Below, piece by piece: positions 1-64,000 of a DNA stretch of 64,000 bases. The notes under the pieces are model-generated. The model had not been told where the DNA came from, ran no database searches, and saw only the letters and a program-made list of their open reading frames with translations. The stretch comes from Tubulanus polymorphus (lineage: Eukaryota; Animalia; Nemertea): contig NC_134032.1 in NCBI RefSeq assembly GCF_964204645.1, forward strand, positions 10,156,275-10,220,274, given 5' to 3'. Position numbers and translations under genes: made by a program. Position 1 is the first letter of the stretch, and each line of letters starts with the position of its first letter.

Positions 1-4
1 TTAC

Positions 5-825
5 CTGGGGGGTAAAATGGAGTTCAGAATCTCATCAGTTTGTTGTGAAGACTTTGCGTCGACTGGAGGTAGTTTCTGTTTGCCACCACCAGGGGGACTC
101 GGTACCGGGCCGTTGACCGGCGGCTGTTGAGGAGTTGCTTTTAACTGACGAGCCTGGGTGAAGGAAGAAGAAATCAAATTTAAAAATCGAAACCACAGAA
201 CGCCAAATAGGATTGGTCAGGTATGAGTAGAACTCCTGGGAGCTTGGTTCTATATTTCTTACTAAATAATCAGAGGTAAGTTATTATTTATATCTATAAC
301 CCTTCCATCTGTAACCAGGTTTTTTATGTGACAATCACACATCTATGCCTGTCGCGACGCGCATCTGTCATGAAAAGTTGCTGATGATTTCAGACCAACA
401 ACAAGGGTGTGATAAAAGGGGCAAAGCCAAAATAGTTGGTAGCCTATGTTTAAATGTTCAATTTCTATAAACAACCACAAACTACAACACAAGCCTCTAA
501 TTAAGCCCATGCAATTATTTTATTCAGGAATAGGCCAGTATAGGATTACAGTGGCTGTTAGGCCTTAGAGAAAATAGCTTCTTTTAGGAAGAAGGCTAGC
601 CTTGTTGAAAGCAGAGAAAAAAGGCCAATCTGAAATTGGACATGATGTTGAAAAAAGTGACAGGTGGGGTTGGAGTTCGGTTTTTTTTTAGTAATCCTAA
701 CTAAAAATTATTTATAAGGATAGATTTTGATTTTGAATGCTTACCCGTGGAGTTTTCTTATCAGTATTTCGGCTAACTAAAACCGGGTTGTCATATTTCA
801 CCAGTGAAGCGTGCGGTGGAATCAT
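5..825 (-). CDS. DNALI1: Axonemal dynein light intermediate chain 1 (inner-arm p28/p33), first two coding exons; gene continues beyond the left edge
   Basis: Exons 825..745 (MIPPHASLVKYDNPVLVSRNTDKKTPR) and 153..5 (ARQLKATPQQPP...QTDEILNSILPPR), GT/AG bounded. Closely matches the vertebrate DNALI1 N-terminus MIPPADSLLKYDTPVLVSRNTEKRSPK...EILNAILPPR. Confidence 0.95.
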
Positions 826-1048
826 CTTTGATGCGATTTAGGACGGAATTCGACGACAGAATGACCAGCAACCCAAAGATATTCGTGGTAGTTTCGATCA
901 CTTCCTGGTTTATTAGAGAGCGTCTTTCGTTACTAAGGGCGACCGAGTCGCACTAAATACCACCGGCGACCGATTAATTAAGAATTAGGGCGCCTCCGAG
1001 AAAATCGTAATCAGCGTGTCCACCCGGTTTCAGTCTTTTCGATTCAAA
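826..1048. promoter_or_regulatory. Bidirectional promoter shared by DNALI1 and EMC2, with an RFX X-box-like element
   Basis: Only 223 bp between divergent ATGs. GTTACT-AAG-GGCGAC at 929..943 resembles an X-box. YY1-like CAAAATGGCG overlaps the EMC2 ATG. Confidence 0.7.
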
Positions 1049-4000
1049 ATGGCGTCTACCATCACTTGGGAAAGTAAGCAGAATTTCAACCAGTTTTTAA
1101 GCGAAATAACGATGAAATACGGCCGAGAATTCGTTTAAACTAATTTCTTCATCAAGATGATTCAATTCCCGAATATGCTTGAAATATTTTTTTGAGATGT
1201 TGACCCCGCAAAGCGGAAAAGTCGAGGGTGAAACGGTGGAAATTTCGCGTTCAATATGGTTGTTAGGTTCGAACCCCGCCGGGTCCCCATATCCCGATTA
1301 GATATCTGCTGCTAAAATGAATTGAATGTTGAAATTGTCCTGTCTTTGCGGCCAGCCTGCGTATCCATGAGGGATTCCTAAACTATTGTGGGCCTGGGGG
1401 TTTCCTGTCCTGTCGACGTCCAATTTTTCCGAAAAGCTCAATCTGATCGATGTTCAATTTCTTTCTTGCTCACAGCCGCTCGAGATTTGTTGAAGAAATT
1501 CCGCGAAGATAACGTGCGCAACAGTAAAGAGATAGTCGACCTGTGGGAGGTGTTTCAATACGACTTCAAGTATAAACTAGGAGATGAAGGTACATTTTCA
1601 GAATTCTTGTCTTGGGGAAAATCAAAAAATTACAGGGGCCCTCATTTGAAGTTCGGAGGTGAACTGTAGCTTAGCTCATCCAGTTGAATATCTCTGGTAC
1701 TATAAAAAGTACTGGCATTCTGGATGAACTAAGCTACTATTCACCTACAAACTTCAAATATGAGCCCCTGCGTGAAAAATGAATTCCTCCTGCAAGAAAT
1801 GATTTTTTGTGAAAGGTGAATTTGAAACTTTTTATTTTAATTTTCATTTCATAAATTGTTTTCTTTTTTTGTTTTGGCAGTTTGGCAGGTTTATGAGCAA
1901 GTGGCGCTGGCTGCGTTAGACATCTATGACATAGAACTCGCCGGGGTAAGTATGGCCTGCATGAATAAGAATTTGACATTACCCCCGTAGGCTAAATAGG
2001 ACACTACCAGAAAAGATGGCTTCCTTCATAAATCCACCTATGACATCATCAACCAGAAAAGAGTTGCCTCCATAAAATCCGCCTAATAATGATGATCCTA
2101 AAGTCTATTTATTTTTGATTGTCCACGATCTTTTTGGGATATTATGCTTAATTTTGGGTGCATACCTCAAATAGGTCTTAATCGAATCAGTAGAGTTGTG
2201 CAGTCCAGAAACTCATCGTTTTTATATCCATTTTGTACCGAGTGGAAGGATTGATGAATATTCTCGAAAGTTGAGCTTTAAATCGGCGAGAAAGACCGCC
2301 ATTTGGTTCCAGTTTGTTTACTTCTTTATGCAAATGAGCAGTGTGTACCATGTGATCTGGGTAAGTTTATTTTTTATGGGGAGAGTACGTTGCTCGCACG
2401 TGTTTCACTACGTGGGTACGGCCGTAATGGTTGCGCTATCATAGGCCTAAATCATTGCCAAACCACATTGTTTTGATACCTTTGACAAAGCCATCTTTAT
2501 TCACTAAAACGGCTTTGTAGAGTAATATTGTGAGTCGTTGATTGGCCTCTTGGCGACAAGAAGCTGCTACATCCCCCATGATATAATTGACGCATCCTCG
2601 CCTCATTGCGCATGTGTGCAATGCCTCATTTGCATAAAGAAATAAGCAAAAACGAACAAAATGGCGGTCTTTCTTGCCGATTTAAACCTCAATTTTCGAG
2701 AATATTCATCAATCCTTCTAAACAGTGTAAAATGGATATAAAAACGATGATTTATCTGGACTGCACAACTCTACTGATTCGATTAAGACCTATTTGAGGT
2801 ATGCACACTCAAAATTAAGCATAATATCCCAAAAAGATCGTGGACAATCAAAAATAAATAGACTTTAGCAATATGAAAATTTGCCATCATAAAAAACATG
2901 TGAAATTGTAAGACACTTGCAAAAGAGATGGCTACCTTCATAAATCCATCAATGACATTTATCCCGTAAAGATAGTTGACTCCATCTCCCTAATAAGGAC
3001 GATCCAAGTAACACGAAAGTTTGTCGACACAACAAACAAGTGGCATTGCCAGACGCTTGCAGAAAAGAGATGGCTACCTTCATAGATCCCCCTATGACAT
3101 CATCAAATACGTAAAATGTATTTGTGTTTATGTTTATATAGAGTTGTATAGATGCGTTGAACAGTCAGTTCGTCGACAGTCTAAGAGTTCGTAAACTAAC
3201 CGGTATGAAACTAGAATGTCAAGGAAGGTAAGAAACTAGAAATCCACATTCCACCCTCGATTTCATACGGCGGAATTTCGTTACGGCGAACTTCACGGAC
3301 CGGAAAATATGTTCGTTATAACCGATAGTTCGTTATCCAGGACCCATTTCCGCAGTTGTGAGTTAATTCTGAGTAAAACTTAGTTCATTTTCAACGAGTG
3401 TCAAATCTTAACTCTGAACTGTGGAACTGAATCCTGCTGTGAAATTAATCATATTTTCTTAACTTGGGATGAAATCTATTCGCCCTACTTGTTATACCCG
3501 ATAAATCGTTGTATCAGAGTTCGTTGTAACAAGGTTCGACTGTACAGCTGTGTTAATCAACGGAAAAAAAATCTAAAATTCTTTAATCGATTCTGAAAAT
3601 AGGTTTTTGACGTTCGTTTATTTTATTCGTAGATTCAAAGATGCATTGGGAGTTTATGAGTCGATTCTCGAAGAAGACGAAACCAATTCGGTGAGTGAGA
3701 ATAGAGAATAGATTTATTTACACTCAAACCATTTCCATTGTATATGTGTATTGAGGAAAAAAGACTAGCTACATAACAAAAACAGAAAATAACAACATTT
3801 TAAAACATAACAAACATTATTCACAAAAGACCCCTCCTGTACTAGGGTAAGAGGGGGCTATATGCGTCAAGACCTATTTGATTGAATTTCCTATGTCAAA
3901 TTTTCTGATAAATCAAAGTTCCTAAAGCTATCAAGATTGAAGAAGTTTTCACACGCAATTCAGTTCTGTCGATAGGTGCTGCCATCTATCGGATAGATCA

Positions 4001-7000
4001 TGTACTGCTGCCATCACTACTGAAATAACCCTAACTTAATGCTTATCAAAGCTTATCAAAGCTTATCGCAGTGATAACAAGTGGACTTCGAAATATTTAG
4101 ACTATATCTACTTGACTTTCTGTATTGAAATTGGGTTATTTTCGGGTCTTGAAAATGGGGGGGGGGGTAAATCCCTCATAAGGTATTATTGATTAGCATC
4201 GAATTTTCATGAATGGCATTAAGAATTATTGAAAGATTGGACAAATCACTGTTACTTAAAAAAACCTTATTTCTATCTTCTTTAGGGCGCGTATCTAATT
4301 CTGTTTGTATCGGTTTGGTCTCTTAGATTCCTTCGGGTTTAAATATATTTAGCAAATAATAATGGGTTCACAATGAAATTGAAATTGCGTCGAAATGCTG
4401 TAAATTTAGATCACCGATGCCCTATACTGAACCCTGTTGAGAGGCGTCGAAGTGCATGGAATTATACGGGGTATCCCGGGGGGACCAGTCGCTCAAAAGT
4501 TGAGATAACCGGTGGATAGATACCATAGTAACAATGAATTTTTGAATTTCAACTATTCACTGGTTGTTAACTCTAACCAACTTTTGAACAACTGGCCCAT
4601 AGAATTTCAAAGCCATAAAATGAAGACCTCATGGCTCAGGCTATCCCACTAGATGGCTTGCGTATCAGTAGGACCGCTCAATCCAAATTTGAAAGAAGGA
4701 GTTGTCACTTTCCAGATAAAAACACATTGTTCATACCGGTATTCCCTACAGATTTGAAAAAAATCTTTATGAAAGCATTTGGTCAATGAAGTATTGATAA
4801 TTGCCACCAATTTACTTAAGAATTAAGAATTATATGAAAGAAACGTTGGGAATGTGTAACTTGGGGTGTACGGTAAATCTGAAATCTGCCTACGGAAAAG
4901 GTATAGAGAATGAAATTGGTACATTCAATACAAATGCTGAGTTCAACAACTCTTTTAGTCTTAAAAAATTTTCTTTTCACTGGTATTAACTCTGGCGCGT
5001 GAATGATTCGAAAAGATTTAGCTCTATAATTTGAATTTTCTCGTTGCAGCTGGTTCACAAGCGAATCGTGGCGTTGTACAAAGCGCAGAATAATATTCCG
5101 GACGCAATTTCGAAACTGAACAAATACCTCGAACAGTGAGTAGAATTCATTTTATGCGGCTTCGTATCTCCCAGCGTCCCTGCAACGTGCTTAGATTCCT
5201 TGATAATGCTTTTAAAGGCGCTTGAAACTCCTTTAATTCGAGCGAAATGTCCAAAGTTCAATTTTCAGAAATAGGCTGCTGGGTATTTGAAATGTTTGTA
5301 GTTAAGCTTATATGGGCAGCTACGCCTAAATCGATTCTTTCCCCTATTAGACGGTTCCCGAATTAGAAAACAAGTTGAGGTAGTGTAAAGGGTAGAAATT
5401 GCTTAAAAAACCACCTATTCAGTGGTGTTTTAAGCAAATTTCTATCCCTCCTATCCTCTATTCCGAGATAAACAGTACCAATTTAGGAGCAGTCGACAGT
5501 AATCGGGATATATGAAAGTGAAGTTCCATTATAAAACTCCATGAAAACTCCTTGTATCCAGGAATGAGCTATCTGCGAGAACCCTGAATCCATAGGATGC
5601 ATCTTTCATTTTTCCTCGTTCAGTAGCTATGGAGATTTGGATAGCTTTGCCCCGGTAAAAGTATGCAAAATCATCAAATACTTAAAAAGGCACGAATCAG
5701 GTAGAAATTTTTTTACTTATACCATGAAGTTGCCTTTCCGGAAACGGTTTTTTTTTGCGTACAAAATAAAAATGACGAAAACGCCCTTGTCGGAAAAAAG
5801 CGGTTTTTTTTTTTTGCCGCGAACGTCATCGCGATGACCTTCGACCAGACGACGTCCATCCGTCCGTCCGAGATGCATTTGTGGATGACGACGTTTTGTT
5901 TTTCGCGTTCCCAGGGTCGAATTGAACGTTGAACCCTGTTGGTAATATTATCGGGTGTGGTAGGCTCTTAGTCGAATTTAATCAGACTAACAACACTTGT
6001 CTCCTCTGGAGGCGTTGATATATAGCTAATGAACGTTTCCTTGTTGTCGCGCCAGCGGCTAAAAAAAATTTGTTCGGCTGCTGTTGTTTTGCGTCTGTGT
6101 TTTAAGGGGATTACATTTTTTTTATCGGAGGCAATCGTTTGATCGTATTCAAAACAAATTATGTTAAGACGTGTTGAGGTTCACAGCATGAAAATCCATT
6201 TCTAATTCGGCGGTTAATGCTTAAGATAGGTAAGACCTAGCAATAACTTGGGATGAAACCAGTTTAAGCTCGTTTGGGTCCGGTTTGGTAGTTGAGACCG
6301 GGCTGTTATAGCTCATTTTGGTCCATTTCGAAAGAAGACACTTGATATATGGCCAGTCTTGTAGGTGCTTGACGTTCGTTTTATTTGAGCACGAAGCCCG
6401 TAACTCTTTTAAAGCTCCTTCATTTTAGAGATTTAGGCGGTTAGAAACCTTTTGTCTAGTTAGTAGTTGTAACTACCTAAACCAAGTTTATTTATTCTTA
6501 ACCCTTTCAGTGCTGACTAATTAATACCCTATAGTGCTGGAGATAATTTGAAAATTCCACCCTAGTGTGTTGAACAACAGGAATACCACTGTAGTGCGTC
6601 TACACCGCGGTGCGGTGTATCGTTAGTTACTAGTATTTAACTATGTTTGACACGTGCTGCCATTTTTCAAGAGAGATAATTACTAATTACTAATCACATC
6701 AATACACCGCAGTGCGTGTACTAGCAAAATCTATCACTGATTTATACACCGCACTGGGGTGTAGACGCACTTAAAGGGTTAAAGGATAGAAATTTTCTTA
6801 CAAAACCACCAAATTCATGGTTTACAAAGATTAACAGTACCGATTTAGGAGGAGTAGTCTACTAATTGGGCTATGAAAGTGATGCAGACGCTTTCTTGAA
6901 ATTTGAAATTTTTGCCTTTTTGAAACACCTTCAGTCCAGGTATGACTGGTCTGTAAGTATCACGGACCAGAGAATGTCCAAATCATAAGATTCTTCAGCC

Positions 7001-10000
7001 ATCCCTTCCTTAAGTGGCAGGCTCTGTGATCCATTAAAGAGCCATTAAGAGCCATGCCTTTTTCTAGCGGTTGGCTCCGAAAATATCCCTAACAATCACC
7101 TAATATGGTGGCGTGGATTTAGTTTTGGCATCAGCCGAGAATGTCCATCGCGCAAACCGAATTTCTGACCGTTGCGTTCATATCTCGTGGAAAAACATGT
7201 TTGTTCCTCGTATTTGCGGGAAATTCGATATATTCGCGGGGACGAGCTAAAGAAGTCGTTTTTCATTCAGAGGAAATCCAGACCGATTGAAATTTGATTC
7301 GAGATCGGTGACAATCTTTTAACGTATGTTTCCACGTGATCGGGATAGATTGATTTTTGATTCGTAATCTGCTATGATGGCGTATTTGCTGCGTCGTTCT
7401 TCGAGGAGATTTTGTTTACACGAAATCGCTTCAGTTTCGTGGAAAATCGAGATTAATTGCGATACTCTCGAGTCGCTGGTTTTAACATTTGAAGCTAATG
7501 ATATCTGTTTGTCGCAGTAGTTCTTGGTATCCAGCTTGAAATAATCGCATTTCGGGGTCTGATTTATGTAGGTGGCCCGCTTTGGACCAATCTGTTTGTT
7601 AAAACTGTTTGTTATGATTATATGCAGTAGGCTATATGGAATTAATCGAATTTCAGGGTCTTATTTCACCAGGGGTGGCAGTGTTCTCTGCAACAGGTTA
7701 CCAATTTTTACATCCACCCGTCTGAAAATTAGCCACCCCTTATAAAAAGTCTGCGGCACCTACCGGAGTGGATGTCAATATTCTATCAATGCTGATAATG
7801 ACTTTGAAATATATTGAGCTAACGTGAAAAATAGAAGATCACACCAAAATTAAGCTTAGATTTTGGGTATTTTTGGGGGATCAAAAGCCTTGCTACTTCA
7901 CCAGCCTCAATGTCATACAATGACCCCCTTTAAAATTCAAACATACACTCTTAGAACAAAGGGTTCTACCTAAGAACCTTTAGGGGTTCTTGGGCTTGCC
8001 TCCCAGGGAGAACCCCTAAAGGTTCTTCAAAGAACCTTTTTTGTAGGGTTCCTTGAAGAACCCCTGGTAAAGGTTCTTTGAAGAACCATTTCGTATAAAG
8101 GGTTCTTGTTAGAACCCTTTCAATATTATCAAATGGTTCTTGACAGGGTTCTTGGGAGAACCATTTTAAGGTAATTTATTTTTAGGGTTCCTCATTCATT
8201 TTTTGACTGCTCAAGCTGTTCATGATTTGTCCATCCTCTGTTATGTTTGACTGCTCCCTTTATCCTCATGTGGATAAAAAAAACTTATGATAAGAATCGC
8301 GTAAAATTAATATCTATAGATATATATATATATCTATCTTTTGATTATAAAATCTCATGAATTGAAATATTAATGATACATATGTTTACAATAAATGATA
8401 CAAAAATAGTTTCACTAATTGGTTACATGTACAATAAGATCGAAAGATGGAGAATTTTGAGTTCATTAAGTAGTCTCCATATATGGAGACTACTTAATGA
8501 ACTAGGTTCATACTTGCATTATTAATAATCAATAGTTGATCCTATCCAGTATCCGATTTTAGGTCGAATTTCGGCAGGGTTACACAATAAGGTGAATCTG
8601 TTTGTTATGACTGATATTTCAATATCCAGTACGAAAATCAATCAAATTTCGAGGTCTTATTTCAGCAGGGGGTCGGGATGTAGGACGTACAGCGGGCGCT
8701 CGTCGCATATACACCTGGGCCCCTAAGGATGAAGCACGCTATATATTCAGTTTCTTTGCTATTGAGCTCTAAAAATAAATTTCATTAAAATCTAAGTCAT
8801 TTAAGTATTAGGTACAAGATAAATACATGCTCAGGTCCAAAGGACAACTATCATGATAATAACAATAGCATTTGCCGGTGATATCAATAACTATGAAAAA
8901 ACAACACTTGAAACTGATTATATGAGCTTAAGTAGGAGTGGTGCCTATGTAGGTGGACGTGGGGGGGGGCATGTGGGCTGTTTTGGGGGAAAATTGTTCA
9001 GCAGTGCTGGATAATTAGTCTTTTCATCGACGAATTGAAATGAAAATAATAAATTCTAAACGAGTAGTCGTACTGATAGGCCGAGCTGAATACGTGGACC
9101 CGTAATATTCCGGGAATTCGATACAAACAGATTTGTTTATCTCACTGCTATAAGAGCGCGGCAGACATTAAAATCGGGTCGACTATAGAAATTTAGAAGT
9201 ACTCGTTGTTTTCTTTCGATCTTGAAAACTTGACACCAAAACTTGACACCGAATAAAAAAACGTTGGTGTGTGTGTTTATTAGGACTATGACGTCTGTTT
9301 ACGAAATATTTCAGATAACGTTTTCGATTATCGTCGAATATTTGCTGTCAGGGTTTGATATTTAGGTCAAGGTCACGAGGTTTTTGTTTTGCGTACTTAA
9401 CCTCGATTGTTTCGATCACAAGTTTTCTTCTCGGTAAAATATCAAGTGGTCCTCGGTGTTTTGAATACTGGCCCTACATTTTAGACCCAGTTCCGAGGCT
9501 ATTGTTGTTTACCCAATGTATAATATGGTGATGTCGGAAATTTCCAATTATGTACTTCGAACTAAAGAAAACATTCTGTATTTTGACCGCCAATCACACA
9601 CAACTATAGCCTCGATCCCACAAGTGTTTTAGGCCTGCGCCAAATTAAAATGTGGCCCGGACCAACTGTGCCAGATTGGCCCGTGCCTGCTCATCCGTGG
9701 GCTAAATAACAGGGTCAATCCCTATTTTCAATCAAATATGCTGATGTCAAAGGGGGATTTATGAAGGCATCCACATTTTCAAAATGGCTCTTAACAGGCA
9801 ATTGATGATGTCATAGGCAGCCATCTTTTCCAGAAGTGTCTATACAATGGGTCATATTCAATTACCTCATAGGGGGATTTATGGAGGCATCCACCTTTTT
9901 AAAATGGCGCTAAAGGGGAAATCGATGATGTCATAGGGGGATTTAAGAAGGCAGCCGTCTTTTCATAATGGCTGACTGGAGCATTTGTTGATGCAATATT

Positions 10001-13000
10001 ACAAGCATTTATGAAGACTGTTTTTCCTGAAAATCCCGGCAGACGCAATGCGTGACAAGCAGCAAGCCGTAGGGCGAGTTTAATGCGGGGGGGTACTGAA
10101 AGGTCGCTGACCACTTGCGCGCGTTAAGAGAGCGCGTCTTACCGTCAATTAACACCGTCTATTAACGTATGTTTCCTAATCCGTGCTCTTGAACACGATT
10201 CCGACCGATCCACCTAAGTAAATGCAGTTTACCGGTAGCCGAGTTAAGATTTCGTGCGATACCCACTGGCGCGCCCCCGCATTCGTTCCCCACCGCCTGT
10301 GAAGAGACAGAAGATGGATATCGCGCGTTGTCATAACGAACGCTTATCTTATATTTTCTTCCGAGAAAAATTAAAGCCCGCGTCGATCGCGAGTAAATGT
10401 TTGTTTGCACCATCGATATATGAAGCTCTTTCGAAGAATGAGCTCTCGTCGAATGAGCCATCTTTGATAGAATATTTGAATTGCTTTCAGAATTTTTTTG
10501 TTTTTCGAAATGATATCCGATTCAAGCATCGGTTAAACGCTATGTCGGCGTTGTGACGATATATCGAGAATCTCGTATTGATATGAAGATAAAGAGCCTG
10601 CTTTTGATCTTAAAAAGGTATTGCCCCTGTTATTCATCTAAATGGTAGATTTCGTTAGAATTTTTTGATTTGGTGTCCCTTACACAAACCCACCATACCA
10701 CATTGGGAACGAAACAGGGAGTTTGATTTTGAAATCGCGAAAATCGAAGAACTGATATGATTGTGTGGTCAGCGGTCTTAATGCCTATGCACCATCGCAT
10801 ATCCAATATCTCTAAAAGCCATATGCTCATGGTTATTTAGTCGAACCTGGGTTACTAACTGAAAATTGGTGAAATATGGTACCGCGCCCAGCTACCCTGC
10901 CTAAATCTCAGGGCCTTGTTTACCGTTTTATAGACTGGTATAAACTTAAACCCCTAACTCAATTGAAAGTGAATCGAGTTTAGCCCCGCCGTTAAACATG
11001 TTTAATCCGGGTATGGAAAAGGCATATGGCTATAGGTTATGGGAAATGGAATTCGGAAACCGGTAAGAACCCCGTCATCCTAATTAATTACGAATTCACG
11101 TATTTTCAGCGAGAAAGGCAAGACTTGTCTATTAGCGGCGCGATGTGCTATCCGGCTAAATCATGATTAGATAATTCATAACTTCGAAGGCTTCATTAAT
11201 TAGTATTTCACTCAGTACGATTAGAAGCTAAAAATGGGTGAAAAGTTTGTGGAAATTTAATGAGATCGTTAAATCAAACAGTTTCCGTCTATGCTTTACG
11301 TATTTGACTGCATTAATTGATTGAATTCTTGGCAGATCGAGTCAGTACATGTCAGGGAATATTCCAGGAATATTCCCTGAAAAATGGCGAAATGTTTTTC
11401 ATGTCACTCTGCGAGTGTAATCTATTGTTTTCGAGATCCGGGTGACGTTTTGCACAATATTGATAGAATAGATGAACTATAATGTTTATCGAACCCAACA
11501 GCCCGCGCTTTAAATCCGCCCCTGGCGAGCGACGGTCGAATAGTCTCAATCAAGGTCGAGCGGGGGAGAGCTCCCGACGTAAATACGTACCTGAAACTCT
11601 CTTGTTTCGCGGAAAATCGACGCCGCGTTGAAAATAATAAATCCGAAATTCCAGACGGAACAAACAGTTCTCCGCGCGCGCTGACACTCGCCGCGTCGTT
11701 AATTTTCATTCGTTTGTTTTTCGCCTTTAGCGACCGACCGTCGTGAAAAATTGATGAGGCGTCGAATTGCGATTTCTACCACAGGTGTAAAATCGGCGTT
11801 CGAGAAACGAAGGCAACCTCCTTCATCCCCCTATGACATCATCAAATTACCCATATAGATGCCTTCAGAAATGATAGTAACCATAAACAACCCTATTGTA
11901 TCATCCCGAAACTTCCAGAAAAGATCGAAGACCCCTCCACAAAATAAGTATAAAACTTTCATGTTTCCAAATGCTTTTAATTCTTAGAATACTACAGTGT
12001 TTTATGTTGGGGTTGGAATTAATGTTTTATGTGAAGTGTAATGAATCTTTTTAGGTTAAGGGGTCTAGGGGTTTATAGAAGTGGATGAAGTCATAGGGGG
12101 GTTTATGAGAGAAGCCGTATATTTTCTTGAAGTGATAAGGGTTGATTTGATGATGTCATAAAGGGATTTATGTAGGTAAACATGTTGTGCTACGTTTAAC
12201 TGCGTTGCTATTTTGAGGTGATTTCGTCCCCAGAGTAACGATATTCATTGTCAACAACAACGGCGTAGTTGACGTTCATTGAGTACCGATACTGATCAGT
12301 ATTCTGATCTCTCACGAAGAGACGGATAGAGGGTCAGCGAGTGAGAGGAGAAAGAGCAGTAGGAGAGAGGGTGTCAAATAGAGAGGGAGAGCAAGGAAAG
12401 GAGAAAGGTTGTCTCGGAGAGGCAGTCAAATAGAGGGGAGAGGAAGGAGAGAGGGAGCCTGGAAAAGGGAGTCAAATAGAGAAGAGAGGGAGGAGAGGAG
12501 AGAGAAGCAGTCTGGGAATGGGAGTTTGGAGGAGAGGGAGGAGAGAGGAAACCTGGCAGAGTGGGAGCCAAATAGAGAGAAGGAGGAAAGGAGAGGGAGG
12601 AAGCCTGGGAGAGAGGGAGTCGAATTGAGGGGAGAGGGAGGAGAGGAGAGGGCGCCTGGGAGAGAAGGTGGCGAGGAGTCAAAAAGAGAGAGAGATATCG
12701 AGTTTGGAGAGAGGGAGAAGTGAGAGGGTAGAATGAGGATCAGAGTGAGAGGGGGTCGGGAGGAGGGATGGTAGGGGGTTAGAATTTGACATCGCCTGCA
12801 GACACACATTTGAAAGTTCGACAATTAACAGTTTTCAATTCGTAGTTAACAACTCAGAACAGTGGAATTAAATCCTGAGGTAGAATGGAGATGAATATTA
12901 CGCTGAGATATTTGACATCGATGGCAGATTACGGCGAAAATCATTTTGTCGTCGGATTCCGAGAAATAGCGACGTGCGCGATATGAAATGGGCTAATTCT

Positions 13001-16000
13001 CTCCTCTCTCTCTCCCTGTGTCTGCTGTTTCCGTGCAGTGATAAAATGACCATCAAAAACAGATTGATCGAAGCATTGATCTCTGATTGCCGCGTGTGGG
13101 TACGTCATGCGGAAAATATAAACATGTTTTTGTCACCCGTCGCAGTGAACTAGTGCACTCTCAACCTCGACATACGCACTCCTCTCCAAAACAACTAGGC
13201 AAAACACGGGGAACTGATTTCTCTTTGGGCAAAACAGGCAAAACCTGGGGAACCGATTTTTCTTAGGACAAAACAGGCAAAACCTGGGGAACCGATTTCT
13301 CTTTGGGTAAATCAGGCAAAACGTGGGGAACTGATTTCTCTTTGGGCAAAACAGGCAAAACACGGGGAACTGATTTATCTTAGGGCAAAACATGGGGAAC
13401 TGATTTCTCTTAGGGCAAAACAGGCAAAACAAGGGGAACCGATTTCTCTTGGGGCAAAACAGACAAAAACGCGGGGAACTGATTTCTCTTAGTGCAAAAC
13501 CGGCGGAATTTGATATATCTCCAGAAAACATAGGGAAATTGTATTTTTCCCCACAAACCATGTTTTATTTGTCCGTTTGAAAAAAGATTGTGTTTAATTT
13601 AAGAGTTCGCAGATAAGCGTTGAACGGTCGGCCGGTGACGTAATGTCATTTATAATTAGTATAGTTGAGTTGACGCGTGCGACTCAAATTAGAATTAGCT
13701 CCACCTAAGGGTGATCTTAATGTCGCACGTTTCGCTTTGATTTACTGAACGCACGTGATTTGATTTCTGGCTTATCAGACGATCAGTCAGGTGCTCGCGT
13801 TTGAACTTTGCTTAACGACTGCCCTGAAATCAATTTTTAGAAATTAAAAATCTATGGTGATAACGCGCTCAGACTGGTCCTTTAAAAGTACATAAGGGTG
13901 ATCGTTGCTGATGGTTATCGCTGGTCTGAGATCGGTCCTTACCTTTAGGGCCTAAGACTGGTCGTTAATCTGGTCTTGGAATTGGTCTCGGATGTCATTA
14001 ACGGGGCTAAGACTGGACTCAAGATCTTAAGTCATTAAGTTATTACGAAGTTGAGACTGGCCTTCGGTTCGATAAGTCATTACTGAGCTAAGACTGGTCT
14101 CAAATTAAAGGGATGGGCTGAGTCTGGGTCTCACGTTGAAGTCATTACTGAGCTAAGATTGGTCTCAAATTAAGCTAATGGGCTAAGACTGGGTCTCAAG
14201 TTGAAGTCATTACTGAGCTAAGATTGGTCTCAAATTAAGCTAATGGGCTAAGACTGGGTCTCGAAGTCATAACTGAGCTAAGACTGGTCTCAAATTAAAG
14301 TAATGGGCTGAGACTGGGTCTCACGTTGAAGTCATTACTGAGCTAAGACTGGTCTCAAATTAAACTAATGGGTTAAGACTGGGTCTCACGTTGAAGTCAT
14401 TACTGAGCTAAGACTGGTCTCAAATTAAAGTAATGGACTGAGACTGGGTCTCACGTTGAAGTCATTACTGAGCTAAGTTTGGTCTCAAATTGAAGTAATG
14501 GGCTGAGACTGGGTCTCAAGTTGAAGTCATTACTGAGCTAAGATTGGTCTCAAATTAAGCTAATGGGCTAAGACTGGGTCTCGAAGTCATAACTGAGCTA
14601 AGACTGGTCTCAAATTAAAGTAATGGACTGAGACTGGGTCTCACGTTGAAGTCATTACTGAGCTAAGTTTGGTCTCAAATTGAAGTAATGGGCTGAGACT
14701 GGGTCTCACGTTGAAGTCATTACTGAGCTAAGACTGGTCTCAAATTAAAGTAATGGACTGAGACTGGGTCTCAAGTTGAAGTCATTACTGAGCTAAGACT
14801 GGTCTCAAATTAAAGTAATGGACTGAGACTGGGTCTCAAGTTGAAGTCATTACTGAGCTTAGACTGGTCTCATATTAAACTAATGGACTGAGACTTGGTC
14901 TCAAGTTGAAGTCATTATTGAGCTTAGACTGGTCTCAAATTAAACTCATGGGTTAAGACTGGGTCTCAAGTTGAAGTTATTACTGAGCTAAGACTGGTCT
15001 CAAATTATAGTAATGGACTGAGACTGGGTCTCAAGTTGAAGTCATTACTGAGCTAAGACTGGTCTCAAATTAAAGTAATGGACTGAGACTTGGTCTCAAG
15101 TTGAAGTCATTACTGAGCTAAGACTGGTCTCAAATTATAGTAATGGACTGAGACTGGGTCTCAAGTTGAAGTCATTACTGAGCTAAGACTGGTCTCAAAT
15201 TAAAGTAATGGACTGAGACTGGGTCTCAAGTTGAAGTCATTACTGAGCTTAGACTGGTCTCATATTAAACTAGTGGACTGAGACTTGGTCTCAAGTTGAA
15301 GTCATTACTGAGCTTAGACTGGTCTCAAATTAAACTCATGGGTTAAGACTGGGTCTCAAGTTGAAGTTATTACTGAGCTAAGACTGGTCTCAAATTATAG
15401 TAATGGACTGAGACTGGGTCTCAAGTTGAAGTCATTACTGAGCTTAGACTGGTCTCAAATTAAACTAATGGGTTAAGACTGGGTCTCAAGTTGAAGTCAT
15501 TACTGAGCTAAGACTGGTTTGAGATTGGTCTCAAATCAAGACATGGGCTAAAACTAGTCCCCTTTTTCTTGATCTATAAAATCTAAGCATAGACTCTAGT
15601 AACAGACCCTCTGTTTTAGATAACGTTTGAACTATCAGTCAACGTTAGATCTTGGAATTTTCTGACGCGGCTATTCTGACGTCTGCTGCTGCGGGTGCGG
15701 TTGTCAGTTTTCTCTCCGGTTCCATTCTCAGAATCGTTTGACGTGTCGAGAAAACGTCGTATAACCGACATGTCGCTTAATGAAATTAGTCTTGTACGTA
15801 ACACGCGGTCGCTGCCTTTAAACCTTTCGATTGTTGACGAGATCGAACACCGTTCAAGTAGCTGTGGAAATTGAAAATCCACTAGGTGGCGCTAGTGTGA
15901 ATTCGGTGTCGCAATGAGGAACTGGTGAAGCGACTGTAAAAGTTTAGGTTCCACATGTCAGCCTTACATGTTAGACTTTTAGCAGGATGCCCGTCTGCAG

Positions 16001-19000
16001 CAGGCTGGTTGGTAGACAGACATATCAGCGTTGCAGTAATAAGTAAAAAAGGTCATGAACTTCCTCACCGGTAGGCTTTAGGCTAGTTCGCTAATTTCCT
16101 CACAGAGGGAGATATATTCCAAAATGACTGCTAGCTGCTTACAGTGAGCAGCAACACTTCAAAGGCCGTCCATTCGTGAGGTTAAATGAATATAATCCAA
16201 TAGGGTTAGTCTTGGGAGACCAAGATTTTTTAACTAAATCTAATGCCACCTTGTTTTTATTCATATTTTAAACTATGCTAAAAATCTAACTAATGTTATT
16301 TAGGACCAATGAATCGTCACGTCAACACCCCCCGATGACCGTGATGTGTTTTCCAAAAAACCTCCAACCAATTTATATAGTTATCTTGATGATATGAGAA
16401 ATGGCGATACTACTGTGGCAATTGAGGATCTAATAGGTGGCGCTTAGGTGATGCCAGACATTCGTGTTAATTATAATGAATAGGAATGCTACTGCGGCAG
16501 TCGTGGTTCCGCTAGTGGAAAGTCTGCCGTATCAGCAATGCTACAGTGGCAATTGAGGGGTCCACTAGTGGCACGTTCGCGAGGTCAGACTTGCATGTCG
16601 ATTATAGCGGAATAGAAATGCTACTGTGGTGATCGGTGTTCCACTAGGTGGCGCTAGTGGTTATAGTCAGTCGTTACTAAGCATTGTTGGCATCAGACGA
16701 CAATTAGGTTAGTAGCTCGAAGATGCATAGGGCCGGACCCCAAAAATAGTACATTGAGTGAAGAAGAGTTCCCCCATAAATGTTGCCATAATTTCTGCAA
16801 ATGGGATAGGTAACGAATTTCGGTTATATGTATGAAATCCATTGATCCTGAGAGACAGATTGATGATGAAATAAGGGATTCCCTGGACTTTTTTGCTTGG
16901 AGTAAGGGTACCAAACACGGTGGGGGATTCCCTTAGATATTTTGCTCGGATGTACTGGCATACTTGTACTGGGATACCCCTCCTTTCTAAAGGTTTGATT
17001 ATTTCAAAAGTAAGGTTGGGTATGTGGGGCGAAAACCACTTCAATGCGTAGCTAAGATGCTGGCCTATGAGCCATAAGCAGGATTTCCCCTGAATTTACG
17101 CGCTTATATATGAACTAAACTCTCGAATTTCTTGTTTTTACTATAGGATATAGAAGAATTTGGAATAGTGGTTTGAGCTCTGTTACTCGTTACAGCAATG
17201 TTGCTACGGGGCAATTGGCACTGTAGTAAAACATTGCTGGAATTAAAGTGGGTTCATGTTTTTCATGTTCAGAGTAAATGAACAACTAAACAAGTGTAAT
17301 ATTTTTTAAGTGTAATCCGTCTGCTTGATATTTCCTTTCGAATTGACAACGAGCTAAACTTAATTCTTTTTTCAATGAGGGAGGGTTCTTTCGGAGGGTT
17401 CTTTATATTTTTTTTCCATTTATCTCATGGAAGCGCAAGAAAGAATTAGACAGTTACTCCAATTTACGCAACTATTCAATCCGGTCAAATTCAGACTTTC
17501 TTCACAGAGAACAGTGCTCGCTTAGAATTCCAACCCCTCCCTCCATTTGGAATGGCTGTTGTGTTAATGAAGCCTTTTCCTTTGGCCAACGCGTATTGTG
17601 CATATACGTCATATCACTAATTCATCTTATATCTAATGGACCCTTCCGTGGCAGCCTGGTCTATTTGTGGTGATTAAACTATCAAGCCATACTTAAAAGG
17701 CCAATGGGAGGCAAACCTGGGGGGGAGAGATTCACTGATTAGTGCTTTTTACTATATCTTAATCAGCTACAGGGGGTTTACCTCCGGAAATGTTTCTCTC
17801 TGTAGAGAACATTAAGTAAGGAATTTTGACTCATCCCATGAAAAAAAATATTATCTGTTTATATATACACAATCCTATCGGCGAAATTCTGGTTTTTCCC
17901 ATACAGAAACTGAGAGTGGTTTTAGCGTATGAATATAAATGCGGGCGAATTTGGCCTAGATATTCTATGTATATCATTTGAATGTGTCATCTGGCTGATA
18001 ATTTTAAATTCATTGCCACGATAAATGACGTGGGAATTAGATATCGGCGCGGCCTGATTTAAAAACGAAACCTACGTGCGGAAAGCAAAGTTTGCGTTAA
18101 AGAGGCTCCGTAAGGGACTTTTTAATCTTTTGTCCTTTACAGCCTGGAACCGGTGACCCCCTTCAGATGTATGCTAGTCTGACTGGGAATACATGTACTG
18201 ATAAAAGCGTCCAATGTTCGGTGTTCATTTTCAATTTAAGATGTCTCTGGCGAAGTCCTGAACACATGTGAATTATGGAAAATTACGTTTTGAAAATGGT
18301 CCGATGAAATGTCCGATGTCCGGTGTTTATAGTTCATTTACAATTCAAAATGTCTCTAATGATGTCCTGAACACGATGTGAAGTGTGGACAATCACATTT
18401 TGCAAAGGATGATAAAGTGTCTGATTTCTGGTGTTTGTAGTTCATTTTCTATTCTCCTGTGAAGTTCTGACCTCTTGAATTATGGACAGACACTTTTTTT
18501 TGAAAATGCTCCAATGAAATGTCTAATGTCTGATGTTTGTAGTTCATTGAAAGTATCTCTGGTGCTGTTCGCTTTGATAAATGTCTTATGTTCGGTATTT
18601 GTAGTTGATTTACTATGATGAATATCTTAGGTAAAATCTTGAACCGATATGGGCAATTCCTTTTTGAAAATTCTCCGATGAAATATCTAGTTTCAGGTGT
18701 TTGTTGTTCATTTTCGATTCAAAATGTTTCTGGTGAAGTTCTGAACACACGGTGAAGTGTCGATGAACAGTTTTGGAAAGTGTTCCGATATTTGGCGTTT
18801 GTAGTTTACTTGAATTATTAATATTAATATTATCATTATTAATTCTGACCCCACCCATGAGAGTGAAATCTGTACGATCACATTGCGAAAGTTTGCCCAT
18901 GAAATAGTGAATGCCCATCGTTCGTTTGTAGTTCATTTTCAACTAAAACTGTTTCGGTTGAAGTGCTGAATACGATCGCTTTTTGAAAGCACGCTGATAA

Positions 19001-22000
19001 TATATCGAATATCTGGACGATCAGAAACTGGGAGAACGATGATGAATAATTGAATACATAGGCTACATATTTATACCCACATTTACGTCGACGACCGATA
19101 TTTCCTCCCATCCCTTCATCGGTTTTTTCCTGCAGGAAATACGAGTTCGTCTATTCAGAATTTACCATCACATGCAATACTTCCTAATTCGACAGAAAAC
19201 CCGACGCGATAATCATTCGCAGCAATCATTTAGAAAATGAACAAACGAATTCTCCTAAAAACCGTCGCTCTAGTTCCGACTAATTACGATTTACGCGTAT
19301 TCACGAAAAAAAAAATGAAAGTTGTCAGTAGCGTTCTGACGAGAAAACTATTCAGAGCAATCATTTAAAAAAAACAAATGAAAAACAAAATAACTGTATC
19401 ATTACTTCATTTAGCTGTATCATCTTTCTCGACTGTCAATATTCATGTGAATGTAAGTTCAATGAAAAATGAATTATTGTTATTATTCGAAATCAATTCA
19501 GATAGGTCTCTCCCCTCGTAATAAACTCATATCTATGCATATTCAGGGTCCCTACGACTCCTTGATTCCTTGAAAACTCCTTCTAAACCAAAAATATTTT
19601 TCAAGCTGCTTGAATTTGAGCGCAATGCCCAAAAGTCCTCCTTGAATTTTGAGCAATTGGAAAATTGAAAAATTTCTAGGTTTTAGGAATAGTAGTAGGC
19701 TTAAATTAGTTAGTAAGTAGTTAGTAGTCATAGGCCTTATACACACCTTGAAAAGTCCTTGAATTCTGGAATTACTGATTGGTAGGGACCGTGAATTATC
19801 ATTTGAATACGATCCGCTACATAATCCTCGTTCAAAGTGTCTTATCGGTGTATCTTAGTGTTTGTCCCGTAATTCCCCGCCCCTAACCTTATCTATATTC
19901 TCACTTATGGTTGCCTGCATTATCAATCGTATTTGTTGTTTTTGTGTCTCCGATGATGAAGTTTAAAAATTCGATTAAAACTTCAAAACTGTCGGAATGA
20001 ATCATTTAAACTGCTTGGTTTTGATGCCTGCTATTTCTGAAATACTGAGATCGATATCGGTCCACCGGTCAAAAAACAAATTCCCAGGGAAAACCATCGA
20101 TCTAATAATAATTTCCGACTATTATCGAATCGGATGTATTCCCCCTCCCCGAAAGAAGTTGCCGGCAACGTTTTGACAGGCAAGCCATTCAGAAATTTGA
20201 AAAACAAAAAAAAATTCTCATTATAAACCACTGCTCATTAAAATCTTTTCCGACTATTTTCAACCAGCGTGTATTTCCCCAGAAACAAGTTTTACGGTAT
20301 TTTTTTGTTCAACGAGGATATCGTTCTATTGAGTAGCATGTAAATGACTGTAGTGTGTGTAGTGTCCTCGATTGGTTTATCAGCTGGCAGCGCGTGTGAC
20401 GTAGGCAGCCGCGAGCTACCTGCGTGATTAGTGACTAACTGCGCGGTTATAAAAGGTTGATTCATCGCCGCGCTGCGCATACACACACTCAACAGCTCTC
20501 TCAGGCACCGTAGTAGCGAAAACATCTCCGGAAAACTCTGGGAAAAACCACGCTCTTAGTTGTTTCTTGTTAAACTGTCAAAATACGGAAGAAGAACAAG
20601 TGATTTGTTAATTTCGTTGAGGACAATTTCTGGAACTTTAGTTGGTTTAAAAGCTGGTTTTTGGAAATAGTTTCTGCTGTTTTGCATTGCATTTGGCAGC
20701 ATCGGACATTTTTATACTACATTCAGTGAAGGTAACTGCGAAGAAGGTGTATTTTACTATCCAGCAATCTAATTCGAAAACTTTTAGGGAAGCTTTTTTT
20801 TCCTTTATATTATTGGATACTGCGAGAACATAATCGTAAAGTCGTCATGTTGTCGGAAACTGAGATTAACGTAAACCGCTTCACCGAACCGCGCAGGCGT
20901 CGTAACGCGATGGCGAACATTTTCTCGGGTTTGCGCCCCGCCGACGTCGAATGTTTGTACGCCGTTTCGAAGTTGGAATTCGAAGAGCGCCAGTTGCGAA
21001 CGTCCTCGCATAGCGAGGAAGGCGAGGCTGGTTTGTCCGTCCAGCAGACCGATGAGGCCAATCCGTCTGCACAGGAGACTAGTCCGTCTGCCTATGACTC
21101 AAGTCCGTCTGCTCAGAAGACGAGTTCGTCTGCCTATGACTCCAGTCCGTCTGCTCTGGAGACAAGTACTTCTGCCTATGACTCCAGTCCGTCTGCTCTG
21201 GAGATGAGTCCGTCTGCCTATGACTCCAGTCCATCTGCCCGGGAGACCAGTGCGTCCGAAGCGGAGTCGAATTTGATCGCGTGCGTCGTCGTGAGTCGTT
21301 TGAACATCGACAACGACGCGGTGCGCGACCGTACGCGGTTTCACCGGCGTCGCAACGGCCTCGCGAACATTCTTGACCCGTACAATGTCGGGCACCGCTT
21401 CGAACTGAACAACCAGCATGCGTTCCACGCCGTCGTCAACACGACGTCGTCGATGTGCCGGTGAGGTACGATTCCTGTGGCGAATCCGCGTCGTTTCCTG
21501 GTGCTAAAAAACGACCCGATTTCGTGGTTTGACAGTTCGCTGAAACGGAAAACTACTGCTAGTTACGCTTTACGAGTATTCGTTTAAAACTGTACAAAGA
21601 TAACTAACTGGTAAAAACGCCGAACAAACTTTCAGGGAATTAAAAACCGCAGCTGTTCGTGAGGATTTCGTAAACTTTATGTAGTGTTCAAACGAGTTCT
21701 AGTCAATAGTTTCTAACTTAATAGATCTGACGAGAGTTCTACTTATAGGACTTGGTTTGTATAGGAGATATTATGTTATGTATATAGCTAAATCTGAATG
21801 GTTACTGCTGGTATTTCGCGACGAGGGACGTTGCTTGATGATTTAACTTTTTTTTTCATTTCCCGCCTTCTTTTTCAACCGCCTCTCACTTTCTCTCCCT
21901 ATGCTCTTTCCCACTTCTCACCGCTCTCAATATTCACCGCTTGAACGTTCATTGAACTCTCTCGCTCTTCGGCAGGTGAAAAACATCTCAAGGCAACTTG

Positions 22001-25000
22001 TACTCTCTCTCTCTCTCTCTCTTTCTCTAAGTAAAACCCCTCTAACAACAGCTCTGACAAGTCGTGACCGTCAGTTCAACCCAGTGTCACATCCAGCAAT
22101 GATCGATATCTTTGCAAGAAGCTTTTACTTCCGTATATGGTGAAAGTGTAGGGGCTTAATGTATTCGCTGATTGATCTGCAATTAATTGGCTATTATTAT
22201 AATGTTAATCAAAGTGTTCATGAACCGGTTAAAGTTATCGTGATTGAGAAGGTCGTCATTAGTAACTATTCATAATTTTACTGAACTATTGAAGTTACTG
22301 AGAATGAAAAGGTCGTCATTAGCAACTATTCATAATTTTACCGAACTATTGGAGTTACTGAGAATGAGAAGAATGTCAATATTGATAACTGATTAAAACT
22401 TTATTGAATCGTTGAATTCGTCTACAATCTTCTTTCTAGCGAATCATCGGGAGACATTGTGAATGGAGAAGCCCGGCGTTGTCCTTAGTAACTCATGATA
22501 GTTTTACTGAATCGTTGAAATCATTTGTCATAGAATTTTCACTTGTTGACGTGAGTTCACTTATTAAGAACATGCATGAAATATCTCGACAAAAGTTTAA
22601 AACCGGTTTGAGTTTTTCATGAATCAAAAATTGTTTTTCGAACTGCCTTTCTCCCTTGAATAGAAATGACTTCATTCGCCGACCTTTGTTCAAATTTGAC
22701 CTTCAACTCGCCCCCCCCCCCCTGAATGTAATTGTAAATACGAACGTGGGTTTTTCCGCCCAACGTGGTTGCAAAACACTTTCGAAAAACATGATTGCCA
22801 AATTTTGTGTATTTAGATTTAGAAAAAAAAACTACTTTTAATACAGTATCTATGATGCCGATTTAGTAATTAATTTGATTTATTTAATTAGTCAATTAAG
22901 AAATTTAATTAGTCAATTAAAAAAGTTAGTTAAAGTTAGTGCTACGATCAAGAGAAAAAGGGACCATTGTTGGTATATATCGTGTATTGTTATTGTTAGT
23001 GTAAATAAGTTGAATTGTTTATTGTATGAAAAAGAGCTAAAATGACGAAAAACATTATTTGTAAACAAAAATAAATTGATACAGTTTCTAATATTATATT
23101 ACGAGTTTGGAGTTATCTTTCAATCAATGGAATGCAGTTGTCGGCTTGCTGGTTTCCCCGATCCACAATGAGGCATCCTGGACAACCCTTACGCCTAACG
23201 AGAAATGATCTATCTAAGGATGGTATAGTTTGGTGCCTGGGACTCAGTATCGCACTTGATTAGATTGAATAGAAATTGATTTATTTTAGTGCAGTCTTTA
23301 TTTACTCAGCTGCCGAACTCGACCCGTTTCCGTTATTCTCATACCACCCTTTCAGTGCGGTGTATAAATCGGTGATGTATTTTGCTAATACATCGCATCA
23401 TGGGGTACACCGGTGTAGTTTGTAATTATTTCTCTTTTTAATATACGAGAATTCTCGAGAATTACGGACCCATACCGCTAGTGCATAAAGAACTATCTAT
23501 GGTGAAATATCATTTACTTACAATGCATCGCACCGTGGTGTAGATGTAATATAGCGACATGCATGTTACCGAAAATACTTTGTAGTTTTGCTATGATCCA
23601 ATGCATTGTGGTCGAATTTTTCAAAGTGTTCTTCAAACGATCTCCTGCACTTTAGGGTAACAGTTAGAAAGCATTGAAACGGCTTTAGAATTTTGACTTT
23701 TTACGTTGGAAATGAACTGATTTTATGAATGTAGTAATAGCAGGTAGATCATATCGGTCCATCCATCTGCAGCGGCAGGCGGATGAGAGACACACTCCAC
23801 CCTTCCGCCAGTGTCACGTCAGCAGCAGTAAATGACTGAGAGACTCCCCGCTTCCGCCCTCCTCCCTGCACTGATGTTCTCTATTGCTACTCGCGTCGTT
23901 GTCACACCGGTGTTTTATACCTCAATAAACTGGTCGTGTCTGTCTGTTTAATCGATTACCTGCGGACATTGTGACGTCAGTTATATCAGCAATGACGGAA
24001 ATCTCGACTGTCTCTCGGTCTGTGTATACATATTATACCCGTCATCACTGATCCCCTATGAAATCTTCAAACTCTCTTATTACTGATACCAGCCTCCATA
24101 AATCTCGCCTTGATATCATAAAATTCTTTATTGATGAAAATGGCTACCTCCTAAAATCATCTTATGACATCATCAAACTCTTAATTGATGAAAATGGCTT
24201 CCTCCTAAAATCATCTAATGACATCATCAAACACTTTATTGATGAAAATGGCTACCTCCTAAAATCGTCTTATGACATCATGAAACTCTTTATTGATGAA
24301 AATGGCTACCTCCTGAAATCATCTTATTACATCATGAAACACTTTATTGATGACGTTGACTAAACCTCCTAACATCCCCTCATGATATTGTCAATCGCAT
24401 TCGATAAAGACGGCAGCCCCCAAGGATCCCCTATGACCCTATCAAACTTGTTCAACAGAAAGCTGCCTCCATAAATCCCCATGTGACATCTTCAGCATTG
24501 AACATCTTTAATGATGATATAGTGACCTCCATAAATCCTATTACCTCATCAAATTTGCAATTATGCTTAATTCTAAGTACTGATGTAAACTATTTTGGTG
24601 TTAATTTTTCTAGTCACTTCAACTACTTGTTTAAGAATAATTGAATTCCTACTGTTGTTCAATGATTATTTCCGTTTCGTATTTTCTCACAGATTTATGG
24701 CGGATTACGAGGCGTGGATGGAATTGTGCGATTTGTACCTGTTAGAAATGGACTACAGCAAGGCCGCGTTTTGTATGGAAGAGGTACTGATGTCGAACCC
24801 TCATAATCATCTGTACCATCAGCGTTACGCCGAGGTACGTAGATTTTTCCTCTCAAACCGATGAGTTTGATGTATCGAAAATCAATCGATTTTTTCACGG
24901 TTTCCTATTTCTGGGGAAAATTTGCAGACATACCGCTACATTACCAGAGCTGCCAACTGTTCCTGATTTTCAGTATTTGTAATTATTTTATGACAAGAAA

Positions 25001-26769
25001 TACTGATTCGATAAGTTTGATGCATGCAGAAATATGAAAGATTTTACTGAGGGTCTCACTATTGATTACTGATTAATTTGAACATTTTCTATTTCAATGA
25101 TATGTTACTGAAAAAAATTCAATTTGTTTCTGATGGCACTTGTTGTGGTTGGCAGCCCAGCATTACCATACCGTTTCGATAGTTACTAATATTTCACATG
25201 TTTGATGGGTGCTGCCATCTTTCAATAGGGATACTAATTAACAATAACAGGGGTACTCCGCTTGTCAGGGTAGAGGTAATAATATAGTGTGGGACGGATT
25301 ATACACCGCGTAGCGGGGCATTGCAGGTACTGAAAAGGTGTATATAGCAGGGTGGCCAAAAGTCAGGGAATTTTCTTGGGAATTTTGTTTAAAAAAATGC
25401 TAAAAGTCAGCAGGGAAGTTTGTTTGGATTGCTAGATCGCGCTTAAGATCGAATAGTTAAGTTATGTGTAAGACTGTGAAGTGATTGGATTCTTAGCCAA
25501 GTCGGGGAAAACAATGCGCATGTCAGGAAATAGGGCAAATCGAAACCAAAAAAACAACCCTGCATAGGTATGAATGGTACGATGTTTATGACCAAATTGT
25601 TTTTTGTTTCGTCAGATCAAGTATACTCAAGGTGGATTGGACAATCTGGAGACGGCGAGAGCGTACTTCTCACAAGCAGCGAAACTCAACAGTAACAATA
25701 TGAGAGCGTTATTCGGTTTATTCATGGTACGCATCATCTTAGGCTAAAAACAAATGATACCTTGTTTCTCCTAATCGGCCGTGGGGGGGGGGTCATTTTT
25801 GTAAACAGAAATAGAATTTGAAGTTCATTTCTATAACTGCCGGGTCTGTTATGGTTAGCTTGGTCACAATTTTTTAAAAAAAGTTATGTACAGGGCAGGT
25901 TCGCAGCCAGCCAGGTCAACTTTTAAGCTCAGCAGAAATGAGAGGTATCAATTTTTTAGCCTTACGAAAAAAAGAGAATCACTTTGAACTCGGTGAGAAA
26001 TCGTACTTTTGTTCTCTAACTTCAGGCGGCCACGAATTTGGCGGCGAAAAGCAAATCGGAACAGAAGAAAGAAAATATCAAATACGCCGCGTGGGCTGCA
26101 AAAATGATCAACGAAAAATATCAGGTTCGCTTTTTATAACGACTTTTGAAATTCGGGGGCCAGATATCTCGAAAGAAAAAAAATAGTTATCATGGTAATG
26201 CAGTTTGAATCGTCACTTTATCGGTTGTTATTCACTCAACAACTTTAACCATAGATGTATAATCGAATTAACACGTCTATGCATTTACGTAACTAAACAA
26301 TTTGTCCCTGCACCCAGCTACTAAGTTGTCTCATTTCGACTGAGTTCAAATTACATTGAACATAGTTCATCTTAAGATGTCTTAACTTAAGTCGAATATA
26401 AACCGAGAACTGGGTCCTCCTGGTTATTCCACGTATGGGGAATTTTGATGATGTCATAGGGGGATCTACGCAGCTGTGATCTTTTCCGGAGGACTCTATA
26501 CGAGCAATTTAATGATTTTGCGAGGGGATCCATGAAGGCGGCTATCAATTTTTCGATGATGTCGTAGGGGGATTTATTAAAAGCAGCCATCTTCTACAGA
26601 AATATATTTCGAGTTTGATTTGATGATGTCATAGGGGGGTTTCACGGAGCCGTCATCGCTGAGACCGTGTCGATTTTGTTTTCAGATGAAGAAACCGGTG
26701 TTAGACGGAAGTCAGTTGAAAACTCTTGAGTCGATGTTGTCCAGTTTAGAGATATCGCCGAGTGTATGA
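1049..26769 (+). CDS. EMC2: ER membrane protein complex subunit 2 (TTC35, TPR protein), 10 coding exons, 289 aa
   Basis: Exons 1049-1073, 1476-1589, 1881-1945, 3142-3227, 3633-3690, 5050-5135, 24693-24834, 25616-25726, 26026-26124, 26686-26769 sum to 870 nt in frame with GT/AG ends. Motifs [50 protein letters not shown] and [10 protein letters not shown] match EMC2. AATAAA near 27139 and 27517. Confidence 0.96.
1633..1770. mobile_element. Short hairpin MITE, PIF/Harbinger-like; similar short elements near 3340-3435, 4483-4600, 27308-27402, 32968-33103, 43120-43212
   Basis: CAGGGGC...GCCCCTG termini with long imperfect inverted arms and no ORF. Confidence 0.55.
2101..2865. mobile_element. Non-autonomous DNA transposon (MITE) with ~110-bp TIRs and TA target duplication
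   Basis: AAGTCTATTTATTTTTGATTGTCCACGATC... at 2101 is reverse-complementary to ...GATCGTGGACAATCAAAAATAAATAGACTT ending at 2865. TA on both sides. The empty site aligns with the neighbouring repeat unit near 3000. Confidence 0.85.
3270..3544. mobile_element. Tigger/pogo-like MITE remnant with a nested Harbinger-like MITE
   Basis: Right end ...GTTCGTTGTAACAAGGTTCGACTG-TA is shared with 50899..51021; internal TTCGTTATA repeats. Confidence 0.55.
6502..6778. mobile_element. piggyBac-type MITE
   Basis: TTAA-CCCTTTCAGTGC...GCACTTAAAGGG-TTAA. Near-identical copy at 30419..30706 and decayed pieces near 23346, 25190, 28640 and 32140. Confidence 0.85.
7946..8192. mobile_element. One end of a probable CACTA/EnSpm-like element
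   Basis: Starts CACTCTTAGAA, followed by many AGAACC/GGTTCT subterminal repeats in both orientations. Matching other end not found. Confidence 0.45.
12325..12780. repeat. Purine (GA)-rich low-complexity tract
   Basis: Almost all G/A on the + strand with recurring GTCAAATAGAG and GCCTGGGAGAG units. Confidence 0.85.
13197..13500. repeat. Minisatellite, ~39-bp unit, ~8 copies
   Basis: Unit GGCAAAACAGGCAAAACACGGGGAACTGATTTCTCTTTG. Confidence 0.9.
14070..15535. repeat. Tandem satellite, 65-bp unit of two related subunits, ~22 copies
   Basis: Unit GAAGTCATTACTGAGCTAAGACTGGTCTCAAATTAAAGTAATGGACTGAGACTGGGTCTCAAGTT with degenerate flanking copies. Confidence 0.95.
15879..16657 (+). promoter_or_regulatory. 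Cluster of co-oriented CTCF-like motifs
   Basis: CCACTAGGTGGCGCTAG occurs twice identically (15879..15895, 16641..16657), with degenerate versions near 16432, 16508 and 16562. Confidence 0.55.
18205..18990. repeat. Degenerate tandem repeat (~60-120-bp units)
   Basis: Recurring GTCCGATGTTCGGTGTTTGTAGTTCATTTTC and GAAGTCCTGAACAC motifs. Confidence 0.7.
20397..20454 (+). promoter_or_regulatory. CRE / AP-1-like / TATA core promoter of the nested gene
   Basis: TGACGTAG 20397..20404, TGACTAA 20432..20438, TATAAAA 20448..20454. No ATG between the TATA box and the ORF start at 20847. Confidence 0.65.
20847..21464 (+). CDS. Intronless 205-aa protein nested in EMC2 intron 6; putative PKI-like PKA inhibitor with two pseudosubstrate-like motifs
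   Basis: GC-rich open frame in an AT-rich intron. [10 protein letters not shown] (Ala21) is followed by NES-like LYAVSKLEF, then an S/E-rich region, a 7/14-aa [14 protein letters not shown] array, and VSRLNI...RRRNGLANI. Promoter upstream, AATAAA at 23070. Function is inferred. Confidence 0.7.
   Translation: MLSETEINVNRFTEPRRRRNAMANIFSGLRPADVECLYAVSKLEFEERQLRTSSHSEEGEAGLSVQQTDEANPSAQETSPSAYDSSPSAQKTSSSAYDSSPSALETSTSAYDSSPSALEMSPSAYDSSPSARETSASEAESNLIACVVVSRLNIDNDAVRDRTRFHRRRNGLANILDPYNVGHRFELNNQHAFHAVVNTTSSMCR
23070..23075 (+). terminator. Probable polyadenylation signal of the nested gene
   Basis: AATAAA ending a 1.6-kb AU-rich region with ATTTA and TGTAAATA motifs. Confidence 0.5.
24085..24352. 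repeat. 60-bp tandem repeat (~4.5 copies) of the dispersed intronic GATGATGTCATAGGGGGATTTATGGAGGCAGCCATC family
   Basis: Unit TTTATTGATGAAAATGGCTACCTCCTAAAATCATCTTATGACATCATCAAAC...; same family recurs in many introns of the window. Confidence 0.85.
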
Positions 26770-28067
26770 ACACCGGCGAGGGGGTCGGCGTCGTTCACAG
26801 ATTCTAGTCAAAACAATAGTTACATTCAGCCACCACTACTACGCACTTACGAAATTTGAATCCTCGTTCATTAAGTTAAAAAAGTTAAAAGCCGCCGCGA
26901 TAAAAGTTCCTAATTCAGGTTTTCGTCGCTTCGTTTTTAAAAGGAGGCGCCTTATTCCACGACAAACAGTTGTTATACTTGTTTGTATAATGAAAGATTT
27001 TTGTAAAATTGTTCGCCAGTTCCGGGTCAGAGCCTGGATGGTTTTAATTACTGTGACCTGTATACGTGTAGTAACTCACTGGTGGTGGAAAAATGTGTTT
27101 GTACATTCGTAAAAAAAAAACTGAAAAGAAATCCGTTGAAATAAAAATAGATGATATGCGGAACCCATTTGATACGTAACGCATCGTTTATGGGAAAATA
27201 TATTCAGTTTGAATTAAAACTGAATCTAGTGGAACCTCGTTGCAACGAACTTCAGAGGATCAGAAAATCTAAGCGTCTTAACTAATAGTAGTACGTGTTA
27301 TAATCCAGGTCCCAGTTTCCCAAAAAGGCTCAATTCCTAAATAGATTTCAGCTGAAATTAAATTAAGTTGATTTTAGTTACACCTTTTTGTGAAACTGGG
27401 CTCGGTATGACATTATTAACGCATTTTCTCATTTGAGAAAAAGTTTTCCGGGTTTCTTGTCGGCTCAACGACAGAAATGTTCTCATCATTTTATGTATAA
27501 TTTGACTCATGCGCGAAATAAAAACCATGTTTTGTAAATTGCAAATTCACCGTTTCAGCTTGAAACATTTTCGTTTTAGTTTTATGGCGTTCTGCTGTCT
27601 TGATCTTTGAGGAGAGGGAGGAGGCAGATCCAAGGGGAGAAGCTGAGTTTAGAAAAAGAAAATATGCTTAATATTAACTTTATTGAGATGAGTAACTTTT
27701 TCACTTCTCAAATTTTAGGTAAAACAAAGACCAGTAGTGAGATTAGCGTACAGTAAAATTTTCACATTTTTTTCTCCATTTTTTCTTTCAAAATATGATA
27801 GAATCTACTACATGTGCAGTGCTTATTTGCCTTGATGACAAGATATACGTACTCAAATTCCAAAACTAGGCCTTAAGAGCAGCATACCAAAATAACGAGG
27901 GAAAATAGAAAGAATATTTTTGAGGAACATTCTCACATTCGGTCATATATTTCAGTTTCTATTATCAGAATTCACATCTATCTCAACCCTGAAAGAATTT
28001 CATTTCTTTCTGATCAACTTTTTTGAGTCCTGTTTTGTGTAACTACTAAATACGCTCTTGATGCGTG

Positions 28068-31000
28068 TCACGTTTTCGCTGAGGCCGATTCAGCTACCCG
28101 CACCGATTCCGATTCCTCAGTTGTATTTTCGTTGTCTTTCTGCTGTTGTTGTTGTTGCTGCTGTTGCGTTCGAAGCCTCAGTTTTTCGAGGTTGTTTTTC
28201 TTGTTCATCAGTTTGCGATGTTTAGCCGACGTCTCGGGCGGCGCGTCCATGCGGAAATATTTCTCGCGGAAGTTATTGTCCTGAAAGTGGTCGAGTTCCA
28301 CCTGCGCACTCTCCTCCGCCTACATGGGAAGAATACATAAGTTTCCGGTGATTGAACATTTAGGTTCATCCATTGTTCATCCATTGTAAGTAATTTTATG
28401 TCTTATGGGGATTTATGGAGGCACCTATCTTTTAAAATGACGATAGGAGTAATCTAATGAATTACGGAAGTGTCCATCTTGGAATTTAGGGGTGATTTTA
28501 TACCATTGGAAGAGGCAGCAATCTTGGAATTTAAGGGGAAATTTGATGATGTTGTAGGAGGACTTATGGAGGCAGACATCTTTTCTGGAAGTCTCTTTAG
28601 TATGTCAAAGTCTGTTATTAAACTTGGTGGTTCAGAAATTAAAATTTTGAAATTATCTCCAGCACTTATGGGTATCAGTTAGTCAGCACTGAAAGGGTTA
28701 ATGCTTTCCTTTTTAATACTGTGATATATAGTGATCATAGGGATTTTTATGAAGGCTGCCATATTTCCTGCTTTATCCTAGGGGATATGACTATGTTATC
28801 GAGGGATTTATGCAAACATCTCTCATGAAGCGTCTAAGAGCTATCAATGATGTCATTGGGTGATTTACGGAGGCAGCCATCTTTCTATTTTTCAGAGAGA
28901 CTTACGTTGAATTCGTGTATTTTCTCCATGGTGATCAGCCGTCTGCTGATGTGACTAGTTATAGGCTGTTCACAATTAGCGACCAGATTTAAACCGGCGT
29001 GTCGCGGAATGTTACTTTCTACGTACCTAGAAAACAAAGCTAAAGATTTCACGAAGCGGTCTTTTACTTTTCCAGTTTTTAGACGTTTAGTGATTGTTTA
29101 CGTGGGTCCCTACAGATCAGTCATTCCCGGATTGTAAGGAGTTTTTAAGGAGAAAATTTCTTTAAAAAGCATTTTCCATTTAGAAAGAGTTTTTAAGGAA
29201 TTGAAAAGTCATAGGGACCCTGTTTATGAGAAGAAATTCCATAGAAAATAAAGTTTTTTACAGTTTGTAACTTACTCAGGTCGGTGTATAGGTAACCAGT
29301 ATACCAGTCGACCCCCGAGTTTTAAATGCTTCGCCGCGAAATTCAACAAATCCTTGAAAATATCCGACATCAAATATTTCTTCTTCGAAGGAACATGGTT
29401 TATCTTACTGAAATGATAAAGAACTCGATGATGTCATAGGGGATTCATTGAGGCTGCCATCTTTTGCGAAGTAGTGACTATGAAGGTAAATTCGATGATG
29501 TCATAAGGGGACAAATGGAGGCAGCTACCGGTATGTATTTTATGTAAGTTGATGATGTCATAGGGTGTCATGAAGTGTCTCTGGAGGTAATTTATGATCT
29601 AATAGGGGGGACAAATTGAAGCACCCATGTTTATATTTAGCAATATTTTGATGATGTCATTGGTGGATCTTAAGGAGACAACTCTTGTCTTCTGATGAAA
29701 TTTTTATGATGTCATAACGGGATTTAAAGCGGTGACTTTCAATGATGTCATATGGGGAAAAAATAGAGGCGGTAATCTTTTTTAAACGTACTCTTCGTCG
29801 GTTAGAGTTTTGATATTGCCAGTTTTAGAGCCGAGTTTCATCGCAGGTTCCCTGATGCCGTACGGTGCTAAAAAAAAAAATCAAAAATAGACCCCATCAA
29901 AATTGAGACTTAAAGCACAATTCTTACGCGCACTCGGTTGTTTTATAGTACTTACGATCGGCTACAATCGCGTCGAATTTTAAGCTGTCGCGATAGACGT
30001 GATATTTGGAAGCGTCGGAGATCATGACGTCGATATATTGACTTTCCATTCCGTACTGGCGCAAGTTCGCGCGGACGTTTTCATCGGGTCCGCGGACTTT
30101 CTGGTCATGTCGACTCGGGCGCCCTTGAAATAGACGAATTGAAATAAGAGTTATAAGAATTTCAGGCGGGGTGAGTGCGGTATCGAAGTTTTCCCTCAGG
30201 ATAAATCCTTAACCTGGGCCTGGTTTTATATTTTGGTTATCAAGGTTATGCCTAGGAAAAAATCCGATGAAATGGCAAATTCATTCTTAAGCAAAAATCC
30301 TTAACCAAAATTTAAAAGATTGATACCTCATTTTTGCTGCGCTTAAAAGTAGACCCGGTCGGCTGCCTATCTTCCCTGTACATCACTATTTTTAAAATCA
30401 TGACCAACCTTACCTTAACCCTTTCAGTGCTGGCTAATTAATACCCTATAGTGCTGAAGATAATTTGAAAATTCTGAAAAAATTCCACCCTAGTGTGTTG
30501 GATAACGGGAATAGCACTATAGTGCGTCTACACCCTGGCGCGGTATATCGTTAGTTACTAATATTTCACTATGTTTGACAGGTGCTGCCATCTTTCAAGG
30601 GATATAATTAGTAATTACTAATTAAATCAATACACCGCAGTGCAGTGTACTAGCAGAATCCATCACTGATTCATACACCGCACTGCGGTGTAGACGACTG
30701 AAAGGGTTAATAGACCGGCTGGCAGCCATAGAAATGAACTGATCACAAATTTCATTGCAGTTTACATACAAAATGACCAAACTGATTGGAAGAAACATTG
30801 TGTCATTTCTATTTAGCCTGAACCTGGTTTTTTATATCGTGGGTATTAAAGCTATCCCTGAGAGTAAAATAATCTGGATACGCTTTCGAAGACTGGGTTT
30901 AAACCTACCTTTCCCGTGCAGTAGAAGGTAGTCGATATCTGTACCCATGACGTAAGCGCCGTAGTGGGCCGCGGCGACTAGCAGGCTACCCGTACCGACG

Positions 31001-34000
31001 AATGGATCCATGACGACATCGTTCTTCTGAACGCTGGCCATGTTGCCCATGATCAACGATAGACCCGGATCCATACTGGTATTACCTTAAAACAGAAATA
31101 CGAAGTAGGGCCAGTTTTGATATATGTCGGCGAACTGGAACCAGTTCCACAGTTACGTTAAGTTGGACCCTTCAGAATAAAAATTATTTCATTTCCAATT
31201 TTTGAAGTCTAGATTTGAATTGTAGATGGGAACTGGATCAAGTTGTATGCAGTTCTTAGTTCCTAGTCAACTTTTCGACAGAATGCTAGGACTCCGCAGT
31301 CAAATCTGCAGTCAAAACTGTGGAACAGGGTTCTTTCTGGCTATTTAGAAATTTTGGCATCACACGTACCGATGAAATGTCTCTTCTTTAAATTAAAATG
31401 ATTCGGGAGGGTTCTATTGCCGTCTGCTATCTGAAAATTAGAATTAACCCCTTGAAATTAGAACATTCAGAAAAGACCTGTTTTAATCAACTTGAATAAC
31501 TTGTCGGTGTATCATAACAATGCGAGAAAATCAAGGTACTCGGAGAAAGTTGCCCGTCTTTCCCTGGTTTCTACCCAAAAGAGCCCCTTGAAATGCCCGA
31601 TATTCCGGTCCCAGATTTCTCCTCGATTGGTTAAAACCCCGTTTTACAACGTACGTACCCATCGGCCGATATAGACGTGGAGAGGGTCGGCGGGCGGAGT
31701 GGACCCTCGCAATCCGAAATATTCCAACAAACAAAACTTTTCATCTGGATTCGACAGTTGAATGTTTCCTTTGCTGCCCAAACTATCGACGACTTTCTGG
31801 AAAAAAAATTACGCAGAATCAAGTCAGAATTTGTTTTTTATTATAGGCCTAAATACAACTATCTAATCAATAATTGGACTCGTGCAATATCAAGAGGAGC
31901 ACTGTGTGCCCCCAGCTATCCTGCCAGATGGGCAAAAATGCCTTATACAGTCAAACAAATCATAATTATGACAATCATTATGCTGATGACTTTCACTCCG
32001 TAAATTGAATTGAAAATAGGTACAAATTAGGACTGAAGAATTCAGAACTAAAGAACTGTATCTGTATTGAAAGGTGGCTGCAGCTGCTGTCAAACATAGT
32101 GGAATATTCGTACCCAAGCAAAGTGTAGATGCACCATAGCCAGTATACGCCTGTTATTTAACACACTGGGGCGAAATTCTTTGATATTTTCAAATCATCA
32201 TCAGCATTTACAGGGAATGAATAAATCAGTACTGAAAGGGTTAATGAACTACTGGTATCTACGAACCTCGATTCGCGCTAGTTTCTCGTCGATGTGCAAA
32301 CTACGGTTGTAAACATCGACCTTGACTTTGTACGATACATCTGCTTTTAAATATGGCGTCTGTAGCGAATGAAGATAAAGAAATCGTCCGTAGTATTTTC
32401 GAACTACTCATTATGATAATGACTTATTGAAGCGATCGAATTGGTGAAGAAAATCTCTGAATCCGAATTCAATGAAAATCTTCGACGTTTTGAATTTTTG
32501 CAGAGAAAAATTGATTATGTTTTCTACTACACAATTTTCTGCTACTATAACCTATAGTTATGAAGAAAATTTGCGGAAAATTTAAAAAAAAATTTTGCAT
32601 TATGAATTGCAGATATGATTGTAATGAAAAAATTTAATGTTTCGAATTTTTGCAGTTATTCAAATAAATAATTCCATAGTTAATGAGAAAATTCTGAAGT
32701 TTCGATGAAAATGTTACCTTGAATTCGTCTGGGAGTGATTTGAGTTGTTTGAAGACGTCGCTGTGAGTGTTTCCACTCGACCACAGTTCGTAGATCGAAC
32801 GAACGAGGACGGCGCGACCGGCAAGTTTCCTCGCGCACTCCTCAGAAGGCAACGTCACCACTACAAACGGGTTCTACGAGAGAGAAAATTAGGCAATTCG
32901 ACGACATCCGTCGTGTGGGGCATTCATGAAGGCAATTTTGGATATCATTAAGAGAGACCCGCAATATCCGGTTGCTCAAAAGATTGTTAGAGTTAACCAG
33001 TGGATAGTTGATATGGTGAAAATTTATATTTCGTTGTGATATGGTGAAATTTTAAATTGCGTTGTTACTATGGCCCGTTAACCAACTTTTGAGCAACTGG
33101 TCCCTTTTATTGTTTTTTCTTACATATCAGGTGGAATCCTTCCACCCATCTTCAAAGTTTATTCGGAAAATATCTTCAAAATGAACTCTGATGATGTGGG
33201 TTTCCCTAAATGATATTCTTCAAACCTGGAAATAGTCTGAACTAATTACGAGGAGTTTTGGATGTCTGAATGGGTAATTCGTCGGGGGGAATTCATGGAG
33301 ATTGTGGCCAGCTATTCTGGAAAATGCCTAAGGTTATAAATCTGGTGATGTCAAAGGGCGATTAAGAAGAGTATCGAAGTCACAGCCCATTTGATGATGT
33401 CAGGAAATATCTTTCCGGAAAATGTCTATTCAAAGGTTGATTAATCGAGGCAGATCGGATGATGTCATGTAGCAGATTAAAGGAGACCAGTGCCCCCTAG
33501 TGGTAGGGTCGCTGCTTACGTCATTTTGAGGTCGCTCTGTAACGATTTTCAATTTCGTGTTTATCAACGTCGCGATCGATTTTATTTCCTACAAAAAAAA
33601 AAAATTATGATTGTCACCGACCGTGGATTCCAGGAACAAGGATTAAAGAAACTAGGGAGCGACTGCAGTTTAGGTGTCCTTAATGATTATGTACTAGTAC
33701 CTAGCCTAACCATAAAACTATTCTTTAATACGCCACACACACAGAGTGGAAAGGTGACCCAAACTGCAGTTAGACCGAAACGAGCCCTTTACCGGGCCGG
33801 GCAACACGAAAGATCATAATCATACTCTAGGCAAAGGTAAGTCTGTTTCAGTTATTCGTTTAACCTTTCAATTTATCATCGATTTCTTTACTCATTCAAT
33901 CAAGATTGATTAAAAGCCAAAAAGGAACTGGATTTAATCCAAAACCGTTTTTTAGTCTCTAAACCCTTTTTGTAATGAAACGAGAGATCAATTTTTCCCA

Positions 34001-34308
34001 TAGAAGAGTTAGAGTTTGATTCTTTTTCAAACCTGATCATGAATTCAGGGATTAACAAAAGTAACGAAGAAGCTGTCAAAAAAGTTGATTTGTTATTTAG
34101 ATCGGACTGTTTAAAATCTGGCTCTTAGAAAATGATTCGGGTTACGATCAAGAGAATGGGAACCGTTTCAAAATGCACACACGCTCATTTAAACATAATT
34201 GATACCAACCGCAACTCGAAAATCAACGTGTTCATTCGCAAATTGGATTAAATATCGGCGAAAAGCGTGTTCTATGGGCGCGGCCATATTGTCTACGGGC
34301 GCAGCCAT
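28068..34308 (-). CDS. TRMT11: tRNA (guanine(10)-N2)-methyltransferase, 12 coding exons
   Basis: Exons 34308-34210, 33588-33520, 32873-32718, 32359-32267, 31796-31659, 31430-31370, 31085-30909, 30123-29956, 29867-29792, 29407-29276, 29026-28906, 28319-28068 join in frame. Motifs KKRHFIGNTSMD, DPFVGTGSLL, GTDIDY, DAIVADPPYGIRE, GGRLVYWLP, NNFREKYF. Confidence 0.96.
30419..30706. mobile_element. piggyBac-type MITE (second copy)
   Basis: TTAA-CCCTTTCAGT...ACTGAAAGGG-TTAA, highly similar to 6502..6778. Confidence 0.85.
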
Positions 34309-34574
34309 TTTGAATTTACCCTATATCGCGGTATCGGTTGGGCTGTTGGTATCACGTATACGTTTACGGAGCGATACCGGACGTCCGTGTTCTCCGAGTC
34401 GTCACGAAAAGCCACTCTAACGCACTTTTACGCTACATGAGCAAAATATTGTCATTTATCAATAAACGTGCGCAATGGAACAATTTATATTACCTTCTAT
34501 TGGTTCAAGTCCATGATTTTCAGAGCCATGGTTTGTTCAATACGAGTTAAATCCCACAATAAATGAATTAAGTG

Positions 34575-36010
34575 ATAAAATGTTTATTAAAACATATAAG
34601 AAATATTTCGGGTGGTTATACTACCACCCTATGACTTGCCAAATACAAACACAGTATTAATACATGAAATAAGACACGAATCGCTGCACATTACATTATG
34701 GGGACTAGAGCACTGACATAACTTGAAAGAAGTTTATTATGGGGGCTGAAACCATTATTGAGGTTGACAGAACGATCGGAATTAGTGGTAATAAAAGCAG
34801 ATTCAACTATATGTCGTTTAGTGCGACTGCTGTTGGGAAAAATAATATTGGCTCCAGAAAAATCAAAATTGTGTCCGGTAACCAAAGAATGAGACTACCC
34901 CCCTTTCTAATTTAACCCTATTGAATACATCTCGTTTATGTTCTTTAATACGTTCCTTAATATTCCTACCAGTTTCCCCAATGTAAAAAAGGTTACAATC
35001 AGAACAGTTAATTTTATAAACTTCACAATGGACATTAGTGCTCAGATTGTTATTGGAGCAAAAATTAGAAATTTTGTTATTATACTTGAAAATTAAAATA
35101 GTATTTAAATGACGAAGAGCCGGTTTGAATTTGTCGAGGCAAGGGACAAAGGGAACTATAATTTTGTTTTTTGGTTTAGACGAGTCAATAGGATCACGGG
35201 GTTGAGCAGGAGAGAAAAATTTGTGAAGGGCTTTCACTAAAATCTTGTCCGGGTATGCAAGTTTTTTAAAACTGGATTGAATATGTAAAATCTCATGATC
35301 TAAAAAGTTTTTATCACAAATCCTATAAGCCCGAAGGAAGATACCTTGAACAACGGCCACTTTAAGGTAAGTTGGAGTGAACGAGAAGAAATGTAGGTAG
35401 GATTCACAGTTAGTAGGTTTACGAAAAACAGAGAAACCTAATCTCGAATTAAAATTATGTATGAGAACATCCAGAAAGGACATTTTCCGTCAACTTCCCA
35501 CTCAAAGGTGAACTTCAAGGAAGGATAAAGGGAATTAAGATATGTCAAGAAAGATTCAAGGTTAAAATCAGTTGATACTAAACATAAAATGTCATCAACA
35601 TACCTGAGCCATAGAAGAGGTGCAAACCCAGTGTATAGGGGTACAATTTCCGATTCAATGTTCTAAGAAGAAGTTAGCTAAAATCGGCGAGAGGGGGTTG
35701 CCCATTGCGAAACCATATATTTGCTCAAAGAAAATACCATCAAATTGAAAATAGGCTCTTCTGGCACATAATTCTAAAAGGTCAATGAGACAGTTAATTG
35801 AGACAGGAAAATTCAAATTTAAGGATGGAAGTTTACGTTTAATGAAATCTAACGTTGGTTCCAGAGGGATGTTAGTGAATAGAGAGACTGCATCAAAAGA
35901 GATGAACTTGTTACCATTGGGGGTAATGTGACGTAATCTTTGTAATAAATCCATATTATGTTTGATATGAGAACCAGAGAATGACCCAAGTAAGGGAGAA
36001 AGCATGGTTT
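34575..36010 (-). mobile_element. 5'-truncated, frameshifted Penelope-like retroelement (RT + GIY-YIG endonuclease)
   Basis: FISFDAVSLFTNIP, GFAMGNPLSPILAN, WLRYVDD (~35590-35612), FLDVLI, and YKINCSDCNLFYIGETGRNIKERIKEH, spread over broken frames. Confidence 0.9.
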
Positions 36011-36949
36011 GTTCAGCCGAGGGGGCACCAGAACGCCTCGAGATCTGACATCCAAGGGCAGAGCCCCTTGCCCCCCAAAAAGATTTCGAAATTTCAATGA
36101 CGATTTCTTAACTCAGTTGATTTATAGTATCACCCGCATTTTGACCAGAGAGATTTTGCGGGACATACGAGTGTCTAAAAGATTGTCGTAAGCTACAAAT
36201 TCGGCTAAAAGGCTTTTGAAATAGTTGAAGCACCCACGGCAACTTTTATTCCTCCTTCGTATTTTTATCACAAATGTTCAATAAGAAAAACTTATCTTTT
36301 TTGTTATGCCCGTCTTGATTTTCAATGTAGTAGGTAAAAGTTATGTTCATCTTGATTTTCAATCTCGTAATTCACAATATCTAAACCATTTAATTAAAAG
36401 AAAATTTTATCTTCACTTTTTTCCTGTTCCCTTCCATTTTAAAACCCCTTAAAAAATCATCTTTATTTTCCCGGTTCGCTCTCCCACATTTTTCTTGAAA
36501 ACAATCCGAGTACTCCATGTTATTAAAAAGGCCTAATTACCTACGCGACTCGACTTCTCAACGTGCAACCCCTTCGTATGCATATAGGCCTAGTTTCAGG
36601 TCTATCCTTAAACCCGACAAAAGTTAGAAACCACGTGTCTTCTGTTGATTTTCTATTCCAATTCGGAAATGAAAAATTTCGTTTTTAATCTCAGATCAAA
36701 AACGAAATTTCTTACTGACTGCTGAATTTTCATTTAATAGGTTTAATCGTCTATTCTCCACTTATCAGTGTGTTATTCAACGTATGTCGTTGTGTACCGT
36801 GTGCTGTGCAGGCGGTGGTGGCGGCGGGCACACATGTAATTGAAAAGAAATGTATCCGTATTAATTCGAATCGTTTACTTTAGAGTCGGTATTTTTCAAA
36901 TCACGAACAAATGTCGAGCAAGGAGCGTACCGCGTGTCGGATTGACTCG

Positions 36950-37115
36950 CGCCTGCCCGCCCGCCCTTCCGCGGCGTTCGTTTCTTAGCTAGTTGACTAT
37001 AGCGCTCGGGTCGGACGGTTTCGCGGTCTAGTAGAGCTCACTTATTTCGTTCGAGCTCACTTAATTCGTACATCACTTCTGCCTGAACAGATTTCAGAAA
37101 TCGGCTACAAGAAAG
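36950..37115 (+). promoter_or_regulatory. Candidate promoter and non-coding first exon for SLC22 copy A
   Basis: CpG-rich patch with GC boxes ending at AAG|GTACGT (37115/37116). The SLC22 ATG at 41292 has a CAG acceptor 26 nt upstream, so an upstream exon is required. Confidence 0.4.
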
Positions 37116-39070
37116 GTACGTACATTGCGTTCTATACACATTTACTGGTGCTAGTTGATAGGCGGTGTATAATAGAGTGAACCCCGCCTGCAAACTGGAC
37201 TCCGGCCAAACCAGTTCGAGCTACTCGGGAAGATAGGGCATCGGGAAATAAGTAATTAAATTTCGTCTGAATAAACAGAATTTAATTGTCCGAGTCAGGC
37301 GGCAAGGATTTTTTACAACAATGTTATGTAGAATATCCGTCATTCACTGTCTTAGTTCAGCCCAACTTCCATTTGAGTCATTCTGCAGAACCCGCCCTGA
37401 TCGAGGCGAGAATGCTCTTCACAGGGCAGGTCTGCGTATTCTTTAGAATGACCTTCTCTCAACTTCTGAGCAATTGCCCCCTGATTTTCGCGTAGACGTA
37501 GAACAGATTGTGAATGAATATGAAAAAATAAAGCCAAAACATGTTGATAAATTTCCACGGCTTTAAAAGCGAACGTAAGATATTTTAACGAATTTCCATA
37601 TATACATTCGTATATTGAACGCCCCTAAATCATTATATGCCGTGTTGACCTCAAATCTCCTTAATTTAATAGAAATTAAGGCCTTCGCATTCGATTATTC
37701 GTTGAAGTGAAAATCTTGTTGAGACGTGTTTAAGCGCCGTATTATATAGTTAGAATAACAAAACCTATAAAGTCTAGTGTGAAAAAACGTCGCCCAAATT
37801 TACCACTTGTTATATCATTTCAAACATTATATCAGCTAATATAAGACCATAAATTTACCAAAAAAACTTGAAAGGAACTGGTTTAGATTTGTCTGTAATC
37901 GTTAGGTTTATACTGAGTGAAAAAAATGTGGTTGACTGTGTCTACTATCCGGTAAAGCAAAGTTGAATAGTACATGTATTGATACATGTATTGAACTGGC
38001 AATAAATGGTTGCTGTTGAAATATCATTTGCGAAGTTGTTTTTTGTCTTGATATGATATGATTTATTTTCAAGTAAAATTTTAACAAAATTAATGAGTAA
38101 GGAAATACATTAAAGATGTAATATTATTAAATGAGGGACTGCTTTGAAGCAACATTTAGCTTATACAAGAAAGCAGCCCTAGAAAAGACAGAAACAAATG
38201 GAATAGCGATCTTGTAATGGCGATTGACCCTGTTACTTATTTGATTGGTATATTTCGTTTGATTTTTTTTTTGATTTGGTGTCCCTTACAAACCCACCAC
38301 ACCAGCCGGGAACGAACATTTGCAACGTTGTCACCTACATGGACAAAATGCATAATGATGTATCATTCGTATAAACATGTAGTACTATTTCATAATAATA
38401 ATATGTAATAAGTTTAAGTTTATTGAAATAGACCATCATGGTCCTTAATTTCATACAATAAGTTTCTAATACAGTACTTACAGAACTATACATTACATTT
38501 CGGAAAATATAAAATATAATATATCCTAACCACGCCGTTTCTATATCGGCACCCATCACTTTGTTAAGTTGTAAAGGATATAACAACATTAATCATATAC
38601 GTGATTGGATTCTTTTCAGACCTACGAAACAGTATTTACCTAAATTTAGCAATTCGTTCTCGTTCTGTGTACTCAATAATTGAGTAAATTTATGTACAGA
38701 TGGGTATCTATAATAATAACGTTTTATAAATTTCTGTCGTAAATCATGAAATCTAGGGCATTTTAGAATAAAATGGTATTCATCTTCAAGATCAGTTCCG
38801 TCGCAAAATCTACAGTTCCTCCGTTGTCTCTCCAGTGGAGGTCTTCATATTGTTTGATAATGTGACCGTTTATATCAATAGGATTTCAACTTGTAGTTTA
38901 GAAAACTATACGATAATTATTCGTATGATACCGTAATAGATCCAGTTAATGAGAAATATAGCGGCCGATTTTTCGGCGTTTTCGCAAGCGGTTCGCAAGC
39001 GGCCGCCCTTGAAAACCTAAGCTTTTAATTGGCAGATATGAACAAGGTAGAGCTTTTAAATATATATATA

Positions 39071-39445
<375 letters not shown>

Positions 39446-40129
39446 GTACAGGGCGTTCTTATAATACCCGAAGCGGTAAGCTCAAACTCAGGGCATAGGT
39501 CATTAATTTCAAATCGTTTTTTTTTCTATCTCAGTCAATTCGCTTGCAAGGAGTTGTACAACTGCTACAAACTTCGCAACAATAAAAAGTATTGAGAAAC
39601 AACTGAAATAAGTTTATCATCTTGACATAAAATAAAAAGATCGATCATATATAGCCTGCAGTACGTATCGGGCTACTAAATGTAAATTCTTTATTGTATT
39701 ATTCTCAGTCTGGTGTTTTTTGTTTTCCGTTTCTCACATTCACTTTAATCATTTATTCATTTATTACACAGTCTTTCTGCTTTTTACGCGGACCCAGAGG
39801 TATATGTGTCATCTGGCCTAAAGTCTGCAACCTCCTCCAAGATTCCGACCATTGTGTAAAATAATTTCATTTTGTGATTTAGTCGTCGTAACCTTGATTG
39901 CATGCCATATACTCGGAATTTGTTCGTTTTATGTGACAGCTCCAGGTTTCTGTAATGTCACACGTGTTGACGACATCGGTGAACGGAAACATCCGGAAAT
40001 ATCCGGAAAAATTAGGACAATCTTGAACGAATGTTACACGCTATATTAAGACACGTGTTCATTTCTGAATGAATGCATTTCTAAAACAATTCGATGTCAT
40101 TTCGGTTCACTGTCGTAAAGCCCAATGCG

Positions 40130-40220
40130 CACATGCTCCCTCGGCAGGGATTCGAACTTGATGGCATCGCTAGACTCAGTCACGGCACTAACCCCCGCCA
40201 CAATAGACCGATCGGCAGGT
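40130..40220 (-). mobile_element. Possible tRNA-derived SINE head
   Basis: B-box GTTCGAATCCC on the - strand near 40147-40158; no complete cloverleaf. Confidence 0.3.
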
Positions 40221-41291
40221 ACATGCGCAGCGTTGCCGGACGAAAACTTGCTGCACCAAACAGAATGCTCAAATACTTACAAAATAGAGGCAAATTTCAC
40301 GGATGAATTATTAAATGGAAAAACCCTGTCAAAAATAAAACGGGATATCGGATTGGCTAATGATTACATCATCGCAGCTGCGCACTCGGGCTTGTGTGGC
40401 AACGAAAAAATAGTCCCAGAAACTGTAATATGATGTGAACTTGAGGAGAACGAATTACTCGGGAATGACACTAATCTAATGTTGAAAGCTTCCGGCTCTT
40501 GTAAAATTAGCCGTTTGTTTATCTAGACCTCTCCGATTTTACACCAGCTGAGGTTCGGTTATTGTGTCTTTTTTACTGCTTAATATATAATATTATACAA
40601 TCCACGATGGAAATTATTTGATTGTTGACTCAACTGCGAACCAACCATGCATTTATGCAGTAAAATCCATATGGCGTTCGTCTGTATTGACGTCGCATAT
40701 TTTGGATTTTTCCATATTACACATTGATGAGGTTTCACAGGCTGCACAGTCGGGTGGGTTTCAGTCGATTCTGGATCCAGATCCACAGTTATGTGTATTT
40801 GATTTGACTGTTGACCCAGTATATTGGTTTCCCGCGACACCGAGCCTGATTCCTCATCTAAGTGTGTTTAATTTGACCCCGGATCCAATGCCACTGTTGT
40901 GAGCATTTGATTTGACTCGTGACTCCGTTTCAAAGTTGCGCCGGTTCGATTTTACTCTGATTCGAGTTTCACAGTGGTGTATGTTTGATTTGACTCTGGA
41001 ACCAGTTGAGTATATTGTCTTATTTGACTAGGGATCCGGTACAACAGCTGTGTCGAATAAGTGTGGACCCTGTTCCACGGTTTTGAGGGTTTAAATTGCC
41101 TCTGAATCCAGTTCCTCAGTTTTGTGGGTTGCATTTGTCTCTGGATAAAGCTCTATAGTTTTTTTTTTTGGGGGGGGGGGGGGGTTAATAGAACTTGGTT
41201 CATGGTAAGATTAAATCCAGACAACGTAGAATGGATAAAAGATTCTGTTAACCTATCAATTCAGGTGGTTTGACTGATATCGATCAACAGT

Positions 41292-44200
41292 ATGGAGGTT
41301 GACCGCGCTCTATCGGAACTAGGTGGTCGTCTGGGAAGATGGCAGATTACTCGATCCACAGTGCTTTGTGCTCTGCTCTACGTGGCTATCGTATTGACAA
41401 ACCTTTCAATAGTATTTGTAGGTAAGAAAACAACTGAAATCAATCATTCTGATGAAGAAATCATTCGGAGTTTTGTATGAGCAACAAATTTCCTGATAGT
41501 CGGGTCTATGGGGATGGTTAATGATAAAATTGGGGAATTTGTATGATAGAATGGATAGAATATAGGTGGTGCCTCCAAGAAAAAAGTAAACAAGGAGATG
41601 ACTTGAACATGGATGTATTGAGCTCTCATTTGAATGCTTTTAAATGGTCGTTTCCGTGGAAGGGTTGGGGAAGGGAATTCCACGCAAAGTCTCACAAAAG
41701 CACGTCCTCAAAGTAACTTCAAGATTTATGGAGGCAGCCATTTCATCTAGAAGTGTCTATAGGACCAACGTTATCACAAAGAAGGGCGATTTGTGGCGGC
41801 GGACCCTAGGTCAATTCATGATGTCGTTGGTGGATTATGGAAGCAGCCATATTTGATAATTGTTGAATATGTCTGTACAGGTTGGAAACCTCCGCATCAC
41901 TGCCGCCTACCGGCGGGTAATATAAATATGTCGCAGGGGATTCCTTTAAGTGATAAACTGGAGTTCAGCCAGTGTACGATGTACGAGCCGAATGTAGACG
42001 ACAGAAACTTGACCGTCTACACCAAACACGTGATATCGTGCGCAGACGGAGTTGAGTTCGCAAACGAGGGTTACCAGGGTATCGTATCCGAGGTCTGTAT
42101 TTAGAGTCATCTCGTCACTTACTTCTCTGAAATATCTTTTTCATCTTTAACGATCATTCGCTATCGATATTCTCGCCACTTCTGCCACTGCTGTGAGGGG
42201 AGGGAGTTCACATATATACGCTAACAAAGAAAGTTCGTAATAGTTGCCGCCAGGCAAAAGAACAAAGCCTGGGCACTAAGATTTAGTATGGCCCGTTCCT
42301 TGCTGATGGCTGCCAAGAGAGGTTTCCTTGTAACTAACAGTTCCTGTCAGCAGAGATCACCTCGACGACTGACACCAATCGTTATTTCCACATCAGGAGG
42401 TGCCCCACCTCCTGATGAGAGTGAATGGAGTTCACTATTGTTTTCGGAGCGCCCCACAAAGCAATAAAACGGAGCATATGTATGGGACTTTTTATTCCAC
42501 GCATTGAACCCGACACAATACTCCATGTTATCCAACTACGTAATTATGCATGCATGAAATATGTTCATTAGGGTGCTTACGACGAGCCGATACACGATCG
42601 CTCCCTTACTCCCTAGCACCCCCTTGCGAATCCCCGATTGGCGCGGTTTCCAATTCCGGATTGTATTTTTTTGTACATGTAGTTCTTATTTTTGTTCCTC
42701 TTTCAGCTGAATCTCGTCTGCGAACAGAGCCACCTACCGGCCCTGTCGCAAACCTTGTACTACCTGGGTGTGTTATTCGGTTCGTTGTTTTTCCCGACCT
42801 TGTCCGACTTCCTAGGCCGTAAGATAACGCTGGTATTCTGCGCATTAGCGACGGCAACGTGCGTCCTGACCACCGCCCTAGCCGTATATAGCGTATACGC
42901 CTTCATGGCTCTGCGGTTCCTTACAGGAGCATGCGCCCAGGTAAGAAGTTCATCAATCAAAACCTCCAGCCAATTTTCGATAGTAAAAACTAGTAATAAT
43001 TGTACTCTTTCGGGCCTCATTTTTTACTAATCCCGAGCATATACGAACGGCAACGCATTTGAACATTTTGAAATCTGCATTTCTTCACTTATTACTTTCG
43101 ATATGCTGTCTAGGTTACGGGGGCCGTATTCGTGAATGAGGACCTTTCTCTTAAACTTAAGGACAGACTTACGTGACACGTAGGTTACGGGTGTTTCGTG
43201 AATACGGATCCTGGCTCACAGAGAAGAGCACCTCAATGACTAATTCCACGGAATGTCGCTGATTTATTTTAGGGCACTTCTCTGGCTACGATGACTCTAA
43301 ACACGGAACTGTTCGCCAGTCGTTATCGCTCATTCGCGCCTATTTATCAACACTTATTCTGGTCGACTGGAATTATGATCCTTGCTTTGTTGGGATACCT
43401 CATCACCAACTGGCGCCATCTATTGATAGCGATAAGTCTATATGGTTTCTTATCGATAGTCACGATATGGTAAGCCGTTTTCTCTTTACATTGTTTTCCA
43501 TATTCACAAGTCTTAAGCAAACTGTCAATTTACTGCCATCATAGAATTTTGTAATTGTTTGCGTTGTTATGGGCCTCATGATGGTATTGGATCTATGGAG
43601 ACAGCCATCTTTTGGGGTAAAGTAGGGGTATTTTATGATGCTATGAAGGAAAATTTTCTGAGCCATATTTTCTGAGAGCAGGGTCTGTCAAGGGCGATGT
43701 TGATGAGTGTATTATGTTCATATTTCCAGTACACTATGGAACTGGATAATTTATAGAAGCCTTATGGGTCCGTCGATAACTACTTTATAGATTATCTAAA
43801 TATACTTTAGGCTGGTCGATGAGTCGATCCCATGGTTGGTAGCGAACGGTCGCGGCAAACAGGCTTTACATATTCTGAGAAAAGCGGCGAAACTGAACGG
43901 CGTTGAGTTGTCAGACGATGCCGTGCAGGACATACGCAGCGCCTCCAAGCGGGCAGTTAATCAACAAGATGTCGGCACGGACGCGGACAATTTGACCCGC
44001 GTCGGACGAATCAAACACGACGTACGACGACTTCGGGTACAGCTTCAGCGGAAGTTCACTTGTCGCTGTAGTTCCGCTGCCGCTCAGCATCAGAAGGAGA
44101 TCGAGACCGACTCGGAAGTGGGCGTGAAAGACGTCTTCCGAAACACGCGTTTGAGGACGTACGCCTTGGTCTCGATGTTGATATGGTTAGTAAAAAATCC

Positions 44201-47200
44201 GATCTCATGAAAATTAAAGGAAAAGAATAGCAGGGAATTAAAATACAGTTCAAGGCATGGATTTTAATGAAGGTTCTGGAATAAATAGAGGCTGGTGCAG
44301 CAGTAGAAACAAATTAACCATTGACTTGGCACTTCAGAGTGTGTGCCATGCCATCAAAACATTACTTTTTTTCGGAAATCCCCGTCCCCAAATAACCTTC
44401 TCATTAAGTCCGGTGCACATTTTGGCGGCTTTACCCTGGCCAGTGGAATGGCATGATCAAATGAATGCGCTAAAAAAATTGGCCAATCCTGTGTAATCGG
44501 AAAAAGTGGAATATTCTACTGCCGGTTTGGAAAATATGCACCGGGCATATGCATAAGCTATCGGTAAAAATCGTTTTGAAGTCTGCACTGCAATGGATAT
44601 CAATGAATCTGGATCAGCAGAGTAACAACCATGATGAGCCCTATAGTCACATATCTACGTAATGATATGAGACGAACATGAAATAATCTACATTTCATTT
44701 GTCTATACATGTAGCACGAAATCGTGTTTCATAATTTACATATGTATATTACATTGCCAATTCTATTAGATCAATGAAAAGATTTGTATGCGGTTCATTT
44801 TTGAATGAACGTATGATGCCTATACGTTGACGCGCCATATGCTTCAACAATTCGCGGAAGAATTGTTAGTAATTTTTTTTCGCGTGTGTCTTGATTTTGC
44901 GCTCGTCGTAATAGTTTGTGGAGAATTGCCATACATACGTGTTTTACTGTCATCAAGGCGACGTCCTAGCGTATTAGGTATCAGAAATTATTCATTATAT
45001 GAATATCATTTGCACTCTACAGTAGAACTCGCTTGATTCGGATTTTGCAAATTCGGATTTTCATTTAATTCGGATGAAATATTTAGTCCCTTTAACCGGG
45101 TATTATTATTCATAATTCATATTTTACTTAATTCGGTGAAATCTAAGCAGTCCCTAGTCACTCGAATTACCAAGCGAGTTTTACTGTATTAGCCAATTTT
45201 CCAATTTGAAATCTAAGTAAAATTCGACCTTGACTGCGCTCCTTATTCGAACATTTTTCTCTATCTGACAATAGAACGCATTTTATAGAAATTAAATAAA
45301 GTACCTCGCTTTCCCCGCTTGTGCCTGGCCTTGTTAGAGTTTGAATTGGAGTTAGATTAATAAGTCTAGTGTTGTATTGTATTTTCGGTAGGTTATTATC
45401 GATATAATGTAACTGATCCATTCCAGCAAATTTGATTATTTGTTGAAATAGGATTGTCGCCCTGATTCATGAGTTGGGATCAGCTGTCGCAGAGTTAAGA
45501 GCTGAATCGAAGTTCAACGAAATGATCCAATTATCAACCTCTATCCCTCCCATTGAATTTTGTTTATCGGCGAAAGTATGAAAATGCCTTTTTATTATTT
45601 GCAGGGTGTCTACGAGTTTCGTTTATTATGGCTTGACGTTAAGCTCGACTGCGATGGTCGGCAACAGATTTCTGAACTTATTTCTCAGCGGCCTGGTTGA
45701 ATTTCCCGCCTACATAGTAACGCTATTTCTCATAGAAAGGTGAACATTTTCTCCCCTTCCCCAATCTTTGTTTTGTCGTCAAAATATCATATAATACAGT
45801 GACAATAAACCTCGGTCGAAACGAGATATTTCTCTGATTTAACATAAAGTCCGATTTTTGGATCGGACTTTCGCTTAGCTAAGGCTATTTTTGCCGGTCC
45901 CAGTTTGTCCGAGGCAAAGTTTTCGACTATAATGTTGATGTAAAGTTAGGCTATTTCAAAACTATTCCTTGAATACAATATTCAGGAGGTATTGTTTTGC
46001 ATTTTTTTCAGACTAGGTCGAAGGGCTTTAGCTTCGGCCTTGTTTATTACCACTGGTGTATCCATCCTAATAACTGCGTTTATTCCAAAAACGACGGGTA
46101 GGTGTCGGTTTTAGTTAATCAATCGATTTCGCAATTGGGTTTGATTTTTCTGGCTGCTGCCTAATCTAATACATCGAGATTTTGGAAATAACTATATTAC
46201 AAGGTTGAAAATCATTTCGTCCATTTCTTTCATTGTTAGCGTATCGTTTTAGCGAGTGGTACGAGTTTAATAGCTGTATCTATGACGTGTAACGGTATCG
46301 GCAAATTCTCTATCAGTGCCGCCTACGCAGTTATATATCTATACGCCGGTGAAATATTTCCTACCAATTTCCGGTAAGATTGCAACTATTCGAATATAAT
46401 TTCACCGTTAACATTAGTCTGATACATTAAAACTTGCTCGATTCGTGATTGGAAAGACCGCCATTGAAGACTAACTTATTATCCAAATGACGACTACACT
46501 TTGTTTGAATTGGTTATAAAAATTGTGACTCGTAGATAGAAACGATTGAAGTAATGTTCCGACTCAAACGGTGATGACGAGTTGAATGAATATTTTTATT
46601 TTTTTTTAAATATGATTCTGTTCATTTCACTGATCAAACAGCTCATCAAAATGAATGTTGCTTTTCTTTCTCGAAAAAAACCCCAATTATCGACACTTTA
46701 AAACACATAATACACCGCATTGTACGCAAATAACCTTAAGTTGAAAGCTGGCGTTCGCAACCTTATCCCTAGCCAGGAAGTATGTTCAAAATGCAATATT
46801 CGGTTTCTTTTAAGTAACCGAGGTGTTGGTATGTGCTCAGCGGCAGCTCGTATAGGCAGTATGGTCGCTCCATTCTCCGCCTACGTGGTAAGTAATTTGA
46901 GCGAATATCGTCAACCTTAACGCCTAGCCCAGAGCTTATTCAAAACACGTTGAAAGACTTAAGCAAATAATATTTTCAGGCACAAATCCGTCCCTGGTTG
47001 GTGGCCGTTATATTCGGTAGTGTTGGTATACTGAACGGACTATTGACACTAGCACTACCCGAAACTCGAGGGCGCCCTCTACCGCAAACACTGGCCGACG
47101 TCCCATCTCGCGAGCCACTCAGTTGCCAGTGCCGACGCCGCAGCTCGGAGCCACCCGACTACGAGTTCGAGCCGGTCGCCGAAAAACCGGAATTGAACCA

Positions 47201-47219
47201 AGAAACACCGAATGTTTAA
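41292..47219 (+). CDS. SLC22-family organic ion transporter, copy A, 10 coding exons, 600 aa
   Basis: Exons 41292-41421, 41881-42092, 42707-42940, 43273-43469, 43811-44185, 45605-45739, 46012-46097, 46253-46373, 46815-46887, 46980-47219 (1803 nt). Motifs HHCRLP, IVSELNLVC, LSDFLGRK, ESIPWL, FVYYGL, EIFPTNFR, LPETRGRPLP. Confidence 0.93.
45020..45186. mobile_element. Tigger/pogo-like MITE
   Basis: TA-CAGTAGAACTCGCTTG...CAAGCGAGTTTTACTG-TA; not seen in the paralogous intron of copy B. Confidence 0.75.
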
Positions 47220-47871
47220 CAGGGTATCTTTGATAAATAAAAAAACTGGGTATATTCAATTGAATAAGGTAACAAGGACGCCAACAAGGATGGATGACCC
47301 CATGAATCGCCTAATGACACCACTGCCAGCTATGGCGAGTTGTCTCATTTATAGATTAACTCGGTAGATTGTTGGTGACGTCACGTCGTTTTTAATGGCA
47401 CCGTACGTACATCATATCTGGAAGCGCGCAGGGTTATTCCATTACGTCAAGCTTTACCACTGATTACGCCTAAGGGGAATTCTATGGAGACTGTGATATT
47501 CTAGAAAAAATCATGTGTAACGGAAATCTATCGATACCTCTCTAAAAAGAAAAATCTCTTCCACGCGCGACCTTAGAACAAATCCGAAAAATGTCGGCAA
47601 ATTTGTATATAACATTATAAAGATATTTAGATTCTCAATTCGTTTTTTGTTTTTTTTATCAGACGAAACAAACATGTTTATGTTACATATTACGTTTAGT
47701 AAATCGTGTACGGGAATAATGTAAAACAAATTCGTTCGTTTTTCGTATCGGACAAAATGTATCATTCGTCACTATCCTCGTCGGTGGCAAAGTTAGCTTC
47801 TTAACAGGCACGACGTGACTTGCCGCGAGGAATCGGTTTACAACGAGCTTCTGCTGAATCTTTTCTGAAAT

Positions 47872-50778
47872 TTGATTAATATTCTAGCTATAAATGAGAT
47901 ATTCCATGAATCTGCTAATAGTCTAGCTGTAATGATAAATGGTGGTTTTTTAAGCAGAAAAAATAAGGACAAATACGTGAATAACTGGGGTTATCGATTA
48001 TTAGAGCTGTGTAAAAATCATAATATATTTGTAGCAAATGGAAGATTAAGAAAAGATCAGGGCGTTGGAGAATTTACTTGTGTAAAGGGCGTAAATCATC
48101 ATGTTGTGGATTATATTTTAATGTCAGCTGAACTTTTCACGAAATGCTCTGATTTTAATGTTATGGACTTTGACCGTATACTGTCCGATGTTCATTGTGC
48201 TATTTATTGTACTCTAGCCTCAGATTGTAATATTGAAAGGAATGAGTTTCTACCACCCAGAGAGAAGGGCAAAATCCGGTGGTCAAAAGATAAAGAGGGT
48301 CTCTTTAGGAATGCTATTGACCAACAGAAATTAAGTCAGTTAAATCTTGATCTAAACGATAACAAAATAAATTGTGAAACTGCGAATAATATTTTAACGG
48401 AGACATTGATTGGAGCTTCCGAACGTACAATGGGTAGAAAAAAGATTGTTTCAAAAAATAATCGTAAAAAGCCGTTTTTATCTGACCCTGAAGTTTTAAA
48501 ACACCGAAAATGTTATAGGCGAGCAAGAAAGAGCTGTAAAAGACACCCAACACCACAACGAAGAACACACATGAATTTGGCTTATAGGAAATACAATTTG
48601 GCTATTAAAAAAGCGAAACAAAAATACCTTTTGGATCAAAATAACCTTTTGAAAAAACTGTCGAAAACCGATCCAAGAGCTTATTGGAAGTTCTTTTCTA
48701 AAGCCAAACAAAATGTCTGTAAAGCCTCCCTATCTGACCTTTTTCATCATTTTTCAAAACTAAATCAAATACCAACAGACGACGACGATGATAGTAATTA
48801 TTTTGATGTAAATAACTTTATCGATGTTGACAATGACGACGCCCTCAATCGAGTCATTACGGAATCGGAAATTTCTAAATGTATAAAGAAACTTAAGAAT
48901 AACAAGGCACCTGGATGTGACGAGATACTGAACGAATTCCTTAAAACCTCTGAAGATATAATAATGCCCACTTTAGTCAATCTCTTTAATAAGGTCCTGG
49001 AAACTGGGATTATCCCTGAGAACTGGACAATTGGTAAAGTTACACCTATTTTTAAGAACAAAGGCGAGCCACGTGATCCGGACAATTATCGGGGAATCAC
49101 ATTACTGAGTTGTATTAGTAAGTTATTCACAAGTATATTAAACGATCGTCTCCATGAATTTCTTGAATCAAATGAACTCCTGAATAGAAATCAAGCCGGA
49201 TTTCGAAAAAATCATAGCATTTTGGATCACATTTTCACCCTTCACTCAGTAATTGACACCCTTTTTAGTAAGAAGCGAAAGCTCTATTGTATATTTATTG
49301 ACTACCAAAAGGCATTTGATACAATATGGCGAAAGGCACTGTGGCACAAACTTATCTCAACAGGTATCACCGGAAATATCCTAAACGTAATTCATAATAT
49401 GTATAAACATATCAAATCCATGGTTCACGTGCAGGGTCAATCCTCAGGTTGTTTTCTTAGTAACATAGGATTGAGACAAGGGGAAAATTTATCGCCAGTG
49501 CTTTTTTCTATATTTGTCAATGACCTTGAGGCTTCATTAATTAAAAGTGGTTGTCAAGGGATTTCATCTCCCTTCGAAAACGAAGATCTATGGGTTCAGC
49601 TACTAGTTCTGCTGTACGCAGATGATACGATCTTATTGGCCGATAGTGCAAGTGCACTTCAGAAAAACCTCGATATGTTGGTCGCTTATTGTAAAAGGTG
49701 GAAATTAGTAATCAATATTAGTAAAACTAAAGCCGTTGTATTCGAAAAAAGGAAGTCTATTAGACAACCCGTATTGAATATCGATGGAGTATTAATCGAA
49801 ACTGTATCTGAATTTAAATATTTAGGTGTGCTTTTTAATTATACAGGAAACTTTGCAAAATGTAAAAAGCTGATTTGTGAACACGCAAAGAAGGCGCTTA
49901 TATTTGTTCTTAAGAAAGTTCAACATTTTTCTCTTGACTTTGATACTGCTTTCCAAGTCTTTGACGCAATGGTTGGATCGATTTTAACATTTGGTTGTGA
50001 GGTGTGGGGATTTGGAAATTTTGATGTTATTGAAAAAATTCATTTAACATTTTGTAAATATCTGCTAAGCCTCAAGAGGTCAACACCAAATTTGATGATA
50101 TACGGTGAGACAGGAAGGTTTCCATTTGAAATTCGTATCAAAGTTCGTATGGTAAAATTTTGGGGACACTTGATCCTGCATGAAGAGACATACTCTGGTA
50201 AAATGTACCGCATTCTTTATAATAGTCATTTAAATGGTTCGCAAAGTAAATGGATATCCTGTATCAAATCAATCTTACAGAATTGTGGTCTTGGTAATAT
50301 ATGGTTGGAACAAACTTTTCCGAATATTCCCTACCTTGGGGAACTCGTAAAACTTAGATTAGAAGATCAATTTAAACAGACATGGCATGGATCGATGGTA
50401 CTATCCTCTAAATTAGATACGTATAGAATATTTAAAACTGATTGGGGACAAGAAAAATATCTTTCATCACTACCACGAAGTTTAAGAATCTCACTATGTA
50501 GATTTAGATGTTCCAACCATAAATTACCAATAGAGACTGGTAGATATGAAAACAAACCACGGAACGAACGAGTTTGTAATAAATGTAACGAGAATACTAT
50601 TGGGGACGAATATCATTTCATACTGAAGTGCGAATTTTTCAACGCTTTTAGAATTTTGTATATACCTAACAGATATAGAATTGGCGCAAATCATTATAAA
50701 TTCAAGCAATTGCTCAGTAATGAAAACCTGTATTACAGTCTATCTAAATACATTACGACTGCTACACGGTTGTTATAG
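47872..50778 (+). CDS. LINE ORF2: C-terminal part of AP endonuclease, reverse transcriptase, C-terminal Cys/His domain (968 aa open)
   Basis: VDYIL...SDVH, NYRGITLLSC, FIDYQKAFD, GLRQGENLSP, LLYADD, FKYLG, CNKC...DEYHFILKC; no internal stops. Confidence 0.9.
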   Translation: MINILAINEIFHESANSLAVMINGGFLSRKNKDKYVNNWGYRLLELCKNHNIFVANGRLRKDQGVGEFTCVKGVNHHVVDYILMSAELFTKCSDFNVMDFDRILSDVHCAIYCTLASDCNIERNEFLPPREKGKIRWSKDKEGLFRNAIDQQKLSQLNLDLNDNKINCETANNILTETLIGASERTMGRKKIVSKNNRKKPFLSDPEVLKHRKCYRRARKSCKRHPTPQRRTHMNLAYRKYNLAIKKAKQKYLLDQNNLLKKLSKTDPRAYWKFFSKAKQNVCKASLSDLFHHFSKLNQIPTDDDDDSNYFDVNNFIDVDNDDALNRVITESEISKCIKKLKNNKAPGCDEILNEFLKTSEDIIMPTLVNLFNKVLETGIIPENWTIGKVTPIFKNKGEPRDPDNYRGITLLSCISKLFTSILNDRLHEFLESNELLNRNQAGFRKNHSILDHIFTLHSVIDTLFSKKRKLYCIFIDYQKAFDTIWRKALWHKLISTGITGNILNVIHNMYKHIKSMVHVQGQSSGCFLSNIGLRQGENLSPVLFSIFVNDLEASLIKSGCQGISSPFENEDLWVQLLVLLYADDTILLADSASALQKNLDMLVAYCKRWKLVINISKTKAVVFEKRKSIRQPVLNIDGVLIETVSEFKYLGVLFNYTGNFAKCKKLICEHAKKALIFVLKKVQHFSLDFDTAFQVFDAMVGSILTFGCEVWGFGNFDVIEKIHLTFCKYLLSLKRSTPNLMIYGETGRFPFEIRIKVRMVKFWGHLILHEETYSGKMYRILYNSHLNGSQSKWISCIKSILQNCGLGNIWLEQTFPNIPYLGELVKLRLEDQFKQTWHGSMVLSSKLDTYRIFKTDWGQEKYLSSLPRSLRISLCRFRCSNHKLPIETGRYENKPRNERVCNKCNENTIGDEYHFILKCEFFNAFRILYIPNRYRIGANHYKFKQLLSNENLYYSLSKYITTATRLL

Positions 50779-50897
50779 CTAGGGCTATTAATATGTATAA
50801 ATTTGCCAGCTTTTATATTTATACTATTCATACTATTTTGTTATGCTCGGAAAAATTGTATATCTTTTTTGGAGCAATAAACTAAACTAAACTAAAC
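47872..50897 (+). mobile_element. 5'-truncated LINE retrotransposon (RTE-X-like, clade tentative)
   Basis: Long ORF followed by a short 3' UTR and an AATAA(ACTAA)3AC tail at 50876..50897. Confidence 0.92.
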
Positions 50898-50898
50898 T

Positions 50899-51021
50899 TT
50901 CCGTTATAATCGATCGTTCGTTGTATCTGGTACGCAAATTGATAATTTGGGACGAAATTATAAGTTTGTTAAAACCGATAAATCGTTATATCCGAGTTCG
51001 TTATAACGAGGTTCGACTGTA
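50899..51021. mobile_element. Right half of a Tigger/pogo-like MITE directly after the LINE tail
   Basis: Ends ...GAGTTCGTTATAACGAGGTTCGACTG-TA like the copy ending at 3544; left TIR not found upstream of the LINE. Confidence 0.6.
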
Positions 51022-51982
51022 ATGTTTATTTTGACACTCCTGTATCTCCCTGCTTCGATGAACATATCACTGGGAACCATACGACCTCCAGAACAGCCAG
51101 GGAACTTAGAGTCGTTAGTCTCAAAATAGTGTGAGAACTTAAGTGAAACTGAATGTCCGATCTACGTATAGAACATGTGCGATCGACTTACTACTTTTCT
51201 CCGATCAGTTTTGACGATCTTAAGTACACACATGTCGCTCATTTCCCCGATTTAGACAATCGGCGACGAAAAAATTATGAGATCGGTGATCAGTACTCAG
51301 TTGGTGACTGCAGATACACAACATACGCCATAGTGATTGGCGATTATTTTATGAGCTCGGCGAGCTAGATCCGGGCGCGAATGGCATGCTGAAATCTCTC
51401 GACCCGATAAAAATATCGTAGAAAACTAGCAAATTGTGATTGCCATCTCGGTACAAACGATGTCACCGACTTTAAAGATGACCATACCGTACATAGCCCG
51501 ACACTATAGACTACAATGGGCTCCATATCGCGATACCTGGTTCTTACTAATTCGTTCATAGCAACCCTCGGGCTTCATGTGATAACAGACTGCTCACAAA
51601 AAAAGAAACGTCAGTCAGACATCTGCAAACGAAAGCCCCTTAAACCATTCGGCCCAAGTATAGAATCCGGTTCATTAGTTCCAGAACGAATCACATAGTT
51701 ATATTCATGCGCCCTACTGGGTATATTTGCAGCTGACTGGTTGACCGGCTGGCTGGCTGAATGGCTGATAGACTGGATGACTGATAATTGAAATTGATAT
51801 TAATTTTCATTAAAATGTTTCATTATAAGACGATATGATAAGTTTGATTAAACGCAGAAAAATGTAACAGGATAATGGGGCTGTGCGGTGAGACTGAAAC
51901 AGTCTATCTAAGCCGTATCACCCAGATATCGATGATCGACTGGATGACTGGATGACTTGACTCTGGTTCAATAGGTGAAAAG

Positions 51983-52440
51983 CTGATGGTGGTGATGGTG
52001 ATGCTGAAGAAGGTGATGGTGGCGTTGAAGATGGTGAAAATGGTGGTGATGGCGATGATGATGGTGAAGGTGGTGATCGAGATGGCGGTGATGCTGGAGA
52101 AGGTGATGGTGATGCTGTAGGTGATCGTGGTGATGATGGAAATGGTAAAGGTGGCGATGATGATGCTGGAGAGGGTGACGCTAGTGTTGGAGATAATGGT
52201 GATGGTGGAGATGGTGATGATTGTGGAGATGGTGATGATAATGAGGATTGTGATGCTAGAGAAGGTGATGCTGGAAAAGGTGATTCTGGTGTTGAAGGGG
52301 ATGGTGATTGTGGTGGGATAGTTGTGATGACGAATATGATGATGGTGGAGATGGTGATGATAATGGAGAAAGTGCTGATGATGATGGTGATGATGAAGTT
52401 GTTGATGGTGATGGTGAAGTTGGTAATGGTGATGCTGGAT
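51983..52440. repeat. Degenerate (GAT/GGT)n triplet repeat
   Basis: Mixed GATGGT/GGTGAT triplets with a phase slip near 52318. Confidence 0.85.
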
Positions 52441-53701
52441 AAATTTTTTATATATTTAATTATTTATATTTAAATATATTTCCTATATTTGTAACTTACA
52501 AGGTGTTTAAGATGCATTTTACGTTGTGTGTACATGCCCCTTTTACAACAGAGGAAGAAGTTACTCGCCCCAATCGAAACAATCTGTAAAATACAGTTGC
52601 TAAGTTTATGAAAAGCTCGGACTGAGGATACCGTTTATCACTTCAATTAGTAATTATTTCCCTTTTTCGTTTTGAAAGTTCTCCATATCACTTTTTCTTC
52701 TCATTTTCTTCTCATCAAAAATTTGCAATTTTGTGCGGACGTTTGTTTTTTATGGACAGCCCCGAACTATCGTCTTCATCGTGATTGCCGGATACGCGGA
52801 AAATTTTCTTTTTTGTCGTAACAGCTAGTATAGATTTTTTTTAATTAAATGCGCCACATGTTGTTGTTAGAGACCGGTGACGACCGGGGAAATGTGTTGA
52901 AAACCAAATCACATCAGTATTTGGAAGACAATTGAACGAATGTGACACGCGATGTTAAGACATTGTGTTCATTTCAGGAAATTGCGTTTAAGAACAATTC
53001 GATGTCATCGCAGTTCTCTGTAATGAGTCACAATGAGAAACACGAAACGGGAAACAGAAAGAGTGCGTTTTGCGAGAAATATGATTTCGGGAAAAACGTC
53101 CCAAATATGTTTGATTCCATGTTTCCGGTTTTTTTTCGTGTTTCACAGCGCCGCGTGTGCATTAGGATGGAAGTCACTTGGATGAAAAATCGTGAATGGT
53201 ATGGAAGCGGACCGGTTGGACTGGTGCAATCTCTTCAATTATCAAATGCACCCTCCAAAATTCTGGAATATTCCTATTTTGCAAAGAAGATTTTATCAGA
53301 TCGAACAAATGAAACCAAATTTGTCCAGATAAGGACCAGAGAAGCCCCTTTTTCGTCCTATATTTTCTGTGAGAGGGCCACCAGAACCGCCACCAATGAT
53401 TTACTTGCAGCCCTCGTATTGCCAAATCTGCTCTTTTCAATACCCGTTCCGAAATATTATCAGGTCCACAGGAATCCTAGATCCGCTTTTGTATCCTGAA
53501 TCCAACCCTGCCGAATAGAAAAAAAGTTCGTTGTTCATTTTGCACACATTTGTGAAGTCTTATTGCAGGGTTTCATGTCTGTAACGCTATTTCACTTAAT
53601 CACCTGGGAATAAGACGAGCGTCTTGCGCCCTATTTATTCTACGTCGCGCAAAAAAAAACACAATGGAATTTTGTCTTTAGTGCAGTTTGATCAGAATGA
53701 A

Positions 53702-54070
53702 GAGGAGAGAATCCCACAATGATAATAAAAAGTCCGAAAATGAAACTTCGAGATAGTAGTTTATTTCAACGTTTCGACTATATCCTAATAGTCATCTTCA
53801 GGAATAATGAGATACTACAGAAATTATGAGATATATATACAATCCAGAGACAAAGAGACTAATTCAAGGGTTAATTAGTCTCTTTGTCTCTGGATTGTAT
53901 ATATATCTCATAATTTCTGTAGTATCTCATTATTCCTGAAGATGACTATTAGGATATAGTCGAAACGTTGAAATAAACTACTATCTCGAAGTTTCATTTT
54001 CGGACTTTTTATTATCATTGTGGGATTCTCTCCTCATCGCGTCAACACGGATATTGTGTTCTACCTATCG
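53702..54070. mobile_element. Penelope-derived insertion of two inverted 163-bp arms with a 13-bp target-site duplication
   Basis: Arms 53702..53864 and 53873..54035 are reverse complements (8-nt spacer). TGATCAGAATGAA flanks at 53689..53701 and 54071..54083. Confidence 0.8.
53930..53976 (+). ncRNA. Minimal Penelope-type hammerhead ribozyme motif (mirror copy on - strand in the left arm)
   Basis: CTGAAGA (53936..53942), stem II GACTAT/ATAGTC, GAAAC (53962..53966), palindromic ACGT mini stem III, GUU triplet, stem I TTATTCC/GAAATAA with one mismatch. Confidence 0.65.
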
Positions 54071-54525
54071 TGATCAGAATGAAATATGGTTCTAGAGATT
54101 GTTTGAAATTAGAACGGTGCGATGGCGTCGTATGCGAAATAACATTTAGGAAAACGAATTACTAGAGAGAATGACACTAATATGTTGATGACGTACATAA
54201 AAGAAACATGTAACCAGGTTTATATGTAAACCTCTCTTTGTTACTTACTACCCCAGCTGGGGTCTGGTTATTGTAAGTTTTTTTTTCAATCGATGCAATT
54301 CCTCGATGGCAATAAACTTTTGATGTTGACACAAGTGTGGACCGCTCATTCAATCATACTGCGATATCCAGCTGGTGCCCTTTGCTTTGGTGTCGCATTT
54401 TTGGATTTATTCTTGTTACACACTGATTAAACTTCAGACGCTGCGCAGTGAGACATCGGGAGGAGTTTCTGATTTGAATCCGCACCCGATTCCACAGTTG
54501 GGTGAGTTTGAAAAATGTGATTCTA

Positions 54526-55355
54526 GACCCTACGGAAGCGTTCTGGGGATATCGAAAGAAGATCCTATTTTCGAAAAAGTAAAATCCTATTTTTGAAAAA
54601 TCAAATTATGTTTGTGAATAAGAAATCGTATTTTTTCAATGAAAAATCTACGGAAGGGTACGGAAGCGTCCTGGGGATATAATTCATTTTTTTAAATTGA
54701 AAAATCATAAAATTAGATATAACTTCGATTTTTTATTAAATGTTTTGTTTTTTCAACTTGCGTTGATTTAATTCCGACTTTTTCACGGTAATAAGTCATT
54801 TTTTATTAAAGTTTGTATCCGATTTTTGTAATATTTATCCGAATTTATCTAAGCGCAATGGTGACTGACAGTTCATTTTGGATGGCCTGTCCGAGACCAC
54901 TGGCCCATTTGGACAACATAGTGGCTTCTAGGCACCAAAGTTTCCCCTGATGCATCGAATTTGTATCAGTGAATCTCTGAGGCGGGAAAACAGCTTCCTG
55001 GTTCATGTGAATTAATTTCTTGAATTGAAGGGCAAATTTGTGTCCGAATTTTTTTCATTTTATTGAAATGTTTTCATAAAATTTTGCGGTAAATTGAGCG
55101 CTTTTCGCCATTGAATCAAAAAGTCCCTTAAGATGGATTGACTTCTTGCCCTAACGCGGCTATTCCCTGGTTCTGATATGAGAGCACTGCCGTGATATGG
55201 ATGACCTGATTTGGTTGAATATTACATTGAAAGAATAGGATCTTTTAATTCAAAAAATTATTTTTCAATAAAAATATTTTTCATTCGAAAAATGAATTTT
55301 CTAGAATGTCCAGAATTGTTTGTCGATGTCCCCATAGGGCGCTTGCGTGGGATCC
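54526..55355. mobile_element. Decayed TIR element upstream of SLC22 copy B
   Basis: GACCCTACGGAAGCGTTCTGGGGATATCGA is an imperfect inverted match to TCGATGTCCCCATAGGGCGCTTGCGTGGGATC; not seen upstream of copy A. Confidence 0.45.
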
Positions 55356-56217
55356 AGTTCATCAGTTGTGCTGGTTAATTTGACTTATTTCCACGGTTAT
55401 GTCGGTATCCTGTGACTCTTCAGCCCTCTACTTCTGTGAATTTAGTTTAACTTTGGCCCATTTCCACAGTTTTGCGGGTTTATTTCGACTTGAGTCCTCT
55501 CTTTGTCCCCTGTAACACCCCTCTAACTATCAATTGGTGTACTGGTGTGTTCCTACAATTAAAACCATTTTCCGTGGAGACAAGTGTAGTAAAAATGAAA
55601 AAAATGACACCCATATACTGAAATACACGCATAGAAAACAGCGCCGAAACCAGGAATGACAATACACGCGCTGTAGTTAAAGAGCCATAGGATAAAAACT
55701 AGGCAAGATATCTTAAGATTTTAAAGTTCACTTGAAAGGGGCGTTAATGCGCACAGTTCTTGAAATTTTTGGATTTTTTAGAAAATAATTTCTGAAACTA
55801 ATGAACTTCAAATTTCAGTACCCTGGATTTTTTTGCGCGCGGCAAAAACTGACCACCGATTTCTATATCGCTCTCATGTCGCATTGTTGCAAATTTGAGA
55901 AATGATCGTTGCATAAATAAAAACTAGAGATTCACGCGGTTTAAATGTTGTTAAAACTGTCAAAATCCAACCAGGGACAGATGAGATATGATAAAACACG
56001 CATCACAAATAGTTTCTAAAAAGGAGAAAATAATGACCCAACAATACATGACAAAAGTAACCTAACAAAATGGCGGCTAGCAACTGTAAAATGGTTTATT
56101 ATCTAAATAGATATCTAGTTATAGTTATCTAAATAGTTTAGATAATTGCTCATAGGTCTTTGGTAAATTTCGCTGTGGATCTCTACTGGTAATTTCTGTC
56201 CAAGCCATAACAGAAAT

Positions 56218-56254
56218 TGGGGGCTTGTCCGGGAGCCGAACCCGGGACCTCTCG
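56218..56254 (-). pseudogene. 3' half of tRNA-Pro including CCA (retro-copy or extended primer-binding site)
   Basis: Minus strand CGAGAGGTC-CCGGG-TTCGGCT-CCCGG-ACAAGCC-C-CCA; 33/37 identical to the 3' end of a typical animal tRNA-Pro. Confidence 0.75.
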
Positions 56255-56356
56255 GGTCTCGGGTATTTTTTTTGGGGTGGGAGAGACGTGGACTGGATGT
56301 TAATAGATTCTGATAATTTATTATTTCAGGTGATTTGACTGATATCGATCAACAGT

Positions 56357-59300
56357 ATGGAAGTTGATCGCGCTCTATCGGAGCTAGGCGGTCGTCTGGG
56401 AAGATGGCAGATTACTCGATCCACAGTGCTTTGCGCTCTGCTCTACGTAGGCATCGTATTTGCAAATCTTTCAATAACATTCGTAGGTAAGTGAAAACTT
56501 GTTATGTGAATAGAGTTTTCAAAAACCATATTTAGTGACATCGATGTCATTGGGTGTTTTGTCGGAAAGCATCTTTCCCGGAAGGGTCTTCAGGTTTACG
56601 ATTTTCGGGAAGCGACTTGTAAATAGCGAAATATGATCTAAAGCGCTCTCCAGAAACACCTTATTACTTGAACAGAAATGTCTTCAGCTCTCATTTGAAT
56701 GCTTTGAATTTGAATTCCACACGATGGTGCGCCCAAAAGCACGTCCTCCAAATGATGTCAAGGCATTTCTTCTGGAAGCGTATATAGACATTACGTTATC
56801 ACAACGAGGTTGGCAGACCATAGGCCAATTGATGAAGTCGTTGGTGGATCACGGAGGTAGCAATGTTCATTTGTTGGTTATTATTGTACAGGTTGGAAAC
56901 CTCCACACCACTGCCACCTACCGCCGGGTAATAAAAACATGTCGCAGGGGATCCCTTTAGATGATGAACTTGAGTTCAGCCAGTGTACGATGTATGAGCC
57001 GACTTTAGACGACAGGAACTTGACCGTCTACACCAATCACGTGATATCGTGCACAGACGGAGTCGACTTCGCAAACGAGGGTTACGAGGGTATCGTATCT
57101 GAGGTCGGTATCAAAGAGTCATCACGTCACAAACTTCTCTGAATTCTCATTTTTTATCGTATTTTTGATTGAAATTCTCGTTAGAGGTCGCTTCTGTCAC
57201 AGCTGTGGGGGGAGGGAGTCCATACATATACACAGGATGTTTGTTTCAATCACCAGATAAAAAAAGGAAAGCTAGAGGAACTGTAGTTCAGTTAAAATGC
57301 TTAGCCTGAACACCAAGCTTCACGGTTTGTTCCCCACTGATAGCTACCGAGGGAAGTTGCCTTGTAACCAGCGGTTCGTGTCAACCAAGTTGACATTCGG
57401 GTAACAGAGAGACCCTATTCGTCTGTTATTTAACGGAAGAGTGATATAGTAACAGCTGTTAGTGAAAAGAGATCACCAATAAGATGATAATAGTTGTCAC
57501 ATTTCCCCACAAAGCAGTGACACGGAGCATATAGAACACACTTCGTTATTCCTATTATTGAATCCGATACAATAGTCCAGATGATACCACCAGACGCAAT
57601 GATAAACGTGTGGAAGCAGAGACGAATTTATCGAAATCACAGCCCTACCTAAATGGGAAGAGTTAATCATGAAGATTTTCGTTGCAATGAATATGGCCGA
57701 AGTCTGTATGCGTGACCGCCATTTTCTTGCTTGGGTAAACTCAGGGTTACCGTGCTCTTGAGCGCGGTGAGGCATGTGCCGTACCCAACATTGAGTATAC
57801 GCTTGGATAAATGTATCGAGTACTATACTTGAAGGGGTAACTCGGAATTGCGAATGTTTCGATAAATTCGCCTTAGTTTATTAGCTCGCTTCCGACGATA
57901 CCCGATTGCCACAGTAGCATTGTTTGATTCCTCTGTGTTGAAGACTTTAACCTTGCGCCCCCTAGTGAATCCCCTTTTGCAGCAGTTTCCAATGCTGGAT
58001 TGAATTTTCGTACATGTAGCTCATAATTTTGTTCCTCTTTCAGCTGGACCTCGTATGCGAACAGAGCCACCTACCGGCCCTGTCGCAAACCCTGTATTTC
58101 CTGGGTGTCTTATTCGGTTCGTTGTTTTTCACGACCTGGTCCGACTTCTTGGGCCGTAAGATAACGCTCATATTCTGCGCCATGGCGACGGCAACGTGCG
58201 TCTTGACCACCGCCCTAGCCGTATATAGCGTGTACACCTTCATGGCTCTGCGGTTCCTTACAGGAGCATGCGCCCAGGTAAGAAATTCATGACACCTTTT
58301 TGACTAATTTCAGGGCATTTCTCTGACAAATCGTCAGGACACCTTTCTGACTTATTTCAGGGCACTTCTCTGACTAATGCCAGGGCACGCAGGTGTACAT
58401 TTCTGATTAATTTCTGAGCTCCTTTCTGACTAATTTCAGAGCACCTCTCTGATTTATTTCATGCCATCCAGTACTCGACTAATTTCAGGGCACTTCTCTG
58501 GCTACGATGACTCTAAACACAGAACTGTTCGCCAGTCGTTATCGCTCATTCGGACCTATTTATCAACATTTGTTCTGGGCGATTGGGATTATGATCCTGC
58601 CCTTGTTGGGATACTTCATCACCTACTGGCGCCATCTATTGATAGCCGTAAGTCTATACGGTTTCTCATCAATAGCTACGATATGGTAAGCTGTTATTTT
58701 CCAGATTTTTTTCCATAATCCTAATTCTTTATTAAGAAAGCAATCAGTCGACTCATTGCCATGAAATTTTGTGGTTCAACTAATAGGGATATTAACGAAG
58801 ACAGCTCTTTTTGGGTAGAGCAGGGGTAATTTGATGATGTTAGGGGAATTGGAAATCATCTCAGGCAGGGCCTATAGAGGGCGAATCTTGCGAGAGAGGC
58901 CCTTTTATGTGAAGTACGCGATATGGTACTGGCCGCGGAATTTAGGAGAATTTATAGAAGCCATGTTTCTTAGAAGGGAATGTAACAACTTAATCTAAAT
59001 ATTCTTTAGGCTGGTCGAAGAGTCGATCCCGTGGTTGGTAGCGAACGGTCGCGGCAAACAGGCTTTACATATTCTGAGAAAAGCGGCGAAACTGAACGGC
59101 GTTGAGTTGTCAGACGATGCCGTGCGAGATATACGCATCGCCTCCAAGCGGGCAGTCAATCAACAAGATGTCGGCACGGACGCGGACAATTTGACCCGCG
59201 TCGGACGAATCAAACACGATGTACGACGACTACGGGTACAGCTTCAGCGAAAGTTCACTTGTGACTGTACTACCGCTTACGATGCCGCTCATGATGAGAA

Positions 59301-61788
59301 GGGGGTCGTGGCTGACCAGGAAGTGGGCCTGAAAGACGTGTTCCGAAACGCGCGTTTGAGGACGTACGCCTTGGTCTCGATGTTGATATGGTTAGTAAAT
59401 CTTATCACATGAAAATTGACCGGGAAGACCGGGTCGCATCTGAAACTTATCAAAAAAGGCATTCGCGTTTCCTTCAAAGCAGAAATTGCACCAGTCCGTA
59501 CGCAGGTAAACGGCGCCAGCCCTAGTGCTGGTATCGAGGTCTGCTAACATGTTTAGTAGTGAAAGCAGTGATTGAAATAAATTTCTCAAGGCTTGAATTT
59601 TGATGAAAATCCTGGAAAATTGCATATTTACATGATATGATATTATAACATTGCCAACGAAAAGATTTAGAAAAGATTTCGACGCACCATATGCTTATCA
59701 TCTCGCAGAATCCTTAGCTGATCCATCCCAGCAAATTTCATCATTTGCTGAAATAGGATTGTCCTGATTCCTCATTTATGATTTGGGATCAGCTGTGTCA
59801 GAATTGTTCGAAATTTCTTTGGTAATTGTTCAGAATTGAATCGAAGTTCTATGTAACGATTCAGTTATTCACCTCGTTTGAATAATCCATTCCGTTCCAC
59901 TAGATTTTATTGTTTACCAAAAAACAGAATTGCTTTTTTTCTTATTATTTGCAGGGTGTCCACGAGTTTCGTTTATTATGGCTTGACGTTAAGCTCGACT
60001 GCGATGGTCGGCAACAGATTTCTGAACTTATTTCTCAGCGGTCTGGTCGAAGTCCCGGCTTGTATATTAACAATATTTCTAATCGAAAGGTGAACGATTT
60101 TCTTTCTATACCCGAACCTTGTTTCATCACCAAAAAAGATGGCATAGTAAACTTCACCTATCCCAGATAGTCCAACTCTCGGGACATTCGACAGATTCGG
60201 ACCACGTATTTTCCGATCCGTAAGTCCGTATAGTTGTCCTAGTTACGCGAGGTTTGCTATGAAAATATTCATAAAAAGTACAACTAGTGGTTTTAGCAGT
60301 AGCAATAGTTTTATAATGATAATGATCATTCTTTAAAAAAGGAAAGTTTTTATATCTTCAAGCTATTCTACGACAATCTCCTGTTTTTTATTACTTTCAG
60401 AGTAGGTCGAAGGGCCTTAGTTTCGGCCTTGTTTGTTATCACTGGTGTATCCATCCTCATTACTGCATTCATTCCCGAGAAGACGGGTAGGTGCTCGTTT
60501 TAACCTATCAATTGATTTCGTAGACGCGTTTTGAGATTCTCAATGAGAATTCTAGAAATCTACTACTTCTATTGAACACTTCTATTGAGCATAAAGTGGG
60601 CTTTGCGAGAGAGCGACTGTTTATAGTTGTCATAAATGTAACTAGTTGATTTAGGTTCAAAAAGGAACTGTCGAAATGTTTCCTGAGTAAAAAGTAAGTG
60701 ACTCCCGTTGTTTGCGTCTTGTTTTAGCGAGGGGTGCGAGTTTAATAGCTGTAACTATGACGTTTAACGGTATCGGCAAATTCTGTGTCAGCGCCGCCTA
60801 CGCAATTATATATCTATACGCTGGCGAAATATTTCCTACCAATTTCCGGTAAGATTGCAACTATTCGAATATAATTTCACCGTAAAGCATACGTTATTCT
60901 AATACATTAAAACTCGCTTGGGTCTTGATTGGAAAGACCACAAATGGCGAATAGCGCATTGTTTGATCATGAAAAAATTGATACGAGTAAATAATGTGCG
61001 GACTCGTACGGTGATAACTAAGTTAAAGATATATGAATTCTATATTTTCGATACGATTCTATTAAATTCACAGTGCAGAAGCTCATGAAAATAAATATCT
61101 TGTAAATGTTCTTTGTTAGTCAAAAGAAAATACTAAATCATTGACACATCTATGCGACATAAACCATAATATACCATAATACACATTAAAACCATAAGTT
61201 TATAGCCGACACATTAGTCACCTTACGGATGCGTTCCCAATGAAATAATTGCCAGCATGTGGTCAATGTGCTATTCTATTTCATTTGAAGTAACCGAGGT
61301 GTTGGTATGTGCTCAGCGGCAGCTCGTATTGGCAGTATGGTCGCTCCTTTCTCCGCTTACGTGGTAAGTAATGTGAGAAAATGTTGCTAAAGCCCAGAGC
61401 TTATTTGAAGATCGTCGAAAGATTTAAGGACACGGTTGGATGCCTTAAATGGCACAGCTTGCGCGGACACTTTTTGGAATTTTTCTTTTGACTGTATTTA
61501 CCATCATAACAAAAATATGCTGTAGGGGGATGTTTGTCATATTTTCAGGCACCAAGCCATGCCTGGTTGGTGGCCGTCGTTTTCGGTAGTGTTAGTATAC
61601 TGAACGGACTATTGACGCTAACACTTCCGGAAACCCGAGGGCGCCCTCTACCGCAAACGCTGGCAGACGTCCCATCTCGCGAGCCACTCAGTTGCCAGTA
61701 CCGACGCCGCAGCTCGGAGCAACCCGTCTATGAGTTCGAACCGGTCGCCGAAAAACCGGAGTTAAACCAAGAAACGCCGAATGTTTAA
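56357..61788 (+). CDS. SLC22-family organic ion transporter, copy B, 10 coding exons, 602 aa
   Basis: Exons 56357-56486, 56892-57103, 58044-58277, 58489-58685, 59010-59390, 59955-60089, 60401-60486, 60728-60848, 61291-61363, 61549-61788 (1809 nt). Same phases as copy A. Confidence 0.93.
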
Positions 61789-61899
61789 CAGGGTATCTTT
61801 TAATAGATTAACAGGGTATCTTAAATGCTCAAGGTAAAAAGGGACATACCAGCAAAAAGATGGATGAGCCCAATGGTCGAGAGCGAGGTTTTCATAAAA

Positions 61900-62720
61900 A
61901 AACAACTCTCAGTATTTATATTCATCTGGGTATTCTAAAATATTTTTTAAAGTAGTCGACATGTTTTGATTTGGCAACGCTTAATTTTCTAAAGTGCATT
62001 ATTTGAGATTTGGAGAGATTTATAGAAACTGGTCATTTATTACACCAGGTTTCAACGCATCGTATTATTCCTCGCTGCTGCTAACAATGATATATCATGT
62101 GCATATAGTAGAAATGCTTATGAAAATCATGTCCATCCAAAGTCTCGGGCTTTGATAGATTCTGCCAAAATCGTTGATAAAAATTGTAAAAAGAGTTGGT
62201 GAGAGGCTGTCTCCCTGACGAACATCTGATGTCATATCGAACCAACGGGACTGTATTCCATTTACATTTACACTGGTTTTTGGTATTTGTATCAAATGAT
62301 TTGATGGCATTGTAAAAATATTTCCGCCAATACCGGTCTGTAAAATTTGATATAAAATGAGTTCTCAACGTTATCCAAAGCTTTATGGAAAATCTATTTC
62401 TAAAAATACCAAAAGTTGATTTGTTTTGATTAAACGATTCCGAACAATAGAGGTAGCTACAAAAAGTTGGTTTGCAAAAGTTCTATGTTTCTAAAAGCCA
62501 TTTTGTTATTCTGCCATTTTTGTGATTCTAAGAAATTTACTAATCTGAAATGTATGATTTTGACTTGGCACTTACGAGACTGATACCACGGTGATTCAAG
62601 GGTACTACTCCAGCTTCTTATGTCGTGTCTCTTGGAATTGAACTATTGATAGCATTATTTCGGCAAGAGCTAGGGCATGTGCTTCTTGAACAGATTAAAA
62701 CGTTGGAGTAGGTCTATAAT
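61900..62720 (-). mobile_element. Heavily decayed LINE reverse transcriptase remnant
   Basis: VRQGDSLSPTLFTIFIND and HRGISLVS fragments in broken frames; absent from the matching 3' flank of copy A. Confidence 0.7.
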
Positions 62721-63748
62721 GCCTTACATTTCACTACACGGCGTATTATCAATGATCAATTTTGGGAGCCTTGGGCAATGAGTGTTTGCGGATACTGACC
62801 ATTTCGCTCAAAGTAGAAGCTGTTATAAAACGTTGAACGTCTTAAGGCATTAAGAAATAGCATACAGGGGATTCACCACGAATAGTTATTGCCATCATAT
62901 TCCGATAAGTAAAAAGTAAATTTGGCTTTAGTCTCATTTGTACATTAACATAGGTTATTTAGCGACGTCACGTCATCCTTACCTTCTTCATGGCATTATA
63001 TGAGGATATCATATCTGGAAGCTTACACGGGTTATTCCATCACGTTAAGATATGTAAGTGATAGCGCCTGGGGAGATCGGAATTGTATGGATACTGACTG
63101 AGATGCGTGTATTATATTAAAAGATCATTTATACAGGAGCTGCCATTCATATGTCTTCCACGCGCGACCTCAGAACAAATTCAAAAATATTTCGGCTAAT
63201 CTATAGCAGTATTGGAAAGGTTTTTTTTAAATTCTCAATTCGATTTTTGTTTTTCTTCAGTTGTTATCTTCTACGTGAGAAATATATTTATATATGTACG
63301 TCAAAGTTACGTTTTCGTTTAATAAGACATGCGCGGAAATGGTGTAAAACAAATTCGCTCGTTTTTCGTATCACATAGTCACATCGTGAACCAGTTCCGA
63401 GGATAGAGACAAATGTTATATTTCGTATTATTGTGAACTATCTTCGGAACTGGTACGATGTGGCCTGACAATTCAGAGTAATCGGTTTAAACAACGAACC
63501 TTTGCTGGATTCCTGCGATCGGATGGCGCCCGATTCGAATCCTTGCCGCTGGGGATCCGAGGGAGCGTCGATGCACTTTCCAAAAGATAACAAACGGAAG
63601 AGAACAACTGTATTTTAAAAAAAATCATAGAAACCACATGTATTCCGCGTTCATTGGATAGTTAACATACTCGTTTGCATAACGGTAAAATGAACGTATG
63701 TCATTGGCCAAAATCCCGCGGGAATTTCAGTTTTTAGTAAAACCATGT

Positions 63749-63809
63749 GCGCGGAAAAAGGGCAGGCGGTCACGTGACGTCATCTTCGGATTTACGCACG
63801 AATTTCAAA
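63749..63809 (+). promoter_or_regulatory. Motif-dense promoter (E2F-like, E-box/CLEAR overlapping CRE, CHR-like)
   Basis: GCGCGGAAAA 63749..63758, GTCACGTGAC 63769..63778, TGACGTCA 63775..63782, TTCAAA 63804..63809. Confidence 0.55.
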
Positions 63810-63900
63810 ATGGAAAGTAATTCGGGTCCAGAGCGGCGTTCTAACACTGTAACGCCTCGCAGTCCGTCGTCGCCTAGCAAACGCAATATTTCTTCTAAAA
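63810..63900 (+). CDS. Probable first coding exon of an unidentified gene (MESNSGPERRSNTVTPRSPSSPSKRNISSK)
   Basis: CAAAATGG start context as in EMC2 and TRMT11, GC-rich codons, then GT at 63901 and AT-rich sequence. Donor position uncertain. Confidence 0.4.
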
Positions 63901-64000
63901 GTAGAAAAATTAATTTTTCATTTTTCATTTGAACAACTCGGGAATTCCAGTGGGTTTCGGAATTGTTGATACCTTTATCGTTTTCTTTGATGATCACGAG

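Follow-up and report, generated by a model that had tools for sequence, protein, structure and literature searches.

An intronless gene nested in an EMC2 intron of Tubulanus polymorphus may encode a multi-site pseudosubstrate inhibitor of PKA

A 205-aa open reading frame (ORF) lying in an intron of the EMC2 gene of Tubulanus polymorphus contains two stretches reminiscent of the pseudosubstrate site of PKI proteins, and a sequence-only reading of the locus had taken the product for a double-headed, PKI-like inhibitor of PKA, naming transcription of the ORF and conservation of its motifs in relatives as checks. The locus thus raises the questions (i) whether the ORF is a gene in its own right; (ii) whether its product is a PKI, built of two PKI-like modules; and (iii) what its repeated motifs most probably do.

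The window analyzed (the whole stretch of 64,000 nucleotides) contains EMC2 exon 6 at 5050–5135 (+ strand), with AG/GT ends and an EMC2-like translation, and exon 7 at 24693–24834 (+), the translation of which matches Pfam TPR_EMC2 (E 3.4e-10) and which RNA contigs show spliced to exons 8 and 9. Further EMC2 exons, read singly, lie at 1049, 1476, 1881, 3142 and 3633. Intron 6, bounded by these two exons, is 19.6 kb long and holds the ORF at 20847–21464 (+), on the same strand as EMC2. Both the location in intron 6 and the lack of an intron in the ORF are as the sequence-only reading had them, the latter being confirmed from the sequence and from unbroken RNA contigs. The same intron carries a 65-nt satellite (14074–15518; 22 copies, 91% matches), and further arrays have units of 39 nt (13197–13504) and 54 nt (24111–24353). 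Elsewhere in the window we noted a long open non-LTR retrotransposon ORF of about 950–970 aa (47872–50778, +; Pfam RVT_1, E 6e-39), a GIY-YIG fragment (34863–35483, −; E 2e-5) that probably stems from a Penelope-like element, and two near-identical exon-bearing stretches (43836–44210 and 59035–59412), which by eye are probably parts of tandem SLC22-like transporter paralogues and which gave no match in a Pfam search.

Transcription was examined in two sequencing runs, X2 and X5, which we took to be RNA because their contigs splice EMC2 exons 7, 8 and 9. In both, contigs cover the gene and span about 20495–23080 without a joint, corresponding to an unspliced transcript of about 2.6 kb, while the unique intron sequence outside the transcript has hardly any contig depth. 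Since the contigs carry no strand information, the orientation was taken from the TATA box, the ORF and the AATAAA signal. The TATA box lies at 20448–20454 (+), and the contigs start at 20495 and 20553, none of them earlier; the unspliced 5′ UTR (20478–20846, +; start site approximate) contains no upstream ATG, the 370 nt ahead of the ORF being free of this triplet. A 5′ UTR intron with its GT at about 20732 was ruled out, as a single contig covers 20495–21923 without a joint. The 3′ UTR (21465–23090, +; end approximate) is about 1.6 kb long and is followed by contigs to 23080, RNA coverage ending at the AATAAA polyadenylation signal (23070–23075, +). An Rfam search of the transcript gave no match. 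Contig depth, itself a poor measure of expression level, is 1300–2900 for the gene and 220 for EMC2 in X2, and 12–15 and 15, respectively, in X5; the roughly tenfold difference between the runs relative to EMC2 fits a variable, sometimes abundant mRNA. A third run with the same species label, X9, has no contig on the window, not even on EMC2 exons, perhaps because another species bears this name or because filtering left a gap; as EMC2 is also uncovered there, this run is silent on the expression of the gene.

Upstream of the TATA box, by about 50 nt, lies a CRE-variant octamer, TGACGTAG (20397–20404, +), which occurs only once in the 64 kb, and a CCAAT box, identified by consensus match only, is found at 20371–20375 (−). 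The identical octamer, in opposite orientation, is located 239 nt before the ATG of LOC141904259, the gene for the relative described below (position 9762 of the sequence of that locus, L001), where it likewise occurs once. The position of this CRE-like element suggests induction by cAMP and hence negative feedback. Together with seven ATTTA pentamers in the 3′ UTR, which are a weak sign given that this UTR is AT-rich, the octamer suggests an induced, short-lived feedback brake.

The allele seen in X5 differs from the window by 21 listed substitutions and no indel within the ORF. Their distribution depends on a 21/42-nt minisatellite (21054–21256, +), unmentioned in the sequence-only reading, that encodes a Ser-rich acidic linker comprising residues ~70–137; without it the protein would be about 140 aa long. 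Outside this repeat there are seven silent and two replacement changes (E14K, D33E), giving a pN/pS of about 0.09 (binomial P 0.0008, uncorrected for transition bias), and both core motifs are unchanged; inside the loosely constrained repeat, five codons have silent and six have replacement changes. The ORF outside the repeat is therefore under purifying selection. A chance ORF or repeat artefact is ruled out by the expression, the allele pattern and the homologues, and the locus is a separate Pol II gene that has no introns and sits inside EMC2 intron 6. Although well expressed, the gene has no product in the protein collections searched, probably owing to its same-strand nesting in an intron.

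The positions given for the sequence features of the 205-aa protein by the sequence-only reading were all recovered: motif 1 at residues 16–25 and motif 2 at 167–175, hydrophobic strings at 37–45 and 147–154, and an acidic tail at 53–62. Their arrangement is another matter. Motif 1 opens what we call a type-A module (residues 16–45; 20892–20981, +), in which a pseudosubstrate-like RRNAM with Ala21 at P0 continues as x-[D/N]-I-[Y/F], with Leu at P+8 and P+16 and a hydrophobic residue at P+13; a short helix, a turn and a longer helix are predicted after the motif, and no helix is predicted ahead of motif 1. Motif 2 is of another, terminal kind (residues 164–177; 21336–21377, +), with the form R-aromatic-x-x-RRNGLA-x-I, with Gly171 at P0, and the second hydrophobic string (residues 144–154 in our delimitation; 21276–21308, +) precedes it. 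Judged from these features, the protein is one type-A module plus one terminal motif rather than two copies of a PKI, and the proposal of two PKI-like modules was abandoned. The chain ends in S-x-MCR (21447–21461, +), which we take to be a possible C-terminal Arg degron or Cys lipidation site. AlphaFold, given a shallow alignment of three sequences, returned a pLDDT of 47.5 and a pTM of 0.18 for the whole protein, and the Atlas model of its Tubulanus relative has a pTM of 0.15; outside the modules the protein is predicted to be disordered, that is, over most of its length.

An exhaustive search with the ORF, dominated by matches to the Ser-rich repeat, yielded one true homologue, P0014 (XP_074648929.1, T. 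polymorphus LOC141904259); the repeat protein P0046, from an ENA contig, was rejected as a homologue on reading its sequence. The Tubulanus relative has 305 aa and five motifs, arranged as four type-A modules and a terminal motif, and shares with the ORF product the hydrophobic string, the terminal motif and the MCR end (40% identity over 57 aa). Its last exon alone contains a 207-aa ORF with four sites. LOC141904259 is situated outside EMC2, with ionotropic-receptor and astacin genes as neighbors, and its product is probably a paralogue of the ORF product, given that repeat families common to the window and this locus are 74–85% alike, as compared with 77–80% for copies within the window. About 4 kb downstream of LOC141904259 lies a degenerate, incomplete copy of the C-terminal part of the family (L001:16896–17000; 92% over 89 nt), in which a stop replaces the Leu after RRNG, and which points to local duplication of LOC141904259. 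Beside the same gene, at L001:13300–19737 (−), a tandem pair of ORFs without introns, each of about 806 aa and with an adhesion-GPCR-like 7-TM end, is missing from the collection's gene list.

A profile search with the modules added a third protein, P0055 (130 aa, from a 1148-nt JGI contig), which has the same two-site layout as the ORF product. It lacks the NES-like string and the S-x-MCR end, and the minisatellite linker is absent from both relatives. When the four Tubulanus modules alone were used to build a model, it gave the ORF 21.1 bits and P0055 34.3 bits, while the best of 6000 shuffles reached 6.7 bits. No further members came from a word-indexed search with the whole ORF (no match), a search with P0014 as query (itself only), ESM Atlas feature searches (no usable match), a fold search with a 43-aa module (generic helix pairs only), PDB sequence searches (nothing, or leucine-rich-repeat noise), a PDB search with module profiles (no match to PKI peptides), metagenome scans (nothing beyond P0055 itself) or a viral scan (no match).

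With regard to the motifs, conservation in relatives was found: R-R-x-[A/G]-hydrophobic is kept in both P0014 and P0055, and nothing in the family is better conserved than the terminal motif. All nine motifs in the three proteins read R-R-x-[A/G]-[L/M/V], and these proteins contain no R-R-x-S/T site. Two such motifs in the ORF exceed chance (shuffle P 0.00035), as do the counts in the other two proteins (<0.00005 and 0.0002), although the nine share ancestry and thus are not nine independent tests, and the comparison covers the three family members available. Most of the nine sites continue as x-[D/N]-I (PKI-alpha has H-D-I), and Lys almost never takes the place of either Arg.

The nuclear export signals (NES) proposed by the sequence-only reading fared less well. 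NES-like strings in the ORF occur at chance count (P 0.24), those of P0014 are also at chance, and P0055 has none, so that these patterns lend nuclear export no support. The string at residues 37–45 fits a class-1b pattern in register and is repeated in one Tubulanus module, its count again being at chance level, while the string preceding the terminal motif aligns with one in P0014 that fits class 1a, like the PKI-alpha NES. Membership in the PKI family was not borne out either. Pfam PKI (PF02827) matches neither the ORF nor its halves, and the best score in the relative, for one Tubulanus module, is 12.7 bits (E 0.16–0.17; gathering cut-off 25 bits).

What, then, do these motifs do? In published work, PKA pseudosubstrates are marked by Ala at P0 that is preceded by Arg at P-2/P-3 and followed by a hydrophobic P+1, the hallmarks by which the PKI motif of Smoothened was revealed (bioRxiv 10.1101/2021.07.05.451193), and RI subunits carry Ala or Gly at the pseudosubstrate P0 (PMC6143667; PMC12608923). 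Because all nine motifs follow R-R-x-[A/G]-hydrophobic, with Ser/Thr never at P0, we favor, at a probability of roughly 0.55, a disordered multi-site pseudosubstrate inhibitor of PKA, a bivalent one being the best reading of the 205-aa protein. At each site the two Arg, the Ala or Gly and the hydrophobic residue would enter the active-site cleft of the free PKA catalytic subunit, and the kinase, its cleft occupied by a site that cannot be phosphorylated, would be blocked as it is with PKI and the RI linker. Single-site affinity would probably be below that of PKI because the upstream aromatic residue and Phe helix are missing; the two to five sites per chain, and a downstream helix that may dock on the kinase, may compensate for this, possibly with more than one kinase bound per chain. 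Expression induced by cAMP would exert negative feedback on PKA.

Other explanations must be weighed against this. The family may represent a repeated invertebrate version of the core of TC1 (TCIM/AVPI1), in which case it would be a disordered adaptor that uses its helix-turn-helix to bind some partner different from PKA (Chibby for TC1), with the Arg residues belonging to that surface or to a nuclear localization signal (NLS). TC1 (PF15063) is the top Pfam match for the ORF (9.1–13.5 bits, E 0.074–0.12) and for the Tubulanus relative (17.5–18.3 bits, E 0.0042 and 0.0022), and by eye human TC1, with the site R-K-K-A-V, aligns gap-free with type A from P-3 to P+17, whereas PKI-alpha is alike only from P-3 to P+4 and at Leu P+16; the stretch downstream of motif 1 thus looks more like TC1/TCIM/AVPI1 than like PKI. 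TC1 is, moreover, disordered, and helical C-terminal parts of it bind Chibby (PMC3506533). All of these scores are nevertheless below the 27-bit cut-off and cover only positions 6–43 of the 75-position profile, with the N-terminal core (basic, Ala, hydrophobic, x-N-I-F, helix; positions 16–43) matched weakly and the half at 44–75 never; P0055 has no match to TC1, and the terminal motif, although the best conserved element, retains the pattern of a kinase site but not the helix. We consider this explanation unlikely as a replacement for the PKA pseudosubstrate reading, with which it would merge should TC1 itself be a PKA pseudosubstrate.

The remaining alternatives are less probable still. The sites may be pseudosubstrates for another basophilic kinase (PKG, PRKX, PKC or a CaMK), and the absence of PKI's upstream specificity determinants from the ORF would agree with this. 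In PKC pseudosubstrates basic residues continue after P+1, whereas P+2 and P+3 in the ORF family are Ala, Asp or Asn, and Arg at P-2 and P-3 with a hydrophobic P+1 is the PKA consensus; thus, even though PKC pseudosubstrates, too, can show R-R-x-A patterns and Inka1 offers a multi-site precedent with its two inhibitory boxes acting on PAK4 (PMC4674680), another target kinase seems rather improbable. It is yet more doubtful that the basic clusters serve a stress-induced disordered protein as NLSs or calmodulin-binding helices, their likeness to kinase sites being incidental: Arg clusters followed by an amphipathic helix are a common arrangement, and the ESM Atlas feature and fold searches assigned the family to nothing known, but an import signal would be no reason for every copy to keep Ala/Gly at P0 and a hydrophobic P+1, and Lys almost never substitutes for the two Arg. 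Least plausible of all is a fusion protein, made by in-frame splicing of the ORF, as an alternative first exon, to EMC2 exon 7. A GT donor (21461–21466) does overlap the final codon and shares the phase of EMC2 intron 6; contigs of both RNA runs, on the other hand, cross 21461 unbroken into the 3′ UTR, EMC2 contigs enter exon 7 unbroken from 422–435 letters further upstream, the joint from the ORF to exon 7 is absent among the joints listed, and the Tubulanus relative ends at the same MCR outside EMC2. As contigs drop rare forms, a fusion transcript would be at most a minor form.

The likeness to TC1 also allows a bolder proposal, to which we give little credence at present: that a multivalent, cAMP-inducible PKA pseudosubstrate family shares its core with vertebrate TC1, that TCIM, and perhaps AVPI1, are overlooked feedback inhibitors or binders of PKA, and that PKI and TC1 descend, as two branches, from a single old module. 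Induction by cAMP is on record for both Tcim and Avpi1 (PMC9346484, PMC12073449, PMC8846505), and a search of the openly accessible literature, subscription papers lying outside its scope, found no link of TC1, TCIM or AVPI1 to PKA. TCIM as a PKA pseudosubstrate is hence a testable, unproven lead, and the similarity to the TC1 core would permit a cheap and direct test of the molecular role of the cAMP-induced, cancer-linked TCIM and of AVPI1. To our knowledge, endogenous protein inhibitors of PKA are few (R subunits, PKIs, Smoothened, PDE7A1 and some others), the stand-alone ones having a single site; if the main reading is true, a stand-alone family with two to five sites would provide a natural setting in which to test avidity and stoichiometric kinase buffering.

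Compared with PKI, the ORF product has R-R-x-A-hydrophobic exactly in motif 1 and Gly at P0 in motif 2. Similarities to PKI include the disorder (predicted here), the R-R-N-A-hydrophobic-x-[D/N]-I core with Ala at residue 21, and, in module 1, Leu at P+16 and hydrophobic residues to P+24 followed by an acidic Ser-rich stretch. However, the Phe at P-11 and Arg at P-6 of PKI are absent, these positions being Asn/Arg and Pro/Phe, respectively, in the ORF, where, as previously noted from the sequence, Phe is shifted to P-9 and Arg to P-5/P-4; PKI offers no counterpart, Leu P+16 apart, to the conserved helix that follows the motif, which is closer to TC1; and the NES-like string, unlike the PKI NES, is not kept across the family. 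PKI, moreover, has one site in 70–75 aa, as opposed to two sites in the 205 aa of the ORF product and two to five in its relatives of 130 and 305 aa. TC1 resembles the ORF family, gap-free by eye, in the basic-Ala-hydrophobic-x-N-I-F core and following helix, is also disordered, and belongs to a vertebrate gene family induced by cAMP, as a CRE-like site may indicate for the ORF gene; yet it has a single copy, with R-K at P-3/P-2, where the ORF family has R-R in several copies. The linkers of PKA RI-alpha and RI-beta resemble the ORF sites in R-R-x-[A/G], in an extra upstream Arg and, for RI-beta, in Gly at P0, but Pfam detects neither an RI docking domain nor the two cAMP-binding domains in the ORF, and lacking these, its binding would not be released by cAMP. 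The N-terminus of PDE7A1 carries two pseudosubstrate sites in one chain (PMC6143667), which are part of an enzyme, whereas the ORF product stands alone, and Inka1 targets PAK4 and has Pro at P0 in place of Ala/Gly. As PKIs of invertebrates are already known (PMC4674680), as are PDE7A1 and Inka1, neither invertebrate origin nor the possession of two sites is new in itself; what appears, on balance, to be new here is the multi-site version of a putative PKA pseudosubstrate brake.
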